Shown in pieces: positions 1-64,000 of a DNA stretch of 64,000 bases. Origin of the DNA: an uncultured Myxococcales bacterium (GTDB lineage Bacteria; Myxococcota_A; Polyangia; Palsa-1104; JAEUJZ01); assembly GCA_964460115.1 (NCBI GenBank), contig CAYWPR010000010.1, forward strand, positions 55,275 to 119,274, written 5' to 3'. Positions within the stretch are counted from its first letter, which is position 1. Every line of letters begins with the position of its first letter. The notes under the pieces were generated by a model. The model had not been told where the DNA came from. It saw only the letters and a list, made by a program, of their open reading frames with translations, and made no database searches. Position numbers and translations under genes: made by a program.

Positions 1-812
1 CCCGAGTGGACAGCACCCTGCCGGCGGCGCTGCTCGCGCCGCTGTCCGATCCTGCGCTGCCTACGCTGCACGTGTTCGCCAGTCTTCCGACGATGCCGAA
101 TTTGGCTGAAATTGCCGAGACGATTCATCCGTTAGGCGCTTCGGCATCTGAGCGCTTGCATGCACAAGCGACCCAGCCGGCGCTGCAGCGTTTACCCATC
201 AATGAAAAAGCCACGCAGGCCAAACTGGATGCGCTGAGCCCGACCGTCATGGCTCCCTCTACCCCGACCGCGGTGTTGCCGATGCAAAGCGCCGCCTCTC
301 ATACATCGACCCTGTCTGCCCATCCTTCATTGATTGAAATATCGACGCTGGAACCTCTGCCGCTGGGCAATTCGGAACAGAAAGTTTCGGCCGAGCCGCT
401 TACGCCGCCGCCGCTACCGATTTCGTCGCCGCTGCTGCCCGTGCCGCCACCAATGCCCGCAGCGGCCGCCGCGCCGCCAGCCGCCGAAACGACGGAGGAC
501 GAAAAGCAGCGGGCGCCGCGAGTTTCGCAACTGATTGCAGCGTTGCAAGCGCAGCAGATGCCGCCGCCCGCTGCGTCGCCACCTGACGAACCTCGACGGC
601 GAATGTCGCCGGGGTTGATTGCGCCCGCACCCGACATTTTTGCGCCGGTCCAGATTATGCGGCTCTCAAGCTCGAATGAAACTCAGGTTGCACCCGCCGA
701 ACAGCGAGGCGCCCTGGCCTGGGTGTTACGCCATCAAGAAGCCGTCGCCGCACTGGCGGGCGCGCTTTTGGTCATCCTTGGAGTGCTCGTTTATCTGCTA
801 TTTCACGCCTAA
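1..812 (+). CDS. Pro/Ala-rich protein with a C-terminal TM helix. It is probably 5'-truncated by the window edge (the frame is open to nt 1).
   Basis: The ORF frame is open from the window start. It has PPLP/PPPMPAAAAAPPA low-complexity segments and a hydrophobic C-terminus (ALAGALLVILGVLVYLLF). No family assignment is possible. Confidence 0.4.
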   Translation, partial: RVDSTLPAALLAPLSDPALPTLHVFASLPTMPNLAEIAETIHPLGASASERLHAQATQPALQRLPINEKATQAKLDALSPTVMAPSTPTAVLPMQSAASHTSTLSAHPSLIEISTLEPLPLGNSEQKVSAEPLTPPPLPISSPLLPVPPPMPAAAAAPPAAETTEDEKQRAPRVSQLIAALQAQQMPPPAASPPDEPRRRMSPGLIAPAPDIFAPVQIMRLSSSNETQVAPAEQRGALAWVLRHQEAVAALAGALLVILGVLVYLLFHA

Positions 813-905
813 GCCAGGCGTTCGAAAAAATTTTTCGAACGGCCTGTAATAACCAGGGCCGCCGCAACCTAAGGATGAGAACCGATCCTTTTGTGAGGAG
901 AACCC

Positions 906-1622
906 ATGCCATCGTCTTGCGAGACAAAAATTTTGAATACGCAGCCCGTCTGCTGGCAGCGAGTCGTGCACACGTTTACGCAGCGCGAAGAAAAATTCGT
1001 ATTTCGTCCGCTGGACGAGGACGACATCGCCAAAGTTGCGGAACTGTACCGTCGCTACTATTCGCATCTATACATGACGACTCGGCACGATTTTCATGAC
1101 GAAAATTTTTACCGCGCCGAAGTTGCCCTGCTTTCCAATTGGACCGAGGATGCGGCAAAAAAGCTGTTTTTTATCGGCGTCATTGAGCGAGTCGCCAACA
1201 AAGAAATTGTCATGGCCTTTGGCGCCGTGCGCGATCGCTACGATCGGGTCGTGCAAAGCTTGGCAGTGGTTGTAAAGCCCGAGCATCGCGGGCAGCACAT
1301 TACCCGCCATTATTCGCGTTATATGGATGAGCTTTTTGAAAGCTCGGGCGCCGACTGCGTCTGGGGCACCATCGATGCCAAGGACGTCGCCGCGCAGCGA
1401 ATTTCCCTGCATACCGGCTGCCAAGTCGGAGGGTTTATGCCCGGCGTATTTCGCTGGTCCTTTGATCGGCAAACTTACTATCGAGATATGCTGATTTACT
1501 TTTATAAGTACTATAACGGCGCAGAAAAATACTCGACGAAGCCGGCGGATTGGGTGGTGGATCGCACCTGCTACGAAAAGATTCAAGAACTGCTACAGCA
1601 GGTCACTCCGCAGGACAGCTAA
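906..1622 (+). CDS. Hypothetical protein, possibly GNAT-fold acyltransferase.
   Basis: A 238-aa ORF with normal coding composition. It carries a VVVKPEHRGQHITRH segment resembling GNAT motif A. The assignment is weak. Confidence 0.45.
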   Translation: MPSSCETKILNTQPVCWQRVVHTFTQREEKFVFRPLDEDDIAKVAELYRRYYSHLYMTTRHDFHDENFYRAEVALLSNWTEDAAKKLFFIGVIERVANKEIVMAFGAVRDRYDRVVQSLAVVVKPEHRGQHITRHYSRYMDELFESSGADCVWGTIDAKDVAAQRISLHTGCQVGGFMPGVFRWSFDRQTYYRDMLIYFYKYYNGAEKYSTKPADWVVDRTCYEKIQELLQQVTPQDS

Positions 1623-2299
1623 GATTCGGCGATTTCGGTTTCCGTCTCGCGGCAGGGCACGCCTGGGACGCAGGAATCATACAGACTCAGCGCTGGGCTT
1701 CCGATTTGTCGGCGCCGCAGCCAGTTCTCTTTGGGAAATTCCAGCCCGACGGCGCATAAAACGATAGGGCGGCGCCGCGCAACGGCATGCAGCCTACCCA
1801 AAACTTGGGTCATCATCTTGCCGTTAAAAGGAGCGTATAAAAAAAATACCGAACCATCGAGCGCGACATCAGCGGCGTCGGCATGAAAAAAAGTGACTTC
1901 GTGCAGGGCCAGTTCCTCAGCATATGCTTTGGCGCACTTTACAAGCGGCGCCTGAATTTCGATGCCGCAAGCACGCGCGCCGGAAAGCAAGTGGGCCAGG
2001 ATGACCACCCGCCCAAGGCCTGCGCCAAGGTCCACAAGCTCGTCATCTTGTCGCAGCGGTACGTGCTTGACCATCGCCAAAATCTCGTCCACCTCGCAGG
2101 GCCAATAGGGCACCGCACCGGGCGGTAGATTCGCAATGTCCGGTGGCGGCTCTGAAAAACCAAGCAGCTCGTCGGTAAAAGCGTCGCGTGCAAAAGGCGA
2201 GACGGCCAGAAGCTGTGTCCAAAGTGCCGCGCCGCGCAGTGCACCCGACTGTAGCGCCGCACGGGCCACGCGAGCTTTTCGAACGAGATCTTGGTTCAT
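1619..2299 (-). CDS. Class I SAM-dependent methyltransferase.
   Basis: Glycine-rich SAM-binding motif VDLGAGLGRVVILAHLL followed by an acidic residue, with typical Rossmann MTase spacing. First gene of a four-gene minus-strand cluster. Confidence 0.7.
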   Translation of the reverse strand: MNQDLVRKARVARAALQSGALRGAALWTQLLAVSPFARDAFTDELLGFSEPPPDIANLPPGAVPYWPCEVDEILAMVKHVPLRQDDELVDLGAGLGRVVILAHLLSGARACGIEIQAPLVKCAKAYAEELALHEVTFFHADAADVALDGSVFFLYAPFNGKMMTQVLGRLHAVARRRPIVLCAVGLEFPKENWLRRRQIGSPALSLYDSCVPGVPCRETETEIAES

Positions 2300-2342
2300 G
2301 GCGTAGCGTTTTCGAAAAACCGCGCGGCTTTCTCACCCCGCT

Positions 2343-3158
2343 TCAGGTTCCGCTAAACTCCGGAGGGCGCTTCATAAAGAAGGCGCTCATGCCTTCCATA
2401 CAATCTTTGCTGCGCAAAAGTTTCATTTGCTCGACCACTTCGCCTTCCAGCGCTTGCTCCAGACTGCCATCGAGCGCCGCGTAGACCGACCGCTTGATGG
2501 CACGCAAAGCCAGCGGCGCGCCTTGGGCCAGACGCTGCACAATTTCAAAGGCCGTATCAAAGTCGCTACAAATGCGGTTTAAAAGGCCGAGCCGCGCGGC
2601 TTCCTCGGCTTCGATGGCATCGCCAAGCAGCATCATCTCTAGCGCCTTGCTGACGCCGATGAGCCGCGGCAAGGTATAGGTGCTGCCGCCATCGGGCATT
2701 AAGCCGCGCTTCACAAATAGCTCGGCAAAGCTCGCTCGCGTCGTGCCAAGGCGCAGGTCACAGGCCAAAGCCAGGTCGCAGCCGAATCCCACCGCCGGAC
2801 CGTTCAAAAAAGCCACCACCGGCTTTTCGACACGCCGCACCGCGCGTATTAGCGCATGAAAATGCTGCCGCATGTGCTGTTCCCCAACAGAGCCTACCGC
2901 CGCATCATCCGCCCCCTGCAGCGATTGAAATAGGACCATTCCGACTTTCAGATCCAGGCCAGAGCAAAACGCTTCGCCGCGGCCGCTTAGCAGCACCGCG
3001 CGCACCGCTTGGTCACGACCGGCCGCGTCAAGCGCATCTACAAGCGCCGTGCAAAGCTCAAGGGTTAAGCCATTTTTCGACTGCGGACGATTTAGCGTCA
3101 AGCAGCGGATGGCACCTTTATTGGTCACTTCCAGATCGGAAAAGGCTATATCGGTCAT
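2343..3158 (-). CDS. Enoyl-CoA hydratase/isomerase (crotonase superfamily).
   Basis: Crotonase fold motifs AFCSGLDLK and FLNGPAVGFGCDLALACDLRL (oxyanion hole/CoA binding). Its stop overlaps the start of the upstream AI-2E gene (3155-3158). Confidence 0.85.
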   Translation of the reverse strand: MTDIAFSDLEVTNKGAIRCLTLNRPQSKNGLTLELCTALVDALDAAGRDQAVRAVLLSGRGEAFCSGLDLKVGMVLFQSLQGADDAAVGSVGEQHMRQHFHALIRAVRRVEKPVVAFLNGPAVGFGCDLALACDLRLGTTRASFAELFVKRGLMPDGGSTYTLPRLIGVSKALEMMLLGDAIEAEEAARLGLLNRICSDFDTAFEIVQRLAQGAPLALRAIKRSVYAALDGSLEQALEGEVVEQMKLLRSKDCMEGMSAFFMKRPPEFSGT

Positions 3159-4318
3159 GGCACCTCTTTGGCCTCTTTAGAGGAGGCAACTGGGTCTACG
3201 GAAAATTGTTCGGAAGAGGTCGCAACGGTGCGGCCCTGATAAAACGGAGTCTCGGTATACATATCGATAAGACGCGGCAGCACAACCTTTAGCACCGCCG
3301 CCACGGGCACCGCCAAAAGCAGCCCGGCGTAGCCGAGTAGACTGCCGCCTAGACTTAGCGCAAAGATCACGCCGACGGCCGAAAGGCCAATGCGCCCGCC
3401 AACGGCGCGCGGAGTGATGACCACTGCGTCTAGTAGTTGCACCGCGCCAAACGTCAAAAGCACGCCTAAAATCGGTGTGGCGCCGCGACTGGAAGCGCTA
3501 AGCAGCGCCATGGCCAGTGCCAAAAGCAGTCCTATCGAGACGCCCACGTAGGGCACAAAAGCCAGAAATCCGGCGGTGCAGCCAATGACGATGGCCAGCG
3601 GAATGCCGGTTAACGACAAACCTATAGAGTACAGCGCCGCCTGAATTAGCATGACGGTAATCTGACCGCGCAGCCAGCCGCCAAGCGCCACTTGAATGTC
3701 ATGCATGACGGCGCTGGCGGTCAGTTGATGCCGCGGTGGAACCAGGCGGCGCAGGCCATCTGTCATGTCGGGCATATCCATCAAAAAGGACACCGCGAAG
3801 ATCGGCACCAGCAGCACGGCAAGGACAATGCGAAAAAATCCCGCAACGCTAAGCAAAGCCGAGCCGACAGCCCCGGAAATCTCACCCGCGGCGCCACGCG
3901 CCCAATCGCCCAGGCGGTCGGAAAACAGCCGCATGTAGTCGTTTACGCTGGCGGCGCGGGTCTTTAGAACTTTTCCCAGCATCGGCAGCACTCGAGTGTC
4001 GAGGAGCTTTTTGTAGGCGGGAATTTGCTGCGCGAAATGATCAAATTCCTGACTGACCAAATGCGGCAAAGTCAGAACAATCGCCGTCAAAAGTCCGACA
4101 AAAGTCAGAACCATGCCGACCACCGCCAGCCAGCGCGGAACGCCGCGCGCTTCCAGCGCCTGGACTGCCGGATCCAGCAAAAACGCCACGACCAGGGCCA
4201 CGCCCACCGGCGCCAGCACCATCGACAAGCGCGACATCACGGTCCACGCCAGCGAACAAAGAACGATGTACAGAAGCAATCGAAACAAAAATAGGGTTAG
4301 GCGGCGATCGTCTATCAT
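3155..4318 (-). CDS. AI-2E family transporter (PerM/TqsA-like permease).
   Basis: 387 aa with about 8 predicted TM helices and a long hydrophobic architecture typical of the AI-2E/UPF0118 family. It has a 4-nt overlap with the downstream crotonase gene. Confidence 0.75.
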   Translation of the reverse strand: MIDDRRLTLFLFRLLLYIVLCSLAWTVMSRLSMVLAPVGVALVVAFLLDPAVQALEARGVPRWLAVVGMVLTFVGLLTAIVLTLPHLVSQEFDHFAQQIPAYKKLLDTRVLPMLGKVLKTRAASVNDYMRLFSDRLGDWARGAAGEISGAVGSALLSVAGFFRIVLAVLLVPIFAVSFLMDMPDMTDGLRRLVPPRHQLTASAVMHDIQVALGGWLRGQITVMLIQAALYSIGLSLTGIPLAIVIGCTAGFLAFVPYVGVSIGLLLALAMALLSASSRGATPILGVLLTFGAVQLLDAVVITPRAVGGRIGLSAVGVIFALSLGGSLLGYAGLLLAVPVAAVLKVVLPRLIDMYTETPFYQGRTVATSSEQFSVDPVASSKEAKEVP

Positions 4319-4327
4319 GCTCCCGTA

Positions 4328-5842
4328 TTATCTCCGCTTGCCCGTCGAGCGCCATCGGAATTTGGCCAGACGGGCCAGCCAGGTGACGGCTTCTTGCGGG
4401 GTTAGATGTCGAAAAATCTGACGATATACTGCGGGATGGCGCGCTGCGGTGGCCAGCATGAAGCGCACAAAGCTCGGCGCATCGACTTCGTCCTGCAAAA
4501 AAGCGGCGTAGGTCGAATCGCCCTGCTCCAAAAGTGTGGCAAAGGCCGCGTTTAAAAGCTGGTTGATGGCATTTTGATGCGCCAACGCGTCCTCGACCGA
4601 AGGCATCATCATCAAAGTCAGCCCGCCCATCACTTGAAGCGCCGGCGGTTCAAGATTTGTCCACAGCGCATGCAGAGTGGAATGTTCCAGCTCGTCCTTG
4701 GCAAGCAGCCGAATCAGCCCCTGGCTGATGGGCCAGAAGGAACGAATCATCGAACCAAATCCGCAAAACGTCAGCGGAGAATGACGCGCCGCCGCATCGC
4801 CAACTAGTAGCACGCGCCGATTCGGAGTCGCTGGCATGGGACCAAGCCGCGTGTAGGCCGGAATATAGCCATAGGTCGGCCGTACAAGCTGCAGGGTTCC
4901 GCTTTTATAGCGCGGCAGGGTGCTAAAAAATCGCTCATACAGGCCGAGAAGCGGATGCTCTCCGGCGGCAATCGCGTCACGAAGCTGCTCTGCGCGCTGG
5001 TAATAAAAAAGATAGATGGTCATGGCGCCTGGCTTTGGCGCTGGAAAGCCTTCCCAAATGTGCTGCTGCTCTTCTTCTATGCCCTCGGTGGTGATTAAAA
5101 TCTCACCGACTTCGGGATCCAGTTCTTGGGGCGCGGTGCCTAGGGTCAGCCCCTCCATTACGCCACCCACCGTTGGACAGCACAAATCAAAGCGGGCGTG
5201 CGGGCTGTGGGCGCCAAGCGCGTCGATAAATAGCCGCGCAAACATTCCGCGTCTCTGCGCTGGCGCCGCCACCGAAGCAGTCTCGACATACACGCCGTCG
5301 TGCGCGACACGATATCCCGTCAGCGCATGCATCTCCAAAAGCGTCGCCCCGGCATCTAGGGCAATTCGGCGCAGACTTTGCAAAAAGGCAGCGGCATCGA
5401 TCACGCAATCCAAAACATTGCGCACTGGATAGGCCGGCCCCTCGGCAAATCGGCAAATGCCGATGCGGTACTGCATTGCGATGAGTGCGTCGACCTCTTC
5501 CTGCGTAAAAAGGCCAGAGACGACAAGCGGCAAAAGCTCGCGCTTTGAGATGTTCCATTCGCGATGGCCAAAGCCGATTCGTCCTCGATCAAAGACGCAG
5601 ACGCGAAGCCCGGCGCGGGCCAGAGTTGCGGCATAAATAAGCGACAGGCCGCCTCCAGCCAATACGACATCAAATTGCGGCACAGACCGAGAAAGCTTGC
5701 TCAGATCGCCTAGCTCACCTCCCGAGCTCGTCAGTGCATGCGCGCGGCTTTTAGAAAAACCCTGCTCCAGGGCCAAAAGATGATCTAGAGCATCGAGCCC
5801 CGAAAACGCCGGGTTTGGCGGCCCATCTGCGCCTTGTTTCAT
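4328..5842 (-). CDS. FAD-dependent oxidoreductase, lycopene-cyclase-like.
   Basis: N-terminal Rossmann dinucleotide motif DVVLAGGGLSLIYAATLARAGLRVCVFD. The protein is about 500 aa, the size of the lycopene cyclase/flavoprotein family. The ORF track starts at 6013, but the first 57 codons are His/Arg/Ser-rich junk-like, so the ATG at 5842 is preferred. Confidence 0.7.
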   Translation of the reverse strand: MKQGADGPPNPAFSGLDALDHLLALEQGFSKSRAHALTSSGGELGDLSKLSRSVPQFDVVLAGGGLSLIYAATLARAGLRVCVFDRGRIGFGHREWNISKRELLPLVVSGLFTQEEVDALIAMQYRIGICRFAEGPAYPVRNVLDCVIDAAAFLQSLRRIALDAGATLLEMHALTGYRVAHDGVYVETASVAAPAQRRGMFARLFIDALGAHSPHARFDLCCPTVGGVMEGLTLGTAPQELDPEVGEILITTEGIEEEQQHIWEGFPAPKPGAMTIYLFYYQRAEQLRDAIAAGEHPLLGLYERFFSTLPRYKSGTLQLVRPTYGYIPAYTRLGPMPATPNRRVLLVGDAAARHSPLTFCGFGSMIRSFWPISQGLIRLLAKDELEHSTLHALWTNLEPPALQVMGGLTLMMMPSVEDALAHQNAINQLLNAAFATLLEQGDSTYAAFLQDEVDAPSFVRFMLATAARHPAVYRQIFRHLTPQEAVTWLARLAKFRWRSTGKRR

Positions 5843-6048
5843 CCCAGTCCTTGCCGGAATGCTTGCAAATGCAGCAACGGTGCGCGGAAAACGTGACTTC
5901 AAAGCATCGCGTAGCACAGACCCTCTTTTCTTACTGCACGGGCGCAAAAGGTTATGCGAAGATAGGCGCGAATGCGAATCCCTGTGCCCATGCATGGGGC
6001 TGCCCATTTTCAAGAACTACTTCAGCCACTTCCAGGTGACAACGCATC

Positions 6049-7683
6049 ATGACTAGCACTGCCCCCGCTGAGAAAAATCCCGCTGAAGGATATTTGATCG
6101 AATCAAGCAAGCGGCTGTCCGATTCGATGCTGTGGAATCTGCAGCGCCAGTATTACGATCAGCGTGGTCTTAGCGCCTGGGCGTCGGGAGCGGTCCCTTC
6201 TTATGTGACCAGCAATCCGTACATCGCCAATGCCTACGCCCAAGTTGTGATGGCTTTTTTGCGCGATGCAGCAGCCGCGCCGCCAAGTCACAACGGTGCC
6301 TGCTTGTTAAAGCGCGACAAACCTATTTACATCGTCGAGCTGGCGGCTGGACATGGACGCTTTTCTTTCCTGTTTCTAAAAAAACTCCTATCGCTTTTGG
6401 CCCAATCGTCATTGCGTGACCTCAACATCCGCTACGTAATGACCGACTTTACCGAAAGCAATCTGCGCAGTTGGCAGGCCCAGCCGCTGTTTAAGCCCTT
6501 CATTGAATCCGGAGTCCTTGACTTCGGACTTTTCGACATCGAAAAAGATACCACGATCAAGCTGTGGTACGGCGGACAGCCTTTGACGGCAACCGCCGTT
6601 GAGAATCCACTTATCATCATTGGCAACTATATTTTCGATACCTTGACGCAGGATCTATTCCGCTTTGACAACGGACAGGTTTACGAGATGCGGGTGACCA
6701 CCTACCACTCGCATCAGCAGGCTCCGGATCTGTCAAATCCTGAGGTCATGTCGCAGTTCTCAATGACCTACGAACCGCATCTCATTAATCCTGCGACCTA
6801 TTATTCGGAGCCATTTCTAAACCAATTGCTTTTGGAGTATCGCGATCGTCTAAGCGATACGACCATTGCCTTGCCGACCGGCGCGCTGCGGGGCATTTTT
6901 CGGCTGCTTGAGCTTTCGGGAAAACGCTGCTTGCTGCTTTCTTCCGACAAAGGCTACACGCACGAAGATGAGCTGTTTTTCCTGACCAATCAGCACATCC
7001 AATTTCACGGCAGCTTGTCGATGATGGTGAACTTTCACTGCATGGGTTTGGCCCTTGGCCATCCGTCCATAGGCGGTCTCAGCATGGCCACCGCGCAGCG
7101 GCACATAAACCTAAAGACTGCGGGTTTTTTGGTTGGGGCCAAAGAGGAGATGTTTCGCGATACGCTGCTTTGTTTTCGCGAACAGATGGACGTCTTTGGA
7201 CCCTATGACTTCTACACGCTGACGACGCAGGCTCGGCAAAGCACGCAAAATCCCCAAATCGAACAAATTTTGTGCCTGCTGCGCCTAAGTCAGTACGATC
7301 CGAACTTGGTTCTGGAATTCTCCAAGGAATTGCTCGAGCAAGCACCGGCGCTGAGCGAGACAATTAAGCAAGAGCTATATCTGGCCCTACTCCGCTGCTG
7401 GGAGAATTTTTATCCCTTGGGGCGCGATCTGCCCTTCGAAGTGGCGCGTATCCTTTTGGCCATGCGCCGTCCCAAAGAAGCCGTCCTATTCAACCAGCAC
7501 TCGATTGAACTTTTCGGCGAACATCCCGTGACGCTGGGAAACATGGGAATCTGTTATTATCACGCCGAAGAGCCCGAAGAAGCACTGCGCTGCTTTGATC
7601 TGTCGCTGCACTTGAATCCGAATTATGGACTGCCCAAAGCCTGGAAAGCGCGCCTAAGCGGCGAAAAAGACCGTCAAGCTTAG
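6049..7683 (+). CDS. Hypothetical protein with a possible MidA/NDUFAF7-like methyltransferase fold and a C-terminal TPR.
   Basis: The IVELAAGHGRFSFLFLKKLL segment resembles the SAM-binding loop of Methyltransf_28 proteins. The C-terminal about 100 aa show TPR-like periodicity (ALRCFDLSLHLNPNY). It is divergent from the flavoprotein gene. Confidence 0.45.
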   Translation: MTSTAPAEKNPAEGYLIESSKRLSDSMLWNLQRQYYDQRGLSAWASGAVPSYVTSNPYIANAYAQVVMAFLRDAAAAPPSHNGACLLKRDKPIYIVELAAGHGRFSFLFLKKLLSLLAQSSLRDLNIRYVMTDFTESNLRSWQAQPLFKPFIESGVLDFGLFDIEKDTTIKLWYGGQPLTATAVENPLIIIGNYIFDTLTQDLFRFDNGQVYEMRVTTYHSHQQAPDLSNPEVMSQFSMTYEPHLINPATYYSEPFLNQLLLEYRDRLSDTTIALPTGALRGIFRLLELSGKRCLLLSSDKGYTHEDELFFLTNQHIQFHGSLSMMVNFHCMGLALGHPSIGGLSMATAQRHINLKTAGFLVGAKEEMFRDTLLCFREQMDVFGPYDFYTLTTQARQSTQNPQIEQILCLLRLSQYDPNLVLEFSKELLEQAPALSETIKQELYLALLRCWENFYPLGRDLPFEVARILLAMRRPKEAVLFNQHSIELFGEHPVTLGNMGICYYHAEEPEEALRCFDLSLHLNPNYGLPKAWKARLSGEKDRQA

Positions 7684-7698
7684 TTTAAGTTTCGCACT

Positions 7699-8274
7699 TT
7701 ATTGTCCGTCGATTTTTTCGAGTTTTTCGTCGATTTTTCGTGCGGACAGCGCCAATAACTTGGCGGCCCCGGCCGACACAGAATCGCCAAATTCCCGCGA
7801 GCTTTGTTGTAACTGCTTGGCCAGCATCCGCTTCTGCGCGCGACGACGCAGATCATCGGGGTTGGGAAAAAGGACGCCGCGCAGGTGCAAAAGCAGCCAG
7901 GTCGTCCACAGCACCATGGGCAGCGCCAACCACAGCGGAGTTCCGGTCCACACCCCCGTAAGAAAAAGGAGTCCATTTAGCGATGCAAAAGCGATAAAGT
8001 GCCCAGTCAGACGCCGATAGCCCAGTTGATGAATCTCGTGCTCGGCGGTCAAAAGCCGCTGGTCGACTTCGTACTGGGCTAGCGCGGTCGTCGCCTGCGC
8101 TTCGGAATAGCCAAGTTCCCGCGCGGTTTCGATAAGCTCACCGCGCGTAAAGCCATTTCCCTGGGTCTCACTCGCCCCGGCATCCGGAGTTGCCAGTCGC
8201 TGCACGCGGCGCAGCACTTCATGCGCTTGCTGCTGGCTGTAGTGTCTTTTCGAAGTTCGATCTTGCGACGCCAT
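7699..8274 (-). CDS. 2TM-domain membrane protein (hypothetical).
   Basis: A soluble N-domain is followed by two adjacent hydrophobic helices (FIAFASLNGLLFLTGVWTG / LWLALPMVLWTTWLLLHL) and a basic tail. The start is set at the internal ATG 8274; the longer ORF to 8376 would overlap the amidase gene. Confidence 0.55.
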   Translation of the reverse strand: MASQDRTSKRHYSQQQAHEVLRRVQRLATPDAGASETQGNGFTRGELIETARELGYSEAQATTALAQYEVDQRLLTAEHEIHQLGYRRLTGHFIAFASLNGLLFLTGVWTGTPLWLALPMVLWTTWLLLHLRGVLFPNPDDLRRRAQKRMLAKQLQQSSREFGDSVSAGAAKLLALSARKIDEKLEKIDGQ

Positions 8275-8402
8275 ATATATTTCAGTCTGCCCCACGCGAT
8301 TTGACGCGGCAAGCCGCGAACAAGCTGCGCACAAACGCGTACAAGATCGCGCCCTTGATGCTTGGCGTTGCGCCACAAGCGTGCGAGTATCGTTGCCTCT
8401 TC

Positions 8403-9884
8403 ATGCGGCTACGCCAATACGATGATCTAGATGCCCTCGCGCTGGCTGAACTCATTGCCAAAAAGGAGCTATCGCCGCAAGAGGTGCTGGAAGCAGCCAT
8501 CGAGCGCATTACGGAACGCAATCCGCGCCTCAACGCGGTCGTGCATACTTTGTTTGAACGCGCGCGAGCGCGGGTCGCTGACCTGCCCGATGGCCCTTTG
8601 CGTGGTGTGCCTTTTCTGCTCAAAGATTTGAAACTGCAGCTTGCCGGCACGCCGACGACAGGCAGCACGCGCCTGGCCATGTCCAAGATTGCGACCCAAA
8701 GCAGCGTGCTCACCGAGCGATACGAAGCCGCCGGACTGCAGATTCTGGGCAAGACCAATACTCCAGAGCTTGGCATCATGGGGGTTACTGAGCCGGCCGT
8801 TCGTGGTCCTTGCAAAAATCCCTGGAACTTGGCCCATACCTCGGGCGGCAGTTCCGGAGGCGCAGCCGCAGCAGTAGCAGCGCGCATGGTCCCCATTGCC
8901 CATGGCGGCGACGGCGGAGGCTCTATTCGCATTCCGGCCTCGGCCTGCGGTTTGTTTGGATTAAAACCCACCCGCGGTCGCGTGACGATGGCGCCTTTTG
9001 CCGGGGAAGGATGGGGCGGATTTGTGCAAGAGCACGTGCTAAGCCGCTCGGTGCGCGACAGCGCAGCGCTGCTTGACATTGCCGATCCGCCCACCCCGGG
9101 CGAGCCTTATGGAGTTCCGGCCAAAGCCCGACCGTGGCTGGAAGAAGTCGGACGAGATCCTGGAAAGCTGCGCATCGCCTTCAGCAAACAGCCTTTTTAT
9201 AGCGGTCAAACCCATCCAGACTGTGCAGCCGCTGTAGATGATTCCATCAAGCTGCTTAGCAGCCTTGGCCACGAAGTGGTTGAAGCTCGTCCCGCATTTT
9301 CGCGACAAGACATGGTCGCTGCCTACTTTTTGACGGTGGCCGTCCACGTTGCGCGGACTGTGGAGCAAATCAGCCAAGAAGCCGGCAAAAAGACGCCCGA
9401 TGCGGCCGACTTTGAAGCGGTGACTTATCTTTTGGCATGCATCGGCTGGAAAACCAGCGCCCCCAAACTGCTGGCCGCGCAGCAGCTTATGCAAAAAACC
9501 GCACGCGACGTCGCAGGCTTTTTTCAGCAGTACGATATGCTGCTGACGCCGACTCTGGCCCAGCCGCCTGTGCGCATTGGGCAACTTGAAATGACGCGCA
9601 GCGAGCTTTTGCAATTGGCGATACTGCGCACCCTGCCCCTTGGCAAGCTGCTCGATCTGGCATTGCACAACATGGGCGGCGCCAAGCTGGCCTATACGCC
9701 CAACACCCAGCTATACAATCAGATTGGTCAGCCGGCGATGAGCGTGCCGCTTTTCACAAACGCGCAAGGACTGCCCATCGGAGTGCAGTTTGGCGCCGGC
9801 TTTGGAGAGGAAGCGAAGCTATTTCGTTTGGCGGCGCAGCTTGAAGCCGCCCGACCTTGGGCAACGCGCAAGCCCCCCCTCTAA
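8403..9884 (+). CDS. Amidase (amidase-signature family, GatA-like).
   Basis: Canonical AS signature GGSSGGAAAAVAARMVPIAHGGDGGGSIRIPASACGLFGLKPTRGRV containing the Ser-cisSer-Lys triad context. The start is chosen at ATG 8403 so that the N-terminus (LAELIAKKELSPQEVLEA) matches the family N-terminus. Confidence 0.9.
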   Translation: MRLRQYDDLDALALAELIAKKELSPQEVLEAAIERITERNPRLNAVVHTLFERARARVADLPDGPLRGVPFLLKDLKLQLAGTPTTGSTRLAMSKIATQSSVLTERYEAAGLQILGKTNTPELGIMGVTEPAVRGPCKNPWNLAHTSGGSSGGAAAAVAARMVPIAHGGDGGGSIRIPASACGLFGLKPTRGRVTMAPFAGEGWGGFVQEHVLSRSVRDSAALLDIADPPTPGEPYGVPAKARPWLEEVGRDPGKLRIAFSKQPFYSGQTHPDCAAAVDDSIKLLSSLGHEVVEARPAFSRQDMVAAYFLTVAVHVARTVEQISQEAGKKTPDAADFEAVTYLLACIGWKTSAPKLLAAQQLMQKTARDVAGFFQQYDMLLTPTLAQPPVRIGQLEMTRSELLQLAILRTLPLGKLLDLALHNMGGAKLAYTPNTQLYNQIGQPAMSVPLFTNAQGLPIGVQFGAGFGEEAKLFRLAAQLEAARPWATRKPPL

Positions 9885-9921
9885 TTCACATTCACAGGTT
9901 GGTTACAGCCCCGGAGACATC

Positions 9922-10482
9922 GTGGGATACATCTTTCACCCCGAAAAAATTCACGAAATCAGCAAACGTGGCATCGGTCTGCCACATCGTCAGATGTGCC
10001 AAGCAATCGTCGATGGTCTATCGCAGGAATATCGAAATCACATCGATGAAAATCCGCGCTGGATGTTCAATATGGCGGCGGGCGCCACCGGCTGCATGGC
10101 GCTACTGCATTGCTCGCTGACCGAATACATCATGATCTTCGGTTCGGCCATCGGCACCGAAGGATATTCCGGCCGCTATCACCTGGACATCTACGATTCG
10201 GTGGTGGCCGGTGAAATGTGGACTTGTACCGAGGCCCAATTGCACGAAAAGCAGGTACATAGTCCCGGAGAGCTTGCTCACCTGCCGCGCCGCAGCACCA
10301 AAGCTTATCGCATCATCGACGGAACTTGGATGGTCGAGTATGGCCGAGGCCTGATTCCTACGGCGCTTCCAGTAGGACTGGCCGATGCGGCTTTTAGCGC
10401 CATGGATGCGCGAACCATTTGGAAAACGCTGGTCAGCTACGCCCGACTGGCGACGCGCGAACTGGCGCAGGGCAAGATTTGA
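9922..10482 (+). CDS. ERG2 / sigma-1-receptor family protein (C-8 sterol isomerase-like).
   Basis: Strong colinear similarity to human sigma-1 receptor / yeast ERG2:
- RWMFNMAAGATGCMALLHCSLTEYIMIFGSAIGTEGYSGRYH vs [42 protein letters not shown].
- TWMVEYGRGLIPTAL vs TWMVEYGRGVIPSTL.
- VSYARL vs RSYARG.
The GTG start at 9922 has a GGAG SD 5 nt upstream. The ORF-track ATG at 9790 would overlap the amidase by 95 nt. No N-terminal TM helix is present. Confidence 0.8.
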   Translation: MGYIFHPEKIHEISKRGIGLPHRQMCQAIVDGLSQEYRNHIDENPRWMFNMAAGATGCMALLHCSLTEYIMIFGSAIGTEGYSGRYHLDIYDSVVAGEMWTCTEAQLHEKQVHSPGELAHLPRRSTKAYRIIDGTWMVEYGRGLIPTALPVGLADAAFSAMDARTIWKTLVSYARLATRELAQGKI

Positions 10483-10510
10483 TGCGGAGCGGACAAAGTA
10501 GGCGTACCTG

Positions 10511-12331
10511 ATGATCATCTTGGGCCTTAACGCCTACCATGGCGATGCCAGCGCGGCCTTGCTAGTCAATGGCGATTTGGTCGGAGCCGTCGAAGAAGAA
10601 CGCCTGAACCGGCAAAAACACTGCGCCGGCTTTCCCAAGTTGGCAGTGGCAAGCTGTTTGTCGCTAGCACCGGCCGAAATTTCGGCGCAGGACATCGATC
10701 ACGTCGCAATCTCACGCGATCCGCGGGCCCAGATTTTGCGCAAAGCCGCTTATCTAAGCGGTCAAGCATTGCACTTGGTCCTTTCGCCTGCTGCGCAAAG
10801 CCACCGCGCGAATTTTTTGGCAACGCTGCGCCAGCGTCTTTCCAATCGCCAGCGCTTGCACAAGCTGCACAACGTTCTGGCGGCGGCGCTTAGCGTTTCT
10901 CCGCAGCATCTGCGCGCCAAATTTCATGCCGTCGAGCATCATCGCGCCCATCTTGGCAGTGCATTTTTCGCTTCGGAATTTTCCGAAGCGGCGGTGCTGT
11001 CTCTGGATGGCTTTGGCGATTTTGTATCGACGATGTGGGGCATCGGCCGCGATAGGCACATCGATGTGCTGGGCGAGGTTTGCTTTCCTCATTCCCTGGG
11101 CGTGCTTTATACCGCTGTCTGCCAGTGGCTCGGTTTTGCCAAGTATGGCGATGAAGGCAAGGTCATGGGACTGTCGGCCTATGGCCGTCCGCGTCATCTT
11201 GAAAGGATGCGGGCGCTTTTGCAGCTAGGCGACTCGGATACCGGCCATTTCGCGCTGAATTTGCGCTACTTTCGCCATCATCGCGCAGGCGTGGACATGA
11301 GCTTTTTGGACGGAACGCCCAGCCTTGGCAAGCTGTATGCGCCAGCGCTCTGCGAACTTTTGGGCGCGCCCCGTCCGCCCGGACCCGACATCGAAAAAGA
11401 GGAGTATTTCTGCGATGTGGCGGCCAGTCTGCAAGCCTTGCTGGAAGAGGCAGTCCTGCACATCTGCAAAGCGCTGTACCGGCGAACCGGACTGCGCCGT
11501 CTGTGTCTGGCCGGCGGAGTCGCTTTAAACTGCGTGGCCAACGGACGAATTCTTGATGAAAGCGGATTTCGCGAGCTCTTTATTCAACCAGCAGCCGGCG
11601 ACAATGGCACGGCGCTCGGCGCAGCGCTGTGGGTCGAGCATCAGATTCTTGGCCGACCGCGCCGCTTTGTCATGCGACATGCCTACACCGGCCCGCAATT
11701 TGATGAAGCTGCCTGCCGCGCCGCGGTGAAACAATTTCGCAAAGATTTTTCGTGCGACTGGCCTCTCGAACGACTCAGCGAATTCGAACGCGTCGAGCGC
11801 GCCGCCAGCGCCATCGCCGATGGCGCCGTGCTCGGCTGGTATCAGGGGCGCATGGAATTTGGTCCGCGGGCGCTAGGACATCGCAGCATTTTGTGCGATC
11901 CGCGCAATCCGCAAATCAAAGAAGTACTCAACCGTCGCATCAAGCATCGCGAGCCATTTCGCCCATTTGCTCCCTCGGTGCTTGCCGACCAAGCGGCGGA
12001 CTGGTTCGAGCGCGGCGCTCCCTCGCCAGCTATGTTGCTAGTGGACCGCGTGCGCCAAGAACGGTGGGCCCTTGTGCCGGCGGTGACCCATCAAGATGGA
12101 ACCGCGCGGCTTCAGACTGTATCCGCCGAATCTAGCCCGCTTTATTACGCGCTGCTGCAAGCTTTTTGGCGCCGCACCGGAGTGCCCATGCTGCTAAACA
12201 CGTCCTTTAACGAGCACGAACCCATCGTCTGTACCCCCGCCGAGGCGCTGCACTGCTTTGCCAAAACCCACATGGACGTGCTGGTTCTAGGTCCGTTTTA
12301 TATCGAACGCCCCGGCTGGCATCCGCAATGA
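10511..12331 (+). CDS. Carbamoyltransferase (NodU/CmcH/TobZ family).
   Basis: N-terminal MIILGLNAYHGDASAALLVNGDLVGAVEEERLNRQKH (Kae1/YgjD-like carbamoyltransferase N-domain), size 606 aa, and the C-terminal YrdC-like carbamoyl-adenylate domain. Confidence 0.9.
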   Translation: MIILGLNAYHGDASAALLVNGDLVGAVEEERLNRQKHCAGFPKLAVASCLSLAPAEISAQDIDHVAISRDPRAQILRKAAYLSGQALHLVLSPAAQSHRANFLATLRQRLSNRQRLHKLHNVLAAALSVSPQHLRAKFHAVEHHRAHLGSAFFASEFSEAAVLSLDGFGDFVSTMWGIGRDRHIDVLGEVCFPHSLGVLYTAVCQWLGFAKYGDEGKVMGLSAYGRPRHLERMRALLQLGDSDTGHFALNLRYFRHHRAGVDMSFLDGTPSLGKLYAPALCELLGAPRPPGPDIEKEEYFCDVAASLQALLEEAVLHICKALYRRTGLRRLCLAGGVALNCVANGRILDESGFRELFIQPAAGDNGTALGAALWVEHQILGRPRRFVMRHAYTGPQFDEAACRAAVKQFRKDFSCDWPLERLSEFERVERAASAIADGAVLGWYQGRMEFGPRALGHRSILCDPRNPQIKEVLNRRIKHREPFRPFAPSVLADQAADWFERGAPSPAMLLVDRVRQERWALVPAVTHQDGTARLQTVSAESSPLYYALLQAFWRRTGVPMLLNTSFNEHEPIVCTPAEALHCFAKTHMDVLVLGPFYIERPGWHPQ

Positions 12332-12335
12332 AGGC

Positions 12336-13244
12336 TTAGGGTTTGGAAGCGGACGGGACCAAAGTCGCGTCCGCATGCAAAGTTCGCGCTTCTTCGGCTT
12401 TGCTGAAACGCTTGGCCTCTTCCCAGTAAACATTCATTTGTTCAAGCGTCAGATTTTTCAACTCGTGCCCGTCGCGGCGGGCACTGCTCTCGACAGAGCC
12501 AAAACGGCGACAAAAACGCTGGTTGGCGGCGCGCAAAGCTTCCTCGGGCCCAATGCCGAGCTTGGCCCCGAGCCGAGTCAGCGTAAATAGCAGATCGCCC
12601 AGCTCATGCACCATTGCCGAGCGGTCTCCTTGCGCAATGGCTTCATCGAGTTCGGCCAATTCCTCGTCGACTTTTTCGCGAACTCCACCCAGTTTGGGCC
12701 AGTCAAAGCCCACCGCCGCGGCTTTTTCGCCCAGTCGCTGCGCGCGCAAAAGCGCCGGCAAGGCCTGCGGCACGCCATCCACCGCGCTGCCCTGCTTGCC
12801 AGCGGCTTTTTTCTCTTCCTGTTTCAGCCGCTGCCAGGCCACAAGCTGCTCTGCCGAGTCCTTGATGATTGCATCGCCGAATATGTGCGGATGTCGACGC
12901 ACCATCTTTTCGACCAAGGTTTTGCAGACATCGTCAATGTTGAAGTCTCCTTGGCGCTCACGCAGGCCCGCTTGAAAAACCACTTGAAACAGCAGATCAC
13001 CAAGCTCCTCGCGATGACCCGCAACATTTCCTTCTTCGAGTGCCTCTAGAACCTCATAGGCTTCTTCGATGAGGTAGGGCCGCAGCGATTCCAGGGTCTG
13101 CTCGCGATCCCAAGGGCAACCGTTTTCTGCCAGCAAGCGATTTAGCAGGGCAACTACCTCGCCAAAGCGATCGCCGCCGCCGGGCAGCAACGAAACAGAT
13201 GTAGCGTTCGCGGCGGACGCCGCAGTTTCACGGGTCGTGGTCAT
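12336..13244 (-). CDS. mazG: Nucleoside triphosphate pyrophosphohydrolase MazG (tandem MazG domains).
   Basis: Two EExxE-containing MazG repeats (LIEEAYEVLEALEEGN and VDEELAELDEAIAQGD) plus the CPWDREQT motif. The start is set at the internal ATG (cat at 13242-13244). Confidence 0.85.
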   Translation of the reverse strand: MTTTRETAASAANATSVSLLPGGGDRFGEVVALLNRLLAENGCPWDREQTLESLRPYLIEEAYEVLEALEEGNVAGHREELGDLLFQVVFQAGLRERQGDFNIDDVCKTLVEKMVRRHPHIFGDAIIKDSAEQLVAWQRLKQEEKKAAGKQGSAVDGVPQALPALLRAQRLGEKAAAVGFDWPKLGGVREKVDEELAELDEAIAQGDRSAMVHELGDLLFTLTRLGAKLGIGPEEALRAANQRFCRRFGSVESSARRDGHELKNLTLEQMNVYWEEAKRFSKAEEARTLHADATLVPSASKP

Positions 13245-13336
13245 TCGACAAGTCCGTTTTAGAGGTTGCGCGGACAATAGTCGTCCGCCGCTGTGCTGGC
13301 AAGTTCGGACATACAAGACTTGGTGAGGATGCCTGA

Positions 13337-15739
13337 ATGGGGCTACCATGGAAACAACCTATGAATTTCTCCCGGCGTGCCTTGTTGGCACTGGCGCCCT
13401 TGTGCCTTGTCGCGGCCTGCGCCGCTCCAGTGCGCGTCGCAGAAAAGCCGCCCTCGACAGCTTTCGTACCGACCGGCGCGGCGCCCCCCGGCAATGCGGC
13501 AGCCGTCCCCCCCGGCAATCTTTCAGCCATCAAAGGCGACGAAGACGCCGAGCGCATGCGCCAAACGCTGGACGCGCTTTTCGAAAACGATCCCGCACGT
13601 CCCGCCCTATTTCGCGCCCTGCTCGATTACTACGTCGAGCAGGCCAAGGTCGCCCTTTTGCGCAAACAAAGCGAAGAAGCCTATCAAAGCTTTGAAACCG
13701 CTTTGACGCTTTTTGCCGTCTCTGATCTGCAAAATCTGCCGCCGCCGCCAGTCGCACCGGATCTTTTAACCGTCGCGCGGCAGCTCGATCGTATCTATAG
13801 CCGCCGCGGCGCCCATCCGCAGGTCATCACCGCGATGATGGTGCAAATGACGCTGCAACCAAGCGACCCGGAACTGCAGCGCCGCTACGCCGAAATCAGC
13901 GCCTGGCTAAATAGCCAAAACGAGGGCCTGCCCAGTCTGATGCGCGGCCGAGGCGGGACCTTGTCCAATTTGCTTGCGGCACCACCGCCAACGCTGCAAT
14001 TCGATTTGGAACAGACCTACAAAGTCTGGCCGGTGCCCAAGATTCGCGACGAGCTTGTGGCCATCTATCGCGCCGATGCCGCCGGCAGCATGACGGGCGG
14101 CAAAAAATCCTCCAAGGATTTTTTGCAGTCTTTGTCTGCGAGCCTGCGCCGCAAAGGCTTGACCAATGGACCGGCATTTAAGATTGCGCGGCTCTACCTG
14201 CGCGTATCTAAGCCCCAGGAAGCCGTGGCCGCCATCAAGCAACTGGCGCGCTTGTCGGCCGAAGATGCCAAGCTTTTGGCGCTTTTGGAAGAAACGCTCG
14301 GCCGGCCGGCCGGCCCCGGCGAAACCGAAGAAAGACTGGTTCCGGCAATCAAACTGGCCATGTCGATGGCGCAAAATCCTGAAGATATCGAAGTCAGCTT
14401 GCAAATTTGCCAGGACATTGCGCGGCGTGCGCCGAATCTGCCGAGCGCCCATACCTGCGTTGGCGAGTTGGCGCTGGTGATGGAAAAAAAAGGGCTGGCG
14501 CTTACTGCCTTTGAACGCGTGCGCGCACTTCTGCCCGGCGAACGCGGCGTATGGGACATGGTCGGCCGCCTTTACGTGGACAAACTCAGCGACTTGGTCA
14601 TCGATGAACGTACTGCCTATTTGGAAGACGCGCTCAAACAGGTTGAAGCGTTTTACCAAAGCATGCGCAAACAGTTTCCGCAGAATCCGCCTACAGCCGG
14701 AATCGCGGTTGCCCTGGCCGAGGTAGGTCGCGGCTATTACAACGCCGGGCGCATTGCGGATGCGCTGCGATATCTTGAGCGTTCGATTGCCGTGGAACCA
14801 AATGCCCTGGCGCTTGAGCAACTGGGAATCTTGCTATTGCGCCGCGGCGAATACGAACGGGCGGCGCAAACGCTCGAGCGAGCACGCGCGGTGTTTACGG
14901 CCAATCAGCAGGCCGATCCAAGCGCTCGGATGCTCTTTTTCGCCCGCATGGGCCGATTGGTGGCGGAAGCGCTAGAGATGCATCCGCAGCTTGCAGTGAA
15001 GCGCCAAGCGGCTGAAGTACGCGAGCGGACGCTGCGCCAGTTTGAGCAACTTTTGGATAGCAACCGACTAAGCAGCAGCCGCGCTGGAGAGGCGGAAATC
15101 GAACGCGGCAAGCTGCTTTACGAAAATGGGCAACGTGAACAGGCGCTAGAAGCCTTTCGCCGTGCTGCCGACGCCACGGGGGCTGATGAACCGCAAGGCC
15201 GCAGCCAGGGACAGCCCTACGTCGATATGATGGCGTTTTTGATACCTCGCGGTGAAATCGAAGAATCGGTCAGCATGTACCATCGCGCTTTGGGACGAGT
15301 ACGCCTGTCCGAAGCCATGAAGGTCTACACGTCGCTATGGGTCAGCGACATTTTGGCCCGCGCCGGCCAACCCGCCGATCCGTTGACGGAAGCGGTCTTT
15401 GCCGCGGTGCAAGGCGGCAAATGGCCCACGGACCTGGCGCGTTGGGCAAACGGCAGGCTCAGCGAATCCGAACTTTTGATCCGTGCCGATACGCCTGGCA
15501 AACAGGCAGAAGCCAATTTTTATCTGGGAATGGCGCATCTGCGGGCTGGAGAGCGACCACAAGCGGAAGCCTGCTGGCGCAAGGTTCTGGAGACGCAGAT
15601 GTTCGGGTACTTCGAATACGAAATGGCCAGCCTCTATTTGCGGCAAAAAGGCGCACCCACCGCGCCGGTCCCGGCAGTGACTGTACCCGCTTCGACGCGC
15701 GCCACTCCTTCCGTGCGAACTCCAGCCGGAAGCATTTAG
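13337..15739 (+). CDS. Large TPR-repeat lipoprotein (function unknown).
   Basis: Signal peptide with a lipobox (LAPLCLVAAC), a GAGGA SD 7 nt upstream of the ATG, and multiple TPR-like helical repeats over 800 aa. Confidence 0.7.
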   Translation: MGLPWKQPMNFSRRALLALAPLCLVAACAAPVRVAEKPPSTAFVPTGAAPPGNAAAVPPGNLSAIKGDEDAERMRQTLDALFENDPARPALFRALLDYYVEQAKVALLRKQSEEAYQSFETALTLFAVSDLQNLPPPPVAPDLLTVARQLDRIYSRRGAHPQVITAMMVQMTLQPSDPELQRRYAEISAWLNSQNEGLPSLMRGRGGTLSNLLAAPPPTLQFDLEQTYKVWPVPKIRDELVAIYRADAAGSMTGGKKSSKDFLQSLSASLRRKGLTNGPAFKIARLYLRVSKPQEAVAAIKQLARLSAEDAKLLALLEETLGRPAGPGETEERLVPAIKLAMSMAQNPEDIEVSLQICQDIARRAPNLPSAHTCVGELALVMEKKGLALTAFERVRALLPGERGVWDMVGRLYVDKLSDLVIDERTAYLEDALKQVEAFYQSMRKQFPQNPPTAGIAVALAEVGRGYYNAGRIADALRYLERSIAVEPNALALEQLGILLLRRGEYERAAQTLERARAVFTANQQADPSARMLFFARMGRLVAEALEMHPQLAVKRQAAEVRERTLRQFEQLLDSNRLSSSRAGEAEIERGKLLYENGQREQALEAFRRAADATGADEPQGRSQGQPYVDMMAFLIPRGEIEESVSMYHRALGRVRLSEAMKVYTSLWVSDILARAGQPADPLTEAVFAAVQGGKWPTDLARWANGRLSESELLIRADTPGKQAEANFYLGMAHLRAGERPQAEACWRKVLETQMFGYFEYEMASLYLRQKGAPTAPVPAVTVPASTRATPSVRTPAGSI

Positions 15740-15756
15740 CGCAAACAGCCGCCCGC

Positions 15757-16485
15757 TCAAACAGTCGTCAGCGCAAACAATTCGACATCTACGCCGGGGC
15801 TGAAGTAGTCCGCGGTGCGCTGCTCGCCGTGTGCAATCTGTGCAGCAGATAGCAGCGTCTCTTCTATTTGGTGAACGCGCGCTTTGTGCAAAGGATAGGG
15901 CCGGTGATGAACCTGGCCGCGAAACAAACGACCGCTGGCGCTAGTCGCATACAGAAAATAGCGCTCGGCCAGAAAAAACTGCAAAGTTCCTACCTGGCTG
16001 GACGGCAGCACCTCTTCTACGGTGTACTGCAGATTCAAGCGTGCCTCGCCGCTGTGGCGCCGGCTTTGATAGTGCACCGTAGAACCATCGACGCGCAGGT
16101 CCATCGTCGCGTAGTGGTAGGGCAGATGGAAAAACGTTCGCGCGGCGTACACCGCCAGCCGATTGGCGGCATCGAGGCTGAAAAACCAGACGCCGGGATT
16201 GCCGCCTTCGTGCAAAACATAGGTGCGAACGTTGGTTTCGTGAAAATTGGCGGTTCCCGGAATCGCCGGCAGAAACCGAAACGGACGCACATTTTGCATC
16301 GTAAACGGAACCAGTCCGACGTAAGCGCGCCCCTCATAAGTATCAATGTCTAGCGATTTGGGAACAAGGGAGCGCAAAAGTGCAACCGGCACTTCCCAAT
16401 GCAAAAATAGCAAGCTGCGCCATTGCTGGTAGCCTTGCGGTGGACCAGCCGGGCGCTTTGTCGGTGTGATTCGATCAATGGTCAT
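15757..16485 (-). CDS. DUF2071 family protein (hypothetical).
   Basis: The WRSLLFLHWEVP ... YVGLVPFTMQNVRP pattern is typical of the DUF2071/COG3361 family. Confidence 0.6.
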   Translation of the reverse strand: MTIDRITPTKRPAGPPQGYQQWRSLLFLHWEVPVALLRSLVPKSLDIDTYEGRAYVGLVPFTMQNVRPFRFLPAIPGTANFHETNVRTYVLHEGGNPGVWFFSLDAANRLAVYAARTFFHLPYHYATMDLRVDGSTVHYQSRRHSGEARLNLQYTVEEVLPSSQVGTLQFFLAERYFLYATSASGRLFRGQVHHRPYPLHKARVHQIEETLLSAAQIAHGEQRTADYFSPGVDVELFALTTV

Positions 16486-16535
16486 GACGGCAATTCCTAT
16501 ATCGGATTCGAAACAGTGCCGAAATTGTCGAAAGC

Positions 16536-17153
16536 TTAGTTTCCTTCTTTTAGGCGCGAGCGAATTTTTTCAAGCAGCTTGTCGTAGCTTTGCTCGGTGA
16601 TGATCTTGTGAAACTGCGTCTTGTAGTTACGCACCAGGCTGACTTCGTCGGTGATGATGTCCCAAACCATCCACGTCCCGCCGACTTTGTGCATTTTGTA
16701 CTCGATTTCAGCGTCGGTGGTTTTGCCTTGGGTTTTGACTTTGACGATGGTTTTGACGCGCGCTTTGTCGGCCGTTATCTGCTCGTCCGAATAGGACACT
16801 TGATAATCCAGACTGTTTTTGATCTGTTTGACGTAGTTTTTTTCGAGCATTTCACGAAAGGCAGCGACAAATTCTTCGCGCTGCTTGGGCAGAAGCGGAT
16901 TCCAGTGATCAGCCAACGAAAGCTTGGCCAGTTCCTGATAGTCCAGAATCTCGCCGGCAAGCTGCTTGATTTGATCCTTTTGCTTCTTTTCTTCAGGTGA
17001 GTCCTTGGCCGGATTTTGCCGCAGCAAACGTTCTACTTGCTCGTTGCGCTGCTTCAAAAGATCCGTAGGACGCGTGTCCGAAGCCCCGAGCGCCAGCATC
17101 GGCACTAGCAGCGCAAAAAGGTATATCGAAAGTTGTCGCAGAACCATGATCAT
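16536..17153 (-). CDS. MlaC/Ttg2D-like periplasmic phospholipid-binding protein.
   Basis: Signal peptide (MIMVLRQLSIYLFALLVPMLALGAS), a Tgt2/MlaC family core and the C-terminal signature KVGGTWMVWDIITDEVSLVRNYKTQF. Its ATG overlaps the stop of the upstream TolC-like gene as ATGA (17150-17153). Confidence 0.75.
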   Translation of the reverse strand: MIMVLRQLSIYLFALLVPMLALGASDTRPTDLLKQRNEQVERLLRQNPAKDSPEEKKQKDQIKQLAGEILDYQELAKLSLADHWNPLLPKQREEFVAAFREMLEKNYVKQIKNSLDYQVSYSDEQITADKARVKTIVKVKTQGKTTDAEIEYKMHKVGGTWMVWDIITDEVSLVRNYKTQFHKIITEQSYDKLLEKIRSRLKEGN

Positions 17154-18520
17154 TCCATTCCGGTTGTGCGCTTCAGCCACGCCAGCGTCAGGTTCGTATC
17201 CATGATGGCTTGCAGATGGCGGATGCGGAAGTCAAAGTAGGTGCGCGCGGCGTCGGTCAGCTCGCGCGCGTCAGTAGATACGGTAAGTCCCTGGGACATG
17301 TTATGGCCGACGATCACGTACCAGCCGCGGGCGACTTTTTCGGCATGCGAAAGCTTGGATTCACGGGTGCGCGCTTCATCGTAGTTGGCATAGGCCGAAG
17401 CCACTTCCACCGCGATGCCGCCAAGCGCTTGACGCCGGCGCTCTTCAGCAACTCGGGCTTCGGCGTCCGCTTGCATATAGCGCGCGCCGCGCACGCCAAA
17501 GTCGAGCGGCTGATTGAGCACCAGCATCGGCACGGGAATGCCGCTTGAAAGTGGACTAAACTGTACCAGCGCCGACAACCCCCCTTCGACCGTTGCATAA
17601 TTTCGATACGAAAGCGTCAAACGAAACCCGATGGTCGGCAACAAATCGGCGATGCGCCATTTGCGAAAGGCCTTGGCCGCAACCACGCTGGCTTCAAGCA
17701 TCTTGGTTTCTGGACGGTGTCTTAGCGCCGCATCTTCAAAATATTCCAAAGATTGTTCCGCTGCCGCAGCGACCTGCAGCTCTTCATCGTCAATGTCGGC
17801 TTCTTTGTCATCCGTTAGAATCTGCAAACCGACCAGGGCCACGGTCAAACCGCGCTGTATATCGACTAGTACAAGTTCAGCGCCGTCGAGCGCCGCCTTC
17901 ATGCGCGCCAAATCCGCCTCGGTGTAATTGCCTTTGTTAGCGCCATCGAGTTCCTCGGCGATTTTATCAATCCATTCCTTCAGCTTGGTCGTGCCTTCTT
18001 CGACCACAAGCTTGGCGGCGCGTGCCCATTTCAGCCCCCAGTAGGCGCGAATGGCGTTATACACAGCATCCTGTTTTGCGGCTTCGATGCCCTGTACCGA
18101 TGCCTGAATTCCGGCTTTGGCCGCGCCGGTGGCAGCCTCGATCTTTCCGAAGGTATAGATCGGCTGCAAGATGTTCAGGTCGATGCCGTAGGAGACACCG
18201 TTGATGTGATCCTTTACCGAGCGGTGATCCTCGCTGCAATCCGCTGCTTTGCCCTCGTCGTTTTTACAGGCATCGTAGTTGCCGGTAAAAAAGGCCGAAA
18301 AGTCGCCGGTGGGCATCCAGCTATAGCGAGCTTGCTTGTATAAGGATTCGGAAGCTCGCAAAGAATGGCGCGCCGCCAGCACTCCGGGATATTCGGTCGC
18401 GACTTTGGTGCAAAGTTCGCGCAGGGTGTACTTTTTGGCATGGGCAATGCCCGACCCCGGCGAGACGAAAGACACAAACGGCCCGACGAGCAGGCCCAAA
18501 AGTAGGAAGAATCTACGCAT
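17150..18520 (-). CDS. TolC-family outer membrane efflux protein.
   Basis: Signal peptide MRRFFLLLGLLVGP and two OEP repeats with coiled-coil segments and beta-strand motifs (LLPTIGFRLTLSYRNY). The start is at the internal ATG (cat 18518-18520). Confidence 0.8.
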   Translation of the reverse strand: MRRFFLLLGLLVGPFVSFVSPGSGIAHAKKYTLRELCTKVATEYPGVLAARHSLRASESLYKQARYSWMPTGDFSAFFTGNYDACKNDEGKAADCSEDHRSVKDHINGVSYGIDLNILQPIYTFGKIEAATGAAKAGIQASVQGIEAAKQDAVYNAIRAYWGLKWARAAKLVVEEGTTKLKEWIDKIAEELDGANKGNYTEADLARMKAALDGAELVLVDIQRGLTVALVGLQILTDDKEADIDDEELQVAAAAEQSLEYFEDAALRHRPETKMLEASVVAAKAFRKWRIADLLPTIGFRLTLSYRNYATVEGGLSALVQFSPLSSGIPVPMLVLNQPLDFGVRGARYMQADAEARVAEERRRQALGGIAVEVASAYANYDEARTRESKLSHAEKVARGWYVIVGHNMSQGLTVSTDARELTDAARTYFDFRIRHLQAIMDTNLTLAWLKRTTGME

Positions 18521-18738
18521 CGGTCTAATCAAGCTAAGCAAGGCGTTTAAGTTAGTTCGGCGGACACAGTATTCGATTTTTGCGTGTGCTGCCATTTGTT
18601 CGCTGAAGTTTCCGTCGAGAAAATCGCAAAACACACGATTTAGACGGCACGAAAATGCTTTTAGCATGCAGCCCCGAGGCTTTCCAACCCTCGTTTCGCG
18701 CCTGCCGCACAATTCGCCGCTGGCGTCGGCAGATCAGC

Positions 18739-18978
18739 TTATCGAACGGGCCAGCGCAAAATGGCGCGTGCCTTGGCGAAGCGAGCGGTGATTCCTATAA
18801 GTCCCGGAAACGAAGCAATTTCCTCGAGCACTTGCAGCACTTCAGACGGCTCAAGTTCTTTTTTGCGAATTTCCAACTTGGCCGCCGCCAGGGCTAGCAC
18901 GTCTTGCGCTTTGGCTTCGCCAAGAGCGCTGAACAAGGGCACAAGCTCTGTCAGCAATATGCGCGATGGCTCCGACAC
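18739..18978 (-). CDS. Small hypothetical protein (79 aa).
   Basis: Helical, coding-like composition with GC-rich third positions. It lies between the FIST and TolC-like genes on the same strand. No homology is recognised. Confidence 0.3.
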   Translation of the reverse strand: MSEPSRILLTELVPLFSALGEAKAQDVLALAAAKLEIRKKELEPSEVLQVLEEIASFPGLIGITARFAKARAILRWPVR

Positions 18979-19021
18979 GACGGGCCTCCAGCCTAATTGG
19001 GATGCTTTTGGCAGCTCCCCT

Positions 19022-20245
19022 TTAGGGCATTCCTTCTGGGCTGCCTTTGGGAAAAGCCAGAAGCACCGTGGTCGTGTTATGAAACCCGGACATGTCGTCG
19101 TCGTTCAGCGCAATCTCGCCATAGCTTTCAAAGCCGGCCAGCGGCACATTGCCAAGCTCGGCCGCAATGCTGTGCACTGCAGAGCCAAAATTGTCCTCTA
19201 GAATCAGTTTGCGGCAGGCGCAATCGATCACGAGCGCGCCGGCAATCTCGACATTGCCAAGCTGCCTGCGCGCTCGCCGGGCCGCTGCCTGGGCGCTGGC
19301 AATCTGACGCGCGCGCGTGCTGGCCATAAAATGAATCGGTGTTCCTTCCGGCATGCCGCAGGTAAAACCCATCGAGCCGTCTGAATTGCGCTTTAGCGGC
19401 ATGCGAATGCGATACTCTGGACCGTTTTTGATTCCAGTTTCGTACTTTAGAAAGTAGCGCAGGATGTCGCTATCGGTCTTTAGACCCTGAAGGTCGACGC
19501 CGTCCTGCAGCGCCCGTTCGCAAGTTTTCTCCAGAAACACATCCCAGGCGGCGCGGCCGTCGATTTCGTGAACGATGTTGTCGGAAGCGCGAGTAATCGT
19601 CATCGCACCGGAAAACGGCACGTGTCCGTGGCAGACTCCAAGCGCCAGCGGCTGCTTGGAAAAAATCATGGCCACAGCCACGGCATTGCTTTCGACCTTG
19701 TCGTTATAACCCACGTAGGTCTGTTTCAGTTGCCATTCGTCGGCGGCACAGCCACCGCACAGGCGCACACCCGGTCCCAAAAGCGCCGCGGCAATGAGCG
19801 TGGCTTCTTCACCAGCTCCCGCCAGTCCGTCGATAAATAAGATTGCCGTGCGATGCGTATAGCCCTCTTGCTCAGATGGTATATCGGCCAAAGCCTGGGT
19901 GACGGCTTGTTCGACGTTGCCTGCAAGCGGCCGTCCGATGCCGCCAAAGACGCGAAAATCGCCCGCCACGGCAAAAGCGGACACGGCGCCGCTTTGGTCC
20001 CCTTCATGCGTAAACTCGCCAGCGGTGGTCGCGCCAAGAACGATGGGAGCCAAAACGCCGGGTTTTTGTGGCAATGCCGCAGAAAAGGCGGCAAGCACCT
20101 CGGCAAGCGGCTGGCTTAGCGAAGCGAAAATTGTTACCAGCGCCGGCGCACGACCTTCAAGCTGCGCACTCAGCCGCGTCGCCAGCGCTCGACCCGCTGC
20201 TTGTGCACTTCCTTTTTCCAAGGCAACGGCAATCTTCGTTTCCAT
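19022..20245 (-). CDS. FIST domain sensor protein.
   Basis: FIST_N/FIST_C architecture (GATTAGEF ... VCHGHVPFSGAMTITRASDNIVHEIDGRAAWDVF), 407 aa. Confidence 0.75.
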   Translation of the reverse strand: METKIAVALEKGSAQAAGRALATRLSAQLEGRAPALVTIFASLSQPLAEVLAAFSAALPQKPGVLAPIVLGATTAGEFTHEGDQSGAVSAFAVAGDFRVFGGIGRPLAGNVEQAVTQALADIPSEQEGYTHRTAILFIDGLAGAGEEATLIAAALLGPGVRLCGGCAADEWQLKQTYVGYNDKVESNAVAVAMIFSKQPLALGVCHGHVPFSGAMTITRASDNIVHEIDGRAAWDVFLEKTCERALQDGVDLQGLKTDSDILRYFLKYETGIKNGPEYRIRMPLKRNSDGSMGFTCGMPEGTPIHFMASTRARQIASAQAAARRARRQLGNVEIAGALVIDCACRKLILEDNFGSAVHSIAAELGNVPLAGFESYGEIALNDDDMSGFHNTTTVLLAFPKGSPEGMP

Positions 20246-20364
20246 GAATAATTCCTACAATATTTTTGTATTTTAAATTACATATATTGCTTTGTCGATA
20301 GCTCCGGCAGATTGCTAAGGCTTTTTGCATTAGTATTCTGTAAAAAGAATGGAAGGGTGACACG
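20246..20364. promoter_or_regulatory. Markedly AT-rich divergent promoter region between the FIST gene (-) and the glutaredoxin-like gene (+).
   Basis: The sequence aataattcctacaatatttttgtattttaaattacatatattgc is about 25% GC in a roughly 62% GC background. It lies between divergently transcribed genes. Confidence 0.5.
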
Positions 20365-20736
20365 ATGACAAGGCCAGTTCTGGAAAATGCCCACATTCAT
20401 TTCGAAGCAGCACGCCATCTCTCGAACTTTCACGCCGACACCGTGCAGGCGGTTCGCGATGCAGTGGCGCAAAATGACGTAGTGGTCGTGGGGATGGCGC
20501 AAAATCCTCATGTCAAAGGCGTCCGTCAGGCCCTGACTCAGGCGGGCATCGCTTTTAAGTATCTAGAATATGGAAGTTATTTCTCCCAATGGCAGCGGCG
20601 ACTGGCCATTAAGCTGTGGAGCGGCTGGCCGACTTTTCCGCAGGTCTTTGTGCGCGGACAGCTCATCGGTGGTGAAGATCTGACCAAAGCCGCCCTCAGC
20701 AATGGAACGCTGAAAAGTCTGCTTTCGCAACGTTAA
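20365..20736 (+). CDS. Monothiol-glutaredoxin-like protein lacking the active-site cysteine.
   Basis: Grx4-type fold motifs (KLWSGWPTFPQVFVRGQLIGGEDLTKAALSNGTLKSLL matches WPTxPQLYxxGELIGGxDI). Where CGFS is expected the sequence is NPHVKG, with no Cys. Confidence 0.65.
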   Translation: MTRPVLENAHIHFEAARHLSNFHADTVQAVRDAVAQNDVVVVGMAQNPHVKGVRQALTQAGIAFKYLEYGSYFSQWQRRLAIKLWSGWPTFPQVFVRGQLIGGEDLTKAALSNGTLKSLLSQR

Positions 20737-20778
20737 GATGCAAACGCCAGACCGCCGAGCACGCTACAGAATCCATCG

Positions 20779-21975
20779 GTGATGAAAGAACGTATGGCAA
20801 TGAATAAGCCGCATGTCCTAGTCATCGGCGCCGGAATCGGCGGTCTGTCGGCAGCGGTGGCGCTCAAGCGGGCCGGCTGCACCGTCGAAGTTCATGAACG
20901 GGCGTTGCAGTTGCGCCCAGTCGGCGCCGGCCTGACCATTCAGCCAAATGCCATGGCCGCCTTGCGAATTCTGAACGTTGGCAATCAAGTCGAGAAGCAA
21001 GGGCACATTTTGCCCATTGGCGGTCTGGCGCTGGCAAACGGAACCTACCTGAATCATCTACCGGAGGCGCAAAGCCAAGCGCTCATCACCGAAGTAGGAG
21101 CTCCGGCGATCGGCATTCATCGGGCGACTTTGCATGAAATTTTGCTGGAAGCCGCCGGGCCCAAGGTCCTGCATCTAGGCCGTGCCGCAGTGCGTTATGA
21201 ATTCGTAGACAGCGGCGTCCAAGTGTTTTTCAGCGATGGCTCTGTCGTCACAGCGGATGCACTCATTGGCGCCGATGGAGTTCATTCGATTTGCCGACGG
21301 CAACTGCTTGATGATGGAGAACCAGTATACGCGGGATATTTTTGTTGGCGTGGCGTGGCGCCGCTGGCCGCTCCACTAGGCAGCGACTGGGCCGGCGAAG
21401 TCTGGGGCGAAACAGCGCGCTTTGGCGGATGCCAAATTGACGGAGGCCGCTTCTACTGGTTTGTCGTGACCGATGGCCCTGCGGGCCAAAAGGATCCATC
21501 AGAGCAAAGCCAAGCCGCCGTGTTAAAAGCCTTAAGGGGCTTTGGCACAAAGTTTCACGACGTCATTCGCGCAACCGCGGAAACCGCCATTTTTCGCAGC
21601 GATATCAGCGATCGCGATCCCGTGACCAAGTGGGGCGAAGCTAAAATGACGCTGCTTGGCGATGCTGCCCACGCCATGACTCCAAACCTTGGTCAAGGGG
21701 CCTGCCAGGCCATTGAAGATGCTCTGGTTTTGGCTCTGCAGATGCACCAAACGTCAGATATTTCGCTGGCCTTGCGCAACTATGAAAAAATTCGCCAGAC
21801 TCGGGTCAATCGAGTCGTGCTGGCCGCGCGCCGTCTGGGTCAAGTTGCCCACTTTCGCCACCCGCTGGCCAAAAGCTTGCGCAACGGACTGCTGCGCCTC
21901 GTTCCCAATTCCTTTGTGCGCAAGCAACTGGCCGATGCCTGGAAATTGCCGTACCAAGGCTCCTTTGTCTGTTAG
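20779..21975 (+). CDS. FAD-dependent aromatic-ring monooxygenase (salicylate hydroxylase/UbiH-like).
   Basis: GxGxxG (VLVIGAGIGGLSAAVAL), the DG motif (ALIGADGVHSICRRQL) and the GD motif (LLGDAAHAMTPNLGQGACQAIEDA). An alternative start is at 20806. Confidence 0.85.
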   Translation: MMKERMAMNKPHVLVIGAGIGGLSAAVALKRAGCTVEVHERALQLRPVGAGLTIQPNAMAALRILNVGNQVEKQGHILPIGGLALANGTYLNHLPEAQSQALITEVGAPAIGIHRATLHEILLEAAGPKVLHLGRAAVRYEFVDSGVQVFFSDGSVVTADALIGADGVHSICRRQLLDDGEPVYAGYFCWRGVAPLAAPLGSDWAGEVWGETARFGGCQIDGGRFYWFVVTDGPAGQKDPSEQSQAAVLKALRGFGTKFHDVIRATAETAIFRSDISDRDPVTKWGEAKMTLLGDAAHAMTPNLGQGACQAIEDALVLALQMHQTSDISLALRNYEKIRQTRVNRVVLAARRLGQVAHFRHPLAKSLRNGLLRLVPNSFVRKQLADAWKLPYQGSFVC

Positions 21976-23246
21976 GTACCAATGTCAGAACGATAGTGCA
22001 TTCCGCGAAAATGAATTGCAGCGATTCCGGAATAAGCAAGCTGCCGCGCCTGCTCAGGCGTTTGCGCTTGGGCCACTACAGATAGGACTCTTCCGCCGCG
22101 GGTCCATAGCTGTCCGTGATCGTCGCGGCGCATCGCAGCATGAATCAGCCAGCGATCGGCGCGTTCCAGATCGTGGCCTAGCGCGATGGCCTGCGGCTCG
22201 CTAGCGGCGACTTGCGGCTTGGCGTACTCGGCGCTGCATACGACGATGGCGGCCGTTGCCGCATCCGTCTGTTGCAAACGAAAATGCTCGAGCTTGCCAG
22301 CAGCCGTTGCCCAGCACAATCGCAGAAATTCTCCTGAGGCCAAACGCGGCAGGATGACTTGCGCTTCCGGATCGCCCAGCCGGCAGTTAAATTCCAAAAG
22401 CTTAATTCCCGACGAGGTAAGCATCAGCCCCAAATACAGAAATCCCACAAAGGGGGTTCCTTTTGCGCGTAGGGCCGAAAGCGTGGGAACGACGATGCGT
22501 GCGGCCACTTCGGCAACGGTCTCCGAAGTTACCTTGGGATGCGGACACAGGGCGCCCATACCACCGGTATTGGGACCGCGGTGGTCGTCATAAAGGCGTT
22601 TATAGTCAAGCGCCGCAGGCAGGGCCACATACGAGGTTCCGTGGCATGCAAAAATCAGAGATGCCTCGCTGCCCCAAAGGCGCTCTTCCAAAATCAGGGT
22701 TCGGCCAGCGTCGCCGAGCCGCCCTGCGAAAAGCGGCTCGGCCAGCGCCTGACATTCCTCAGGCGTTTCCGGAAGAAAAACGCCTTTGCCGCCGCACAAT
22801 CCATCCGCCTTTAGAACAGGAGTTCGCGCAAACGTCAAAAGCGCCGCGGCAAGTTCCGCACGGCTAGAAACAATGCGAAACGCCGGCGCCGGCAAATCGA
22901 GCGAACTACCTAGTTCACGCGCAAATGCCTTAGACGCTTCGATGCGCGCGGCACCGGCGCTGGGTCCGCAAACCAGCACCTTGGGGCCCAGCGAATTGTG
23001 CAAAGCATCCGCCAAACCGAAACACAGCGGCGCCTCTGGCCCGGGTACAACTAGGTGTACGCCGCGCTGGCGAATGACCTCCACCAAGCCGGCGATGTCG
23101 TTTTCGCCCACGGCCAAGTTTTCTCCGCATTCTGCGGTGCCGGAATTGCCCGGTGCAAACAGCAATTCGACATCGGGCGCGGTTCGCAGCGCTTGTCCCA
23201 TGGCGTGCTCGCGCCCTCCCCCTCCCACCACCAGTAGCTTTTGCAC
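21972..23246 (-). CDS. purD: Phosphoribosylamine--glycine ligase.
   Basis: N-terminus MQKLLVVGGGGREHAMGQAL, an ATP-grasp core and a length of 424 aa. It is convergent with a 4-nt overlap to the monooxygenase. Confidence 0.95.
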   Translation of the reverse strand: MQKLLVVGGGGREHAMGQALRTAPDVELLFAPGNSGTAECGENLAVGENDIAGLVEVIRQRGVHLVVPGPEAPLCFGLADALHNSLGPKVLVCGPSAGAARIEASKAFARELGSSLDLPAPAFRIVSSRAELAAALLTFARTPVLKADGLCGGKGVFLPETPEECQALAEPLFAGRLGDAGRTLILEERLWGSEASLIFACHGTSYVALPAALDYKRLYDDHRGPNTGGMGALCPHPKVTSETVAEVAARIVVPTLSALRAKGTPFVGFLYLGLMLTSSGIKLLEFNCRLGDPEAQVILPRLASGEFLRLCWATAAGKLEHFRLQQTDAATAAIVVCSAEYAKPQVAASEPQAIALGHDLERADRWLIHAAMRRDDHGQLWTRGGRVLSVVAQAQTPEQARQLAYSGIAAIHFRGMHYRSDIGT

Positions 23247-23267
23247 CAGAGGTCCTTTCTTTTCGAT

Positions 23268-25421
23268 TTACGGCTGTACGGACAGGCTGACGTCTATGCG
23301 CGAGCGCCCACGACGTACACGGCGTTCCAATTCTTCATATTTGTAGCGCTTTGTGACATAGCCCGGACTGCGCACGCTGCACTGCTCGCCCGGAGAAACG
23401 GCGCAAAGCCCGGTGCAAATTCGCGGCGGATTCGTCCCGCAGCTGACCGCAGCATTTTCGGGCTGACGGATGCGAAAGCTGACCTGAATGCCGCTAGGCT
23501 GCTGCGGCAGCGATTCTTCATTGCGGCGCTGGCGGGTGGTGGAGCGACTCGGTTCGCTATCGACGGCCGCAGCCGCTGGTTCTTCACTACGCAGCGCGGT
23601 CAGTCCGACTGGCGGCAGGTGGGACGGCGTGGACGGCGGCGTCGGCGGCGGTACGGGCGCTGCGGCCATGGACTGAATCTTAGGTTTTGCTTCGCCAGGG
23701 GACTGCATAGCTTCTACTGGTTTTTTGTCCGAATTTATGCCCAGCAGCAAGTAACCAACTAGGAATAAGAGGCAGGCACCGAGCACAATCAGCCACAGCC
23801 GTTTGGACGTCTTGGCCTGCGGCGGACGCAGAGTTTGTCCCGAAGATTGGCCTTTTAGGTCCAAGCTGGGAGCGGATTCAGCTGGTGAAGCCGAGCTTTT
23901 GCTAAGCTCGCTGCGCGCCGCCCCGGCGGGCTCTGGGGCCAAAAGAGCCCCGCTCGGACCTGTAGCTGGCGCTGTCGGCAATGCGCGGGGCAGCGTCGTT
24001 CGTGTGTCTATATCCAGCGCCGCAGCAGAATCGCCAGGCAGGGCGGATCGCGGTTCCGCAGAAATCGTTGGTTCGCGCACCGTTTCTGTTCCGCCCAGAG
24101 ACCTTTGGTTCAAAAGCGCCGTCGGAGGTGCTGGGGGCGTCGGCAAGGGCGGGAGCGTAACCGCCGCCAAAGGTTGCGGTGGCAAAGTAACGGCGGTCGA
24201 CGGCTTTGCCATGGGCTCGGTATTATGCCGCTCGGACGGATCCAAAGGCTCTGCCGGTTCTTTGGCGCGAACATCCGATAAGCGCTGCGGAATACGCGTC
24301 GCGATCACCGGCTCGGTCACATCATCCGATTGCGCCGCGGTACTGGAACGCCGAGACGAATTTCCCGCGGAATTGGGCAGCATTTGGCTGAGATCGGCAC
24401 GACGGTCGGAACCGCGCATCAGAAACCGCGCTTCGGGCACCGGCCCTAGGCGCTTCAGAAGTTCGCTGGCATCCTTGGGACGGCGCAGCGGCTCAATCGC
24501 CAGCACATCATCAAGAAGCAGTTGCAGTTCGGATGAGAAAGTCTGCGCAGGGCATAACTCACGCAGCGGCTTAGGTCGCGTGACCAGCCGCATCATCGTG
24601 ACGACCGAATCAGACTCTGCGGTCGAAGCCCCCCAAGGCAAGCGCCCGGTCAGCATTTCGATCAAAATCAGCCCGAGCGCGTACACGTCGCTGTACTTGC
24701 CGACGGCACCGGCATCAAGCTGCTCAGGCGCCATGTACAAAGCAGTACCAAGCCGCGTACCAGCCATCGTCTTGCTGCTCGACCGGCCGAGCGGTCCCGT
24801 CGAATCGCCATCAATATTTTGCAGCAGTTTGGCGATGCCAAAATCCAAGACTTTGACAATTTCTTCGAGGCTGCCCTCGTCACTGGCTTTGCGAGAAATA
24901 AACACATTGTCGGGCTTCAGGTCGCGATGGATGATGCCGTTGCGGTGCGCCACGCCCATCGCTTTCACCACGGGAAGCCACAGTTCCATGGCGCGCGCTG
25001 GATCCAAAGCCCCCTCCCGCTCGAGCAGCGCCGCCAGGCTTTGGCCGTCCAGATACTCCATCGCGATATAAATCTGCCCGTCGCCGGTACGGCCGCTGTC
25101 ATAAATGGTGACGGCGTTTGGATGATCCACCGTGCTAGCAGCCAGGGCTTCGCGCTCGAAACGGGCGACCATTTCGGGATTTCGCGTCAGCTCTGCATGT
25201 AGCAGTTTCACCGCCACTTGGCGACCCATGGGAAGCTGCACGGCACGATGCACCGCCCCCATCGTCCCCATCCCTATAAGCCCCTTCAAAATGAAGCGGC
25301 CGGCAAGAATCGTCTCGGATTGCGCAACCTGGCTGCCGTCCTTGGGGCAGAACTGGGTATCGGCCGCATAAACGGCACCGCAAACCGGACAATATCGAGT
25401 GTGTTCCGACGGAGAACTCAC
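23268..25421 (-). CDS. Ser/Thr protein kinase with an N-terminal zinc ribbon, a Pro-rich linker, a TM helix and a PEGA-like C-domain.
   Basis: CPVCGAVY...CPKDG zinc ribbon. Hanks kinase motifs (AVKLL, HRDLKPDNVF, DFGIAK, APE). A Pro/Ala-rich disordered region, a TM segment (LWLIVLGACLLFLVGYLLLGI) and a C-terminal beta-rich domain. Confidence 0.9.
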   Translation of the reverse strand: MSSPSEHTRYCPVCGAVYAADTQFCPKDGSQVAQSETILAGRFILKGLIGMGTMGAVHRAVQLPMGRQVAVKLLHAELTRNPEMVARFEREALAASTVDHPNAVTIYDSGRTGDGQIYIAMEYLDGQSLAALLEREGALDPARAMELWLPVVKAMGVAHRNGIIHRDLKPDNVFISRKASDEGSLEEIVKVLDFGIAKLLQNIDGDSTGPLGRSSSKTMAGTRLGTALYMAPEQLDAGAVGKYSDVYALGLILIEMLTGRLPWGASTAESDSVVTMMRLVTRPKPLRELCPAQTFSSELQLLLDDVLAIEPLRRPKDASELLKRLGPVPEARFLMRGSDRRADLSQMLPNSAGNSSRRSSTAAQSDDVTEPVIATRIPQRLSDVRAKEPAEPLDPSERHNTEPMAKPSTAVTLPPQPLAAVTLPPLPTPPAPPTALLNQRSLGGTETVREPTISAEPRSALPGDSAAALDIDTRTTLPRALPTAPATGPSGALLAPEPAGAARSELSKSSASPAESAPSLDLKGQSSGQTLRPPQAKTSKRLWLIVLGACLLFLVGYLLLGINSDKKPVEAMQSPGEAKPKIQSMAAAPVPPPTPPSTPSHLPPVGLTALRSEEPAAAAVDSEPSRSTTRQRRNEESLPQQPSGIQVSFRIRQPENAAVSCGTNPPRICTGLCAVSPGEQCSVRSPGYVTKRYKYEELERRVRRGRSRIDVSLSVQP

Positions 25422-25799
25422 GAATCAAGGCTCAGATTCTGTGACAGGTTCTCATGTTAGCACGCCTTCCTGACACAGCGTCGGTACAGTTTCATCCGCG
25501 GCTACGCTTTGGCAGACTGGCGTCGATTTTTTGGATTTGCCAAGGCCGATTGCGGAACATGCAAAATTGGCAAATTGGCATGATGATTCATCCAATCGCC
25601 TCGCAGCATATCATCCTGATGCTTGGCGTTTTCGGCAAGCTTGCAAGACCACGTGCAGACGTCGTGCAGCAGTGCCAAAATGATCCGCAGAACTGTGGTT
25701 ACAATGCATGCCATGGTCATGTCATGGCCGTGGCCATGGTGAAAACATATGCCCTGGACTGTAATTTCGCATACTACACTGCCCTACCTTGGTTTAGAA

Positions 25800-26177
25800 A
25801 TGGATCGCAACCGCGGGCTTTTGCGCATGACGCGTACAAGCCTTTCACTTCCAGACAGCGGTCTTGTCGAAACCCTGAAAGAGTTTGCCAAAGAGATGGA
25901 ACGCGTCCTGCCGCGCCCCCAGCGGCAGATGTTTCGCTTGCTGTTTGATACCCGCAATGCTCCCAAAAGATCGACGTCTGAACAGGCCGAGCTCGCGCAA
26001 GCAGAAGTAACGCACTTTTTTCGCGATTTTCCACGCTTGGCGATTCTGCTGCGCACTCCCATCGGAGTCCTGCAAATGCGGCGTATTTTTCGCGACAGTG
26101 GTTTGCATGGTGAAGTGTTTTACGACGAAGCGGCAGCGATAGAATATCTTCTAAAAGCAGAACCGCCGTCACGCTAA
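25800..26177 (+). CDS. Hypothetical protein (125 aa).
   Basis: Coding-like composition from ATG 25800 (MDRNRGLL...). The upstream part of the ORF-track (25749-25799) is low-GC and likely non-coding. No family is recognised. Confidence 0.4.
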   Translation: MDRNRGLLRMTRTSLSLPDSGLVETLKEFAKEMERVLPRPQRQMFRLLFDTRNAPKRSTSEQAELAQAEVTHFFRDFPRLAILLRTPIGVLQMRRIFRDSGLHGEVFYDEAAAIEYLLKAEPPSR

Positions 26178-26328
26178 TCGATAAGTTTCGCGGCCAAGCA
26201 AGCAAAAATTCGCAGCATTGACCGATAAACAGTGATACATACCGCCCCGCCCTTACGGGGCCAAAGCGCTGCGATCAGATTCCTATCTTGCAGCGATATG
26301 AGATAGCCGATTTGACGCGACTACGGTC

Positions 26329-27747
26329 ATGATGAGTAACGCAACGGACGCCATGCATTCTGTCAGTGTTCTTGATTCCGAGCGGCGCGCCCTGACCATC
26401 GGTATACTTCTGACGGTCTTGGCATTTGCCACAGAGGGAATGGGCGTGGTGCCAGCTTTGCCGACGGCCGTGCGCGCGATGTCGGGACTGCGGTTTTTTG
26501 GCTGGGTTTTTTCTGCCTTCATGCTGGCCTGGGTGGTTGGTACTGTTGCGGCGGGACAGATGGCCGACAAATGGGGACCCTATCGGCCGATGGCTCTTGG
26601 CCTTTTGGCTTTTGCGGGAGGCTTACTACTTGCCGCCGCCTCTTTGGGAATGCGGCAATTTCTGGCGGCGCGGGTTCTGCAGGGACTAGGCGGCGGGGCG
26701 ATGGTCGCAGCCTCCTACGTCGCGATTGCACGCGGCTACACAGATGCACTACGCGCCCGCATGATGGCGCTGACCTCTAGCGCATGGATCGTGCCGGCGA
26801 TGGTGGCGCCGCTCGCATCGGGCATTGTGGCAGAACGGTTCGGCTGGCGCTGGGTTTTTGCCGGCATCGTTCCGATGCTGATGTTTGCCGCGGTTCTGGT
26901 GCTGCCGGCGCTTCGGCCCTTTGACCTGCAGCGTCCGGCGACGGCTCCCTCGCGAACGCCCGCCGCATTGCGCCTGGCAATCGGCATGGGACTTATACTT
27001 GGAGCCGTCGATTTGCGGACGATACGGCTGGAACTTAGTCTGCTAAGCGGTGCCGTGGGCGTCCTCCTCCTTTTTCCGGCGCTAAATAGCTTGCTGCCGC
27101 CCGGAACCCTGCGCGGAAAACGCGGTTTGCCAATGGGCCTAGGCCTGCGCGGACTGCTGGTCTTTGGCTTCTTTGGCAGCGAATCGTTTATCCCGCTGGC
27201 GGCCGGAGACCTGCGCAGCGTCAGTTCGGCGCGGGCCGGTCTGGCGCTGACCGCCGGAACCCTCGGCTGGATTGTGGCTTCCTGGGTACAAGAACGGCTG
27301 GATATGCAGGGCGGCAGTGAGGGGCGCACCGCGCGCCTGCGCAGCGGTTTTGGCATCCTTACGGTGGGCATCGTCCTCATGGCGATTACTCTCCTTAGCA
27401 ATCTGCCGTTTCTGCTTTTGCCAATCGGCTGGGCCATCGCCGGATTTGGCATCGGCCTTTCCCACAACACCGGAACGCTGCTGTGCATGGCCGCCGCCCC
27501 CTCTGGTCAAGAGGGCGAAGTCTCCGGCCAGTTGCAGCTTATCGACGCCCTGGGCACAGCCGCCGGAGCCGGCGCCGGCGGAGCACTTTTGACGCTGGTC
27601 GGCCAGTTTGGCCTGTCTGAACGTTTTTTGTACGCCGTGTTCTTTCTCTGTACGAGCCTCGTCCCGCTTTGCGGGGCCCTCTTGGCCGCCCGGGCCGCGG
27701 TCCTGCCCGCTGCGAAACCTGCCAAGTCGACTTCAGAACAGACTTGA
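26329..27747 (+). CDS. MFS transporter.
   Basis: 12-14 TM helices and MFS motifs (GQMADKWGPYRPM; LQGLGGGAMVAASYVAIA). Confidence 0.85.
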   Translation: MMSNATDAMHSVSVLDSERRALTIGILLTVLAFATEGMGVVPALPTAVRAMSGLRFFGWVFSAFMLAWVVGTVAAGQMADKWGPYRPMALGLLAFAGGLLLAAASLGMRQFLAARVLQGLGGGAMVAASYVAIARGYTDALRARMMALTSSAWIVPAMVAPLASGIVAERFGWRWVFAGIVPMLMFAAVLVLPALRPFDLQRPATAPSRTPAALRLAIGMGLILGAVDLRTIRLELSLLSGAVGVLLLFPALNSLLPPGTLRGKRGLPMGLGLRGLLVFGFFGSESFIPLAAGDLRSVSSARAGLALTAGTLGWIVASWVQERLDMQGGSEGRTARLRSGFGILTVGIVLMAITLLSNLPFLLLPIGWAIAGFGIGLSHNTGTLLCMAAAPSGQEGEVSGQLQLIDALGTAAGAGAGGALLTLVGQFGLSERFLYAVFFLCTSLVPLCGALLAARAAVLPAAKPAKSTSEQT

Positions 27748-27784
27748 GCGATGTACAAAAATTGTCTTGTACGTCGAAATTGGC

Positions 27785-28624
27785 ATGATCGGCGGCATGC
27801 TGAAATCGCGACATCGGATGGCGGCTCATTGCCGAATTGTCCTTGCTCTGACGCTGCTCGGCCTGCCCCAGTTCGCCTGGGCGCAAACCGAAACACCTCC
27901 CGCAGCTACCGCCAAACCTCTGGAAATGCCCCTGGAAATTCAGCCGCCGCTACCGGCGCCGCCGATGTATCCACAAGCGGCACAGCCGATGTATCCACAA
28001 GTGGCACAGCCGCAAGATGCACCGGCCCCGCCGAGTACTTTGGATAGCGCCGCGCAACCCCCGCCGCCTTCTAAACCCATCTCGGGTTTTGACTTTATCG
28101 TTCCCAGAGCCTTCGGTCTGACCGCTGGCTGGAGCTACACCCCGACCAATCATCTGCCGCTATCGGCCGATCCCCATGCGCTGACCCCGCAGGGAGTAAA
28201 CGTCGACGCTGCCCTAATGTGGAAAGTGCGTGGCCTCGACGGCATTCGCTGGCCTGCCTGGGTGGGCTTCATGCTCGGCTTTTTTTACTATTTTGGCTCT
28301 AGCGACATCAAAGACAGCGTCGGATTCGACTATGGCATCTACGTGAAGCACAGCGTTTTTCCCGGTCATCGGCTGCGGCTGTTTGTGGGCTATGGACTTG
28401 GCGCCGCGCAAGTCTGGATACGCGGCATAGACGGTCGCGGCATCGGCGCCTTTACGCGGCTTAGTGCCGGAACTGACATCCATCTAACGCGCTGGCTGCA
28501 AATGACCGTGGAGTTTTCTTATCGGTTCTTTGATCTGCCGAGCTTCAAACTGCAAAATACCGACAGCGGAGGCTATGATTTTCAAACCCTTAGTCTTCTC
28601 GCTGGCTTCTTTTTTGGCCGCTGA
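27785..28624 (+). CDS. Secreted Pro-rich / beta-rich outer-membrane-like protein.
   Basis: Signal peptide MIGGMLKSRHRMAAHCRIVLALTLLGLPQFAWAQ. A Pro-rich tandem repeat PMYPQ(A/V)AQ. The C-terminal half has alternating aromatic/small residues and a terminal ...LLAGFFFGR suggestive of a beta-barrel. Confidence 0.6.
   Translation: MIGGMLKSRHRMAAHCRIVLALTLLGLPQFAWAQTETPPAATAKPLEMPLEIQPPLPAPPMYPQAAQPMYPQVAQPQDAPAPPSTLDSAAQPPPPSKPISGFDFIVPRAFGLTAGWSYTPTNHLPLSADPHALTPQGVNVDAALMWKVRGLDGIRWPAWVGFMLGFFYYFGSSDIKDSVGFDYGIYVKHSVFPGHRLRLFVGYGLGAAQVWIRGIDGRGIGAFTRLSAGTDIHLTRWLQMTVEFSYRFFDLPSFKLQNTDSGGYDFQTLSLLAGFFFGR
27962..28009 (+). repeat. 24-nt perfect-but-one tandem duplication inside the CDS (encodes PMYPQAAQ/PMYPQVAQ).
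   Basis: ccgatgtatccacaagcggcacag is immediately followed by ccgatgtatccacaagtggcacag. Confidence 0.8.
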
Positions 28625-28642
28625 TGCCGAGGATAAGGGCTT

Positions 28643-29560
28643 TTAGGGATTCGCGCTGTTTTGCAGGCGCGCGGCCCGAGCGGTATTGCTTAGCAGCATG
28701 GCGATGGTCAGCGGCCCGACTCCACCGGGAACCGGAGTGATTGCTCGAGCGCGAGTGCGGGCCACCGCAAATTCCACATCGCCGACCAATTTGCCATCGG
28801 CCAGGCGGTTTATGCCCACATCGATGACCGTGGCGCCAGATTTGATCCATTCGCCACGAATCGCCTCTGGACGGCCGAGCGCGGCAACGACGATGTCCGC
28901 CCGTTGCACATGCGCCGCCAGATTGATCGTACGCGAATGACACAGCGTGACCGTGGCATCCGCTTGCAAAAGCAGCGCGGCCATCGGCTTGCCCACTAGG
29001 TTCGAACGCCCGATAATCACCGCCTCGGCTCCGAGCAGCGGTGTTCTGGCGGCCTGAAGCAGCCGCATAATGCCAAGCGGAGTACAAGGAACAAAGCGCG
29101 GCTGCCCCAGCCATAGATGGCCCACATTGTCCTGTAGCAGTCCATCCACGTCTTTTTTGGGGTCTAGCGTGGCCAGGATGCGATCGGCGGGCAAACCTGC
29201 AGGCAAAGGCAACTGCACAAGCACACCGTGAACTCGCGAATCTTGGTTCAAGCGCTTGATAAGAGCTATCAGTTCATCCGCCGAGGTGCTTGCCGGCAAA
29301 TGGAAATCAAAAATGGCAATGCCTACTTCTTGCGCCGCGCGGGTTTTGCTACGCACGTAGATTTGCGAGGCTGGATCGTCGCCCACAAGGACCACAGCCA
29401 GTCCCGGCGGCTGCACGGCGCCCTGCGCCAACTGCGCCGCGATGTCCGCAGCCACTTCGGCACGCACGCTTTGGGCCAAGGCTCGCCCATCCAAAATTCG
29501 CGCTTCGCAATGTGCCCCAGCGCCCGGGGCCAATTCAGACGTCGTCATCTCATCGGCCAT
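28643..29560 (-). CDS. folD: Bifunctional methylenetetrahydrofolate dehydrogenase / methenyl-THF cyclohydrolase.
   Basis: ARILDGRALAQSVRAEV aligns to the FolD N-terminus (KIIDGKTIAQQVRSEV). NAD(P)-binding GRSNLVGKP and the catalytic YxxxK region are present. The start is ambiguous (29548, 29560 or TTG 29584). Confidence 0.9.
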   Translation of the reverse strand: MADEMTTSELAPGAGAHCEARILDGRALAQSVRAEVAADIAAQLAQGAVQPPGLAVVLVGDDPASQIYVRSKTRAAQEVGIAIFDFHLPASTSADELIALIKRLNQDSRVHGVLVQLPLPAGLPADRILATLDPKKDVDGLLQDNVGHLWLGQPRFVPCTPLGIMRLLQAARTPLLGAEAVIIGRSNLVGKPMAALLLQADATVTLCHSRTINLAAHVQRADIVVAALGRPEAIRGEWIKSGATVIDVGINRLADGKLVGDVEFAVARTRARAITPVPGGVGPLTIAMLLSNTARAARLQNSANP

Positions 29561-29567
29561 TTTTTCA

Positions 29568-29912
29568 CTAATTTCGGCAATCAATTAGGCTGGAGGCGCG
29601 CCGCGCCACACACTTTGTAGGGAAAAATATGTAGTTCAGGGCCGTCCCCCCACAGCAAACACGCCACACGGTTTCGCGCTCGTTTTGGGGGTAGGCAGTG
29701 ACTTCATAAGGCTCGCAGCTTTTGCCAAACTGCTGAAATTCGGCAATTGCTGCCTTGCGCACGATGTCATCGGCGCGACCGGCTTGGGCGCAGCCACTTT
29801 CTAAAAGCGCGGTGTCGGGCTGGCGTTCCTCGCCGGTTTCGCCGGCGCACGCAATAACCCCCAAAAGGGGCAGCGCGAACGCCAGGCATAAAATTGGAAA
29901 CTTCAAGGCCAT
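29568..29912 (-). CDS. Small lipoprotein (hypothetical).
   Basis: Signal peptide with a lipobox MALKFPILCLAFALPLLGVIAC, about 115 aa. Confidence 0.5.
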   Translation of the reverse strand: MALKFPILCLAFALPLLGVIACAGETGEERQPDTALLESGCAQAGRADDIVRKAAIAEFQQFGKSCEPYEVTAYPQNERETVWRVCCGGTALNYIFFPTKCVARRASSLIDCRN

Positions 29913-29932
29913 CTTCAAGATCGATCCTCCGA

Positions 29933-30469
29933 ATGAATGGTACACTGATCTGGATGCAGACGGGATTGACGGTTGCCTTCGATTGCCCCCCGGGCTGGAA
30001 TAGCTCAGCGGGTGAAAATGAAGAAAGCGGTTCAGTACGCCTGGTCCCGCCGGGCGAACTCGATGCATGTCTTATCGTCGGTACACGACCGCTTTTTCAT
30101 ACGCCGGGCAAAGCGCTGGCGCCAGAAACGGTGGTCGATGAGGTTCTGGCGCTACAGCCTCTATTTCGCGTCGTTCGGCGGTCGCCTCCTGAACAATTGC
30201 AATCCATGCATGGCCGACTTTATCTAGTCCGTATCGTCGGCTGGCATGGAGAGCCTAAAATCGCCACAGGCCAGCTTGTCACAGTATTTCTTCCTCAAGA
30301 CAGCGCCTCGGGATCGCGCGCCGCCGTTTCGGTATTTTTGTGGTACACGGAAAAGGCGGGTCGAAAGTATGCGCCCCAGGCCATGTCTTTGTTTCGTAGC
30401 ATGCGTGTCGTCGCGACCTCGCAGCAAAGCTGGCCGCCGTCGGATGTATTACAGCAGTATTCGGAATAG
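29933..30469 (+). CDS. Hypothetical protein.
   Basis: Protein-like composition. Its start region crowds the divergent lipoprotein gene, so it could be spurious. Confidence 0.3.
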   Translation: MNGTLIWMQTGLTVAFDCPPGWNSSAGENEESGSVRLVPPGELDACLIVGTRPLFHTPGKALAPETVVDEVLALQPLFRVVRRSPPEQLQSMHGRLYLVRIVGWHGEPKIATGQLVTVFLPQDSASGSRAAVSVFLWYTEKAGRKYAPQAMSLFRSMRVVATSQQSWPPSDVLQQYSE

Positions 30470-30517
30470 CGCCAAGCCCGCGCGACACCGCGCCAAGTAA
30501 ACTAGCGACCGCAGGAA

Positions 30518-32650
30518 TTACCACACCCGTACGCGATCTTTGGGGGAAAGATACAGCGTTTGTCCGGGCTTCACATCGAAAGCGGGATACCAGGCATCCA
30601 GGTTGCGTACGGTCTCGCCTCGATATTTCTCGGGCGCGTGGGCATCGGTGATGATCTGCTTGCGCAGCGCCGGCTCGCGAATCTTGCCCCGCCATGCTCG
30701 ATTGTAGGCCAAAAAGAACTGCTGCTCGCCGTTTAGGCCCTGCACCGCCGGAGCCGGCTTTTTGCCTAAAGACTGCAGCCAGGCATCGTGCGTTGCTGAC
30801 AGTCCTGCCAAGTCGGCCAAATTTTCGCTCAAGGTCAGCTTGCCATTGACGTGCAGGCCCGGTAGCGGCTGATAGGCGTTATACTGCGCCACAAGCTGCG
30901 CGCCGGCTGCCTCGAAATGCCGACGATCCGCATCGGTCCACCAATCGGTAAGCTGTCCGTTGGCGCCAAACTGTGCCCCCTGATCGTCAAAGCTGTGGCT
31001 AATTTCGTGACCGATAATGGACCCGATGGCGCCATAGTTTGCGGCGGCGGGGGCCTTCGGATCAAAAAACGGAGGACGCAGAATGGCAGCGGGAAAATTC
31101 AGCGCCTGCTGCACCGGCAAATTCAGCGCATTGACGGTCTGCGGCGTCATGGCCCAATCGGTCGAATCCGCGGGCTTGCGCAGTTTCGCAAGCTCGTGCT
31201 TATACGCAAAAAGCTCGGCCCGCTCGGCATTGCCCACTGCATCGCCAGGCGTCACTTGCAAGGTCGTATAGTCAATCCAGTGCTCGGGATATCCAACGCC
31301 CACATATAAAGTGGCCAGCTTGGCTTTGGCTTTGAGCTTGGTCGCGCGCGACATCCAATCGAGCTTGTCGATGCGCTGCGCAAAAGCGACGCGAATGTTT
31401 TTGACCATCGCCTCGACCTGGGCCTTAAACGCGGGGGGAAAGTACTTCTTTACGTAGAGCTGTCCCACAGCGTCGCCCAAAGCGTCGTTGGTGGCGCCGA
31501 TGCCGCGCTTAAAGCGCGCCGCAAGCTGCGGCGTGCCCGACAAAGTCTTGCCATAAAAAGCGAAGTGTTCTTCGACAAAGGCCTGAGGCAAAAAATCGCT
31601 GCGCTGTTCAATGGCGTGAAACGCCAAAAAGTCCCGCCAGGTGCCAAGCGGCTCGCTTTTGGTCAGTGCCGAAAGGTCGCGGATGGTGCGCGGATGCCAG
31701 ACGATCAGCAATTCTTCCGAGGCGATTTCCGCCGCGCGAAAAAATGTTTCCCATTCCAGACCCGGGGCCCGTTTGGCAAATTCAGTACGCTTCCAGGGGT
31801 TATTGGCTTTGCGCACGTCCTGAGATTCGGCGCGGTCTGTGTGCAACTCGGCAATCTTCATTTCCAGCGCCATGATGCGCGCCGCCTTGGCCTTTTCATC
31901 GGCAATGCCCGCCAAGCGCAATACGTTGGCAATATGCGTCTCATATTTGGCGCGGAGCTCCGCCATATTCGAGGAATTGCTCAGATAGTATTCGCGATCC
32001 GGCAGGCCGAGCCCCCCCTGTAACAGATACACAACGCAGCGGCGCGGGTCGTTTAGATTCGGCGCCACCCAGGCGCCAAAAAGCCGCTCGGTATGAAACT
32101 CGGTACTGTTTAGCGGATCGACATCGGTGCGCAAGTCCTCGCCCAGCACGCGTGCCAGCGCTGTGTGATCTTGAATTTGCGCGATGCGCAAAAGCGCCGG
32201 CTGTAGCGGTGCGGTTCCCTGCGACTCAATGTTGGCGGTGTTGAGAAAAGTTGTGTAGTAGTCGCTGATTTTGCGCTCCAGCGATTCGGGCGGCGCATTT
32301 TGCGCGACCGTTTCCTCTATCAATGTCTTGGTGCGGTAGGTGGTTTCTTCGGCAAGCTCGTAAAATGTCCCCCACCCCGCTTTATCGGGCGGAATATCGG
32401 TGGACTTTAGCCATTTGCCATTGACGTAGTCGAAAAAATCATCGCCGGGAGCCACGGACTTGTCGATGCCAGTCAGGTCGAGGCCCTGATGAAAAGCCGC
32501 CGGAGCCACCGGCTGGGCTGCTGCGTTGAATTCGCAAAACAGCCAAGCGCCAACCAGAAACGAAGCGCGAAGCGAGCCGAGAGCTGTCATGTTCCACATG
32601 GGCCAAACATCATTCAGATTGACCCGCATTTCAAGCCAGACGCTATTCAA
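30518..32650 (-). CDS. M13 family zinc metallopeptidase (neprilysin/PepO-like).
   Basis: HEISHSFDD (HExxH), ENLADLAG (ExxA(D)xGG) and an N-terminal signal peptide. The likely processed start is ATG 32590 (MTALGSLRASFLVGAWLF). It has an 8-nt overlap with the upstream synthase gene. Confidence 0.9.
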   Translation of the reverse strand: MNSVWLEMRVNLNDVWPMWNMTALGSLRASFLVGAWLFCEFNAAAQPVAPAAFHQGLDLTGIDKSVAPGDDFFDYVNGKWLKSTDIPPDKAGWGTFYELAEETTYRTKTLIEETVAQNAPPESLERKISDYYTTFLNTANIESQGTAPLQPALLRIAQIQDHTALARVLGEDLRTDVDPLNSTEFHTERLFGAWVAPNLNDPRRCVVYLLQGGLGLPDREYYLSNSSNMAELRAKYETHIANVLRLAGIADEKAKAARIMALEMKIAELHTDRAESQDVRKANNPWKRTEFAKRAPGLEWETFFRAAEIASEELLIVWHPRTIRDLSALTKSEPLGTWRDFLAFHAIEQRSDFLPQAFVEEHFAFYGKTLSGTPQLAARFKRGIGATNDALGDAVGQLYVKKYFPPAFKAQVEAMVKNIRVAFAQRIDKLDWMSRATKLKAKAKLATLYVGVGYPEHWIDYTTLQVTPGDAVGNAERAELFAYKHELAKLRKPADSTDWAMTPQTVNALNLPVQQALNFPAAILRPPFFDPKAPAAANYGAIGSIIGHEISHSFDDQGAQFGANGQLTDWWTDADRRHFEAAGAQLVAQYNAYQPLPGLHVNGKLTLSENLADLAGLSATHDAWLQSLGKKPAPAVQGLNGEQQFFLAYNRAWRGKIREPALRKQIITDAHAPEKYRGETVRNLDAWYPAFDVKPGQTLYLSPKDRVRVW

Positions 32651-33788
32651 GAATGCCTACCTCTTGACAGTAACGTCGCAGCAGCGCATCGGCCGGGCCG
32701 CTGGTATGTCGTGCAGGCAGTCGGCGGTGAGGTGAAAATAGTCCGACACCAAAAACGTGAAGCAAGCGCCAAAGCTTGCCCGCTAGCGAAATTCGCGCCC
32801 GTCGGCGCAGCGGATCGTATTGCGCAGCGGCCAGGCGTTCTCCGATGCCTCGATAAATCGATTCGGCGGCGCCAATGCCCAGCCAGGCGGCTTTGGGCAG
32901 CATGGCAATGCCTTGGCGCGCTGCGCGATAGTGCAAAGCCGCGCGCTCTAGAACCTCTGCAACGGCGCGGCGCAAAGGCAAGGGGGCCGTCGGCAGCTTG
33001 GCGCAAATTTCTAAGACAGCATCGCGGTGCAAACCAAAACGGTGTAGCAATTCGTCGGGCAAATACACCCGTCCGCGAAGGCCATCCTCGCCGATATCGC
33101 GAGCAATATTTGTAAGCTGCATAGCCACGCCCAAATCACAGGCACGCAGATACACTTCAGCGCGCCGCTCGACCGGCATGCGATGGCCCATGACAAAGGT
33201 CATCATCAATCCCACCGTCGCCGCGACATGAAAGCAATACGTCAAAAGCTCGTCCCAGGAAGTGTAGCGGACGTCGCAGGCATCCATCTTCATGCCCAAA
33301 AGCAGGTGTTCCGGAATGGCCCGAGGCAAGCCGGTGTTTTGCACCACAGCATAAAAAGCTCGATCAATCGCGTCGGTCGTACCGTCTGCAAGCTGTCCGT
33401 CGTAGAGCTGCTCCAGACGCTTTTGTAAGGATTCTAGGCGTTGCAAAAGGACTGCAGCTTCGGCAGGCGCGCTCGAGATTCTGCCGTCTCCGCCGTTGTC
33501 TCCATCGACGCTGTCGTCGGCCTTTCGGCAAAAAGCATAAAGCGCCCAGGACTGATGACGCCACGGTCGCGGCAATAGCAACGACGAAAAATAAAAACTC
33601 TTCGAATGGCGCCGAATAAACGCGCGGCACTGTTGCAAGTCGGCCTGGCAAATAAGCGGTCCGACCAAACTGGATCCCATGCCATGGGAAAGATTGTGAG
33701 CATGTACCAAAGCCGCCTGCGCGACGGGCTGGGAACTGGCGGATGTCGAGGCGCTGCGCTGCATGCAAACTGCATAGCATAGCCGCAA
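32643..33788 (-). CDS. Squalene/phytoene synthase family protein (trans-isoprenyl diphosphate synthase, head-to-head).
   Basis: The two Asp-rich family motifs YAFCRKADDSVDGDNGG and YCFHVAATVGLMM...DIGED. Confidence 0.8.
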   Translation of the reverse strand: MRLCYAVCMQRSASTSASSQPVAQAALVHAHNLSHGMGSSLVGPLICQADLQQCRAFIRRHSKSFYFSSLLLPRPWRHQSWALYAFCRKADDSVDGDNGGDGRISSAPAEAAVLLQRLESLQKRLEQLYDGQLADGTTDAIDRAFYAVVQNTGLPRAIPEHLLLGMKMDACDVRYTSWDELLTYCFHVAATVGLMMTFVMGHRMPVERRAEVYLRACDLGVAMQLTNIARDIGEDGLRGRVYLPDELLHRFGLHRDAVLEICAKLPTAPLPLRRAVAEVLERAALHYRAARQGIAMLPKAAWLGIGAAESIYRGIGERLAAAQYDPLRRRARISLAGKLWRLLHVFGVGLFSPHRRLPARHTSGPADALLRRYCQEVGILE

Positions 33789-33814
33789 TCGGCCTTGGCT
33801 GTTATCCTGCCGAC

Positions 33815-34555
33815 ATGGTCAGCGCTGGCCTCATCGTCATTGGAGATGAAATTCTTTCGGGCAAGACCGCCGACACCAATACTCCGTTTTTGATCGCCGA
33901 GCTGCGCGAACTCGGTGTTTCCTTGGTGGAAATCGCCGTTATCGCCGATGACGTTGCCGGGATCGGCGAAACCGTGCGGCGTTTTGCCGAGCGCTACACG
34001 CACGTGTTCACCTCGGGCGGAGTCGGTCCTACGCACGATGACCTGACCATCGCTGGCGTAGCGCGGGCTTTTGATGTGCCGATGCAGCGCAATAAAGAGC
34101 TCGAAAGCTGGCTGCTCGACTACTACAATTCGCGTCTGCCAACCGCCGTGGAGCGCAATTTGCGCATGGCCGATATGCCGGTCGGCATCGCGCTGATTCA
34201 AAGTCCCGAGCTGCGCTGGCCGGTCCTGCAGATGCGCAATGTGTACATTCTGCCCGGCATTCCCGAAGTTTTCCGTCGCAAATTCATCGCCATTCGCGAG
34301 CGCTTTCGCGACACCCCCTTTTATCTGCGCCAGGTCTTTGTGCGTAGCGAAGAAGCCGAAATCGCCCGCCATCTCGATCAAATTGCGCAAAGCCATTTCG
34401 ATGTTGCACTCGGCAGTTATCCATTGCTGATGCCAGCCGCAGACGGACACTGCGTCAAAATCACGTTGGAAGGCAAAGACCAAGCCGCCGTCGAGCGGGC
34501 GACGGCCGAGCTGTGCGCATTGCTAGGCGAATCAACCATCGTTCGCCGCGCCTGA
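33815..34555 (+). CDS. CinA-like competence/damage-inducible protein (MoCF-biosynthesis domain).
   Basis: The N-terminal segment LIVIGDEILSGKTADTNTPFLIAELRELG is typical of the CinA N-terminal MocF domain. Confidence 0.7.
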   Translation: MVSAGLIVIGDEILSGKTADTNTPFLIAELRELGVSLVEIAVIADDVAGIGETVRRFAERYTHVFTSGGVGPTHDDLTIAGVARAFDVPMQRNKELESWLLDYYNSRLPTAVERNLRMADMPVGIALIQSPELRWPVLQMRNVYILPGIPEVFRRKFIAIRERFRDTPFYLRQVFVRSEEAEIARHLDQIAQSHFDVALGSYPLLMPAADGHCVKITLEGKDQAAVERATAELCALLGESTIVRRA

Positions 34556-34667
34556 AAATTCCTCTTTGTCAATTTTACCGTCGCCAGACTATTAAGAATT
34601 GGCGACAGCCCTTTACGTCAAGGATGGGCGCTGCTAAGCACTTACCGCTTTACTGCGGAGGTGATCT

Positions 34668-37600
34668 ATGCACCCAGTCCAAAGTTCTCGAAGTCTGTTG
34701 AACTTATCCCTATTCACCGCAGCAGTCCTTGCAGGCTGTTCTGCGGTCGCTCAAGCCCCTACCCCACCCGATTCGCCTGCTCCAAAATTGGTCGCCGGAA
34801 CGCAAATCGCGCACCGCGACAAGACGTTTGACGTACCGACCTTTGTCTTTATCGAATCGAGCGCCCCCCCTGCCCCCGGCAGTCAGGTAGCCGACGTCGC
34901 CTGGCGGACGCTGCGGCAACTTGCTCCGCTTTATCGGCTGACGGATGCGGCGCTTGACGCTACGACGTTGCGCGGCGTTCATGACACGGGCCGCGGCGCA
35001 ATCATCGCGCACTTTGCGCAGCGCTTGCGTGACTACGATGTCTTCCGTCTGGAAATCAGTATCGCGCTCAATCGCTCGCTACAACCTGTGGCGGCCAGTG
35101 GCTATCTGGCGCCGCGACTTAACGGCGCCGGTGCAGCCTTTGCGCTGGATGAAGCCAGCGCCATCGCCGCAGCCACCACCGCGATGCAAGCCATCGTCAA
35201 ACCGCGCGGCGGCGGCGTCCATCCGCAGGCCATCGGCACACCTCCTGTCACGACGTCGCGGCTTCGCCGCACCTACTATCCGCGGCCCGACGGACTTGTT
35301 CCTGCCTATTATGTAGAACTCGATGCGCAGGAAGGCCAGACAGCAAACTCAGAGATGTATGCCTTTGTCGTCTCGGCGCTAGATGGCAGTATTCTGTTTC
35401 AAAAAGATCTGACCGCCGCCGATTCCTATGTCTATAGGGTCTGGGCCGATAAGGACAAAACCTTTAGCCCCTGGGATGGCCCGCAAGGCACCGCTTTTTC
35501 ACCGCATCCGACGGGAAAACGCGATGGAACGGCGCTTTCCTTTGTACCCAGTCAATTGGTGACGCTACAAAACGCTCCATTCTCAAAAAACGATCCCTGG
35601 TTGCCTCCAGCAGCCACCGAAGCCCGCGGCAATAATGCCATTGCCTACGCTGACCTTTTCGCTCCCGATGGCTTTGACGTAAGCAAAGGTGACTTGATGC
35701 TGACCACCAGCGCCCCTGGCACCTTTGACTACAGCCTAAATGTAGAGACAGAGGACCCAGCCGGCAATTCACGCACCATCCATGCGGTCACCACCAACTT
35801 CTTTTATATCGTCAACTACATGCACGACTACTTCTACGACGCCGGCTGGGATGAGGCGTCCAGAAATCCGCAGAAGGATAACTACGGTCGAGGCGGTGTC
35901 GGTGGAGATCCCATTCGCGCTGAAGCGCAGGATTACACAGGGCGCAACAATGCCAACGCTTCCACGCCGGCGGACGGCAAATCGCCTCGAATTCAAATGT
36001 ATTTATGGGATCCTTCGCGCCGGCTGCATATCAATCAACCGGCCGATTTGGCCGCCGACCGCGACGCCGGCAGTGCAGCCTTTGGACCAAAGATTTTCGA
36101 CCTAACTCGAGATGTGGTGCTGGTTGATGACGGCGTGGATACGGCCGGTGATGGCTGTGAGACTCCGTTTGTCAACGCCGCCGCCCTGGCCGGCAAAATT
36201 GCCGTCATCGACCGCGGCAAGTGTTCTTTTGATGCCAAAACGCTGAACGCGCAGCAAAACGGCGCTGCCGGAGTCATCGTCGTCAACAACATTCCCGGCT
36301 CTCCGGCATCGATGGGCAGCTCGACCCCACCGCCGGCCACGCCAATTACCATTCCAGCGCTGATGCTTAGCCTAGAGGATGGCATTCAGATCAAGTCTCG
36401 AATCGGTAGCGGCACCACCGTCAATTTCACAATGCAATCGACGATGGTCAACAACGATAGCTCACTTGACGGAACCATCGTCGCACACGAGTGGGGCCAT
36501 ATTCTGTCCAATCGCCTGATTGGCAATGCAAGCGGCCTGGACAATACCCAAGGTGCGGGCATGGGCGAGGGATGGAGTGACTTTGTCGCCCTTTTGACCA
36601 TCACGAGGGCCGAGGATATAGAAGTCCCGTCCAATGCCAACTGGACAGGCGTCTATCCGGTTTCTTCCTACTCTGCCGGACCCGCCAACAATGCCAGTTA
36701 CGATGGCATTCGCCGCTACCCCTACTCGGCAGATATGACCAAGGCGCCGCTGACCTTGAAGCACATTCAAAACGGCGTGGCGCTGCCTACCATGCCGAGT
36801 CCCAGCTACGGACAAGATGGAGCAGACAATGCCGAAGTGCACGCCGTTGGCGAAGTATGGGCCAACATGCTGTTCGATTGCTACGTGGCGCTGCTTCGCG
36901 ATACGGCCCGCTATGACTTTGCGCAGGCCAATAAAGTCATGCGCGATTATCTTGTCGCGTCGCTGAAGCTGACGCCGTCAAGCCCGACCATTTTGGAAGC
37001 GCGCGATGCTGTCCTGGCTGCGGCTTATGCGAACAGCGCCGAGGACTATCAGTTGTTCGTTAAGGCCTTTGCCCGCCGTGGCGCTGGTATTGGAGCCGTT
37101 GGTCCGGACCGAAGTTCTGACGACAACGTCGGTGTTGTCGAAAGCACTGCCACTGGTGCCGACTTCACGGTCGAGGCATTTCAGTTAGACGATAGTGTAA
37201 CTAGCTGTGATCACGACGGTATTCTGGACAACGAAGAAGTCGGCCGCTTGACCATCAAATTGCGCAATACCGGCAGCATTCCGCTTTCGGCCACTGCCAC
37301 CGTGTCTGCGAGCAATCCCTCTGTAGGCGATGGCAGCAGCAAAGAACTAATCTTCCCAACTGTCCCGCCCTATACCAGCACCTCTGCGACGATGGATGTA
37401 CCGATAAAGGACCTGATGTTCAATCAGGCATTTGACTTACGTGCCACCATTTCTGCGCAGAACCAGGCGGTGCCGGGCGATGTTAGCGTCACCCGCTCCT
37501 TCCGCAGCAACTATGATGTTGCCTATGGCACTTCCGCCAATGACACGATGGATGATGCCAATGCGGTGTGGAACATTTCTTTTGATTCCAAACTCGATAC

Positions 37601-38582
37601 CGCCAATCCATTTCATCATAACGATGAAAAAGGCTATTGGTCGATCGTCGACACTGGAGCAACCTCAGACCATTATCTGACATCGCCACCGCTGAAAGTA
37701 TCGAGCAGCGGCAAGTTCGGCTTTACGCTACGTCATCGCTACAGCTTCGAGGCCGACATCGAGCAAGGCGCAAACTACGATGGCGCCGTCATCGAGATCA
37801 GCAGCGACGGAGGCAAAACCTGGCAAGATACTGGCGCGCAGCTTGTACAAAACGGCTACAACGGTACCCTGTGGAACAAAAATCCGCCGCTCGCCGACCG
37901 CTCGGCGTTTACCGCGCAAAGTCCCAACTATCCAGAGTTTCGCGATACGGTCGCCGACTTTGGTTCGGCCTATAAAGGCCAGACGGTCAATCTGCGCTTC
38001 CGAGTGGGCACCGACCCCGGCACTGGAGGACCAGGTTGGGATCTGGACGAAATCCGAATAACCGGAATCGACAATACGCCTTTCTCTTCTCATGTGGTGT
38101 CGCACAAAGCATGTCGAAACCGGCCGCCGATGATCACCCTGACATCGCAGATGGAGCAGACGGTACAGTCGGGGGCAACGGTCACTCTCGGTGCTTCCGC
38201 TACCGATCTGGACGGCGACGCGCTGACGTACCGCTGGACCCAGCAAAGCGGACCGATGGTCATGCTGAATGACTATCAGAGCACCGCGCCGACATTCACT
38301 GCCCCGGCCGTTCAGGAATCTGTGGTGCTGCGCTTCGCAGTAGTCGCCAACGATGGCACCGTAGACAGTGCCGCAGCGATAGCGCAAATTCACGTCGTTC
38401 CGAAGGGCGGACAAGGGGACCCACCGCCGACCTCATCGGGTTGCGCCATGAGCCCCGGCAAGCTCGGCCAATCTGCGGCAGGCAGTGCCCCCTTCGCGAC
38501 AGCTTGCATCCTGCTGTTTGCGGTTGCGGCTTTGCGTCGCCGACGGCGTTCTGCTAGCGCTGCTGTGAATCTCGTCCGATAA
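34668..38582 (+). CDS. Secreted M36 (fungalysin)-family zinc metalloprotease with a PA domain, a PKD-like domain and a MYXO-CTERM-type sorting signal.
   Basis: - Signal peptide.
- VAHEWGHILSNRLIGNASGLDNTQGAGMGEGWSDFVAL matches the fungalysin active site (HEYTHGLSNRL...GEGWGDF).
- PA domain (GKIAVIDRGKCSFDAKTLNAQQNGAAGVIVVNN).
- PKD-like repeat (TVTLGASATDLDGDALTYRWTQ).
- C-terminus SGCAMSPG...ACILLFAVAALRRRRRS (Cys-containing motif, TM helix, Arg tail). Confidence 0.85.
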   Translation: MHPVQSSRSLLNLSLFTAAVLAGCSAVAQAPTPPDSPAPKLVAGTQIAHRDKTFDVPTFVFIESSAPPAPGSQVADVAWRTLRQLAPLYRLTDAALDATTLRGVHDTGRGAIIAHFAQRLRDYDVFRLEISIALNRSLQPVAASGYLAPRLNGAGAAFALDEASAIAAATTAMQAIVKPRGGGVHPQAIGTPPVTTSRLRRTYYPRPDGLVPAYYVELDAQEGQTANSEMYAFVVSALDGSILFQKDLTAADSYVYRVWADKDKTFSPWDGPQGTAFSPHPTGKRDGTALSFVPSQLVTLQNAPFSKNDPWLPPAATEARGNNAIAYADLFAPDGFDVSKGDLMLTTSAPGTFDYSLNVETEDPAGNSRTIHAVTTNFFYIVNYMHDYFYDAGWDEASRNPQKDNYGRGGVGGDPIRAEAQDYTGRNNANASTPADGKSPRIQMYLWDPSRRLHINQPADLAADRDAGSAAFGPKIFDLTRDVVLVDDGVDTAGDGCETPFVNAAALAGKIAVIDRGKCSFDAKTLNAQQNGAAGVIVVNNIPGSPASMGSSTPPPATPITIPALMLSLEDGIQIKSRIGSGTTVNFTMQSTMVNNDSSLDGTIVAHEWGHILSNRLIGNASGLDNTQGAGMGEGWSDFVALLTITRAEDIEVPSNANWTGVYPVSSYSAGPANNASYDGIRRYPYSADMTKAPLTLKHIQNGVALPTMPSPSYGQDGADNAEVHAVGEVWANMLFDCYVALLRDTARYDFAQANKVMRDYLVASLKLTPSSPTILEARDAVLAAAYANSAEDYQLFVKAFARRGAGIGAVGPDRSSDDNVGVVESTATGADFTVEAFQLDDSVTSCDHDGILDNEEVGRLTIKLRNTGSIPLSATATVSASNPSVGDGSSKELIFPTVPPYTSTSATMDVPIKDLMFNQAFDLRATISAQNQAVPGDVSVTRSFRSNYDVAYGTSANDTMDDANAVWNISFDSKLDTANPFHHNDEKGYWSIVDTGATSDHYLTSPPLKVSSSGKFGFTLRHRYSFEADIEQGANYDGAVIEISSDGGKTWQDTGAQLVQNGYNGTLWNKNPPLADRSAFTAQSPNYPEFRDTVADFGSAYKGQTVNLRFRVGTDPGTGGPGWDLDEIRITGIDNTPFSSHVVSHKACRNRPPMITLTSQMEQTVQSGATVTLGASATDLDGDALTYRWTQQSGPMVMLNDYQSTAPTFTAPAVQESVVLRFAVVANDGTVDSAAAIAQIHVVPKGGQGDPPPTSSGCAMSPGKLGQSAAGSAPFATACILLFAVAALRRRRRSASAAVNLVR
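38446..38579 (+). other. MYXO-CTERM-like C-terminal sorting signal of the M36 protease.
   Basis: The GCAMSPG motif, then a hydrophobic helix, then RRRRRS at the extreme C-terminus. Confidence 0.6.
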
Positions 38583-38655
38583 CCTGCTGCCGCCAAAGCC
38601 GTTGGCGCTCCGTTGGCGCTGGCGGCAAATTCTTTCGAGCGACGGAAATTCTTGC

Positions 38656-39129
38656 TTATCGCTTCTGCAGCTCTTTATTTAAGTACTCGCGCTGCTCCGC
38701 AATAAGGATGGTATGCAAGTGCTCTAGACCGTCTAGAATTCGGCGCTGTTCTCCCGGAGAAAGCCCCAAGATCTCGTCTGCAAGAGGCGCTGCATCGAAT
38801 CGTTCTTTGGCCAAGATTGAAAGTGCTATCTCGATGCGTGGACCGCGCCCGCCCAGCCGCTCGGAAAGCAATGCAAAGATTGGCGCTGCTTCCACATGCT
38901 GCCGTTCGTTTAGTTCTAAGCCCGGCAAAATTCCATCGATCGAAAGCCTGCCGGCCCCTGTGCCATTGTCCGACCTGGTGTAGCCAGACCGGTGGCCAGC
39001 TGCCCCACCGCATCGATGGTTTGCGCAGCCGGCCCGGCCACGGCCGAAAAACCAGGCAACGCATCGAAGCACTTTAAAGGCTAGAACGCCCACTACAAAT
39101 CCAAAGAGCATCGAACAGCACATGCGCAC
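38656..39129 (-). CDS. Spy/CpxP-family periplasmic protein (LTXXQ-like).
   Basis: Signal peptide and a helical domain with an LSPGEQRRILDGLEHLH-type repeat, resembling periplasmic stress chaperones or heavy-metal sensors. Confidence 0.5.
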   Translation of the reverse strand: MRMCCSMLFGFVVGVLAFKVLRCVAWFFGRGRAGCANHRCGGAAGHRSGYTRSDNGTGAGRLSIDGILPGLELNERQHVEAAPIFALLSERLGGRGPRIEIALSILAKERFDAAPLADEILGLSPGEQRRILDGLEHLHTILIAEQREYLNKELQKR

Positions 39130-39477
39130 CTCCTATTGACCGTCTTGCCGGTACTCGTAGCATTCATACAGAAGCCGACATTGGGCTCCGGGTGGAGCAA
39201 GCTTCTCGCTACGGCTTCTGAATTGAAACTATGCAGCCGATGTGAAGGGCGCATTGGGCGTACGTAAAGATCTGTAAAGCGCGTCCGCGTTTGCCATGCC
39301 TCCCGTCGCCAAGCTCGATGATTTGCGGCGCAGCGCCGCGCTCTTTAATCAGGAAAGGGCGCGATCGTCAGTTTTTTTCGCATCTACGCAAAATGCTTGA
39401 AAAAGTGCGGAAGCAGGAAGCGGCTGGGAGGGATGTACGATAATCGGTTAAGATGATCGCGAGTAGGAACAGGCACG

Positions 39478-42400
39478 ATGAACGTTTTAGCGCCGGAAAT
39501 GCTGATCGCCAAGCGATTCGCGATCGAGACTCTCGCCAACACCGGCGGCATGGGGGCAGTTTATAGAGCCAAAGATTTGCAATCGGGCGATCTGGTTGCG
39601 ATTAAGGTTCTGCATGTTTCCGTTGGAACCCTTGATGAGGCCGACCGCTTTGCGCGCGAAGTGCAGATTTTGGCCGAACTTCGCCACCCAGCCATCGTGT
39701 CCTACATCTCGCATGGCGTACTCGAAACCGGCCAGCCTTATATGGTGATGGAATGGCTGGCCGGCGAGGAACTGTCGCGGCGGCTCAGCCGTGGACCGCT
39801 GTCGCCGCGAGAAAGCCTGATGCTGATTCGCCGAATCACCCAGGCGCTGTCCGTGGCCCACCAGCGCCGCATCATTCACCGCGATATCAAACCGGCGAAT
39901 CTGATTTTGCGCAACGACGCGATTGAGCAAGTGACCCTGCTCGATTTTGGCGTCGCCCGTCGCACCACGCTGACCGAGTCGATGACTCGAACGGGATTTA
40001 TCATCGGCACGCCAGAGTACATGGCGCCGGAGCAAGCCCGCGGCCAACGCGAAATCACGCCCAGCGCCGATATCTTTTCTTTGGGCTGCGTCTTCTTTGA
40101 GTGTTTGACCGGCCAGCCTCCCTTTACGGCCGACCTGGCGGCAGGGGTCATGGCCAAAATTCTCTTTGAGCCGGCCCCACTGCTGCGCTCTTTGCGCCCC
40201 GATTTGCCAGAGTCGCTAGACTTGCTGCTCGCTGCCATGTTGGAAAAAGATCCAGCAGCGCGACCGCAAGACGCCAGTGAACTCTTGCAGGCCATGGCGT
40301 CTTTAGACGCCAACATCAGTGAGATATCGGTGCGCGCCAGCCAGGCGGTACGGCCTGTGCGTCAAGTCACTCCCGCCGAGCAACAACTGGTTAGCGTGCT
40401 TCTGGCCCATATTCCAAGTCTAGTTCCCGGTGGAGATTCCGAAACCACGGCCGTAGCGCCGGGCGACAGCGATGAAGCCAAAGCATTTGTGCGCGCGCTA
40501 AACGCCTTTGGCGCCAAGGTCGAGATTTTGGCCGACGGTTCGATCATCGCGACGGTGACCCAAGGGCGGCATATGACCGCCACCGATCAAGTGGCGCAAG
40601 CTGCCCGCTGCGCATTGGCGCTACGCCAACGCTTTCCGGATGCCATCAGCACACTGACCACCGGTCGCGGACTGCTTGGCGGGCAGCGACCTTTTGGCGA
40701 CGCCATTGAACGCTCGGCCCGTCTGCTGAAGCAAAGCTTAGGCAGCGAGCCCCCCCCCCTTGGCAATTCCGGCGAAGTGATCTTTTTGGATGAAGTCACC
40801 GCAGTCCTTCTCGACACGCGCTTTGAGACACGGCGCCTCGAAGGCGGAATCTTTGCACTCCGGGGAGAAAGGGTCAGCATCAACGCTGGACGGTCGCTGC
40901 TTGGTCGTCCGACTCCCTTTATCGGTCGCGACCGAGAACTTTCCGTCTTAGACCTTCTATATGCCGAGTGTCGAGACGACGCCACACCTCGCGTTGTTCT
41001 TGTAACGGCGGCGGCCGGGATGGGCAAATCGCGGCTGCGTTACGAGTTTTTGCATCGGCTGGCGGCCCGCCGTGAGCCCATGCAGCTTATGATGAGCCGC
41101 GGCGATCCGCTGACCACAGGCTCTCCGTATGCGCTGCTCGGGCAGGCAGTACGTTATCTGTGCAACATCAGCGAAGGGCAAAGTCCCTTCGTGCAACGCA
41201 GCAAGCTGGCCCAACATATACAAAGCCGGCTGCCGCAAAAAGACGCCAGCCGGGTCGAAGAATTTTTGGGCGAGCTGTGCGGAGTCCCGGCATTTGGCGA
41301 ACCAAGTGCAAAACTTCTGACCGCACGTCATGACGAACGCGTCATGACCGAACAATTGCATCACGCGCTCATTGAACTTTTGCGTGCGGAATGCGATCGT
41401 CATCCCCTGCTTTTGGTGCTGGAAGATCTGCATTGGGGAGACACGCCGACCGTGCGCCTGGTCGATGCCGCGCTGCGCGAACTTTCCGGCTGCAGCTTGA
41501 TGGTCCTAGCCCTGGCGCGACCGGAAATCGAATTGGTTTTTCCGCGGCTGTGGATTGAGCGCCGACGTCAGGATTTGCGACTGGAAGGTTTAAGCCGCAA
41601 AGCCAGCGAGCGGCTTGTGCACGCAGCGCTTGGTGACAACGTTTCCAAATCGGTCACCGCGCGCGTCATTGAGCAATCCGCCGGCAATGCTCTATTTTTG
41701 GAAGAACTGATTCGCGCCGTTGCCGAAGGCAAGGGCCATGAACTACCGGAAACCGTTCTGGCCATGTTGCAGTCGCGACTTTTGCGGTTGGAACCGCCGG
41801 CACGGCGGGTGCTACGTGGCGCCAGCATCTTAGGACAATCGTTTGCACGCAGCGCACTAGTGGCCGTGCTGCGTACCGAGCATGGCGTCATCGACCTAGA
41901 TCATTGGCTGCATATGCTCACCGATGCCGAAATCCTGGAGCTACAGCGGGAACCGGCGGAGTCTCAGGATCCGCAGTACCGTTTTCGCCATGCGCTGCTT
42001 CGCGATGCCGCCTACAGCCTGCTTACCTCCGACCATCAAAAATTAGGACATCGTCTAGCCGCGGCGTATCTTGAACAGCTTGATGATAGCGATCCGGTCG
42101 TCATGGCTGATCACTATGAACGCGGCGGGGATCTAGCACGGGCCAGCAGTCTGTACCTGCGCGCTGCCGAACTGGCCCACAGGCGCGGCGATGGCGACAC
42201 CGCGGTAGCATTGGGAAGACGCGGCCTGATTTGCGCCCCCGATGAAATCGTTCGAATCGGTCTGCTTGTCGTCCTGTGTCAGGTGTATCTGTGGCGCAAT
42301 CAGTGGGCCCTGGCGGCCGAGTTTGCCGAAGATCTATTGCAGCTTTCTTCTCCGGGAAGTCCGGCGTGGGCCATCGGCGCAACGGCGATGCTGGTTCACG

Positions 42401-43419
42401 TGCGTCATACCGAACGCGATCAGTTTGTCGAAATGCTTGAGTCCATTCTGCATGTAGAACCCGAGATCGATGCCATCGGAATGATGGCCTTCGCGCTGAG
42501 CATCGGCGTCTACCTGCTGGACTCTCAAGGCGCATTTGCGCAGGCCGAGCTTTGTGTACGCCGCCTGCATGAAATCGTCGAACCGGTTGCGATGCACAAT
42601 CCGATTGCGCGCGGCTGGATGCACAGCGCGCATGCGCATCGAGAAGCATGGGTTGCAGAAAATCCGTGGGCCGGATTGGTATCTGCGCAGAGCATGCAAG
42701 AAAGCTTTCTGGAAGCCAATCACATCCGCGGCGCTCTAGATGCACAGGTTTTCATCGGCATGAATGCCTGGTGCTTGGGCGCCACAGAATGGGCCGAGCG
42801 AGAACTGCGCGCAACGCTGCCTATTGGCGAAAACTTAGGCCTTGTGTCTTCGCTGCGCACCTTCCTTTTTGTTCGCGTACTCTGCGAACGGGGCGAATTT
42901 GCCGAAGCAGAGCTCGAAGCGCGCGCGCTTTCCGAGCGCCATCAGTCTACAACCGGTCTAGCGCGAGGACTTGGACAATGGGCGCTTGGAGAGGTCCTTA
43001 CGCATCAAGGCAAGCACAGTGCAGCCATTGTGCTTTTGGCGCAAGCGCTTGCTAGCCTCAAAGAGTCTCCGCTTGATACTGCAGCCGTGTACGTCAGCTT
43101 GGCGCGGGCCTATTTATTAGCGGGACAGACAAGCGCCGCGCTACGAAATGCCGAAGAAGCGCTTCGTCAGTTCACAGAGCTTACTACCTTCGGCCTGCGC
43201 GGTCTTTCGGCCCAGGCCGTTTATGCAGAGGCGCTTTTGGCCAGCGGTAACCCCCAGGCAGCGGCCGACGTGGCGACCAAAGCTTGCGAACGGCTGGCGC
43301 GCCAGGCCGAACAAATCGGGAACGCGCAATTTCGCCAAAGCTTCCTTTGCAATGTGCCAGAGCACAGACGACTTCGAGAACTGGCCAAAGCCGAAAAAGC
43401 CGCGATGCCATCCGCCTAG
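39478..43419 (+). CDS. Multidomain Ser/Thr kinase - AAA/STAND ATPase - TPR protein (PknK-like).
   Basis: N-terminal Hanks kinase (AIKVL, HRDIKPANLIL, DFGVAR, APE). A central P-loop NTPase (LVTAAAGMGKSRL; Walker B LLLVLEDLHW). A C-terminal roughly 500-aa TPR-like helical solenoid. Confidence 0.9.
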   Translation: MNVLAPEMLIAKRFAIETLANTGGMGAVYRAKDLQSGDLVAIKVLHVSVGTLDEADRFAREVQILAELRHPAIVSYISHGVLETGQPYMVMEWLAGEELSRRLSRGPLSPRESLMLIRRITQALSVAHQRRIIHRDIKPANLILRNDAIEQVTLLDFGVARRTTLTESMTRTGFIIGTPEYMAPEQARGQREITPSADIFSLGCVFFECLTGQPPFTADLAAGVMAKILFEPAPLLRSLRPDLPESLDLLLAAMLEKDPAARPQDASELLQAMASLDANISEISVRASQAVRPVRQVTPAEQQLVSVLLAHIPSLVPGGDSETTAVAPGDSDEAKAFVRALNAFGAKVEILADGSIIATVTQGRHMTATDQVAQAARCALALRQRFPDAISTLTTGRGLLGGQRPFGDAIERSARLLKQSLGSEPPPLGNSGEVIFLDEVTAVLLDTRFETRRLEGGIFALRGERVSINAGRSLLGRPTPFIGRDRELSVLDLLYAECRDDATPRVVLVTAAAGMGKSRLRYEFLHRLAARREPMQLMMSRGDPLTTGSPYALLGQAVRYLCNISEGQSPFVQRSKLAQHIQSRLPQKDASRVEEFLGELCGVPAFGEPSAKLLTARHDERVMTEQLHHALIELLRAECDRHPLLLVLEDLHWGDTPTVRLVDAALRELSGCSLMVLALARPEIELVFPRLWIERRRQDLRLEGLSRKASERLVHAALGDNVSKSVTARVIEQSAGNALFLEELIRAVAEGKGHELPETVLAMLQSRLLRLEPPARRVLRGASILGQSFARSALVAVLRTEHGVIDLDHWLHMLTDAEILELQREPAESQDPQYRFRHALLRDAAYSLLTSDHQKLGHRLAAAYLEQLDDSDPVVMADHYERGGDLARASSLYLRAAELAHRRGDGDTAVALGRRGLICAPDEIVRIGLLVVLCQVYLWRNQWALAAEFAEDLLQLSSPGSPAWAIGATAMLVHVRHTERDQFVEMLESILHVEPEIDAIGMMAFALSIGVYLLDSQGAFAQAELCVRRLHEIVEPVAMHNPIARGWMHSAHAHREAWVAENPWAGLVSAQSMQESFLEANHIRGALDAQVFIGMNAWCLGATEWAERELRATLPIGENLGLVSSLRTFLFVRVLCERGEFAEAELEARALSERHQSTTGLARGLGQWALGEVLTHQGKHSAAIVLLAQALASLKESPLDTAAVYVSLARAYLLAGQTSAALRNAEEALRQFTELTTFGLRGLSAQAVYAEALLASGNPQAAADVATKACERLARQAEQIGNAQFRQSFLCNVPEHRRLRELAKAEKAAMPSA

Positions 43420-43448
43420 ATCAATTACTTTTCAGGGAGCTGCATCGG

Positions 43449-43454
43449 TATAAT
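43449..43454 (+). promoter_or_regulatory. Canonical TATAAT -10 hexamer 36 nt upstream of the secreted-protein gene at 43490.
   Basis: A perfect sigma-70 -10 consensus in a GC-rich genome, although the -35 is poor. Confidence 0.35.
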
Positions 43455-43489
43455 GGCTAAAGCCGCAGGCAGCGGCGGACTCGGAGCAT

Positions 43490-43945
43490 ATGATGAACAA
43501 ATCAGCCCGCAAGCTTCTTAGCAGTTCCATGGCCCGCGGCTCGCTTTTGGCCTTTTGCTTGAGCACAGCTAGCTGCTTTGCCGTCCATGTAAACATTCAA
43601 AATGCCGCCCCCGGCATCGGCTATTCGCAGTGGGTACATGGTTGGCTGTGGGGAGCCATCGGCGGTCAGGCCAATGCGTCGCTTTGTAGCGGCCGACAAG
43701 TAGCAAGTGTCAGCACGCATCACTCTATAGGCAATGTGCTGGCATTCCTATTTACGCTAGGAATCTACAGTCCGGTCTCGGTCAGCATTCAATGCGGACA
43801 GCCGATAAATTACGGAGCCTATCCACCGCCGCCTTCGTATCAACCGACGCCGCAGCCCTATAGTCCCACAGCCTATCCGCCACCGCCAGCGCAGCCGTAT
43901 CCGCCTCAGCCGTATCCGCCCCAGCCGTATCCGCCCCAGCCGTAA
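43490..43945 (+). CDS. Small secreted Cys-containing protein with a C-terminal (PQPYP)n tail.
   Basis: Signal peptide MMNKSARKLLSSSMARGSLLAFCLSTASCFA, and a C-terminal YPPPPAQPYPPQPYPPQPYPPQP. Confidence 0.55.
   Translation: MMNKSARKLLSSSMARGSLLAFCLSTASCFAVHVNIQNAAPGIGYSQWVHGWLWGAIGGQANASLCSGRQVASVSTHHSIGNVLAFLFTLGIYSPVSVSIQCGQPINYGAYPPPPSYQPTPQPYSPTAYPPPPAQPYPPQPYPPQPYPPQP
43892..43942 (+). repeat. 15-nt tandem repeat (about 3.4 copies) encoding PQPYP.
   Basis: cagccgtatccgcc(t/c) x3, then cagccgtaa. Confidence 0.8.
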
Positions 43946-43960
43946 ATGTTAAGACCGCGC

Positions 43961-45238
43961 CTATTCGTAGCGCAGTGCAATCACTGGATTTAGGGATGCC
44001 GCGCGCCATGCGGGATATAGGCCGAAGCCAAGGCCGCATAAGGTCGTGCTCGTTAAAGCCAGAACGATGGCCCAAAGTTCGTAATGTGGAAGCCACGGAC
44101 TAAGATATGCGGTCAGGACCTTGCTAATCAAAAACAGCAGACTGATTCCACCCAAAATTCCCAGAATTCCGCCAATTCCTGCGATTAGCACGGATTCCAG
44201 CAGAAATTGGTTCAAAATATTGCCGCGTGTGGCCCCTAGCGCCCGCCGGATGCCAATTTCGCGCGTACGCTCAGTGACTGTAACAAGCATGATGTTCATG
44301 ATGTTGATGCCGCCAGCCACAAGCGACAGCCCAGCGGTACAAAGCATCAGAACGTTGATGACTAGAAAAATCATCTCTTCCTGCTGCTTGGATTCTAAGT
44401 TGCGATCGACTTTGAAGTTTTCGACGCCATAGTGACGGCGCAAAAGCAGGGCCTGGGTCATTCGGCGCACCGGATCCAGAATGGATAGCAGCGTTTTTCC
44501 CGGCGAAAAAGTGCGCAGAAACAAGCGGTCCAGCCGGCGCGATCCAGTGGCCACGGCTTGCAATGTGGTAAGCGGAACGATCGCCCGTCCATCCCAAGTC
44601 ATGCCGCGCAAGCCGCCACCCCCTAATACCGGCTTGTGCGCCAAAACTCCCACCACCTGATAGCGCACTTTTTCGATGGTGATTGAGACCGCTGACAGAT
44701 CCGTTGTCTGCTGTAGCAGGTCTTTCCACAATTCATAGCCGATGACGCATACGCGGCGCCGTTCGCGCAGGTCGGTCGCATCAAGGAATCGTCCATGAAG
44801 AATGCGCAAATGATAAAGGTCCAGACTACGTTCGGAAGCGCCAAATAGCATCAGCTTCTGCTTCTGGCCCTGATAGCGGGCGGTCTTTTCGTAAAATTGC
44901 AGAATGCCCTCTGCTGCAGCCAAGTGCAGCGCCGGACTTTCCGCCAGCGCCGCCATGTCCGCGGTGTCAAGCTTTCGCGCAGTACGCTGCCTTTGCGCCT
45001 GCGCCGCCGCAGCTTGATCGACGCGCACGACATCGGCGTCAGTGATTCCTTGGCTGGTGGCGCGCAGCGCTTCTTCACCACCAGCCAAAAGTCCCGCCAA
45101 CAGCACCAACGAGCCGGCACCAATGATCATGCCGAGCAAAGTCAGCAAGCTACGGCCTTTGTTGCGTCGTAGCGTGGAAAAGGTCGCACCAAGTTGCGCC
45201 AAATCAAAAAGAGTCCGTATACTCTGAAAAGCAGCCAT
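43961..45238 (-). CDS. ABC transporter permease, MacB/FtsX type.
   Basis: An N-terminal TM helix, a large periplasmic MacB_PCD-like domain and a C-terminal FtsX 3-TM bundle (TERTREIGIRRALGATRGNIL). Confidence 0.85.
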   Translation of the reverse strand: MAAFQSIRTLFDLAQLGATFSTLRRNKGRSLLTLLGMIIGAGSLVLLAGLLAGGEEALRATSQGITDADVVRVDQAAAAQAQRQRTARKLDTADMAALAESPALHLAAAEGILQFYEKTARYQGQKQKLMLFGASERSLDLYHLRILHGRFLDATDLRERRRVCVIGYELWKDLLQQTTDLSAVSITIEKVRYQVVGVLAHKPVLGGGGLRGMTWDGRAIVPLTTLQAVATGSRRLDRLFLRTFSPGKTLLSILDPVRRMTQALLLRRHYGVENFKVDRNLESKQQEEMIFLVINVLMLCTAGLSLVAGGINIMNIMLVTVTERTREIGIRRALGATRGNILNQFLLESVLIAGIGGILGILGGISLLFLISKVLTAYLSPWLPHYELWAIVLALTSTTLCGLGFGLYPAWRAASLNPVIALRYE

Positions 45239-45250
45239 GGCGTTTGTTTC

Positions 45251-46486
45251 TTAGCCCTCTGTGCGAATCGCCAAAATGGGATCGATACGGCTGGCTCGCC
45301 TGGCCGGCACATAGCCGAAAAGGACACCGATTCCTAAGGCCACGCCCAGCGCCAAAACTGCGGCCGGCTCAGACAGGATGATGATCCAGCTTGGTTTGTA
45401 ATGCTGAATGATAAGTCCGCCAAGCAGACCACCAAGCAGACCGAGTCCGACCCCTAAAAAGCCGCCAAGGCTCGACAGCAGAATCGCTTCCAGCAGAAAC
45501 TGCCGGCCGATGTCCGAAGGACTGGCCCCGAGGGCTTTGCGGATGCCGATCTCGCGGACCCGTTCGGACACCGATACGAGCATCATGTTCATGATTCCGA
45601 CTCCGCCAACTAAAAGTGCGATTCCGGCCAGAAGGCTGACAATGACCTTCATGATTCGAACTATTTTTTCGAATTCTTCGGTAAAGCTTTTGTGAAAATT
45701 CAGCAGGTTGAAGTCGTTTAGACCGTGGTGCCGCTCGCGAATCAGTACGTTGATGAGCCGAACCAGAACTTCATTGTTGCTGGGATGGTCGCTGTGCAAA
45801 AGCAGCCAGCGGTTTTTCTGCAAAGCGGATCCCACTCGATCGGCCAAGGTTTCGATGGGCAAGGCGACGACTTCGTCCCAATCCCAACCAAAGCCGACTT
45901 CTGTACGATCGACTTTGGCCAGCCTGCCGATGACCAGACAGCGCAATCCTTTGATCGTAATCAAGCGGCCAAGTGCTTTAGGTCCTGATTGTTCAAGCTT
46001 CTCGGCAAGACTATCGCCAAGCACGCAAACGCGCCGGTGCTCGCGCTGATCCTGGGCATCAAAAAAACGTCCTTCGGAAATGCGATACTTAAAAAAGCTG
46101 AAGAACTCGGGGTCGGTTCCGACCACATCGGCAAGCAGCTTCTGTCCCGTATCGCTAAACAAGTCTTGGCGCGACTCATCGGCCACCAAAGTCATGCCCT
46201 GCAGATGGGGCAGCGTAGTGATGGTTTGCAGGTCCTGGCGCGAAATACCGCTCCAATAAGATGCTTGGCGGGCCGGCTCATCGGGTTGGCGGCTCCATAA
46301 GGCGAGGATCCGCGCCCCTCCCACTTCTTCGATGCCGGCATTTAATGTTGCAAATCCCGCTTCGGCCAGCGAGCTCATAAAAACGATAGAAAAGACGCCA
46401 ATGGTGATTGAACCGACTGTCAGCAGAGAGCGAAATTTTTGACCGTAAAGAATCGCCCAGGCAATACGCAGGTATTCGAGCCACAT
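45251..46486 (-). CDS. ABC transporter permease, MacB/FtsX type (second copy).
   Basis: Same architecture, with SERVREIGIRKALGASPSDI. The start is at the internal ATG (cat 46484-46486). Confidence 0.85.
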   Translation of the reverse strand: MWLEYLRIAWAILYGQKFRSLLTVGSITIGVFSIVFMSSLAEAGFATLNAGIEEVGGARILALWSRQPDEPARQASYWSGISRQDLQTITTLPHLQGMTLVADESRQDLFSDTGQKLLADVVGTDPEFFSFFKYRISEGRFFDAQDQREHRRVCVLGDSLAEKLEQSGPKALGRLITIKGLRCLVIGRLAKVDRTEVGFGWDWDEVVALPIETLADRVGSALQKNRWLLLHSDHPSNNEVLVRLINVLIRERHHGLNDFNLLNFHKSFTEEFEKIVRIMKVIVSLLAGIALLVGGVGIMNMMLVSVSERVREIGIRKALGASPSDIGRQFLLEAILLSSLGGFLGVGLGLLGGLLGGLIIQHYKPSWIIILSEPAAVLALGVALGIGVLFGYVPARRASRIDPILAIRTEG

Positions 46487-46607
46487 TCTGTGCAAAACAC
46501 AATACCGCAAACGGCCCGCGGCTTGGAACGGGTGTAGCTGTGAGCGACGGGCACATTTCTTGGTCAAAGGCGCACACGAAGCTCTTATAATAAAATCGGG
46601 AGTAGCC

Positions 46608-46913
46608 GTGGCCACTGATTCTGATTGCGAGCCGACTGAAAAAGATGAGCTGCTGGTTCTGCGACAACGCGTCGCCGCGCTGGAAAAAGAGCTTGCCGAG
46701 CACCGCGCAAACCAAGCTCCCTGGAAAAATTACCGAATCGCCGTCGAAGCGACTTCCGAAGGGGTGGCCTTTATAAGCAATGAAGGCATCTATACCTACA
46801 TGAACCGTGCGCATGCCGAACTGCACGGCTATGAGCATCCGGACCAAATGCTTGAAATGTCATGGTCATGCCGCTTATCGGCAAGATCGATTCAAGACGG
46901 GCGCAACAAGTGA
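46608..46913 (+). CDS. Short coiled-coil + partial PAS ORF. It is a possible 5' remnant of an RsbR-like gene, so is better treated as a candidate pseudogene fragment.
   Basis: GTG 46608 with a GGGAG SD. It encodes a coiled-coil (LLVLRQRVAALEKELAE) and the first roughly 40 aa of a PAS fold (EATSEGVAFISNEGIYTYMNRAHAELHGYE), and it ends 50 nt inside the next ORF in another frame. Confidence 0.4.
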   Translation: MATDSDCEPTEKDELLVLRQRVAALEKELAEHRANQAPWKNYRIAVEATSEGVAFISNEGIYTYMNRAHAELHGYEHPDQMLEMSWSCRLSARSIQDGRNK

Positions 46914-47179
46914 TAGAAACGCTGCTTTCCGGACTGACAAAAAGCCGGGCGCGCATGGCAATCGTCGATATTACCGGGGTGCAGGTGGTGGATACCTATG
47001 TCGCCAATACACTATTGCGAGCAGCGCAGGCGGTGCGTCTGCTTGGTGCGCAGGTGGTCTTGACGGGTATACGCTCTGAAGTTGCGCAGACGCTTGTAGG
47101 ATTGGGCGTGGATCTGGGCAAAATTATCACAAGCAGCAATCTTCAGGTGGCCATTGCCCATGCGCTAAAAAGCCGCTAG
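46862..47179 (+). CDS. STAS-domain protein (RsbS / anti-sigma-factor-antagonist-like).
   Basis: PLIGKIDSRRAQQ ... MAIVDITGVQVVDTYVANTLL ... GAQVVLTGIRSEVAQTLVGLGVDL matches RsbS/RsbR STAS (VVIDLTSV...GAKVVLTGIQP.VA.TL.ELGI). Confidence 0.75.
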   Translation: MVMPLIGKIDSRRAQQVIETLLSGLTKSRARMAIVDITGVQVVDTYVANTLLRAAQAVRLLGAQVVLTGIRSEVAQTLVGLGVDLGKIITSSNLQVAIAHALKSR

Positions 47180-47184
47180 CAGAT

Positions 47185-48048
47185 TTATTCTAAATTCATG
47201 GGACAGCGGCGCGCGTGTGCTGGGCCAAGGTCGGCGATTTCGTAGCCGCCAGGATAGCTCAATACAGCAGGCGGCCGATTGGCGCGGGATTTCGAGCTCG
47301 GCGGACAATGGCGCAAAATTCGAGCGCGCAGGCCTAGCGCTTTGTCGATGGCAATTCGCAGCGGGCGCGGAGCGGGCGCAAGTCCCAGAGCGGCCAAAAG
47401 CGGCTCGTCAAGAAGCGCACGAACAATAGGGCGAATGAACGGACGTACGGATTTGGGCACACGCTCTTCAAAAATTTGCAGCGTTGCCAGCGCCACCCGA
47501 TGATTTGTTTCGGTGTAGCGAAAATGGCTGCGTTCATAATCGTCTAGGAATTGCGAAAACTCCGCAAAACTTGTGGGAAGATTGCGAATTCCCATAAGCT
47601 GCCCCACCCGCCGATGCAAAGCCACAGAGGCGCGGATTTCTTGGTCGCTCATTTTGCGCCAGCCATAACGATCGATCCAGCGTTTCGGAGTCACGACAAA
47701 CGCGGCAAGAGTATAAATATAGTCGTCGTTCGAAATGTCATAAACGCTGTGAATTCGATTCAACTGGCGAATGGCCTCGCGTCCACTCGGTGAATCGGGC
47801 CCACCCAGAATGTGATACAGAAGCAAAGCGGTATCATCGAAGCGTTTCTGCCCGCGCTGCGCAAATTCACCTGTGCTGTCGAGAAGGGCGCTAATCGTCG
47901 GAATGCCATAGGTACGGAAAAGTGCGAGCTCAAGCGCAACCATGACATCCAAGCGAAAATCGAGTCGGCGAAGCTGCGCGATCTCCTGCCAGTCGCGCTC
48001 GGGATCGAGCTTTTGAATTCTGTGAAGCTGGGCATATCGATTCAGCAC
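47185..48048 (-). CDS. DUF2236 / MpaB-family oxygenase.
   Basis: The LELALFRTYGIPTISALL...RQLNRIHS...DDYIYTLAAF pattern is characteristic of the ER-bound oxygenase MpaB / rubber-oxygenase-like DUF2236 family. Confidence 0.65.
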   Translation of the reverse strand: MLNRYAQLHRIQKLDPERDWQEIAQLRRLDFRLDVMVALELALFRTYGIPTISALLDSTGEFAQRGQKRFDDTALLLYHILGGPDSPSGREAIRQLNRIHSVYDISNDDYIYTLAAFVVTPKRWIDRYGWRKMSDQEIRASVALHRRVGQLMGIRNLPTSFAEFSQFLDDYERSHFRYTETNHRVALATLQIFEERVPKSVRPFIRPIVRALLDEPLLAALGLAPAPRPLRIAIDKALGLRARILRHCPPSSKSRANRPPAVLSYPGGYEIADLGPAHARRCPMNLE

Positions 48049-48259
48049 GAAATCATCCTATTGCTCGAGAAGATCCCAAGTGTAGCAGATGGCAAAGCCA
48101 TCGCGCCTTATTGCTTGACGCATGCGCGGCTGCGCCAAAACTGCGCGAACGCAAAATCGGCGTAGCTTACGCGTACACGGTTGCGCAGACTTCGCGCAAT
48201 CTCGGCAAAAAATGTCGAGATTGCAGGACAAGTCTAAGGCGCAGTTGAGGATCTGAAAT

Positions 48260-48275
48260 TGGCACTCCAATTGCG
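48260..48275 (+). promoter_or_regulatory. Sigma-54 (-24/-12) promoter TGGCAC-TCCAA-TTGCG, about 70 nt upstream of CDS 48345.
   Basis: GG and GC are at the canonical 10-nt spacing (TGGCACnnnnnTTGC), matching the RpoN consensus TGGCACG-N4-TTGCA in 10 of 12 conserved positions. Confidence 0.6.
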
Positions 48276-48344
48276 AAGTCCCAGGTCGTCGAAAGAAATC
48301 GACAGCATGCCTGACATGCATTTGATAAATGGGAGGGACTCCGC

Positions 48345-48947
48345 ATGAATACCTTGCGTAGAATTCAGCTTGGTTCGGTACTCTTTTTCTCTCTTTCGGC
48401 AGCGGAAAATGCGCATGCCGGAGATTGCCGCGATGCCGCAAGTTACGGCAACAAACTTGTCGAAGCAGCAAGCAAGATTTGTGAAAAAGTGAACGGAAAA
48501 TTTCAGAAGTGCGATTCGACAAAGCTCGGAGGCGCGGTCAGCGAAATTCAGTCCTGGATCAAGTGGTGGAATCAAATGTTTGGCAATACTTGGGCGACCA
48601 TTGGACCGCGTCAGATCGCCTATCAAGCGCTCGATCGAGGAACCCTGGTCAGTCCAGGTGATCGAGTCTGGATTTCTGTGGCTCCATCGTTTCAAGAAGC
48701 AAACGTGCGCATTCGCCTGATTGATGGCAAAGCCAAGCTTACCGTAAGTTACTGTGCGCTAAAGGCCGACGGTACAATGGATTTTCTCGGTTCGGACACC
48801 GCAGGCAGCGGCCAATCGCCTCCGCAAAAGGCGCTGACCCGCGAACAGGTCGTTGGCAAATTCATCGTCGTCAAAATGGATGGACAAGGCGGCCTAGGCT
48901 TGCGCTACCAGTACGACATCTATCTAGACGGCCAACCCATCCACTAG
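48345..48947 (+). CDS. Secreted hypothetical protein.
   Basis: Signal peptide MNTLRRIQLGSVLFFSLSAAENAHA. 200 aa with several Cys. No family is recognised. Confidence 0.55.
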   Translation: MNTLRRIQLGSVLFFSLSAAENAHAGDCRDAASYGNKLVEAASKICEKVNGKFQKCDSTKLGGAVSEIQSWIKWWNQMFGNTWATIGPRQIAYQALDRGTLVSPGDRVWISVAPSFQEANVRIRLIDGKAKLTVSYCALKADGTMDFLGSDTAGSGQSPPQKALTREQVVGKFIVVKMDGQGGLGLRYQYDIYLDGQPIH

Positions 48948-49055
48948 CCACAAAAAGCCTATGCAAGTGGCTGTAAGATAAATCCTTACGGAATGCGCTT
49001 GTCAAAGCACTAGCCGGAAGCGGCAACTTCAAAGATAATCTAGTTTTGGTGTGGG

Positions 49056-49640
49056 TTGCCGATGAGCTCTCGTATCAAAGGTGCATCGATCATCAATACC
49101 ATCGCAATCATGCGAGAGGTACTAGGTGTCAACCGTTTTCAGGCGATCGTCAATAGCCTTCCTGCCGAAACGCAGCAACTCATTCGACGGACTCTTGTCG
49201 CCGTAGAATGGGTTCCCTTGGAAGTTTGGTCACCCTTTATACAAGCGGTCTTTGAGATTGCTTGCCATCGCGACGAACAACAATTTCGTCGGGTGCTCCG
49301 CGCCGTCTGCAAACGGGATTTTAGTACGGTCTACCGCGTTCACTTAAATTTGGCATCACCGCACGCCGTCCTCAATCAATCGCCAAGCATTTGGTCGGCT
49401 TATTTTGACACCGGAAGCCTGACTTTGGAGTCGACTGAAGCGCAGGGAGATCAAGAAAAAGTAAAGCTGCAAATGCGCGATCTAGAGACCGGTTTTCCGC
49501 TTCACGCGCTGATGATGCAGGCGTATCTGGAACAGCTCATGATTATGTCTGGGGCGCAACGCTGTACCGTTCAGCGCGAAAAAGAGAACTTTCGCAGCGG
49601 CCGGCTTTCTTGTGATTACGTAGTCAATTTCGCTCGTTAA
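49056..49640 (+). CDS. Hypothetical protein (possibly of a myxobacterial paralogous family).
   Basis: 194 aa, coding-like. No motif is recognised with confidence. Confidence 0.45.
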   Translation: MPMSSRIKGASIINTIAIMREVLGVNRFQAIVNSLPAETQQLIRRTLVAVEWVPLEVWSPFIQAVFEIACHRDEQQFRRVLRAVCKRDFSTVYRVHLNLASPHAVLNQSPSIWSAYFDTGSLTLESTEAQGDQEKVKLQMRDLETGFPLHALMMQAYLEQLMIMSGAQRCTVQREKENFRSGRLSCDYVVNFAR

Positions 49641-50152
49641 ATCGGAAATTTTGCGTCCAGACTGGCCCGATACATGTGGCGCTCTTGCGCATTCATTTCT
49701 ATCCATTTCTTGGGACGCAGAAGGAGCGCCCGCAAGTACTCCGCGTCCGCTTCAATTTGGGCGCGGCTATGACCATGATAGCGCCCAGAAGCATGCTCTA
49801 GGACTTGCGGATTATAGCTATGAAAATCGCGCAAATGGCCAAGGATCAAGTGATGATCCTCGGCATGTTCGCCCTGCTGCGACTCACACAAGCTGACCAA
49901 GTTGCGCGGATCCAATTCCAAATCCGGACGCCCCGCCAGGATGCAATAGTGAAATGGCTCGCGATGGTGCACCTGCACCAGCCGCTTGGCAGACTTTGCG
50001 GGTCCGCAAGCGATGCAGTAGGGGTTTTTCTGCAAAAAAAGCTGCTTGGTTCTTTCCCAGCGGGAAGAGCGTGCCAAGCTGTGGTGACCGGCCGCCTGGG
50101 CGCCACGATCATGCGTCATAGACACCTTCGGTTTCATCTTACCACGATCCAA
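49637..50152 (-). CDS. HNH-nuclease-domain protein.
   Basis: YCIACG...VHHREP...NLVSLCESQQGEHAEDHH matches the HNH motif (Cys pair, His-Asn-His). Confidence 0.55.
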   Translation of the reverse strand: MDRGKMKPKVSMTHDRGAQAAGHHSLARSSRWERTKQLFLQKNPYCIACGPAKSAKRLVQVHHREPFHYCILAGRPDLELDPRNLVSLCESQQGEHAEDHHLILGHLRDFHSYNPQVLEHASGRYHGHSRAQIEADAEYLRALLLRPKKWIEMNAQERHMYRASLDAKFPI

Positions 50153-50373
50153 CCTTCGCCCCAGCTTGCCGCCTTCAGCACAAAGCCCAGGCCGCTTGTG
50201 TCACCGCAGCGTCCATTGCGCGCAATTGGAAATAAACCAGCGAATTATCAGTAATAAAAACCACAAAACATTTCAAACATATCTATCGATATTGCAAATT
50301 GGCCCGCTGCGAACGCCAAGACCGCGAGAGGACAGGGTTTTGTGGTATAAGGTCCGCGCGAACTGGTTGGAAA

Positions 50374-51825
50374 ATGCTTCCTGCGTCAATTGGACCCTAT
50401 CAAATCGTACGCAAGCTTGGTGCCGGCGGAATGGGCACCGTGTACGAAGCCGTGCATAGGGACATTGAGCGCCGCGTAGCCATCAAAGTTTTGCGTCCCG
50501 AGTACGCCCAAAACCCTGAAATTCTGGCCCGTTTTCTCAATGAAGCGCGGATCGTCAATCGCATCGATCACCCTGGTCTTTGTCAAGTCTCCGACGTCGG
50601 CCACATGGACAATGGCGATGCCTACATCGTCATGGAGTATCTGCGCGGCGAAACCCTGACGCGGCGTCTTGAACGCAATGCCGGACGGATGCCCTTTGCC
50701 AGTGCCATGACGCTTTTGCTACAGCTTGGCAAAGCGCTGGCAGCGGCGCATGAAAAAGGAATTGTGCATCGAGATTTGAAGCCGGACAACGTGATGATCA
50801 TTTCGGATCCGGCGGGTTTAGGAGCCGAGCGCGCTAAGCTCCTCGACTTTGGCATCGCCAAACTGGCAGAGACGCAATCCGAAGGTGAGTTTTATACCCG
50901 CTCGGGCCTGATCATGGGAACGCCGCGCTACATGTCCCCCGAGCAGTGTCGCGGCGCCGCGTTTGCCGACGATCGCAGCGATGTTTACGCATTGGGAATT
51001 ATTCTGTTTCAGCTCGTCGTCGGACGTACGCCTTTTGTCGCCGAATCGGCCGGCGAGCTTATGGCCATGCACATGCGCGATGAGCCGCCAGCGATTGCCG
51101 AGCTTGTGCCTTGGATTCCCATTGCTCTGGCCCAGCTTGTCTCGCAAATGCTGCGCAAGGATCCGACGGCCAGGCCGGACATGACAAGCGTCGCCAAACA
51201 GCTTGAGCAGCTCTCTCGGCACTACCGCGAGCTGCCAAACGCAGAGACGCAGACCCTGCACAAAGCGCCAGGGGCGGCCACGGAGCTGGCCCTAGCAGAG
51301 CCGTCCTCGGCATCCAGCGCCTCCACCTTGGGGCTTTCGGTGGGCCAGACCCGGCCGACGCGCCGCAAGCAGCGTTGGCGCGGCATTTTTAGCGCCGCCG
51401 TCGTTGGACTTGCGATCCTAAGCATTGCGCTAATTATCCACCGCTTTCAAATCCCCGCCCCCGTCGCGCCGTCGGTGATTGCGCCGCCTTTGGCAGCTTC
51501 CACCACCGCGACTGCAGCGCCAAGTGCCAAGGCGCCTCAAAGTTATACGCTAAGCAGCCAGCCGAGCGGCGCGCAAGTTTTCGCCATCGATGGTTCGCAA
51601 AAGCGCCTACTTGGCGAGACTCCTTTTGCGTTTGCTCGGCCGCAGAGCAAAGAACCGCTGACCTTACGCATTCGCAAAGCCGGTTTTTTCGACGAGACGC
51701 GCATTCTGCAATTCGATTCCAGTTTGACCCAGCATGTCATTTTGCGACAGCGGCCAACGCCGAAAACTTCCATTTCCAAGCGAGCAACTTCTCATGAAAA
51801 AATTCGCATCACAGATCTGGACTAG
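50374..51825 (+). CDS. Ser/Thr protein kinase with a TM helix and a C-terminal PEGA domain.
   Basis: Hanks motifs (GAGGMGTVYEA, AIKVL, HRDLKPDNVMI, DFGIAK, SPE). A TM helix (IFSAAVVGLAILSIALIIH). PEGA (YTLSSQPSGAQVFAIDGSQKRLLGETPFAF...LTLRIRKAGF). Confidence 0.9.
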   Translation: MLPASIGPYQIVRKLGAGGMGTVYEAVHRDIERRVAIKVLRPEYAQNPEILARFLNEARIVNRIDHPGLCQVSDVGHMDNGDAYIVMEYLRGETLTRRLERNAGRMPFASAMTLLLQLGKALAAAHEKGIVHRDLKPDNVMIISDPAGLGAERAKLLDFGIAKLAETQSEGEFYTRSGLIMGTPRYMSPEQCRGAAFADDRSDVYALGIILFQLVVGRTPFVAESAGELMAMHMRDEPPAIAELVPWIPIALAQLVSQMLRKDPTARPDMTSVAKQLEQLSRHYRELPNAETQTLHKAPGAATELALAEPSSASSASTLGLSVGQTRPTRRKQRWRGIFSAAVVGLAILSIALIIHRFQIPAPVAPSVIAPPLAASTTATAAPSAKAPQSYTLSSQPSGAQVFAIDGSQKRLLGETPFAFARPQSKEPLTLRIRKAGFFDETRILQFDSSLTQHVILRQRPTPKTSISKRATSHEKIRITDLD

Positions 51826-52498
51826 ACCGAATTTCAAGCTTGGCATTTGCCGGCTTAGCTTCGTTGCCGCGGTTTGTCTGCTTATTTTGCCAAGCCGCTC
51901 GCAGGCGATTCAAACTCCTAGCTCCTCCTCCGTCGATTGTGAAAAAGACAGCCACTGTCGCGATCTTTTTGCCAAGGGACGAAAACTGCAAGCGGCCGGA
52001 GATTACGCCGGGGCCATCGCCAGTTTCGATGCCGCTTACGACAGCCATCCGGATCCGCGGCTGCTTGTCTTTAGCGCACGTTCGCGGCACAAAGCCGGCC
52101 GAGTTAGCGAGGCCTTAGAACTTTATCTGCGCGTACAGCCCAGCCTGCAAAATGCTGCGGAGCGCGCCAAGGTAGACAGCTTTATCGCCGAGGCCCACAG
52201 CGATTTGGCCCGCCAAAGCCCCGATTCCCCGCAGTCCGTATCGATTCCGCCATTGTCTGGCCCCCCGTCTGGCCCGCCGCCGCCCGGACTTTTGAGCCTG
52301 CCACCGCAAAGAGATACATCGGCGATGCGCTGGACGACGACGACCACCACCACGACCACTGGTTTTGGCAACGGCCGTCCGCTTTATAAACAGTGGTGGT
52401 TGTGGGTGGTCGTCGGCGGAGTGGCCACTGCGGGCATCGCCGCCATCATCGTCGCCGCCGCCACGGGTCAAGTGCAAACAACGGTAACCCGTCAATAA
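51794..52498 (+). CDS. Secreted TPR-like / Pro-Thr-rich protein with a C-terminal TM anchor.
   Basis: Signal peptide MKKFASQIWTRPNFKLGICRLSFVAAVCLLILPSRSQA, a poly-Thr tract (TTTTTTTTT) and a C-terminal helix WWLWVVVGGVATAGIAAIIVAAA. Confidence 0.5.
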   Translation: MKKFASQIWTRPNFKLGICRLSFVAAVCLLILPSRSQAIQTPSSSSVDCEKDSHCRDLFAKGRKLQAAGDYAGAIASFDAAYDSHPDPRLLVFSARSRHKAGRVSEALELYLRVQPSLQNAAERAKVDSFIAEAHSDLARQSPDSPQSVSIPPLSGPPSGPPPPGLLSLPPQRDTSAMRWTTTTTTTTTGFGNGRPLYKQWWLWVVVGGVATAGIAAIIVAAATGQVQTTVTRQ

Positions 52499-52507
52499 AC
52501 CGAAGCG

Positions 52508-53944
52508 TTAACGCCAGCCGCCGCCAAGCGCCTGATAAAGTCCGATGGCGGCATTCATTTGTCGTTTTTTGTTTTCGATGAGCTCCATTTGCGCTTCTAG
52601 CGCGTCGCGCCGAGTCATCAAAACTTCCATATAATCGGCGCGCGCCGAGGCGAAAAGCCGAGAAGAAATATCTATCGACTGCGTGAGCTTTTCGACCTGC
52701 TGGGTTTGCAGGTTGTAGCTATTTTCGAGGTTATTGATCATCGCCAATAGCTTGCTGACCTCGACGTAGCCATTCAAAATGGCGCGCTCAAAATGAAACA
52801 CGGCCTGCATCTGTTTCGAATTGGCCGTGAAATAAGATGCCGTGATTGCCTTGCGGTTGAAAAGGGGGGCCATCAGGTCGGCGCCAATGCCGTATACTAA
52901 GGACGCCGGCAAAGAGACCAATTTCAAAAAGTCGAATGATTCAAGTCCGATCTTGGCGCGAATTCCCAAAGACGGATAAAAGCCCGCCTTTGCCGAACGG
53001 AAGTCGAAGTCAGTTGCTAAAAGCTCAAGCTGCGCCTGTTTCACATCGGGACGGTTTTCAAGAAGCTGGGACGGAATGCCGGCGTGCACTATAGGCGGCA
53101 AAAGGTCGGCAAAGCGTTGCGCGCTGCGCTCTACACGTTGCGGAAATCGGCCGAGCAAAAAGTTGATGCGATTTTCGGTCTCGACGATTTGCTGCGCAAT
53201 GGTGTACTGACGGCTTTGATTCTTGAGCACTTCCGCCTCAAAGCGCTTGACCGCGAGCTCGGTCACCTTGGCGGCTTCTTTTTGCAGCTTGACGACAAAA
53301 AGCGCGCTTTTTTGTATCTCGATGTTCTGTTTTACGACTTCTAGCTGCGCATCGAGCGCCACCAGTTCATAATAGGAATTGGCGATTTCGCCGACGAGCC
53401 TGGTGACGGCGAAATTTCGCCCTTCCTGACTCGCCAGATAACGCAGGGTGGCCGCCTTTGTCGCATTGCGCAATTTCGAAAAGACGTCGACTTCCCAAGA
53501 TGCCGAAAAGCCGACCGCGAAATTCGGAAGATTCTGCGGAACTCCCGTGGCATCATCGCTGGCCCCCTGGCTGGTGTACTGCCCGACTTTGTCGATGCCA
53601 GCGCCCAGCCCAAACCCGACTTTCGGCAAGTATTCGCCTTTGCGGGCCATGATTTCGTTTTGAACGATGGCCATCTCAAGCGAGACGATGTTGAGCTCTT
53701 GATTGTTCTTCAGGGCGGTATCGATAAGAGCATTGAGATTGGGGTCGATAAAGAATTCGCGCCACTTCATTTGCGCAGAATTTGTCGCGTCCGCCCGCCC
53801 GGCGTAGTTTGACGGAACATTGGTATTTGCAGCCCTGGCCCTGCCCCCTGGCAGCGCAGGGAGACATGCCGCAGTCAGAAGCAGCCCCAAAATGCCCATG
53901 CTGGCTGCAAGCTTTGTCCTATCTCGAGTCCTATCCCTATCCAT
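52508..53944 (-). CDS. RND efflux system outer membrane factor (NodT/OprM family lipoprotein).
   Basis: Lipobox LLTAAC and two OEP repeats (for example NPLNALIDTALKNNQELNIV). It is the last gene of the MFP-RND-OMF operon and overlaps the RND stop. Confidence 0.85.
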   Translation of the reverse strand: MDRDRTRDRTKLAASMGILGLLLTAACLPALPGGRARAANTNVPSNYAGRADATNSAQMKWREFFIDPNLNALIDTALKNNQELNIVSLEMAIVQNEIMARKGEYLPKVGFGLGAGIDKVGQYTSQGASDDATGVPQNLPNFAVGFSASWEVDVFSKLRNATKAATLRYLASQEGRNFAVTRLVGEIANSYYELVALDAQLEVVKQNIEIQKSALFVVKLQKEAAKVTELAVKRFEAEVLKNQSRQYTIAQQIVETENRINFLLGRFPQRVERSAQRFADLLPPIVHAGIPSQLLENRPDVKQAQLELLATDFDFRSAKAGFYPSLGIRAKIGLESFDFLKLVSLPASLVYGIGADLMAPLFNRKAITASYFTANSKQMQAVFHFERAILNGYVEVSKLLAMINNLENSYNLQTQQVEKLTQSIDISSRLFASARADYMEVLMTRRDALEAQMELIENKKRQMNAAIGLYQALGGGWR

Positions 53945-56900
53945 GATGGGCCACCTCTTCGGTAAGCGGAAGCTCATCTTCGTCTCTGATGAGGGCTCTG
54001 CCTTCGGCAATCTTGCCAAACACGTAGTAAAGACCCGGCACGACAATGACTCCGAAGATCGTGCCAAAGAGCATACCGCCAAGCGCCGAGGCCCCGATTG
54101 TGCGATTTCCGATGGCTCCCGGCCCGGTGGCGACTACCAAGGGAATCAGCCCGGCGACAAAGGCAAATGAGGTCATCAGAATCGGCCGAAAGCGCACTTT
54201 GGCGCCTTCGATTGCCGCCTGAGCGACAGACAAGCCTTCGGCGTGCTTTTGCACGGCAAACTCGACGATAAGCACGGCATTTTTGCCCAGCAGACCAACG
54301 AGCATGACCAAGCTCACCTGTGCATAGATGTCATTGGCCAGTCCTAAGAGTTTCAGCATTTCAAACGCACCGAAAACACCCGCGGGCAAAGACAAAAGCA
54401 CGGACAAGGGAATGATAAAGCTTTCGTACTGCGCCGCCAGCACCATGTAGACAAATAGGAGCACGACCATAAAGATGTACAGTGCCTCATTTCCGCGTCT
54501 GGCTTCGTCGAAGGACAATCCCTCCCAGGCGATGTCATAGCCGCGCGGCAAAGTCTTGGCCGCCACTTCGCGAACCACGCGAATTGCGTCGCTGCTGGTG
54601 TATCCCTCGGCCGGACCGCCACGAATGGCCGAGGAATTGTAAAGGTTATAGCGCGTGATCTCGTTTGGTCCCTGCGTCTTTTTAAGCTTCATGAAGGCCG
54701 AATAGGGCACCATTTCATCGCGATCGTTTTTTACGTAAAGCTGCAGGATATCGGAAGGCAGCCGCCTATATTCAGGAGCGGCCTGGGTGTACACCTTAAA
54801 GAACTGCCCAAAGCGGATAAAGCCCTGCTCGTAAGTACTGCCAATGAGAATGTCGAGGTTGTCGAGGGCCTTGCCTATCGAAACGCCCTTTTGCATGGCC
54901 AGCTCGTTGTCAATCACCAGCTCGTACTGCGGATAGTTCGCGGCAAAGAACGTAAACAGTCCGGTCAGTTCTTTGCGCTTGCGCAGCTCGTCCATAAAGT
55001 TCTGATTCACTTTGTCGAATGCTTGATAATCGGTAGAGTTGGTCTTATCGAGGAGACGCAACGCAAAACCACCCGCAGCGCCGTATCCCGGAACCGCAGG
55101 CGGCTCAAAGAATTCGACCACGGCGCCGATGTCTTTGGTTTTCTGCTCAAGCTCTTCGATAAGCTCACTCACCGATTTCTTTCTTTCGGACCAGCCCTTC
55201 AAATTGATAAGACAGGTTCCGGCGTTCGAACCGCGGCCTTCGGTCAGCATCTCATAGCCAGCCAGAGACGATACGGACTGCACTCCTTCGACATCCTTGA
55301 CCAGTTCCTGGACTCGGCGGGCGACATCATTTGTCTGCTCAAGCGTCGATCCCGGAGGCGTCTGAATGATCGCGTAGATCATTCCTTGATCCTCATTGGG
55401 TACGAAGCCCGAAGGCAGACGAGCGCTGACGAAAAAGATGCCCGCCGCAAAGGCAAAAAGCATCAAGAATGTGATAAGGCGCCGGGTGACAATCAGCCGC
55501 AAAAGCCCTTCATATTTTCCGGCGATACGCTCAAAGACGCGATTGAACAAATCGATGAAAACGCCAATTGGCGTGCGCCGCTTAGGCTGGCCGTGATGGC
55601 TCTTTAGAATCATCGCGCACAGCACCGGCGTCAGCGTCAGCGCCACAACGCCCGAGATGATAATCGACGTTGCCATCGTCACGGCAAATTGCCGATAAAA
55701 GATTCCGACCGGCCCAGTCATAAAGGCCACCGGAACAAAGACCGCGGTCATCATCAGCGTAATGGCGATGATGGCGCCGCTGATCTCGCCAAGCACCTGA
55801 GTCACTGCGCGGTACGGAGATACGTGCTTTTCGGCCATTTTGGCGTGCACGGCCTCGACAACGACGATGGCGTTGTCCACGACGATGCCGATGGCCAGCA
55901 CCAGCGCAAAAAGCGTGATCAGGTTGATGGTCATTCCGAACATCTGTAAGACGATGAAAGTACCGACCAAAGACACGGGAACAGCAAGCGTAGGAATCAG
56001 CGTAGAGCGCCAATCTCCAAGAAAGATGAAGACGACAAGGGCCACAAGCACAAAGGCCTCAATCAGTGTGTGCACAACTTTCTCGATCGAGGCGTCCAAA
56101 AAGTTCGAGACGTCGTAGCTGATTTCATAATTCATGCCCGGAGGAAACGAAGCTTTTAGCGCCTCCATCTTTTCTTTGACGTCGGCGATGACGTCATTGG
56201 CGTTGCTGCCGAAGTTCTGTTTCAGCATGATGGCCGCTGACGGATGGCCATTTAGATTTGTGTAGATGTCGAAGAACTCACTGCCAAGTTCGACTTCCGC
56301 AACGTCCTTTAAGCGCAGAATCTCGCCTTGCGATTTGGCGCGAATGACGATGTCGCCATACTGCTCGGGTTTGTTGAATTGCCCGACATAGATCAGCACG
56401 TATTCGAGCGCCTGCGAATGCTTGCCCGAGCTTTGACCGGTACGGCCGGGACGCCCGATGACGCTTTGCTCAGCGACGGCTTTCATCACCTCTTCGGTCG
56501 AGATGTTGTAGGCACGCATGCGGTCCGGTTTCAGCCAAATGCGCATGGCGTATTGGCGGCTGCCGAGGATTTGCGCGCGTCCGACGCCGCCGATGCGCTT
56601 GATCTCGGGCAAAAGGTTCACGTTCGCGAAGTTGTAAATGAATTTTTCGTCGGTGGTGGGGTCCGTGCTGTACAAGTTGACAAACATCAGCATGCTGGAC
56701 TGCACGGGCGAGACGACCACACCCTCGCGCTGGACCAGCGGTGGCAAAAGGTTCATCACTTGATCGACGGCATTTTTGACGTTGACCACGGCGCGATTCG
56801 GATCGGAACCGAGGTTGAAGATGACCTGTATCGTCGCTTCTCCGGCGCTTGTTGCATCGGAAACGATATAGGACATGCCCTGCACGCCGTTTATGGCTTT

Positions 56901-57098
56901 TTCCAAAGGAATCAGCGTCGATTTGATCAAAACGTCGGCGCTGGCTCCCGGATACGCAATCATCACCATGACCCGCGGCGGTGAAATCTCGGGAAACTGC
57001 GAGACGGGCAAAGTGCGCATCGCCAAAAGTCCCAGAAACAAAAGAACCAGCGACGTGACGATGGCCAGAACCGGCCTATGAATGAATCGTGCGAACAT
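53937..57098 (-). CDS. RND multidrug efflux permease (AcrB/HAE1 family).
   Basis: 1053 aa and 12 TM helices with two large periplasmic loops. The N-terminus MFARFIHRPVLAIVTSLVLLFLGLLAM is typical of AcrB. Confidence 0.95.
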   Translation of the reverse strand: MFARFIHRPVLAIVTSLVLLFLGLLAMRTLPVSQFPEISPPRVMVMIAYPGASADVLIKSTLIPLEKAINGVQGMSYIVSDATSAGEATIQVIFNLGSDPNRAVVNVKNAVDQVMNLLPPLVQREGVVVSPVQSSMLMFVNLYSTDPTTDEKFIYNFANVNLLPEIKRIGGVGRAQILGSRQYAMRIWLKPDRMRAYNISTEEVMKAVAEQSVIGRPGRTGQSSGKHSQALEYVLIYVGQFNKPEQYGDIVIRAKSQGEILRLKDVAEVELGSEFFDIYTNLNGHPSAAIMLKQNFGSNANDVIADVKEKMEALKASFPPGMNYEISYDVSNFLDASIEKVVHTLIEAFVLVALVVFIFLGDWRSTLIPTLAVPVSLVGTFIVLQMFGMTINLITLFALVLAIGIVVDNAIVVVEAVHAKMAEKHVSPYRAVTQVLGEISGAIIAITLMMTAVFVPVAFMTGPVGIFYRQFAVTMATSIIISGVVALTLTPVLCAMILKSHHGQPKRRTPIGVFIDLFNRVFERIAGKYEGLLRLIVTRRLITFLMLFAFAAGIFFVSARLPSGFVPNEDQGMIYAIIQTPPGSTLEQTNDVARRVQELVKDVEGVQSVSSLAGYEMLTEGRGSNAGTCLINLKGWSERKKSVSELIEELEQKTKDIGAVVEFFEPPAVPGYGAAGGFALRLLDKTNSTDYQAFDKVNQNFMDELRKRKELTGLFTFFAANYPQYELVIDNELAMQKGVSIGKALDNLDILIGSTYEQGFIRFGQFFKVYTQAAPEYRRLPSDILQLYVKNDRDEMVPYSAFMKLKKTQGPNEITRYNLYNSSAIRGGPAEGYTSSDAIRVVREVAAKTLPRGYDIAWEGLSFDEARRGNEALYIFMVVLLFVYMVLAAQYESFIIPLSVLLSLPAGVFGAFEMLKLLGLANDIYAQVSLVMLVGLLGKNAVLIVEFAVQKHAEGLSVAQAAIEGAKVRFRPILMTSFAFVAGLIPLVVATGPGAIGNRTIGASALGGMLFGTIFGVIVVPGLYYVFGKIAEGRALIRDEDELPLTEEVAHHG

Positions 57099-57137
57099 AG
57101 TCTCGCCTTTTTCGCGGATGTGGCAGATGAAATCGAA

Positions 57138-58238
57138 TCAGCCCGCCGGCACTTCCAAGTGTGAAATGACATCCTTAGGCTCCAAGAATTTCGTCGAGAT
57201 CTTGTCGCCGTCCTTCACCTTGCGAAGTCCTTCCAGAAGCACCTTGTCACTTTCGGACAGGCCCTTTTCCACGACATAAACCTGCGGCAGTTCATTGGCC
57301 GTCGAGATCTGCCGTGCGTGCACCACGCCTTCTTTGTCGACAGCAAACACGTATTTTTTGTCCAGGATGTCAAAGGTCGCCTTTTGCGGAACTAGCAAGG
57401 CGTTCTTCAGCGGTGTGGTCATCAGAACTTTGCCGGTTTCTCCGTGACGCAAAAGCCCATCGGGATTTGCAAACGTCGCGCGAAAGGCAATGGTGCCAGT
57501 TTCGTTGTTGAAATCCGCCTCGATGGTTTCCACTTTGCCGATGCTCGCAAAAAGCTTTCCATTGGCCATCAAAAGCTTCACAAGCGCCGCATCCCCCCCT
57601 TTGGCTCGAGACTTGTAATCAAGGTATTCCGCCTCGTTCACGTTGAAGTACACCCACATCTTGCTGTTGTCCGATAGCGTGGTCAAAAGCTCGCCATCTT
57701 CGACCAGACTGCCCCGCCGCACATGCAGACGGTCCATGATTCCGTCAAAAGGAGCTCTGATATCGGTAAAGCCAAGGTGTACTTTCGCCAGCTCTAGCTC
57801 GGCATTGGCTTTGTCGAGCTTGGCCTTGCTTAGGGCCAGCTCACTTGCAGAAACGACGTGGCCCGCGGTTAGTTTTTTGGTGTTTTGGTATTCAATCTGC
57901 GCGACCGCAGCCTCGGCCTGCGCTTTGTGCAGCTCGGCCATATACAGCTTCGGCAGAATCTGAAACATCTGCTGGCCTTTTTTGACGGCTTGCCCCTCAT
58001 CGACATAAATATTTTCCAGGTAGCCGTTTTCCAGCGCGCGCAGCTCGATGTGCTGAATCGCGCGAATTTGCGCCACGTATTCCATTGTCACTTCCGTGTC
58101 CATGCGGATCGGACTTGTCGCTTGAAATACGGCACCTTCTTCGTGCGTCTGCGCTTTGGCACCGCAACCCGCGTAAGTCTGCGCGCAAAGCAAAGCGCCG
58201 AGCATGCATACAAAGGAATTGCGCCAATTCCGGTACAT
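57138..58238 (-). CDS. RND efflux periplasmic adaptor (membrane fusion protein).
   Basis: Lipoprotein signal (FVCMLGALLCAQTYAGC), alpha-hairpin coiled coil, lipoyl and beta-barrel domains. An alternative longer start is at 58349. Confidence 0.85.
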   Translation of the reverse strand: MYRNWRNSFVCMLGALLCAQTYAGCGAKAQTHEEGAVFQATSPIRMDTEVTMEYVAQIRAIQHIELRALENGYLENIYVDEGQAVKKGQQMFQILPKLYMAELHKAQAEAAVAQIEYQNTKKLTAGHVVSASELALSKAKLDKANAELELAKVHLGFTDIRAPFDGIMDRLHVRRGSLVEDGELLTTLSDNSKMWVYFNVNEAEYLDYKSRAKGGDAALVKLLMANGKLFASIGKVETIEADFNNETGTIAFRATFANPDGLLRHGETGKVLMTTPLKNALLVPQKATFDILDKKYVFAVDKEGVVHARQISTANELPQVYVVEKGLSESDKVLLEGLRKVKDGDKISTKFLEPKDVISHLEVPAG

Positions 58239-58398
58239 AATTCGTTGCGAGGTCCCTTCTTGAAGACCAAGGTACGGACAACAAAGGAAGACTTTGAAGA
58301 GAGCCGAAAAGTAGGGCTTCATGAGGGCGACCTGAATGAGCTTGTTCATCGGACAAAGGCCCGGCGACGAACTTGCTCGCGCCGATGACAATGTGCAT

Positions 58399-58414
58399 TG
58401 CAGGGATTGTGCCA
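58399..58414 (-). promoter_or_regulatory. Sigma-54 promoter TGGCAC-AATCC-CTGCA (minus strand) upstream of the RND efflux operon.
   Basis: The reverse complement of 58399-58414 is TGGCACAATCCCTGCA, with GG/GC at the canonical spacing. It sits between the NtrC-type regulator gene and the MFP gene. Confidence 0.65.
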
Positions 58415-58454
58415 GGACGCGCGTCGAAGAAGATTTCATCAGGGTCTGCCCGGG

Positions 58455-58496
58455 CTGCGGAAAATCTCCCCAGGTTCCTGGGAAGATCTTCCGCAG
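58455..58496. promoter_or_regulatory. 42-bp imperfect palindrome (19/21 arm matches), a candidate enhancer (UAS) 40-95 bp upstream of the sigma-54 promoter.
   Basis: ctgcggaaaatctccccaggt / tcctgggaagatcttccgcag. It shares the AATCTCCCCA half-site with the palindrome at 61532-61568. Confidence 0.55.
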
Positions 58497-58532
58497 GGCG
58501 CGAGCCTTTGCGCTACAAGGTCGCAGCCGTGA

Positions 58533-59891
58533 TTACATGCGACCATAGCGCTGCAGCCGCGCCTGCAGCGTCTTGCGGTCCACGCCAAGAATGCGCGCCG
58601 CTTCGCTTTTGTTTCCGCCTACTGCATCAAGAATTGCCAGCACGTGGCGGCGCTCGACCTCGGCCAAAGGAAGGAATTCACCAGGCGCATCCGCAGTGGC
58701 AGATGTCTCGGAGGCTCCCTCGCGCAAAAGGCTCGGCAAGTCCTCGCGAGTGACCAAATGGCTGCGCGCCATGGTCACGGCGCCTTCAATGGTATTGCGC
58801 AGTTCACGCACATTGCCGGGCCAGTCGTAGCGCAAAAGATAATGCGCCACGTCGGGCGCGAATGCGTCAAGCGGCTTGCCATCGCGCTTGGCGAACTCTT
58901 GCAGGAAGCGATGCGCCAAAAGCAGGATGTCATCGCGGCGCTCGCGCAGCGGCGGCACATGAATAGAGATGACGTTTAGACGAAAAAATAGGTCGGCGCG
59001 AAAGTCGCCGCTGCGCACCGTCTGCTGCAGATTGCGGTGTGTGGCAGCCACCACTCGCACGTCGAAATTCACCTCGTGATCGCTACCGACGGGGCGTACC
59101 AGCTTCTCCTGCAATGCGCGCAAAAGCTTGGGTTGCAAAGCCAGCGACATGTCGCCGATTTCATCCAGAAAAAGCGTTCCTCCGTGCGCGCGGCGCAAAA
59201 GGCCGACGCGCGCCGCACGGGCCCCGGTAAAAGCCCCCCGCTCATGGCCAAAGAGCTCGCTTTCCAAAAGGTGGTCGGGCATCGCCGCGCAATTGATTGC
59301 GACAAAAGGTCCGCGGCTGCGCTTGCTAAGGCTGTGAATGGCGCGCGCGACGAGCTCTTTGCCGCTTCCGCTTTCGCCGGTTACTAGCACGGAAGCATCC
59401 GAGCTGCTAATTCGCTCTACAACGTCGGCAAGGCGGCGTATCTCTGGAGACACGCCGAGGATTCCCGCAAAGCCGGTTCCCGTCTCGGCGGTATGCCGCA
59501 GCCGTTCGACTTCGCGCTGGCGTTCGCTTTGCTCGGCCGCCCGTTTGAGTACGATTTCCAAAGCGTCGGTCTCAAACGGCTTGGTCAGAAAATCGTGCGC
59601 CCCGGCACGCAGCGCAGCAATCGCCGCGTCCATATCGCCAAACGCCGTCATGAGCACGACCGGCAAGTCGGGACACGCTGACGCCAGCGCCCTACACACA
59701 TCAAGTCCCGACGGACCGGGCATGCGCACATCGAGCAGGGCGACGTCAAAGGGCTCGCCGTTTTTCGCCAGCGCCAGCGCTTCATCGCCATTGCGCGCAA
59801 TCGCTACGTCGTAGCCGCGATCCGCAAGTTCGGCCTGCAGGAAGCGCAATAAATCTACGTCGTCATCCACGAGCAGTGCGCGAATTCTCAC
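58533..59891 (-). CDS. Sigma-54-dependent response regulator (NtrC family: REC + AAA+ + Fis-type HTH).
   Basis: REC (LLVDDDVDLL...DVALLDVRMPG), a sigma-54 interaction domain (GESGSGKE, GAFTGA) and a C-terminal HTH. The GTG start at 59889-59891 overlaps the HK stop as GTGA. The ORF-track ATG at 59942 would overlap the HK by 55 nt. Confidence 0.9.
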   Translation of the reverse strand: MRIRALLVDDDVDLLRFLQAELADRGYDVAIARNGDEALALAKNGEPFDVALLDVRMPGPSGLDVCRALASACPDLPVVLMTAFGDMDAAIAALRAGAHDFLTKPFETDALEIVLKRAAEQSERQREVERLRHTAETGTGFAGILGVSPEIRRLADVVERISSSDASVLVTGESGSGKELVARAIHSLSKRSRGPFVAINCAAMPDHLLESELFGHERGAFTGARAARVGLLRRAHGGTLFLDEIGDMSLALQPKLLRALQEKLVRPVGSDHEVNFDVRVVAATHRNLQQTVRSGDFRADLFFRLNVISIHVPPLRERRDDILLLAHRFLQEFAKRDGKPLDAFAPDVAHYLLRYDWPGNVRELRNTIEGAVTMARSHLVTREDLPSLLREGASETSATADAPGEFLPLAEVERRHVLAILDAVGGNKSEAARILGVDRKTLQARLQRYGRM

Positions 59892-61381
59892 ACTCCCTCC
59901 GATTTGAAATAAAGGCGCATCGTCGTCCCGTGCTCGCCGCACGGCAAAGGCTCGGCGGAGGTATGGCTGTCAAGCTCGATAAACCCCCCATGCTCTTGCA
60001 CGATCTCGTGCGTAATCGCCAGACCGAGCCCCGTGCCCTCGCTGACCGACTTCGTTGTGAAGAAGGGATCGAAAATTTGGGCGCGAATTTCCGGAGCGAT
60101 GCCGCTGCCGTTGTCGCAGACTTCCAGAACCGCCCAGCGCGTCTTTTTGGCTTCCGCGTTTTTTTCGCTGCGCGTTTCTTCTCGCACGGCAACGCGCACA
60201 AGACCATCCGCGCCGACTGCCTGCAGCGCGTTCAATGTAATGTTGGTCAACGCCTGCTCGACAAGGCCGACATGGGCGATACAACGCACATCGGTGCTGC
60301 TGGCGACTAGCTCTAGCTTCGCATTCTTCTTGCGGGCCACCGATTCCAGCCACGCCGTCACCCGCCCCGCAACATCGCCCAGGACTACAGAGCTCGGCAA
60401 GCCGCTCGGCTTGCGCGCAAAGGTCAGTAGCTGCTCGACAATGATGCGCATGCGTTCGCATTGGTTGCGAATGCTTTCGGCTTCAAAGCGAATCTCCTCG
60501 GATACGTTCGCGGACGCCGCAATGCGATTGGCCCGTCCCGAAACGATATGCAGCGGCGTTCCAAGTTCATGGGCGATTCCCGCGGCAAGCGTCCCGACCG
60601 TCGCCAACCTGTCGTTATGGCGCATGCGTTCGACGACCGCGACCCGTGCCGCCGCTTCGCTCTCGACCCGAGTCTGAAATTCTCCCAGTTGCTGCACCAT
60701 CGCATCAAGCTCCATGCTCAGCAGCGTGAGCTCAGCGCTTGATTCATTGCCGGCGCGAAAGCGGACTGCAAAGTCGCCTTTACCGACCAGGCGCGCCTTG
60801 GCGACAATGCGATTCAGCGGAGCCGAAATGAGCCGCGCCCCCAAAATGACCGCAACCGCAAGGCCGACCAGTACTGTAAGGCCGGTTTGCTGAATGAACG
60901 CCCGCATGTTTTCGCGAACCGAACTCGCTTCGCCATATAGTTCGCGGCTCATCGCGACGCCAAAGGGGACTCCGGCCTCCTTGCCGACCGAAAGCTGATC
61001 GAAAGCGACCAGCACCGGAGGGCTCGCGCGGTGGTCAATGAAGATGACCTGATGCCCCTCTTGCGCTTGCTGGCGCAGATCCAGCGGCAGACGCGCAAAA
61101 AGCTCATTTTGCGCCAGCGCATCCAAACGCACGAGGTGAAATGAGCAGTTGTCTTGACGGTCGGCTACGCGGTCAAGATAGCTTTGCAGTCCGCTTGTCC
61201 CCCTGCTACGCCACGCCAGGCTCGCCCCTTCGTCCAGCGCCGTCAGAAGCGCTTGAAGCTGCTGCGTGCGAATTTCCTCATAGCGCGCCTCGAACCGCCC
61301 CCGCTGTTCCCAGGTAATCGCCAAAATCGCCAGAATGAAAGTTCCGACAATCAGAAGCGTAAGACGGAGTGCGAGTCGCAT
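59888..61381 (-). CDS. Sensor histidine kinase (two TM helices, HAMP, HisKA, HATPase_c).
   Basis: The N-terminal TM MRLALRLTLLIVGTFILAILAI, a periplasmic loop, a second TM, H-box GIAHELGTPL, and N, G1 and G2 boxes (DNGSGI, GLGLAI). Confidence 0.9.
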   Translation of the reverse strand: MRLALRLTLLIVGTFILAILAITWEQRGRFEARYEEIRTQQLQALLTALDEGASLAWRSRGTSGLQSYLDRVADRQDNCSFHLVRLDALAQNELFARLPLDLRQQAQEGHQVIFIDHRASPPVLVAFDQLSVGKEAGVPFGVAMSRELYGEASSVRENMRAFIQQTGLTVLVGLAVAVILGARLISAPLNRIVAKARLVGKGDFAVRFRAGNESSAELTLLSMELDAMVQQLGEFQTRVESEAAARVAVVERMRHNDRLATVGTLAAGIAHELGTPLHIVSGRANRIAASANVSEEIRFEAESIRNQCERMRIIVEQLLTFARKPSGLPSSVVLGDVAGRVTAWLESVARKKNAKLELVASSTDVRCIAHVGLVEQALTNITLNALQAVGADGLVRVAVREETRSEKNAEAKKTRWAVLEVCDNGSGIAPEIRAQIFDPFFTTKSVSEGTGLGLAITHEIVQEHGGFIELDSHTSAEPLPCGEHGTTMRLYFKSEGV

Positions 61382-61474
61382 TGACGGTCATCCTCGATCC
61401 CGCAGGAGTTTGGCAAAAAGGAGCGCAGCCACGTAGCTCGGCAAGTCTTAAACTCCGCTGCACAGCATGTCATA

Positions 61475-61490
61475 TGCAAATGCTGCGCCA
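61475..61490 (-). promoter_or_regulatory. Sigma-54 promoter TGGCGC-AGCAT-TTGCA (minus strand), about 80 nt upstream of the HK start.
   Basis: The reverse complement of 61475-61490 is TGGCGCAGCATTTGCA, with GG/GC at the canonical spacing and a perfect -12 TTGCA. Confidence 0.6.
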
Positions 61491-61531
61491 TGGTTTTAAC
61501 TCTCCGTTTCGAAATAAATTGGGCGGCTTTC

Positions 61532-61568
61532 TGAGTAAGATCTCCCCATGTTGGGGAAATCTTACTCA
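61532..61568. promoter_or_regulatory. 37-bp palindrome / hairpin (17-bp arms, 1 mismatch), a candidate enhancer 45-90 bp upstream of the HK sigma-54 promoter.
   Basis: tgagtaagatctcccca-tgt-tggggaaatcttactca. It is related to the 58455-58496 palindrome. Confidence 0.55.
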
Positions 61569-62238
61569 AGTCGCGGACGCGCAGGACCGATAAATGCGCC
61601 CACTCAAATCAGGCAAGCAGCGCTGTGCAGAAATTCGGCAAGCAGCGCGACAGGAAGTTCGTCCTTTAGTACGACTTGGTCACTTTGCGGATGTCTCGAG
61701 GACGAATCCAGCCGGAGCAGATGGCGAGCGCGCCCGGAGTGACCGACCGAGCCGTAGCCGTAGCTACGGCGACCGAGGGAACGAGGACGTAAGCCGCCAG
61801 ATGCCCGGCTGGTTCGGCGGCAGTAATCCGCAAAGTGACCAAGTCGTACTAGGCGCAGTTACTTCTGCGACGGCCGAATTCGAGGGGCACAGCGCGAAGG
61901 CCAGGGCAAGCGACGTTCGTACTCACACTGCGGCATTCGAAACAAATGTTGGCAAGCGACCGTATCATCGAATGGCGAAAGGCTTTGGCTGCAAGTCGTC
62001 AGATAAATTTCTTCGCGACTCCAATCGTTTGTGTCGATTTCAATGATGGCTCGTTGCGAAAACCGGTCTTCGCCGCCTCGACCAAGGCAAACGCTGGACA
62101 CTTTTTCAGAAGCGTCCTCCGCGTTCGCCTTGCTCATACATTTATTCAGAAAGGGTCGTTTGCCATCGCAGATGGCCATTTGTTACAACTCCTAGACAAG
62201 GCATTTTAGTCCGTTTTGGTATCGAGCGGACAAGCGTT

Positions 62239-62628
62239 TTAGGGGTTTTTCGCAGCCGCGTTTTCCACCGTGATCTCGATAAACGCCGTGCTTTTTCCGA
62301 GCAGTTTGCCGAAAAAACGTCCGGCGCGACGCAAAAGGCCATACTTAGCGTTTAGCGCCGCATCGCTGCGCGCCGATTCGGACTCATCGACAAGGAGCGC
62401 TTGGCCTTCATACCAAGGTCCAAGGATTTGGCTGCCGCTGGCATTGCAAATCGCGACCCGAACGCGAGGATTTTGGCGAATGCGTTTGACTTTGTGGCTG
62501 CTCGGAGAAGTGGCCATCACCAGTTTGCCATCAAGCGGCGCGGCCCACATTGGTGTACGAACACCGCTGCCGTCTTTGCGAAACGTCTCTAAACTGACGT
62601 ACTTGCCGTGATCTAAAGGAGTGCCCAT
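62239..62628 (-). CDS. PPOX-class (pyridoxamine-5'-phosphate-oxidase-like) F420/FMN-binding split-barrel protein.
   Basis: YVSLETFRKDGSGVRTPMWAAPLDGKLVMATSPSSHKVKRIRQNPRVRVAICN fits the PPOX class F420-dependent (Rv1155-like) family pattern. Confidence 0.7.
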   Translation of the reverse strand: MGTPLDHGKYVSLETFRKDGSGVRTPMWAAPLDGKLVMATSPSSHKVKRIRQNPRVRVAICNASGSQILGPWYEGQALLVDESESARSDAALNAKYGLLRRAGRFFGKLLGKSTAFIEITVENAAAKNP

Positions 62629-63093
62629 GCACACAGCGTAGCACAGGCCTCTTCATTTCGACCACAGGTGAAGCTTCGACGAGTGATGCGGTTCTTGTTT
62701 GTGAACCGAGTCACTTTTGGCGAGGTAGGCCGAGAAAACCTGCGTTCACGCATCGAATGAAATGTCCAGGCTTTCATCTTCACCTGGACGCGCAGCGCAT
62801 GCTGGTCGCCGATTTTCGATTCTTCCGGACGGCGCGCACCTGTTTACGTGCAGTACCGGCAGAGCCAAGTTGTGGCCTCTTGATGAACAGACACCCCTAA
62901 GTGTTTTCCCATGGAAAGGATGCTGTTTCAACAAGCCGTAACGCCTGAGGGCAGCGCGGTACTTGGGAATGTGCAAGGAGAAGTCTCTTTTGTGCGCCTG
63001 GAAGGCCATTCCTCAACTCTGGCCGTGGACTGCAGCCGAAACTTTGCCGTCGTTTAGGCCTTGTCCACGGACACAAGCGAAGCAGAGAGAAGG

Positions 63094-64000
63094 CTATTTG
63101 CCGCTAGATGAAGAAGGATCCGCGGATTTACCAGCCGGTTTGCCACTCAATGCATCGGCCAGCGCCGGCACAAAGCGCGTTCCGCCGATGACTTCTTTTA
63201 AAATCTCACCGGCCTCTTTGCCGCGAAATAGGGATACCAAATTCATGTTGCGCGCGACCTCGCCAAGCAGCGCCTTGTCTCCGAGCGCGGTTAGTGCTTC
63301 CACAAGCTGCGGCTGAACGGCCGTGCGCTCTGCCACTGCGGCGCTAGATTGCGCCTGAAGCAAGCTAATCTCCAGGCCGCGCAGTCGGCTTTGGTGCTCC
63401 ACTTCTTCCTGATGCAAAGTCATATTGGCAGTGGCTTTGGCGCTTGCCTGTTTGGTCAGCGTTTCGATCTGGGCATTCACCAGCATTGCTTCGCGCGCGA
63501 TGCGCAATTGCGCTTCATGGGCTTCGCGCTCGGCCAAAAGCTTCATTTGTTCTTCGGCCAAAAGCTCGCGCTCGCGCAGCTCGGCAAGCTGCGCTTCATG
63601 TTTGAGCCGCCGCACCAAATCGGCAAGCTGCGCTTCACGCTGCCGCGCCGCCAAAGCCAATTCAAGCTGCTTTCGCTCAATGTCCGCGCGCAATTGGGCG
63701 GAAGCAAATTTCTCAGTCGCCTGACGGTCGCCAATGGCCAAGGTCACCGATTCCCGCTGCACGCTGCGCATCAGTTCGGCAATGACGCTGTCTTCGATGT
63801 CTGCTTGCAGAATTTCGACCTCGGTCACAAGCATGCTGTTTTCGGCAAAAAATCGCCCTTTGCGCCCTTCACTGCCTTCCGTTCTTGGCCCCAAAATGGT
63901 GTCACGCAGCACTTGCGAAATTTGCGGCCACAACAAAGACAGCGCCATCGTCCGCGTTTTGCTGCGCACAATCGATCGAAGATGCTCGCACATCACCTGG
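63094..64000 (-). CDS. Flotillin/SPFH-family protein, C-terminal part (its N-terminus lies beyond the window end).
   Basis: A long EA/Q/R/L-rich coiled-coil (flotillin 'EA repeat' region) followed by a GGTRFVPALADAL... C-terminus. The frame is open to nt 64000. Confidence 0.65.
   Translation of the reverse strand, partial: QVMCEHLRSIVRSKTRTMALSLLWPQISQVLRDTILGPRTEGSEGRKGRFFAENSMLVTEVEILQADIEDSVIAELMRSVQRESVTLAIGDRQATEKFASAQLRADIERKQLELALAARQREAQLADLVRRLKHEAQLAELRERELLAEEQMKLLAEREAHEAQLRIAREAMLVNAQIETLTKQASAKATANMTLHQEEVEHQSRLRGLEISLLQAQSSAAVAERTAVQPQLVEALTALGDKALLGEVARNMNLVSLFRGKEAGEILKEVIGGTRFVPALADALSGKPAGKSADPSSSSGK

Follow-up and report, generated by a model that had tools for sequence, protein, structure and literature searches.

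The 64-kb stretch of DNA analysed here (the window), probably of myxobacterial origin, encodes a complete and undisrupted protein of the anchorless ERG2/sigma-1-receptor clade of bacteria, located between an amidase-signature hydrolase and a carbamoyltransferase (Table 1). The protein is probably a sterol Δ8-Δ7 isomerase of a bacterial sterol pathway which has been parted from its usual partners, the three-gene arrangement (the trio) being best read as a lineage-specific juxtaposition. The preliminary description of this DNA had recognised the family correctly and had proposed a three-gene functional module; the latter proposal did not hold, the arrangement being absent from every relative compared.

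Publications on ERG2 homologues of bacteria date back to 2009, and the family is known from sterol-making bacteria. ERG2 is present in P. pacifica (PMC2817430), was reported together with ERG4/24 near osc (PMC7306690), and was described in myxobacteria (PMC8237579), while a C-8 isomerase plus a C-14 reductase were reported for Methylotuvimicrobium (PMC13277303). All four descriptions are bioinformatic, and in the literature searched no ERG2 homologue from bacteria had been characterised biochemically.

Table 1. The trio and its boundary genes in the window
Feature	Position	Strand	Evidence
Small membrane protein, divergent, upstream boundary of the trio	7699..8271	-	Weak 2TM-domain match, PF13239 E=1.6e-4, below cutoff
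Amidase-signature family hydrolase, 493 aa, first gene of the trio	8403..9884	+	PF01425 E=2e-90
Shine-Dalgarno-like GGAG, 5 nt 5' of the GTG of the ERG2 homologue	9913..9916	+	Direct sequence reading
Anchorless ERG2/sigma-1-receptor family protein, 186 aa, predicted sterol isomerase	9922..10482	+	PF04622, 5HK1, AF2/Foldseek, residue alignment
NodU/CmcH/TobZ-type carbamoyltransferase, 606 aa, last gene of the trio	10511..12331	+	PF02543 E=1.2e-57, PF16861 E=3.2e-69
MazG-type nucleotide pyrophosphohydrolase, convergent, downstream boundary of the trio	12336..13241	-	PF03819 E=8e-34

Family, fold and conserved residues

The reading frame of the ERG2 homologue opens with a GTG codon, and the translation, in which both of the segments quoted previously (RWMFNMAAGATGCMALLHCSLTEYIMIFGSAIGTEGYSGRYH and TWMVEYGRGLIPTAL) were found, begins with MGYIF, an N-terminus common to the bacterial homologues. 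The profile PF04622 (ERG2_Sigma1R) matched with E=1.7e-54 (184.8 bits; cutoff 21), positions 22-210 of 210 being aligned, so that the missing part comprises the N-terminal anchor region only. Colinearity with the human sigma-1 receptor (S1R) was confirmed by a phmmer comparison with the PDB (residues 2-181 versus 5HK1, E=1.4e-34), and the AF2 model (pLDDT 92.7) was aligned by Foldseek to the same structure with TMq 0.93 and an rmsd of 1.5 Å over 185 columns at 37% identity. The architecture consists of a cupin-like β-barrel (strands ~47-143) and two C-terminal helices (145-159 and 163-182), the last of which is amphipathic (µH 0.59). The reported lack of a membrane anchor was also verified: the protein has no TM segment, its highest 19-residue Kyte-Doolittle mean (1.42) lying inside the β-barrel core, and the in-frame extension upstream of the start, which runs into the amidase gene, is hydrophilic. 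The gene has the same GC3 (0.63) as its neighbours and was therefore not imported recently.

The suggested inspection of the Glu172 and Asp126 equivalents showed that Y103, D126 and E172 of S1R correspond to Y69, D92 and E139 of the window protein. The equivalents of E172 and Y103 are kept in 81/81 bacterial homologues and that of D126 in 70 of the 81, the window protein among these; the DDYF type accounts for 11/81 and is likewise carried by three TM-bearing fragments presumed to be eukaryotic (P0062, P0064, P0066). Since human S1R possesses the acidic pair and is not known to be active as an isomerase, residue conservation does not distinguish an enzyme from a binder. All the invariant residues of the family are intact in the window protein, which departs from the consensus at four of the 37 columns that are ≥90% conserved (L10I, P38R, P76A, L138V) and ranks 80th of the 81 homologues by match to conserved columns. 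These substitutions point to a possibly somewhat relaxed or shifted constraint.

Sterol genes in the window and in relatives

The family had been called rare in bacteria, and this is roughly right: of the 185,579 species genomes covered by a pattern scan, at least 171 carry a homologue, chiefly those of Myxococcota and Methylococcales. Homologues also occur in MAGs of Clostridia and Oscillospiraceae, organisms which we assume to be anaerobic and for which, if so, sterol synthesis should be out of reach.

The suspected link to sterols proved to be real for the ERG2 family, on the evidence of other genomes, and to be absent from the context of the window. An ERG4/ERG24 reductase (PF01222, E=3e-121) was found directly 3' of ERG2 on the same strand at 36 of the 68 loci whose downstream sequence is long enough, and at 42/80 loci within 10 kb; for the D126-type homologues the latter frequency was 38/70. 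Several loci also have an oxidosqualene cyclase (OSC), SdmA/B-like genes and a CYP51-like P450 nearby, the usual gene order being ...OSC-ERG2-ERG24. The closest genome relative, L003 (a Baikal Myxococcales MAG, 58-59% identity), contains in a single cluster on one strand a GGR/SE-like flavoprotein, an SdmB-like 3β-HSD, an SdmA-like Rieske protein, OSC, ERG2 and ERG24, interrupted solely by an AbiEii-like ORF. In Minicystis rosea the sterol-gene queries gave no match within 10 kb of the 57%-identical ERG2 homologue; this species makes cholesterol de novo (PMC12004948), and a functioning pathway is therefore consistent with an ERG2 gene that lies apart from other sterol genes. In Myxococcales MAG-82, genes for an enoyl-CoA hydratase (64% identity) and an AI-2E transporter (73%) are followed at ~3.3 kb by ERG2-ERG24. 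The window has a matching layout (2343-4318 and 9922) but lacks ERG24. The two ERG2 proteins are 49% identical, compared with 64-73% for the flanking genes.

Within the 64 kb, queries for ERG24, OSC, SE-like monooxygenase, 3β-HSD, P450, FA_hydroxylase and methyltransferase gave no match. The isoprenoid chemistry said to be encoded nearby gains little support from the two genes invoked: the SQS_PSY gene (32643-33788) is 22 kb away and its best scores, to phytoene synthase or HpnD, are all below the curated cutoffs, and the flavoprotein described as lycopene-cyclase-like (4328-5842) gave sub-threshold FAD-domain matches only.

The three-gene arrangement

The trio is co-directional and as tightly packed as described, with 37 nt between the amidase gene and ERG2 and 28 nt between ERG2 and the carbamoyltransferase gene, after whose stop codon the MazG-type gene lies at a distance of 4 nt. 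No terminator-like or promoter-like sites were found between the three genes. Such short gaps without a terminator suggest that the ERG2 homologue is co-transcribed with both neighbours, and a functional operon would look alike. Every NCBIfam match of the amidase fell below its curated cutoff; its translation includes the stretches GGSSGG and GGSIRIP, which we take to be the glycine/serine-rich motif of the amidase signature.

In the neighbourhood comparison that had been called for, no amidase or carbamoyltransferase homologue occurred within 10 kb of ERG2 at any of 80 bacterial genome loci. The nearest non-identical ERG2 relative (72% identity; L083/L084) is surrounded by a Ser/Thr kinase, a hypothetical protein and a MopE-like protein, with neither partner alongside. 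Orthologues of the amidase and of the carbamoyltransferase each form >100 clusters across Myxococcota (53-75% identity) in unrelated contexts: those of the amidase (73-75% identity) adjoin an acyl-CoA dehydrogenase and a PKS, or a V-ATPase operon, and those of the carbamoyltransferase (66-74% identity) adjoin fadA/fadB or stand between rpoD and rbfA. Because the partners are conserved elsewhere in other contexts, the pairing is best read from these comparisons as a juxtaposition peculiar to one organism, with no evidence of a shared pathway.

Proposed function and alternative readings

By analogy with ERG2 and S1R, the protein would be monotopic and peripheral, its amphipathic C-terminal helix resting on the membrane surface and its hydrophobic cupin barrel taking in the sterol. 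The buried carboxylates E139/D92, held by Y69, could then protonate C-8 or stabilise the carbocation at this position, and the double bond would shift from Δ8(9) to Δ7. On this reading the organism itself would be a sterol producer. In related bacteria ERG2 belongs to a sterol-biosynthesis gene set; here it has been parted from ERG24 and seems to be co-transcribed between two genes widely conserved in Myxococcota.

The alternative that the trio is one operon, in which a shared lipophilic substrate resembling a sterol or terpenoid is isomerised or bound, O-carbamoylated and subjected to amide hydrolysis, would accommodate the compact packing between divergent and convergent boundary genes and the recurrence of the arrangement on two contigs assembled independently (L001 and L002). 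However, these contigs, the only ones on which the trio recurs, are 100% identical and presumably derive from the same organism, and MAG-82, in spite of its shared local synteny, carries ERG2 and the carbamoyltransferase orthologue on separate contigs. Carbamoyl transfer followed by amidase action on one group would, moreover, be chemically opposing. Together with the empty loci of the 80-locus comparison, the 72%-identical relative and the strong conservation of both partners in unrelated surroundings, this makes a common pathway highly improbable.

It is also conceivable, though rather unlikely, that the protein is a non-catalytic, S1R-like binder of sterols or lipids, or a non-sterol isomerase, kept in a role other than de novo sterol synthesis. 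The S1R-like acidic pair, unlike that of the DDYF minority, the lack of sterol genes in the window, the uncoupling from ERG24 (seen likewise in the closest relative, P0002), the above-average divergence at conserved columns and the homologues in presumed anaerobes are in line with such a role, but the D126-type homologues are precisely those that sit in sterol clusters (ERG24 nearby in 38/70, OSC adjacent in L003), the cholesterol maker M. rosea has an unlinked copy as well, and the invariant residues are retained. That the gene is a functionless, drifting remnant of a sterol cluster from which ERG24 and its partners were lost might be suspected from the similar placement of ERG2-ERG24 in MAG-82, from the low ERG2 identity relative to the flanking genes and from the four deviating columns. 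This is very unlikely for a full-length, undisrupted frame with a good ribosome-binding site, genome-typical GC3, all catalytic and invariant residues and a confident structure model, and the intact 72%-identical orthologue from another sample indicates purifying selection in the sub-lineage. A sterol Δ8-Δ7 isomerase separated from its partners thus remains the preferred reading.

Comparison with known systems

The window protein belongs to the same Pfam family as the human and Xenopus sigma-1 receptor (5HK1, 6DJZ, 7W2B), a ligand-regulated chaperone, with which it shares 37% identity, both C-terminal helices and, besides Y103, D126 and E172, also E102, S99, Y173 and R175. It differs from it in the lack of the N-terminal transmembrane helix, in its bacterial origin, in the sterol-biosynthesis enzymes that are the genomic partners of its relatives, and in the pocket, where W89 is replaced by A, H154 by L, W164 by I and V84 by N. 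With the fungal ERG2 C-8 isomerase it has in common PF04622, the Glu172 equivalent and the presumed reaction; the fungal enzyme has an N-terminal TM helix as its anchor, and yeast ERG2 has DDYF in place of the D126-type motif.

The nearest counterparts are the bacterial sterol-cluster homologues (Plesiocystis pacifica, Methylotuvimicrobium, L003, Rokubacteria, Bryobacteraceae), which are equally anchorless, ~186 aa long (185-187) and 43-59% identical, with the same MGYIF... N-terminus, ...GKI C-terminus and conserved residues. They usually stand right before ERG4/ERG24, often near OSC, SdmA/B or a CYP51-like P450, whereas the window gene has amidase and carbamoyltransferase neighbours and no sterol gene in 64 kb. 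The emopamil-binding protein (EBP/HYD1), a polytopic membrane protein, is the Δ8-Δ7 isomerase of animals and plants and binds similar cationic amphiphilic ligands; the reaction is the one proposed for the window protein, but neither sequence nor fold is related. ERG2 and EBP are non-homologous (PMC2817430). As for the NodU/CmcH/TobZ enzymes, the downstream gene of the trio contains full-length Carbam_trans_N and Carbam_trans_C domains, but scores far under the NodU equivalog cutoff (153.9 versus 1000 bits), and its orthologues adjoin housekeeping genes (rpoD, rbfA) rather than natural-product clusters.

Family assignment and predicted structure

The 186-residue product of the gene at the centre of this analysis had been assigned in the preliminary description to the ERG2/sigma-1 receptor (S1R) family, and the assignment was borne out by profile search, alignment with PDB sequences and predicted fold. 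The match to the PF04622 profile (184.8 bits against a cutoff of 21) extended over profile positions 22-210 of 210, no NCBIfam model matched the protein, and residues 2-181 aligned colinearly with the human S1R of structure 5HK1 (E=1.4e-34). The AlphaFold2 model, built with 22 homologues, had a mean pLDDT of 92.7 and consisted of ten strands and of helices 145-159 and 163-182; the cupin-like β-barrel and the two-helix C-terminal membrane-facing bundle, which are features of the family, were both found in the predicted model. The Foldseek comparison with 5HK1 and 6DJZ gave TMq values of 0.92-0.93 and an rmsd of 1.5 Å at 37% identity, and the next matches other than S1R were generic cupins with TMq below 0.5.

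Residues Tyr103, Asp126 and Glu172 of S1R correspond to Y69, D92 and E139 of the window protein. Conservation of the Glu172 and Asp126 equivalents had been proposed beforehand as a check, and both residues are present. The equivalents of Glu172 and Tyr103 occur in all 81 of the 81 bacterial homologues and that of Asp126 in 70 of them.

A single N-terminal transmembrane anchor is a trait of the eukaryotic members of the family. Its reported absence from the window protein was confirmed by the unmatched profile positions 1-21 and the lack of a hydrophobic segment. No transmembrane segment was detected in the protein, the maximum 19-residue Kyte-Doolittle mean being 1.42, and the sole possible in-frame extension at the 5' end is hydrophilic and would run into the amidase gene. 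Since the anchor is missing throughout the bacterial clade, its absence marks the clade and does not exclude the window protein from the family. The last helix is strongly amphipathic (µH 0.59), which suggests, by analogy with S1R, that the protein may associate peripherally with the membrane.

Gene organization of the region

Features of the window considered in this analysis, with their positions, strands and family matches
Feature	Coordinates	Strand	Match or remark
Enoyl-CoA hydratase and AI-2E transporter genes	2343-4318		
Flavoprotein, ~504 aa, divergent	4328-5842	-	sub-threshold DAO/FAD-domain and GG-reductase-family matches only
Protein of 544 aa	6049-7683	+	weak Methyltransf_28 match; C-terminal TPR repeats
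Small membrane-protein gene, divergent	7699-8271	-	upstream boundary of the three genes
Amidase-signature protein	8403-9884	+	PF01425, E=2e-90, profile 1-444 of 445
ERG2 homologue, 186 aa	9922-10482	+	PF04622, E=1.7e-54
Carbamoyltransferase, 606 aa	10511-12331	+	Carbam_trans_N (PF02543), E=1.2e-57, 2-346 of 346; Carbam_trans_C (PF16861), E=3.2e-69, 1-170 of 170
MazG gene, convergent	12336-13241	-	downstream boundary of the three genes
DUF2071, MlaC and OEP genes in a row	15757-18712	-	acetoacetate-decarboxylase-like; lipid-binding; outer-membrane efflux
FAD_binding_3 protein	20779-21975		
SQS_PSY gene	32643-33788		PF00494, E=1.2e-69
MpaB/Lcp (rubber oxygenase-like) catalytic domain protein, 287 aa	47185-48048	-	PF09995, E=4e-18

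The coordinates, strands and gaps of the three-gene region, in which the ERG2 homologue lies between an amidase and a carbamoyltransferase gene, were re-read, and the preliminary physical description was correct. The genes are co-directional and are separated by 37 nt (amidase/ERG2) and 28 nt (ERG2/carbamoyltransferase). A GGAG element is located 5 nt 5' of the GTG start of the ERG2 homologue, and a consensus scan revealed no promoter-like or terminator-like sites between the three genes.

The amidase covers the PF01425 profile over its full length and belongs to the amidase signature family; its translation contains GGSSGG and GGSIRIP stretches, which we take to be the signature Gly/Ser-rich motif, and it reached no NCBIfam equivalog cutoff. 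The carbamoyltransferase, with both domains at full length, is a member of the NodU/CmcH/TobZ family. Its identification as a NodU equivalog was rejected (153.9 bits against a cutoff of 1000).

Two further observations concern the surroundings. The gene of the 544-residue protein, for which no NCBIfam match was obtained, has a GC content of 0.52, clearly below the 0.58-0.60 of its neighbours. The DUF2071, MlaC and OEP genes, situated about 5 kb from the ERG2 homologue, may constitute a lipid-trafficking unit; in other genomes, the surroundings of ERG2 showed no homologue of these three genes.

Distribution of ERG2 homologues in bacteria

The presence of ERG2 has been recorded in Plesiocystis pacifica and mycobacteria (PMC2817430), ERG2 and ERG4/24 adjoin osc (PMC7306690), a C-14 reductase together with a C-8 isomerase is described for Methylotuvimicrobium (PMC13277303), and a myxobacterial origin has been considered possible for eukaryotic ERG2 (PMC8237579). 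The protein search returned about 60 near-full-length relatives of 185-200 aa, many of them named 'C-8 sterol isomerase' by their sources. The genome scan, with one genome per species, yielded 171 confirmed loci, the best 80 of which were analysed for neighbours. By record title, about 46 of these best 80 belong to Myxococcota/'Deltaproteobacteria' and 12 to Methylococcales, including Methylotuvimicrobium buryatense 5G, the remainder comprising a few each from Bryobacteraceae/Acidobacteriota, Rokubacteria, Planctomycetota, Clostridia and Mycobacterium. The metagenome scan with the window protein alone gave a single locus (L090, 45% identity) and no further close relatives on which the three-gene arrangement could be tested.

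Two types of motif were found at the Asp126 position of the bacterial homologues, an S1R-like ...I/V-x-D... in 70 and 'DDYF/DDWF' in 11, and both types occur beside the ERG4/ERG24 sterol reductase (ERG24). The DDYF motif is also present in three fragments bearing transmembrane segments (P0062, P0064 and P0066), which are presumably eukaryotic. This division may bear on the 'complex' ERG2 phylogeny of Hoshino & Gaucher.

Homologues of 45-48% identity were also located on four contigs (L045, L048, L053 and L069) binned as Bacillota/Clostridia/Oscillospiraceae/Clostridium, with GC contents of 50-61% and no ERG24 near the homologue. Provided that the contigs are binned correctly, the ERG2 fold is carried by bacteria that are presumably anaerobes and are not expected to make sterols, and such bacteria might modify host or dietary sterols.

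Conservation of the three-gene arrangement

The amidase, ERG2 homologue and carbamoyltransferase had been proposed to form a functional module. The arrangement is not conserved in relatives, an outcome that the proposal itself had named as contradicting it. Neither an amidase nor a carbamoyltransferase homologue was found within 10 kb of ERG2 in any of the best 80 of 171 loci. The genes around the nearest non-identical relative of the window protein (P0002, 72% identity; L083 and L084) encode a Ser/Thr kinase, a hypothetical protein and a MopE-like protein, neither partner being present, and the three genes recur together only on two 100%-identical contigs from runs SRR8797211 and SRR8797212, presumably of the same organism as the window.

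The flanking genes were followed in the same way. Carbamoyltransferase orthologues of 66-73% identity are placed after fadA/fadB (L085) or between rpoD and rbfA (L086 and L088), and amidase orthologues of 73-75% identity lie beside an acyl-CoA dehydrogenase and a large PKS (L091 and L093) or a V-type ATPase operon (L094); none of these three carbamoyltransferase and three amidase orthologues has the other two genes nearby. Amidase and carbamoyltransferase each have over 100 cluster representatives (53-75% identity). Both genes are thus widely conserved and have a biology of their own, in contrast to ERG2, whose occurrence is patchy.

In the two Polyangiaceae MAGs that hold the closest amidase orthologues (L091 and L093, 75%), the gene lies between a divergent epimerase gene and the acyl-CoA dehydrogenase, followed by a very large PKS with KS, AT, KR and DH domains that may be of the PUFA-synthase type, which suggests that the amidase has a conserved neighbourhood of its own elsewhere. 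On another contig (L086:10923-17794; ENA ERZ27282990 k141_159467), genes for a methyltransferase, FA_hydroxylase, MeaB, 3β-HSD, P450 and Rieske/VanA_C resemble a sterol-modification cluster and lie 1-8 kb downstream of a 67%-identical carbamoyltransferase orthologue. The related L088 lacks such genes, so that their link to the carbamoyltransferase is probably coincidental.

Sterol genes in the relatives and in the window

Clustering of the neighbours in the 80 loci revealed one dominant partner, a same-strand gene at position +1 whose product of about 430 aa is an ERG4/ERG24 sterol reductase (PF01222, E=2.9e-121). By tblastn, ERG24 is directly downstream of ERG2 in 36 of the 68 loci with enough downstream DNA and no more than 10 kb away in 42 of 80. 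Other recurring partners among the 80 loci are oxidosqualene cyclase (OSC; 6), 3β-HSD/SdmB-like proteins (8), CYP51-like P450 (8) and SE/GGR-like flavoproteins (4). The real partners of the bacterial ERG2 family are sterol enzymes. The closest genome-level relative, a Lake Baikal Myxococcales MAG (L003, SHYY01000048.1; ERG2 58-59% identical), encodes on one strand (3471-11847) a GGR/SE-like flavoprotein, an AbiEii-like ORF, an SdmB-like 3β-HSD, an SdmA-like Rieske oxygenase, OSC, ERG2 and ERG24, a sterol cluster broken only by the AbiEii-like ORF.

Such linkage, seen in relatives, is not found in the window: the ERG24, OSC, SE-like, 3β-HSD, P450, FA_hydroxylase and methyltransferase queries gave no match within its 64 kb. 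As for the isoprenoid context suggested earlier, the SQS_PSY gene is real, the label of a lycopene-cyclase-like flavoprotein is unsupported, and neither gene adds support. The SQS_PSY gene is 22 kb from the ERG2 homologue, its best scores being those of phytoene synthase or HpnD, below all curated cutoffs. The flavoprotein has no sequence relative in the PDB, and kinship with the GGR-like flavoprotein of L003 was rejected (BLASTP E=0.55; TIGR02032 29.6 bits against a cutoff of 158.8). The FAD_binding_3 protein was discarded as a squalene epoxidase, its best score being that of an HpxO/PRK06753-type aromatic hydroxylase and the SE-like query having no match in the window. The MpaB/Lcp-domain protein is possibly another isoprenoid- or lipid-oxidising enzyme, unrelated to the ERG2 finding.

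History of the locus

In Myxococcales MAG-82 (GCA_016794505.1, L042), homologues of the enoyl-CoA hydratase (64%) and AI-2E transporter (73%) of the window precede an ERG2-ERG24 pair by about 3.3 kb, and the carbamoyltransferase orthologue is on another contig (L088). In the window the corresponding two genes lie 5.6 kb before ERG2, and ERG24 is missing from the whole 64 kb. This comparison suggests that ERG2 stayed in its ancestral place, acquiring other flanking genes, and that ERG24 was either lost or relocated. The GC3 of the ERG2 homologue (0.63) equals that of the flanking genes (0.63-0.64); the arrangement has therefore not been imported recently, and composition gives no support to a recent horizontal transfer of the ERG2 gene into the space between its neighbours.

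Likely function

The ERG2 homologue is most likely a sterol Δ8-Δ7 isomerase, which would act at the membrane surface. In the mechanism proposed from the established knowledge of ERG2 and S1R, E139, D92 and Y69 would provide the proton-handling and cation-stabilising centre of the predicted isomerase. The lack of sterol genes around it can be judged from Minicystis rosea (L004), whose 57%-identical homologue has no sterol-gene query match within 10 kb and which makes cholesterol (PMC12004948); linkage is hence not obligatory, and an unlinked ERG2 is compatible with an active pathway.

No biochemical characterisation of any bacterial ERG2 member was found in the literature searched. It is rather unlikely that the protein is an S1R-like binder without catalytic activity or that it acts enzymatically on another substrate. 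A relic of a dismantled cluster appears quite improbable. The window protein departs from the consensus at 4 of 37 highly conserved columns, by two conservative changes and two lost prolines, and ranks 80th of 81; these deviations hint mildly at a shift in constraint and not at decay, and the reading frame, the start site and every invariant residue are preserved. The three-gene pathway of the preliminary description, to which the tight spacing lends itself, is highly improbable in view of the dispersed orthologues. One could also speculate that in this lineage the ERG2 homologue was recruited into a true operon with the carbamoyltransferase and amidase, with a carbamoylated polycyclic lipid as the compound produced or remodelled and the ERG2-like protein serving as isomerase or substrate-presenting binder. 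We regard this as very unlikely; if true, it would give the sigma-1 fold a novel function beyond classical sterol synthesis.

The value of the finding is modest, namely one more, somewhat divergent, member of the anchorless bacterial ERG2/sigma-1 clade. This clade bears on how eukaryotic sterol synthesis arose, for which a myxobacterial origin has been proposed, and on how the sigma-1 receptor evolved, both of them open topics. In bacteria the predominant pairing is that of ERG2 with ERG24, and most bacterial homologues have the S1R-type Asp126 and not 'DDYF'. Since they are small and have no transmembrane helix, they could be tractable models for studying sigma-1 ligand binding and for asking if isomerase activity is intrinsic to the fold. 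The three-gene module, from which the apparent unusualness arose, does not hold up, and the earlier interpretation is partly supported, being right in the family assignment and not in the module. The ERG2 homologue adds a member to a bacterial family that was already known, and the context of its gene is atypical and not conserved.

What the first reader, a model, noticed from the sequence alone, without database searches (positions are those of the whole stretch)
58399..61568. Two sigma-54 promoters, each preceded by a related AATCTCCCCA-type palindrome, link an HK/NtrC pair to the adjacent RND efflux operon
Directly visible in the sequence.
- Promoters: two sequences match the RpoN -24/-12 consensus at exact GG-N10-GC spacing. 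TGGCACAATCCCTGCA is the reverse complement of 58399-58414, upstream of the MFP-RND-OMF operon. TGGCGCAGCATTTGCA is the reverse complement of 61475-61490, upstream of the HK-RR operon.
- Palindromes: each promoter has a long palindrome 40-95 bp further upstream. These are 58455-58496 (ctgcggaaaatctccccaggt|tcctgggaagatcttccgcag, 19/21) and 61532-61568 (tgagtaagatctcccca tgt tggggaaatcttactca, 16/17).
- Shared half-site: the two palindromes share the half-site A(A/G)ATCTCCCCA / TGGGGA(A/G)ATCT, but the half-site spacing differs by 3 nt.

The encoded regulator is a sigma-54 EBP (GAFTGA present). Its gene overlaps the HK stop as GTGA.

This is the architecture expected for an autoregulated NtrC-type two-component system that also activates an efflux pump through enhancer-bound ATPase looping. 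The palindromes would be the enhancer sites.

Sigma-54/EBP control of an RND pump with a deducible operator motif is uncommon and directly testable.
Basis: partly seen in the sequence, partly recalled or inferred. Interest (0 to 1): 0.65.

Follow-up and report, generated by a model that had tools for sequence, protein, structure and literature searches.

The report
Sigma-54 two-component switch controlling efflux pump
A myxobacterial sensor kinase and its sigma-54 activator partner most likely switch on both their own operon and the neighbouring multidrug-type efflux pump through conserved 19-bp binding sites; the feature is real and well conserved, but its mechanism is conventional.

Summary

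**Interpretation: supported by comparative genomics, with one refinement.**
- Each "palindrome" is really two adjacent 19-bp operators of the form CTGGGGAG-N3-CTCCSCAG.
- A matrix built only from orthologous loci ranks the four window operators as the top four hits in 64 kb.
- In Polyangia relatives the operators and the TGGC-N8-TGC elements are conserved islands: about 0.5-0.8 pairwise identity against about 0.25-0.28 for the surrounding intergenic DNA.
- The centre of the promoter-proximal operator lies 48.5-52.5 bp from the -24 GG in 14 of 16 promoters. One further promoter has it one helical turn further out.
- The kinase/regulator pair and the orthologous pump stay linked through three gene orders, with operators beside the pump operon and the kinase operon in each.

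**Precedent exists.** The operator equals the experimentally defined Myxococcus xanthus Nla28 site at its own sigma-54 promoter (GTGGGGAG-N3-CTCCGCAG). Reported Nla28 target loci include genes annotated as CusA/CusB cation-efflux proteins and an RND-family efflux transporter.

**Verdict.** This is a new member of a known kind. It is solid and testable, but mechanistically conventional. Nothing was tested experimentally. Orthology to Nla28 could not be tested.

The parts
59888..61381 (-). Sensor histidine kinase. Predicted TM1 is about residues 5-24, followed by a ~140-aa periplasmic domain of unknown fold, TM2 at about residues 166-186, then HAMP, HisKA and HATPase_c.
   Evidence: ORF and translation. 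Pfam HAMP, HisKA and HATPase_c. The sensor region has no confident Pfam match. Orthologues are 63-82% identical and come only from Polyangia-type genomes. The TM segments are read from the sequence.
58533..59891 (-). NtrC-family sigma-54 enhancer-binding response regulator: REC, AAA+ domain with GAFTGA, and Fis-type HTH. Its GTG start overlaps the kinase stop as GTGA.
   Evidence: Sigma54_activat 7e-70, Response_reg 4e-27, HTH_8 2.5e-12. Below every NCBIfam equivalog cut-off. The orthogroup is 75-88% identical, then identity drops to 59% or less.
61475..61490 (-). Predicted sigma-54 promoter of the kinase-regulator operon, TGGCGCAGCATTTGCA. GG is at 61489-61488 and GC at 61477-61476. The transcription start is expected near 61464.
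   Evidence: Aligned TGGC-N8-TGC is invariant in 10 orthologous sequences. The start position is inferred from the usual -12 geometry.
61531..61549 (.). Promoter-proximal 19-bp operator unit of the kinase enhancer (operon strand ATGGGGAGATCTTACTCAG). Its centre is 51.5 bp from the -24 GG, about -76.
   Evidence: 18.6 bits with the orthologue-only matrix. Distance. Conservation.
61551..61569 (.). Promoter-distal 19-bp operator unit of the kinase enhancer (operon strand TTGAGTAAGATTTCCCCAA). Its centre is 20 bp from the proximal unit, about -96.
   Evidence: 16.3 bits. Spacing.
58399..58414 (-). Predicted sigma-54 promoter of the pump operon, TGGCACAATCCCTGCA. GG is at 58413-58412 and GC at 58401-58400. 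The transcription start is expected near 58388.
   Evidence: Conserved in the orthologues (pairwise identity 0.76 against 0.28 background).
58455..58473 (.). Promoter-proximal 19-bp operator unit of the pump enhancer (operon strand CTGGGGAGATTTTCCGCAG). Its centre is 51.5 bp from the -24 GG, about -76.
   Evidence: 27.5 bits, the best hit in the window. Distance. Same pattern as the Nla28 site GTGGGGAG-N3-CTCCGCAG (PMC9765219).
58478..58496 (.). Promoter-distal 19-bp operator unit of the pump enhancer (operon strand CTGCGGAAGATCTTCCCAG). Its centre is 23 bp from the proximal unit, about -99.
   Evidence: 22.1 bits. Spacing.
58424..58434 (-). Conserved block ATCTTCTTCGA (TCTnCTTCG) 11 nt upstream of the -24 GG of the pump promoter. 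Its role is unknown.
   Evidence: Invariant columns. Pairwise identity 0.74 against 0.28 background.
58239..58388 (-). Predicted ~150-nt 5' leader of the pump operon, much longer than in most orthologues.
   Evidence: The fusion-protein start was set at ATG 58238 by alignment of lipoprotein signal peptides. Leader lengths. No Rfam family.
57138..58238 (-). RND membrane fusion (periplasmic adaptor) lipoprotein.
   Evidence: Pfam HlyD_D23. NCBIfam TIGR01730, 220 bits against a cut-off of 94.9.
53937..57098 (-). RND permease of the HAE1 (hydrophobe/amphiphile, multidrug) type.
   Evidence: Pfam ACR_tran 1e-293. TIGR00915 scores 1027 against a cut-off of 940. The CusA/CzcA model scores 329 against 701, so it is not met.
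52508..53944 (-). Outer membrane factor lipoprotein (NodT family). Its start overlaps the permease stop by 8 nt.
   Evidence: Pfam OEP. TIGR01845 scores 222 against 210. The start was chosen by analogy with the 8-nt overlap in the orthologues.

Best explanation
The locus is a self-contained sigma-54 regulatory module in a Polyangia-type myxobacterium.

**Proposed mechanism**
1. A membrane histidine kinase with a ~140-residue periplasmic sensor of unknown specificity phosphorylates an NtrC-family enhancer-binding response regulator.
2. Regulator dimers bind 19-bp inverted-repeat operators, CTGGGGAG-N3-CTCCSCAG.
3. Two operators lie side by side about 76 and 96-99 bp upstream of each of two sigma-54 promoters.
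4. From there the assembled AAA+ ring contacts promoter-bound sigma-54 holoenzyme over a short, phase-constrained loop. It uses ATP hydrolysis and its GAFTGA loops to open the promoter.
5. One promoter drives the kinase-regulator operon, giving positive autoregulation. The other drives the adjacent fusion protein / HAE1 permease / outer-membrane-factor pump operon.

**What is shown**
- The protein domains.
- The sequence elements, their statistical specificity, their conservation and their fixed geometry.
- Their persistence through gene rearrangements.

**What is inferred**
- That this regulator, and not another, binds the operators.
- That the promoters are used and depend on rpoN.
- That phosphorylation activates the regulator.
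- The signal, which is probably an amphiphilic toxic compound or envelope stress, given the HAE1 pump.
For: - **Domains.** One search gives the Pfam domains.
- **Operator specificity.** A matrix built from orthologous loci only ranks the four window units first to fourth in 64 kb. Simulated sequence gives 0.07 such hits per window.
- **Reverse test.** A matrix built from the window's four units puts units I had assigned by eye first in L001-L005, L062 and L072 (17.0-23.6 bits), filling the top three or four places in L001-L003. It finds nothing above 9.9 bits in the paralogous loci L073-L075.
- **Footprints.** At the pump promoter the enhancer, a middle block and the sigma-54 16-mer have pairwise identity 0.79, 0.74 and 0.76. 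At the kinase promoter the enhancer and the 16-mer have 0.50 and 0.71. The rest of the intergenic DNA has 0.25-0.28.
- **Geometry.** The proximal-unit centre to -24 GG distance is exactly 51.5 bp in 8 of 16 promoters and 48.5-52.5 bp in 14. One promoter has 61.5 bp, which is +10.
- **Linkage.** The orthologous pump (permease 74-87% identical) stays with the kinase/regulator pair in three gene orders, with operators beside both operons in each. The orders are downstream and co-directional (window, L001-3, L062 and related), upstream and co-directional (L072), and divergent with a shared enhancer (L005 and L004 Minicystis rosea).
- **No alternative promoter.** No sigma-70-like promoter is found in 52000-62500.
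- **Experimental precedent for the operator.** The Nla28 DNA-binding domain needs both halves of GTGGGGAG-N3-CTCCGCAG at its own sigma-54 promoter (PMC9765219).
Against: - There is no experimental evidence for this locus or organism.
- The sigma-54 matches alone are not statistically significant.
- Both promoters depart from the consensus. The pump -12 element is CTGC rather than TTGC, and the kinase -24 element is TGGCGC.
- The enhancers are closer to the promoter (-76 to -99) than the classical NtrC sites.
- In Minicystis rosea the kinase gene lacks a good sigma-54 promoter at the expected distance. Autoregulation is therefore not universal in the group.
- In the window's gene order, read-through from the kinase-regulator operon could also feed the pump operon.
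- rpoN itself was not looked for, because the genome outside the window is not available here.
Confidence: 0.78

Rival explanations
1. The palindromes act mainly as RNA hairpins. They would serve as a 3'-end stabiliser or terminator for the kinase-regulator transcript, or as a leader structure, and not as protein-binding enhancers.
For: - Both fold strongly if transcribed: -43.5 and -32.7 kcal/mol, z-scores -5.7 and -7.3.
- The first lies 37 nt after the regulator stop codon.
Against: - Neither has a U tract, and the terminator scan did not call either.
- The second palindrome lies upstream of the predicted promoter, more than 650 bp from the preceding gene.
- In L005 and L004 the units sit in a divergent promoter region, and the second unit has a degenerate outer half. 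There is no long hairpin there, yet the motif is kept.
- What is conserved is sequence and a fixed distance to the -24 element, not just pairing.
Confidence: 0.07
2. The elements are real enhancers and sigma-54 promoters, but a different enhancer-binding protein binds them. That would be cross-regulation, and the adjacent regulator would have other targets.
For: - Myxobacteria encode dozens of such activators; 53 are reported for M. xanthus (PMC11287280).
- M. xanthus activators regulate one another's genes (PMC9765219).
- No binding data exist for this locus.
Against: - The motif tracks this kinase/regulator orthogroup through three rearrangements and sits in front of the regulator's own operon.
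- It is absent from the nearest paralogous systems.
- Cognate autoregulation is the usual pattern and is reported for Nla28, which has the same operator (PMC9765219).
Confidence: 0.1
3. The sigma-54 promoter in front of the pump is minor or vestigial. The pump would be expressed mainly by read-through from the kinase-regulator operon or from an unrecognised promoter.
For: - In the window's gene order the genes are co-directional, with only a 294-bp gap and no canonical terminator.
- The -12 element is CTGC rather than TTGC.
Against: - The pump keeps its own operator pair and -24/-12 element when it lies upstream of, or divergent from, the kinase-regulator pair. Read-through is impossible in those orders.
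- The 16-mer is conserved at 0.76 against 0.28 background.
Confidence: 0.05

Closest known systems
Nla28S/Nla28 (MXAN_1166/MXAN_1167) of Myxococcus xanthus
   Same: - A membrane-bound histidine kinase and an NtrC-type activator in a two-gene operon.
- The operon is autoregulated from a sigma-54 promoter.
- The operator at its own promoter is GTGGGGAG-N3-CTCCGCAG. Both halves are needed for binding in EMSA, and the consensus half-site is CT(C/G)CG(C/G)AG.
- This is the same 8-N3-8 unit found here, for example CTGGGGAG-ATT-CTCCGCAG in L001 and L003 and CTGGGGAG-ATT-TTCCGCAG in the window.
- Reported targets include MXAN989 (annotated CusA and CusB cation-efflux proteins) and MXAN7147 (annotated RND-family efflux transporter plus an ABC-type efflux protein) (PMC9765219, PMC3892784).
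   Different: - Nla28 is described as an early starvation and development regulator with many dispersed, often intragenic, targets and loosely matching sites.
- Here the system is physically tied to one HAE1 pump, with two tight operator pairs at a fixed distance.
- Orthology is untested. No Myxococcus protein appears among the best 120 hits for either the regulator or the kinase. The orthogroup seems confined to Polyangia-type genomes.
DcaR / Nla13 (MXAN_3811) with kinase MXAN_3812, Myxococcus xanthus
   Same: - A kinase-activator operon.
- A gain-of-function allele raises efflux pumps, lipases and outer-membrane proteins and gives broad detergent resistance.
- Autoregulation was proposed (PMC11287280).
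- Functionally this is the closest analogue of a sigma-54 two-component system that governs HAE1-type efflux.
   Different: - No operator, promoter or direct target has been defined for DcaR.
- Whether a pump is adjacent could not be checked.
- The sequence relationship to the window regulator is untested.
NtrB/NtrC at glnAp2, the textbook enhancer-binding two-component system
   Same: - Phosphorylation-driven oligomerisation on two adjacent dimer sites upstream of a -24/-12 promoter.
- DNA looping and GAFTGA-dependent open-complex formation.
- Domain order REC, AAA+, Fis-type HTH. The mechanism itself is from established knowledge.
   Different: - A different operator sequence.
- Sites at about -76 and -96 to -99 rather than about -108 and -140.
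- A different signal and regulon.
- The regulator is below the NCBIfam NtrC cut-offs (421 against 558.6).
ZraS/ZraR (HydH/HydG), the name given by RAST and JGI to members of this orthogroup
   Same: - A periplasm-sensing kinase with an NtrC-type regulator.
- An envelope-stress theme.
- Good alignment to the ZraR AAA+ and DNA-binding structure 1OJL.
   Different: - Both proteins fall far below the equivalog cut-offs: ZraR 426 against 760 and ZraS 132 against 479.
- The adjacent co-regulated genes are an RND pump operon; no zraP-like gene was identified among them.
- The source annotation is therefore generic, not a family assignment.

Membership tests
NtrC-family (group I) bacterial enhancer-binding response regulators | N-terminal receiver domain | tested here: met
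   Pfam Response_reg 4.3e-27, residues 6-112. The LLDVRMPG acceptor context is visible in the translation.
NtrC-family (group I) bacterial enhancer-binding response regulators | AAA+ sigma-54 interaction domain with the GAFTGA loop | tested here: met
   Pfam Sigma54_activat 7e-70. ERGAFTGA is in the translation.
NtrC-family (group I) bacterial enhancer-binding response regulators | C-terminal Fis-type helix-turn-helix | tested here: met
   Pfam HTH_8 2.5e-12, residues 409-449.
NtrC-family (group I) bacterial enhancer-binding response regulators | Target promoters of the -24 GG / -12 GC type with upstream activator sites | tested here: met
   Met in sequence only. Two conserved TGGC-N8-TGC elements have operator pairs at a fixed 51.5 bp.
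NtrC-family (group I) bacterial enhancer-binding response regulators | ATP- and sigma-54-dependent activation in vivo or in vitro | not testable with these tools
   Needs transcription assays or an rpoN depletion.
Nla28S/Nla28 system of Myxococcus xanthus | Two-gene kinase-activator operon with a membrane-bound kinase | tested here: met
   GTGA-coupled genes. Two hydrophobic segments flank a ~140-aa region ahead of HAMP. Nla28S is described as membrane-bound (PMC9765219).
Nla28S/Nla28 system of Myxococcus xanthus | Operator of two 8-bp half-sites CT(C/G)CG(C/G)AG separated by 3 bp at its own sigma-54 promoter | tested here: met
   The unit consensus from the orthologue-only set is CTGGGGAGATTCTCCCCAG. 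The published site is GTGGGGAG-N3-CTCCGCAG.
Nla28S/Nla28 system of Myxococcus xanthus | Orthology of regulator and kinase to MXAN_1167 and MXAN_1166 | tested here: inconclusive
   No M. xanthus sequence could be obtained. No Myxococcus protein is among the top 120 hits for either protein. The best named Cystobacterineae hit (Archangium, 53%) has no operator or sigma-54 promoter.
Nla28S/Nla28 system of Myxococcus xanthus | Role in the starvation or developmental response | not testable with these tools
   Needs genetics in the source organism.
ZraS/ZraR | Score at or above the NCBIfam equivalog cut-offs | tested here: not met
   ZraR 426 bits against a cut-off of 760. ZraS 132 against 479.
AtoS/AtoC | Score at or above the NCBIfam equivalog cut-offs | tested here: not met
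   AtoC 459 against 714. AtoS 163 against 646.
HAE1-type tripartite RND efflux pump | Permease matches the HAE1 model above its cut-off | tested here: met
   TIGR00915 scores 1027 against 940. ACR_tran 1e-293.
HAE1-type tripartite RND efflux pump | Cognate periplasmic adaptor and outer membrane factor in the same operon | tested here: met
   TIGR01730 scores 220 against 94.9. TIGR01845 scores 222 against 210. The genes are contiguous or overlapping.
Heavy-metal (CusA/CzcA) RND pump | Permease matches the CusA/CzcA model above its cut-off | tested here: not met
   TIGR00914 scores 329 against 701.

The most novel reading that the evidence does not exclude
The Polyangia module and M. xanthus Nla28S/Nla28 would share a DNA-binding specificity by descent. 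If so, the early starvation and development regulator Nla28 derives from, or still partly is, an envelope or xenobiotic-stress system whose original job was to switch on an adjacent multidrug-type RND pump from a tightly off sigma-54 promoter. The fixed 51.5-bp geometry, and the 23-bp versus 20-bp operator spacing at the two promoters, would then set different activation thresholds for the pump and for the regulator.
Probability: 0.25. Interest if true: 0.55.

Novelty: new member of a known kind. Interest (0 to 1): 0.4.

Why it matters
**A complete, testable regulatory map from sequence alone.**
- It gives operator, promoter, spacing and regulon for an uncharacterised two-component system in a poorly studied myxobacterial class.
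- It ties a sigma-54 activator to a dedicated HAE1 efflux pump.
- In the papers searched here, regulation of RND pumps appeared mostly via non-sigma-54 regulators such as MexT and CzcRS, plus the M. xanthus cases described below. A sigma-54 circuit has very low basal expression and a strict dependence on the activator, so it is a different control logic.

**It sharpens the Nla28 binding-site model.**
- The conserved unit is an 8-N3-8 inverted repeat with constant internal spacing.
- The looser tandem-repeat description used for genome scans fits less well.

**It suggests an evolutionary link.** Efflux or stress control may be connected to a developmental regulator.

**Limit.** The mechanism is textbook, so the value is incremental.

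Tried and rejected
- **Chance.** The bare -24/-12 patterns are not significant alone. I therefore did not rely on them. The operators, the conservation and the spacing carry the argument.
- **Longer fusion-protein ORF.** The ORF starting at 58439 would swallow the promoter. I rejected it because the orthologues' lipoprotein signal peptides align with MYRNWRNSF..., which starts at 58238.
I replaced it with two 19-bp units.
- **Terminator or riboswitch reading.** There is no U tract, no terminator call and no meaningful Rfam hit. The only hits are sub-threshold miRNA models at E about 0.5.
- **ZraSR or AtoSC identity and a heavy-metal pump.** All are below the curated cut-offs.
- **Orthology to Nla28.**
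  - A search with the 49-aa DNA-binding domain returned only short fragments.
  - The kinase search returned no Myxococcus protein.
  - The Archangium homologue and the 59% paralogue lack the motif.
  - Sarwar & Garza 2012 and Giglio 2011 are not held.
- **Sensor domain.** No confident Pfam family; the weak CusS and HK_sensor hits have E about 0.1.
- **Shared leader element.** The long leaders of the window and of M. rosea are not homologous.
- **Other hits in the window.**
  - Operator-like 18502-18520 overlaps the 5' end of an ORF on the minus strand.
  - Sigma-54-like 41798-41813 lies inside a 1313-aa ORF.
  - Both are probably chance.
- **Further precedents.** Literature searches for RpoN-dependent RND regulation found nothing specific beyond the M. 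xanthus papers.

Full report
**1. What is in the sequence**

All five genes lie on the minus strand.
- The kinase (59888-61381) has HAMP, HisKA and HATPase_c domains. These follow two hydrophobic segments that flank a ~140-residue region with no confident family match.
- The regulator (58533-59891) has Response_reg, Sigma54_activat, AAA_lid_14 and HTH_8 domains and contains ERGAFTGA. Its GTG start overlaps the kinase TGA stop as GTGA.
- Downstream come a periplasmic adaptor lipoprotein (57138-58238), an RND permease (53937-57098) and a NodT-type outer membrane factor (52508-53944).
- NCBIfam places the permease in the HAE1 multidrug group (1027 bits against a cut-off of 940). It does not fit the CusA/CzcA metal group (329 against 701).
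- The regulator and the kinase fall below every named equivalog cut-off, including ZraR/ZraS and AtoC/AtoS. The "zinc system" and "HydG" labels attached by some sources to members of this orthogroup are therefore generic.

**2. The observation**

- Both -24/-12 sequences and both palindromes are at the stated coordinates.
- The promoter matches alone are not statistically compelling.
  - The loose pattern gives 15 hits against 8.9 expected.
  - Scores as good as these occur about 0.9 times per simulated window.
  - Even so, they are the only two matches to TGGCRC-N5-YTGCA. They are also the top two hits of a matrix built from orthologous promoters only.
- The palindromes are far from chance.

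**3. Relatives**

- The regulator belongs to a tight orthogroup of 75-88% identity. Identity then drops sharply to 59% or less. The kinase shows 63-82% identity and then 41% or less.
- Members with a named source come from Polyangia or Polyangiaceae metagenome-assembled genomes and from Minicystis rosea.
- I collected loci from the genome and metagenome scans and by exact look-up.
- Three gene orders occur.
  - Kinase, regulator, then pump, all co-directional: the window, L001-L003, L062 and its close relatives.
  - Pump, then kinase and regulator, all co-directional: L072.
  - Pump divergent from kinase and regulator: L005 and L004, which is M. rosea.
- The pump proteins are orthologous throughout. 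The permease is 74-87% identical, the adaptor 60-76% and the outer membrane factor 57-70%.
- The nearest paralogous systems have no pump, no motif and no sigma-54 promoter upstream. These are L073 from Archangium, L074 and L075.

**4. Footprints**

I aligned non-redundant intergenic regions and measured pairwise identity.

| Region | Pump promoter | Kinase promoter |
|---|---|---|
| Enhancer (two units) | 0.79 | 0.50 |
| Sigma-54 16-mer | 0.76 | 0.71 |
| Middle block | 0.74 | not measured |
| Rest of the intergenic DNA | 0.28 | 0.25 |

The background values are those expected of unrelated sequence.

**5. The operator**

- Comparing all sites shows that each "palindrome" is two copies of a 19-bp inverted repeat. 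The consensus is CTGGGGAG-ATT-CTCCCCAG, that is 8-N3-8, and the internal spacing is constant.
- In L005 one unit is a perfect 19-bp palindrome, CTGGGGAGAATCTCCCCAG. The second unit has a degenerate outer half (GTGTCCAGAATCTCCCCAG). There is therefore no 40-bp dyad there.
- A symmetrised matrix built from 19 units in the orthologous loci, excluding the window, scores four window positions highest.
  - 58455-58473: 27.5 bits.
  - 58478-58496: 22.1 bits.
  - 61531-61549: 18.6 bits.
  - 61551-61569: 16.3 bits.
  - The next hit scores 13.6 bits.
  - In 100 first-order Markov simulations, only 0.07 hits per window reach 16.3 bits.
- The reverse test used a matrix from the window's four units. It puts units I had assigned by eye first in L001-L005, L062 and L072, at 17.0-23.6 bits, and they fill the top three or four places in L001-L003. 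It finds nothing above 9.9 bits in the paralogous loci.

**6. Geometry**

- The centre of the promoter-proximal unit lies exactly 51.5 bp from the centre of the -24 GG at both window promoters and at six of the orthologous promoters, eight in all.
- The range is 48.5-52.5 bp in 14 of 16 promoters.
- The rearranged L072 pump promoter has 61.5 bp, which is one helical turn more.
- The exception is the M. rosea kinase gene. Its only candidate promoter has AG in place of GG and lies 330 bp away.
- Unit-to-unit spacing is 22-24 bp at pump promoters and 19-20 bp at the dedicated kinase promoters; the shared enhancers of the divergent loci have 23 bp.
- With transcription starts expected about 12 nt after the -12 GC, the units are centred near -76 and -96 to -99.
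- In L005 two sigma-54 promoters on opposite strands share one operator pair. They are TGGCACGGCGGGTGCT towards the pump and TGGCATGACGATTGCG towards the kinase.

**7. Mechanism**

- The most economical reading is the standard enhancer-binding mechanism. This part rests on established knowledge of NtrC-family activators.
- The kinase phosphorylates the receiver domain.
- Regulator dimers on the two operators nucleate the AAA+ ring.
- The ring reaches promoter-bound sigma-54 holoenzyme over a short loop whose helical phase matters.
- It then remodels the closed complex through the GAFTGA loops.
- One promoter gives positive autoregulation. The other gives pump induction.
- No sigma-70-type promoter was detected anywhere in 52000-62500.
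- The signal is unknown. Given an HAE1 pump, amphiphilic toxic compounds or envelope stress are the natural candidates. This is inference only.

**8. Rival readings**

- **RNA hairpins.** Both palindromes would fold strongly if transcribed, and the first lies in the regulator's 3' UTR. A secondary role in transcript 3'-end stability cannot be excluded. Against a primary RNA role:
  - there is no U tract, no terminator call and no Rfam family;
  - the second palindrome lies upstream of its promoter;
  - the motif survives in divergent promoter regions without a long hairpin.
- **Binding by another activator.** This is possible in principle but is disfavoured by the motif's strict association with this orthogroup.
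- **Read-through as the main source of pump transcripts.** This is excluded in the two other gene orders, where the pump still keeps its own operator pair and promoter.

**9. Comparison with known systems**

- **Nla28S/Nla28 of M. xanthus** is the closest described system (PMC9765219, PMC3892784).
  - It has a membrane-bound kinase and an NtrC-type activator in a two-gene operon that is autoregulated from a sigma-54 promoter.
  - The site at that promoter is GTGGGGAG-N3-CTCCGCAG. [quoted passage not shown] The derived consensus half-site is CT(C/G)CG(C/G)AG.
  - This is the unit found here.
  - The same paper lists MXAN989 (annotated CusA and CusB) and MXAN7147 (annotated RND-family efflux transporter) among Nla28-dependent sigma-54 targets.
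- **DcaR/Nla13** is a second M. xanthus activator. A gain-of-function allele raises efflux pumps and confers broad detergent resistance (PMC11287280).
- Sigma-54 control of efflux in myxobacteria is therefore not unprecedented.
- What is new here:
  - a dedicated, physically linked HAE1 pump as the target;
  - a cleanly resolved operator architecture with fixed geometry;
  - conservation across rearrangements.
- Whether the window regulator is the Polyangia orthologue of Nla28 could not be tested. I could not obtain M. xanthus sequences, and no Myxococcus protein appears among the top 120 hits for either protein.

**10. Verdict**

- It is a new member of a known kind: real, well supported in silico and directly testable, but mechanistically conventional.
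- Interest is 0.4.
- The most novel reading still open is that this pump-linked module and Nla28 share ancestry, so that a developmental regulator grew out of an efflux or stress circuit. I give that about 0.25 probability.

Noticed in passing
window 58424-58434 (minus strand ATCTTCTTCGA): A conserved block TCTnCTTCG lies exactly 11 nt upstream of the -24 GG of the pump promoter in the window, L001, L002, L003 and L062. Its pairwise identity is 0.74 against 0.28 background. It does not match the IHF consensus as I recall it. A looser YTCG occurs 18-23 nt upstream of GG at the kinase promoters.
   Followed up: partly
window 58239-58388: The predicted pump leader is about 150 nt, against 22-47 nt in most orthologues. 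It is open in frame with the adaptor gene back to ATG 58439. M. rosea also has a ~150-nt leader, but the two are not homologous. There is no Rfam match.
   Followed up: partly
window 61623-61641: A weak third operator-like unit, CTGTGCAGAAATTCGGCAA (11.4 bits), lies about 92 bp upstream of the kinase-proximal unit.
   Followed up: no
L072 11395-11413: An extra operator-like unit, ATGCGGAGGATCTCCCCAC (16.7 bits), lies 36 nt after the regulator stop and 20 nt before an additional 317-aa HisKA/HATPase gene. No promoter fits in that space. It may be a relic of the kinase-regulator-pump gene order.
   Followed up: no
L004 (Minicystis rosea CP016211) 4040-4420: The shared enhancer and the pump-side promoter (TGGCATGTCCCGTGCT) are present. 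The kinase side has no good -24/-12 element at the expected distance. The best candidate, TAGCACGACGCTTGCG, has AG for GG and lies 330 bp from the enhancer.
   Followed up: partly
window 18502-18520 and 41798-41813: The operator-like GTAGGAAGAATCTACGCAT (13.6 bits) overlaps the 5' end of an ORF on the minus strand. The sigma-54-like CGGCACGGCGGGTGCT (14.6 bits) lies inside a 1313-aa ORF. Both are probably chance.
   Followed up: partly
L074 and L075: A sister two-component system (regulator 59% identical in L074, kinase 40-41% in both) sits in a conserved neighbourhood of glucosamine-6-phosphate isomerase-like, Polysacc_synt and GST genes. It has no pump, and in L074 no operator or sigma-54 promoter was seen upstream of the kinase. 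Both loci score at most 9.9 bits in the operator scan.
   Followed up: partly
L062, L064, L066, L068-L070: One clade of close relatives shares a wider neighbourhood. It runs ABC-F ATPase, a Globin-Fer2-guanylate cyclase fusion protein, DUF4246, then the kinase-regulator-pump module, then a PAP2 phosphatase.
   Followed up: no
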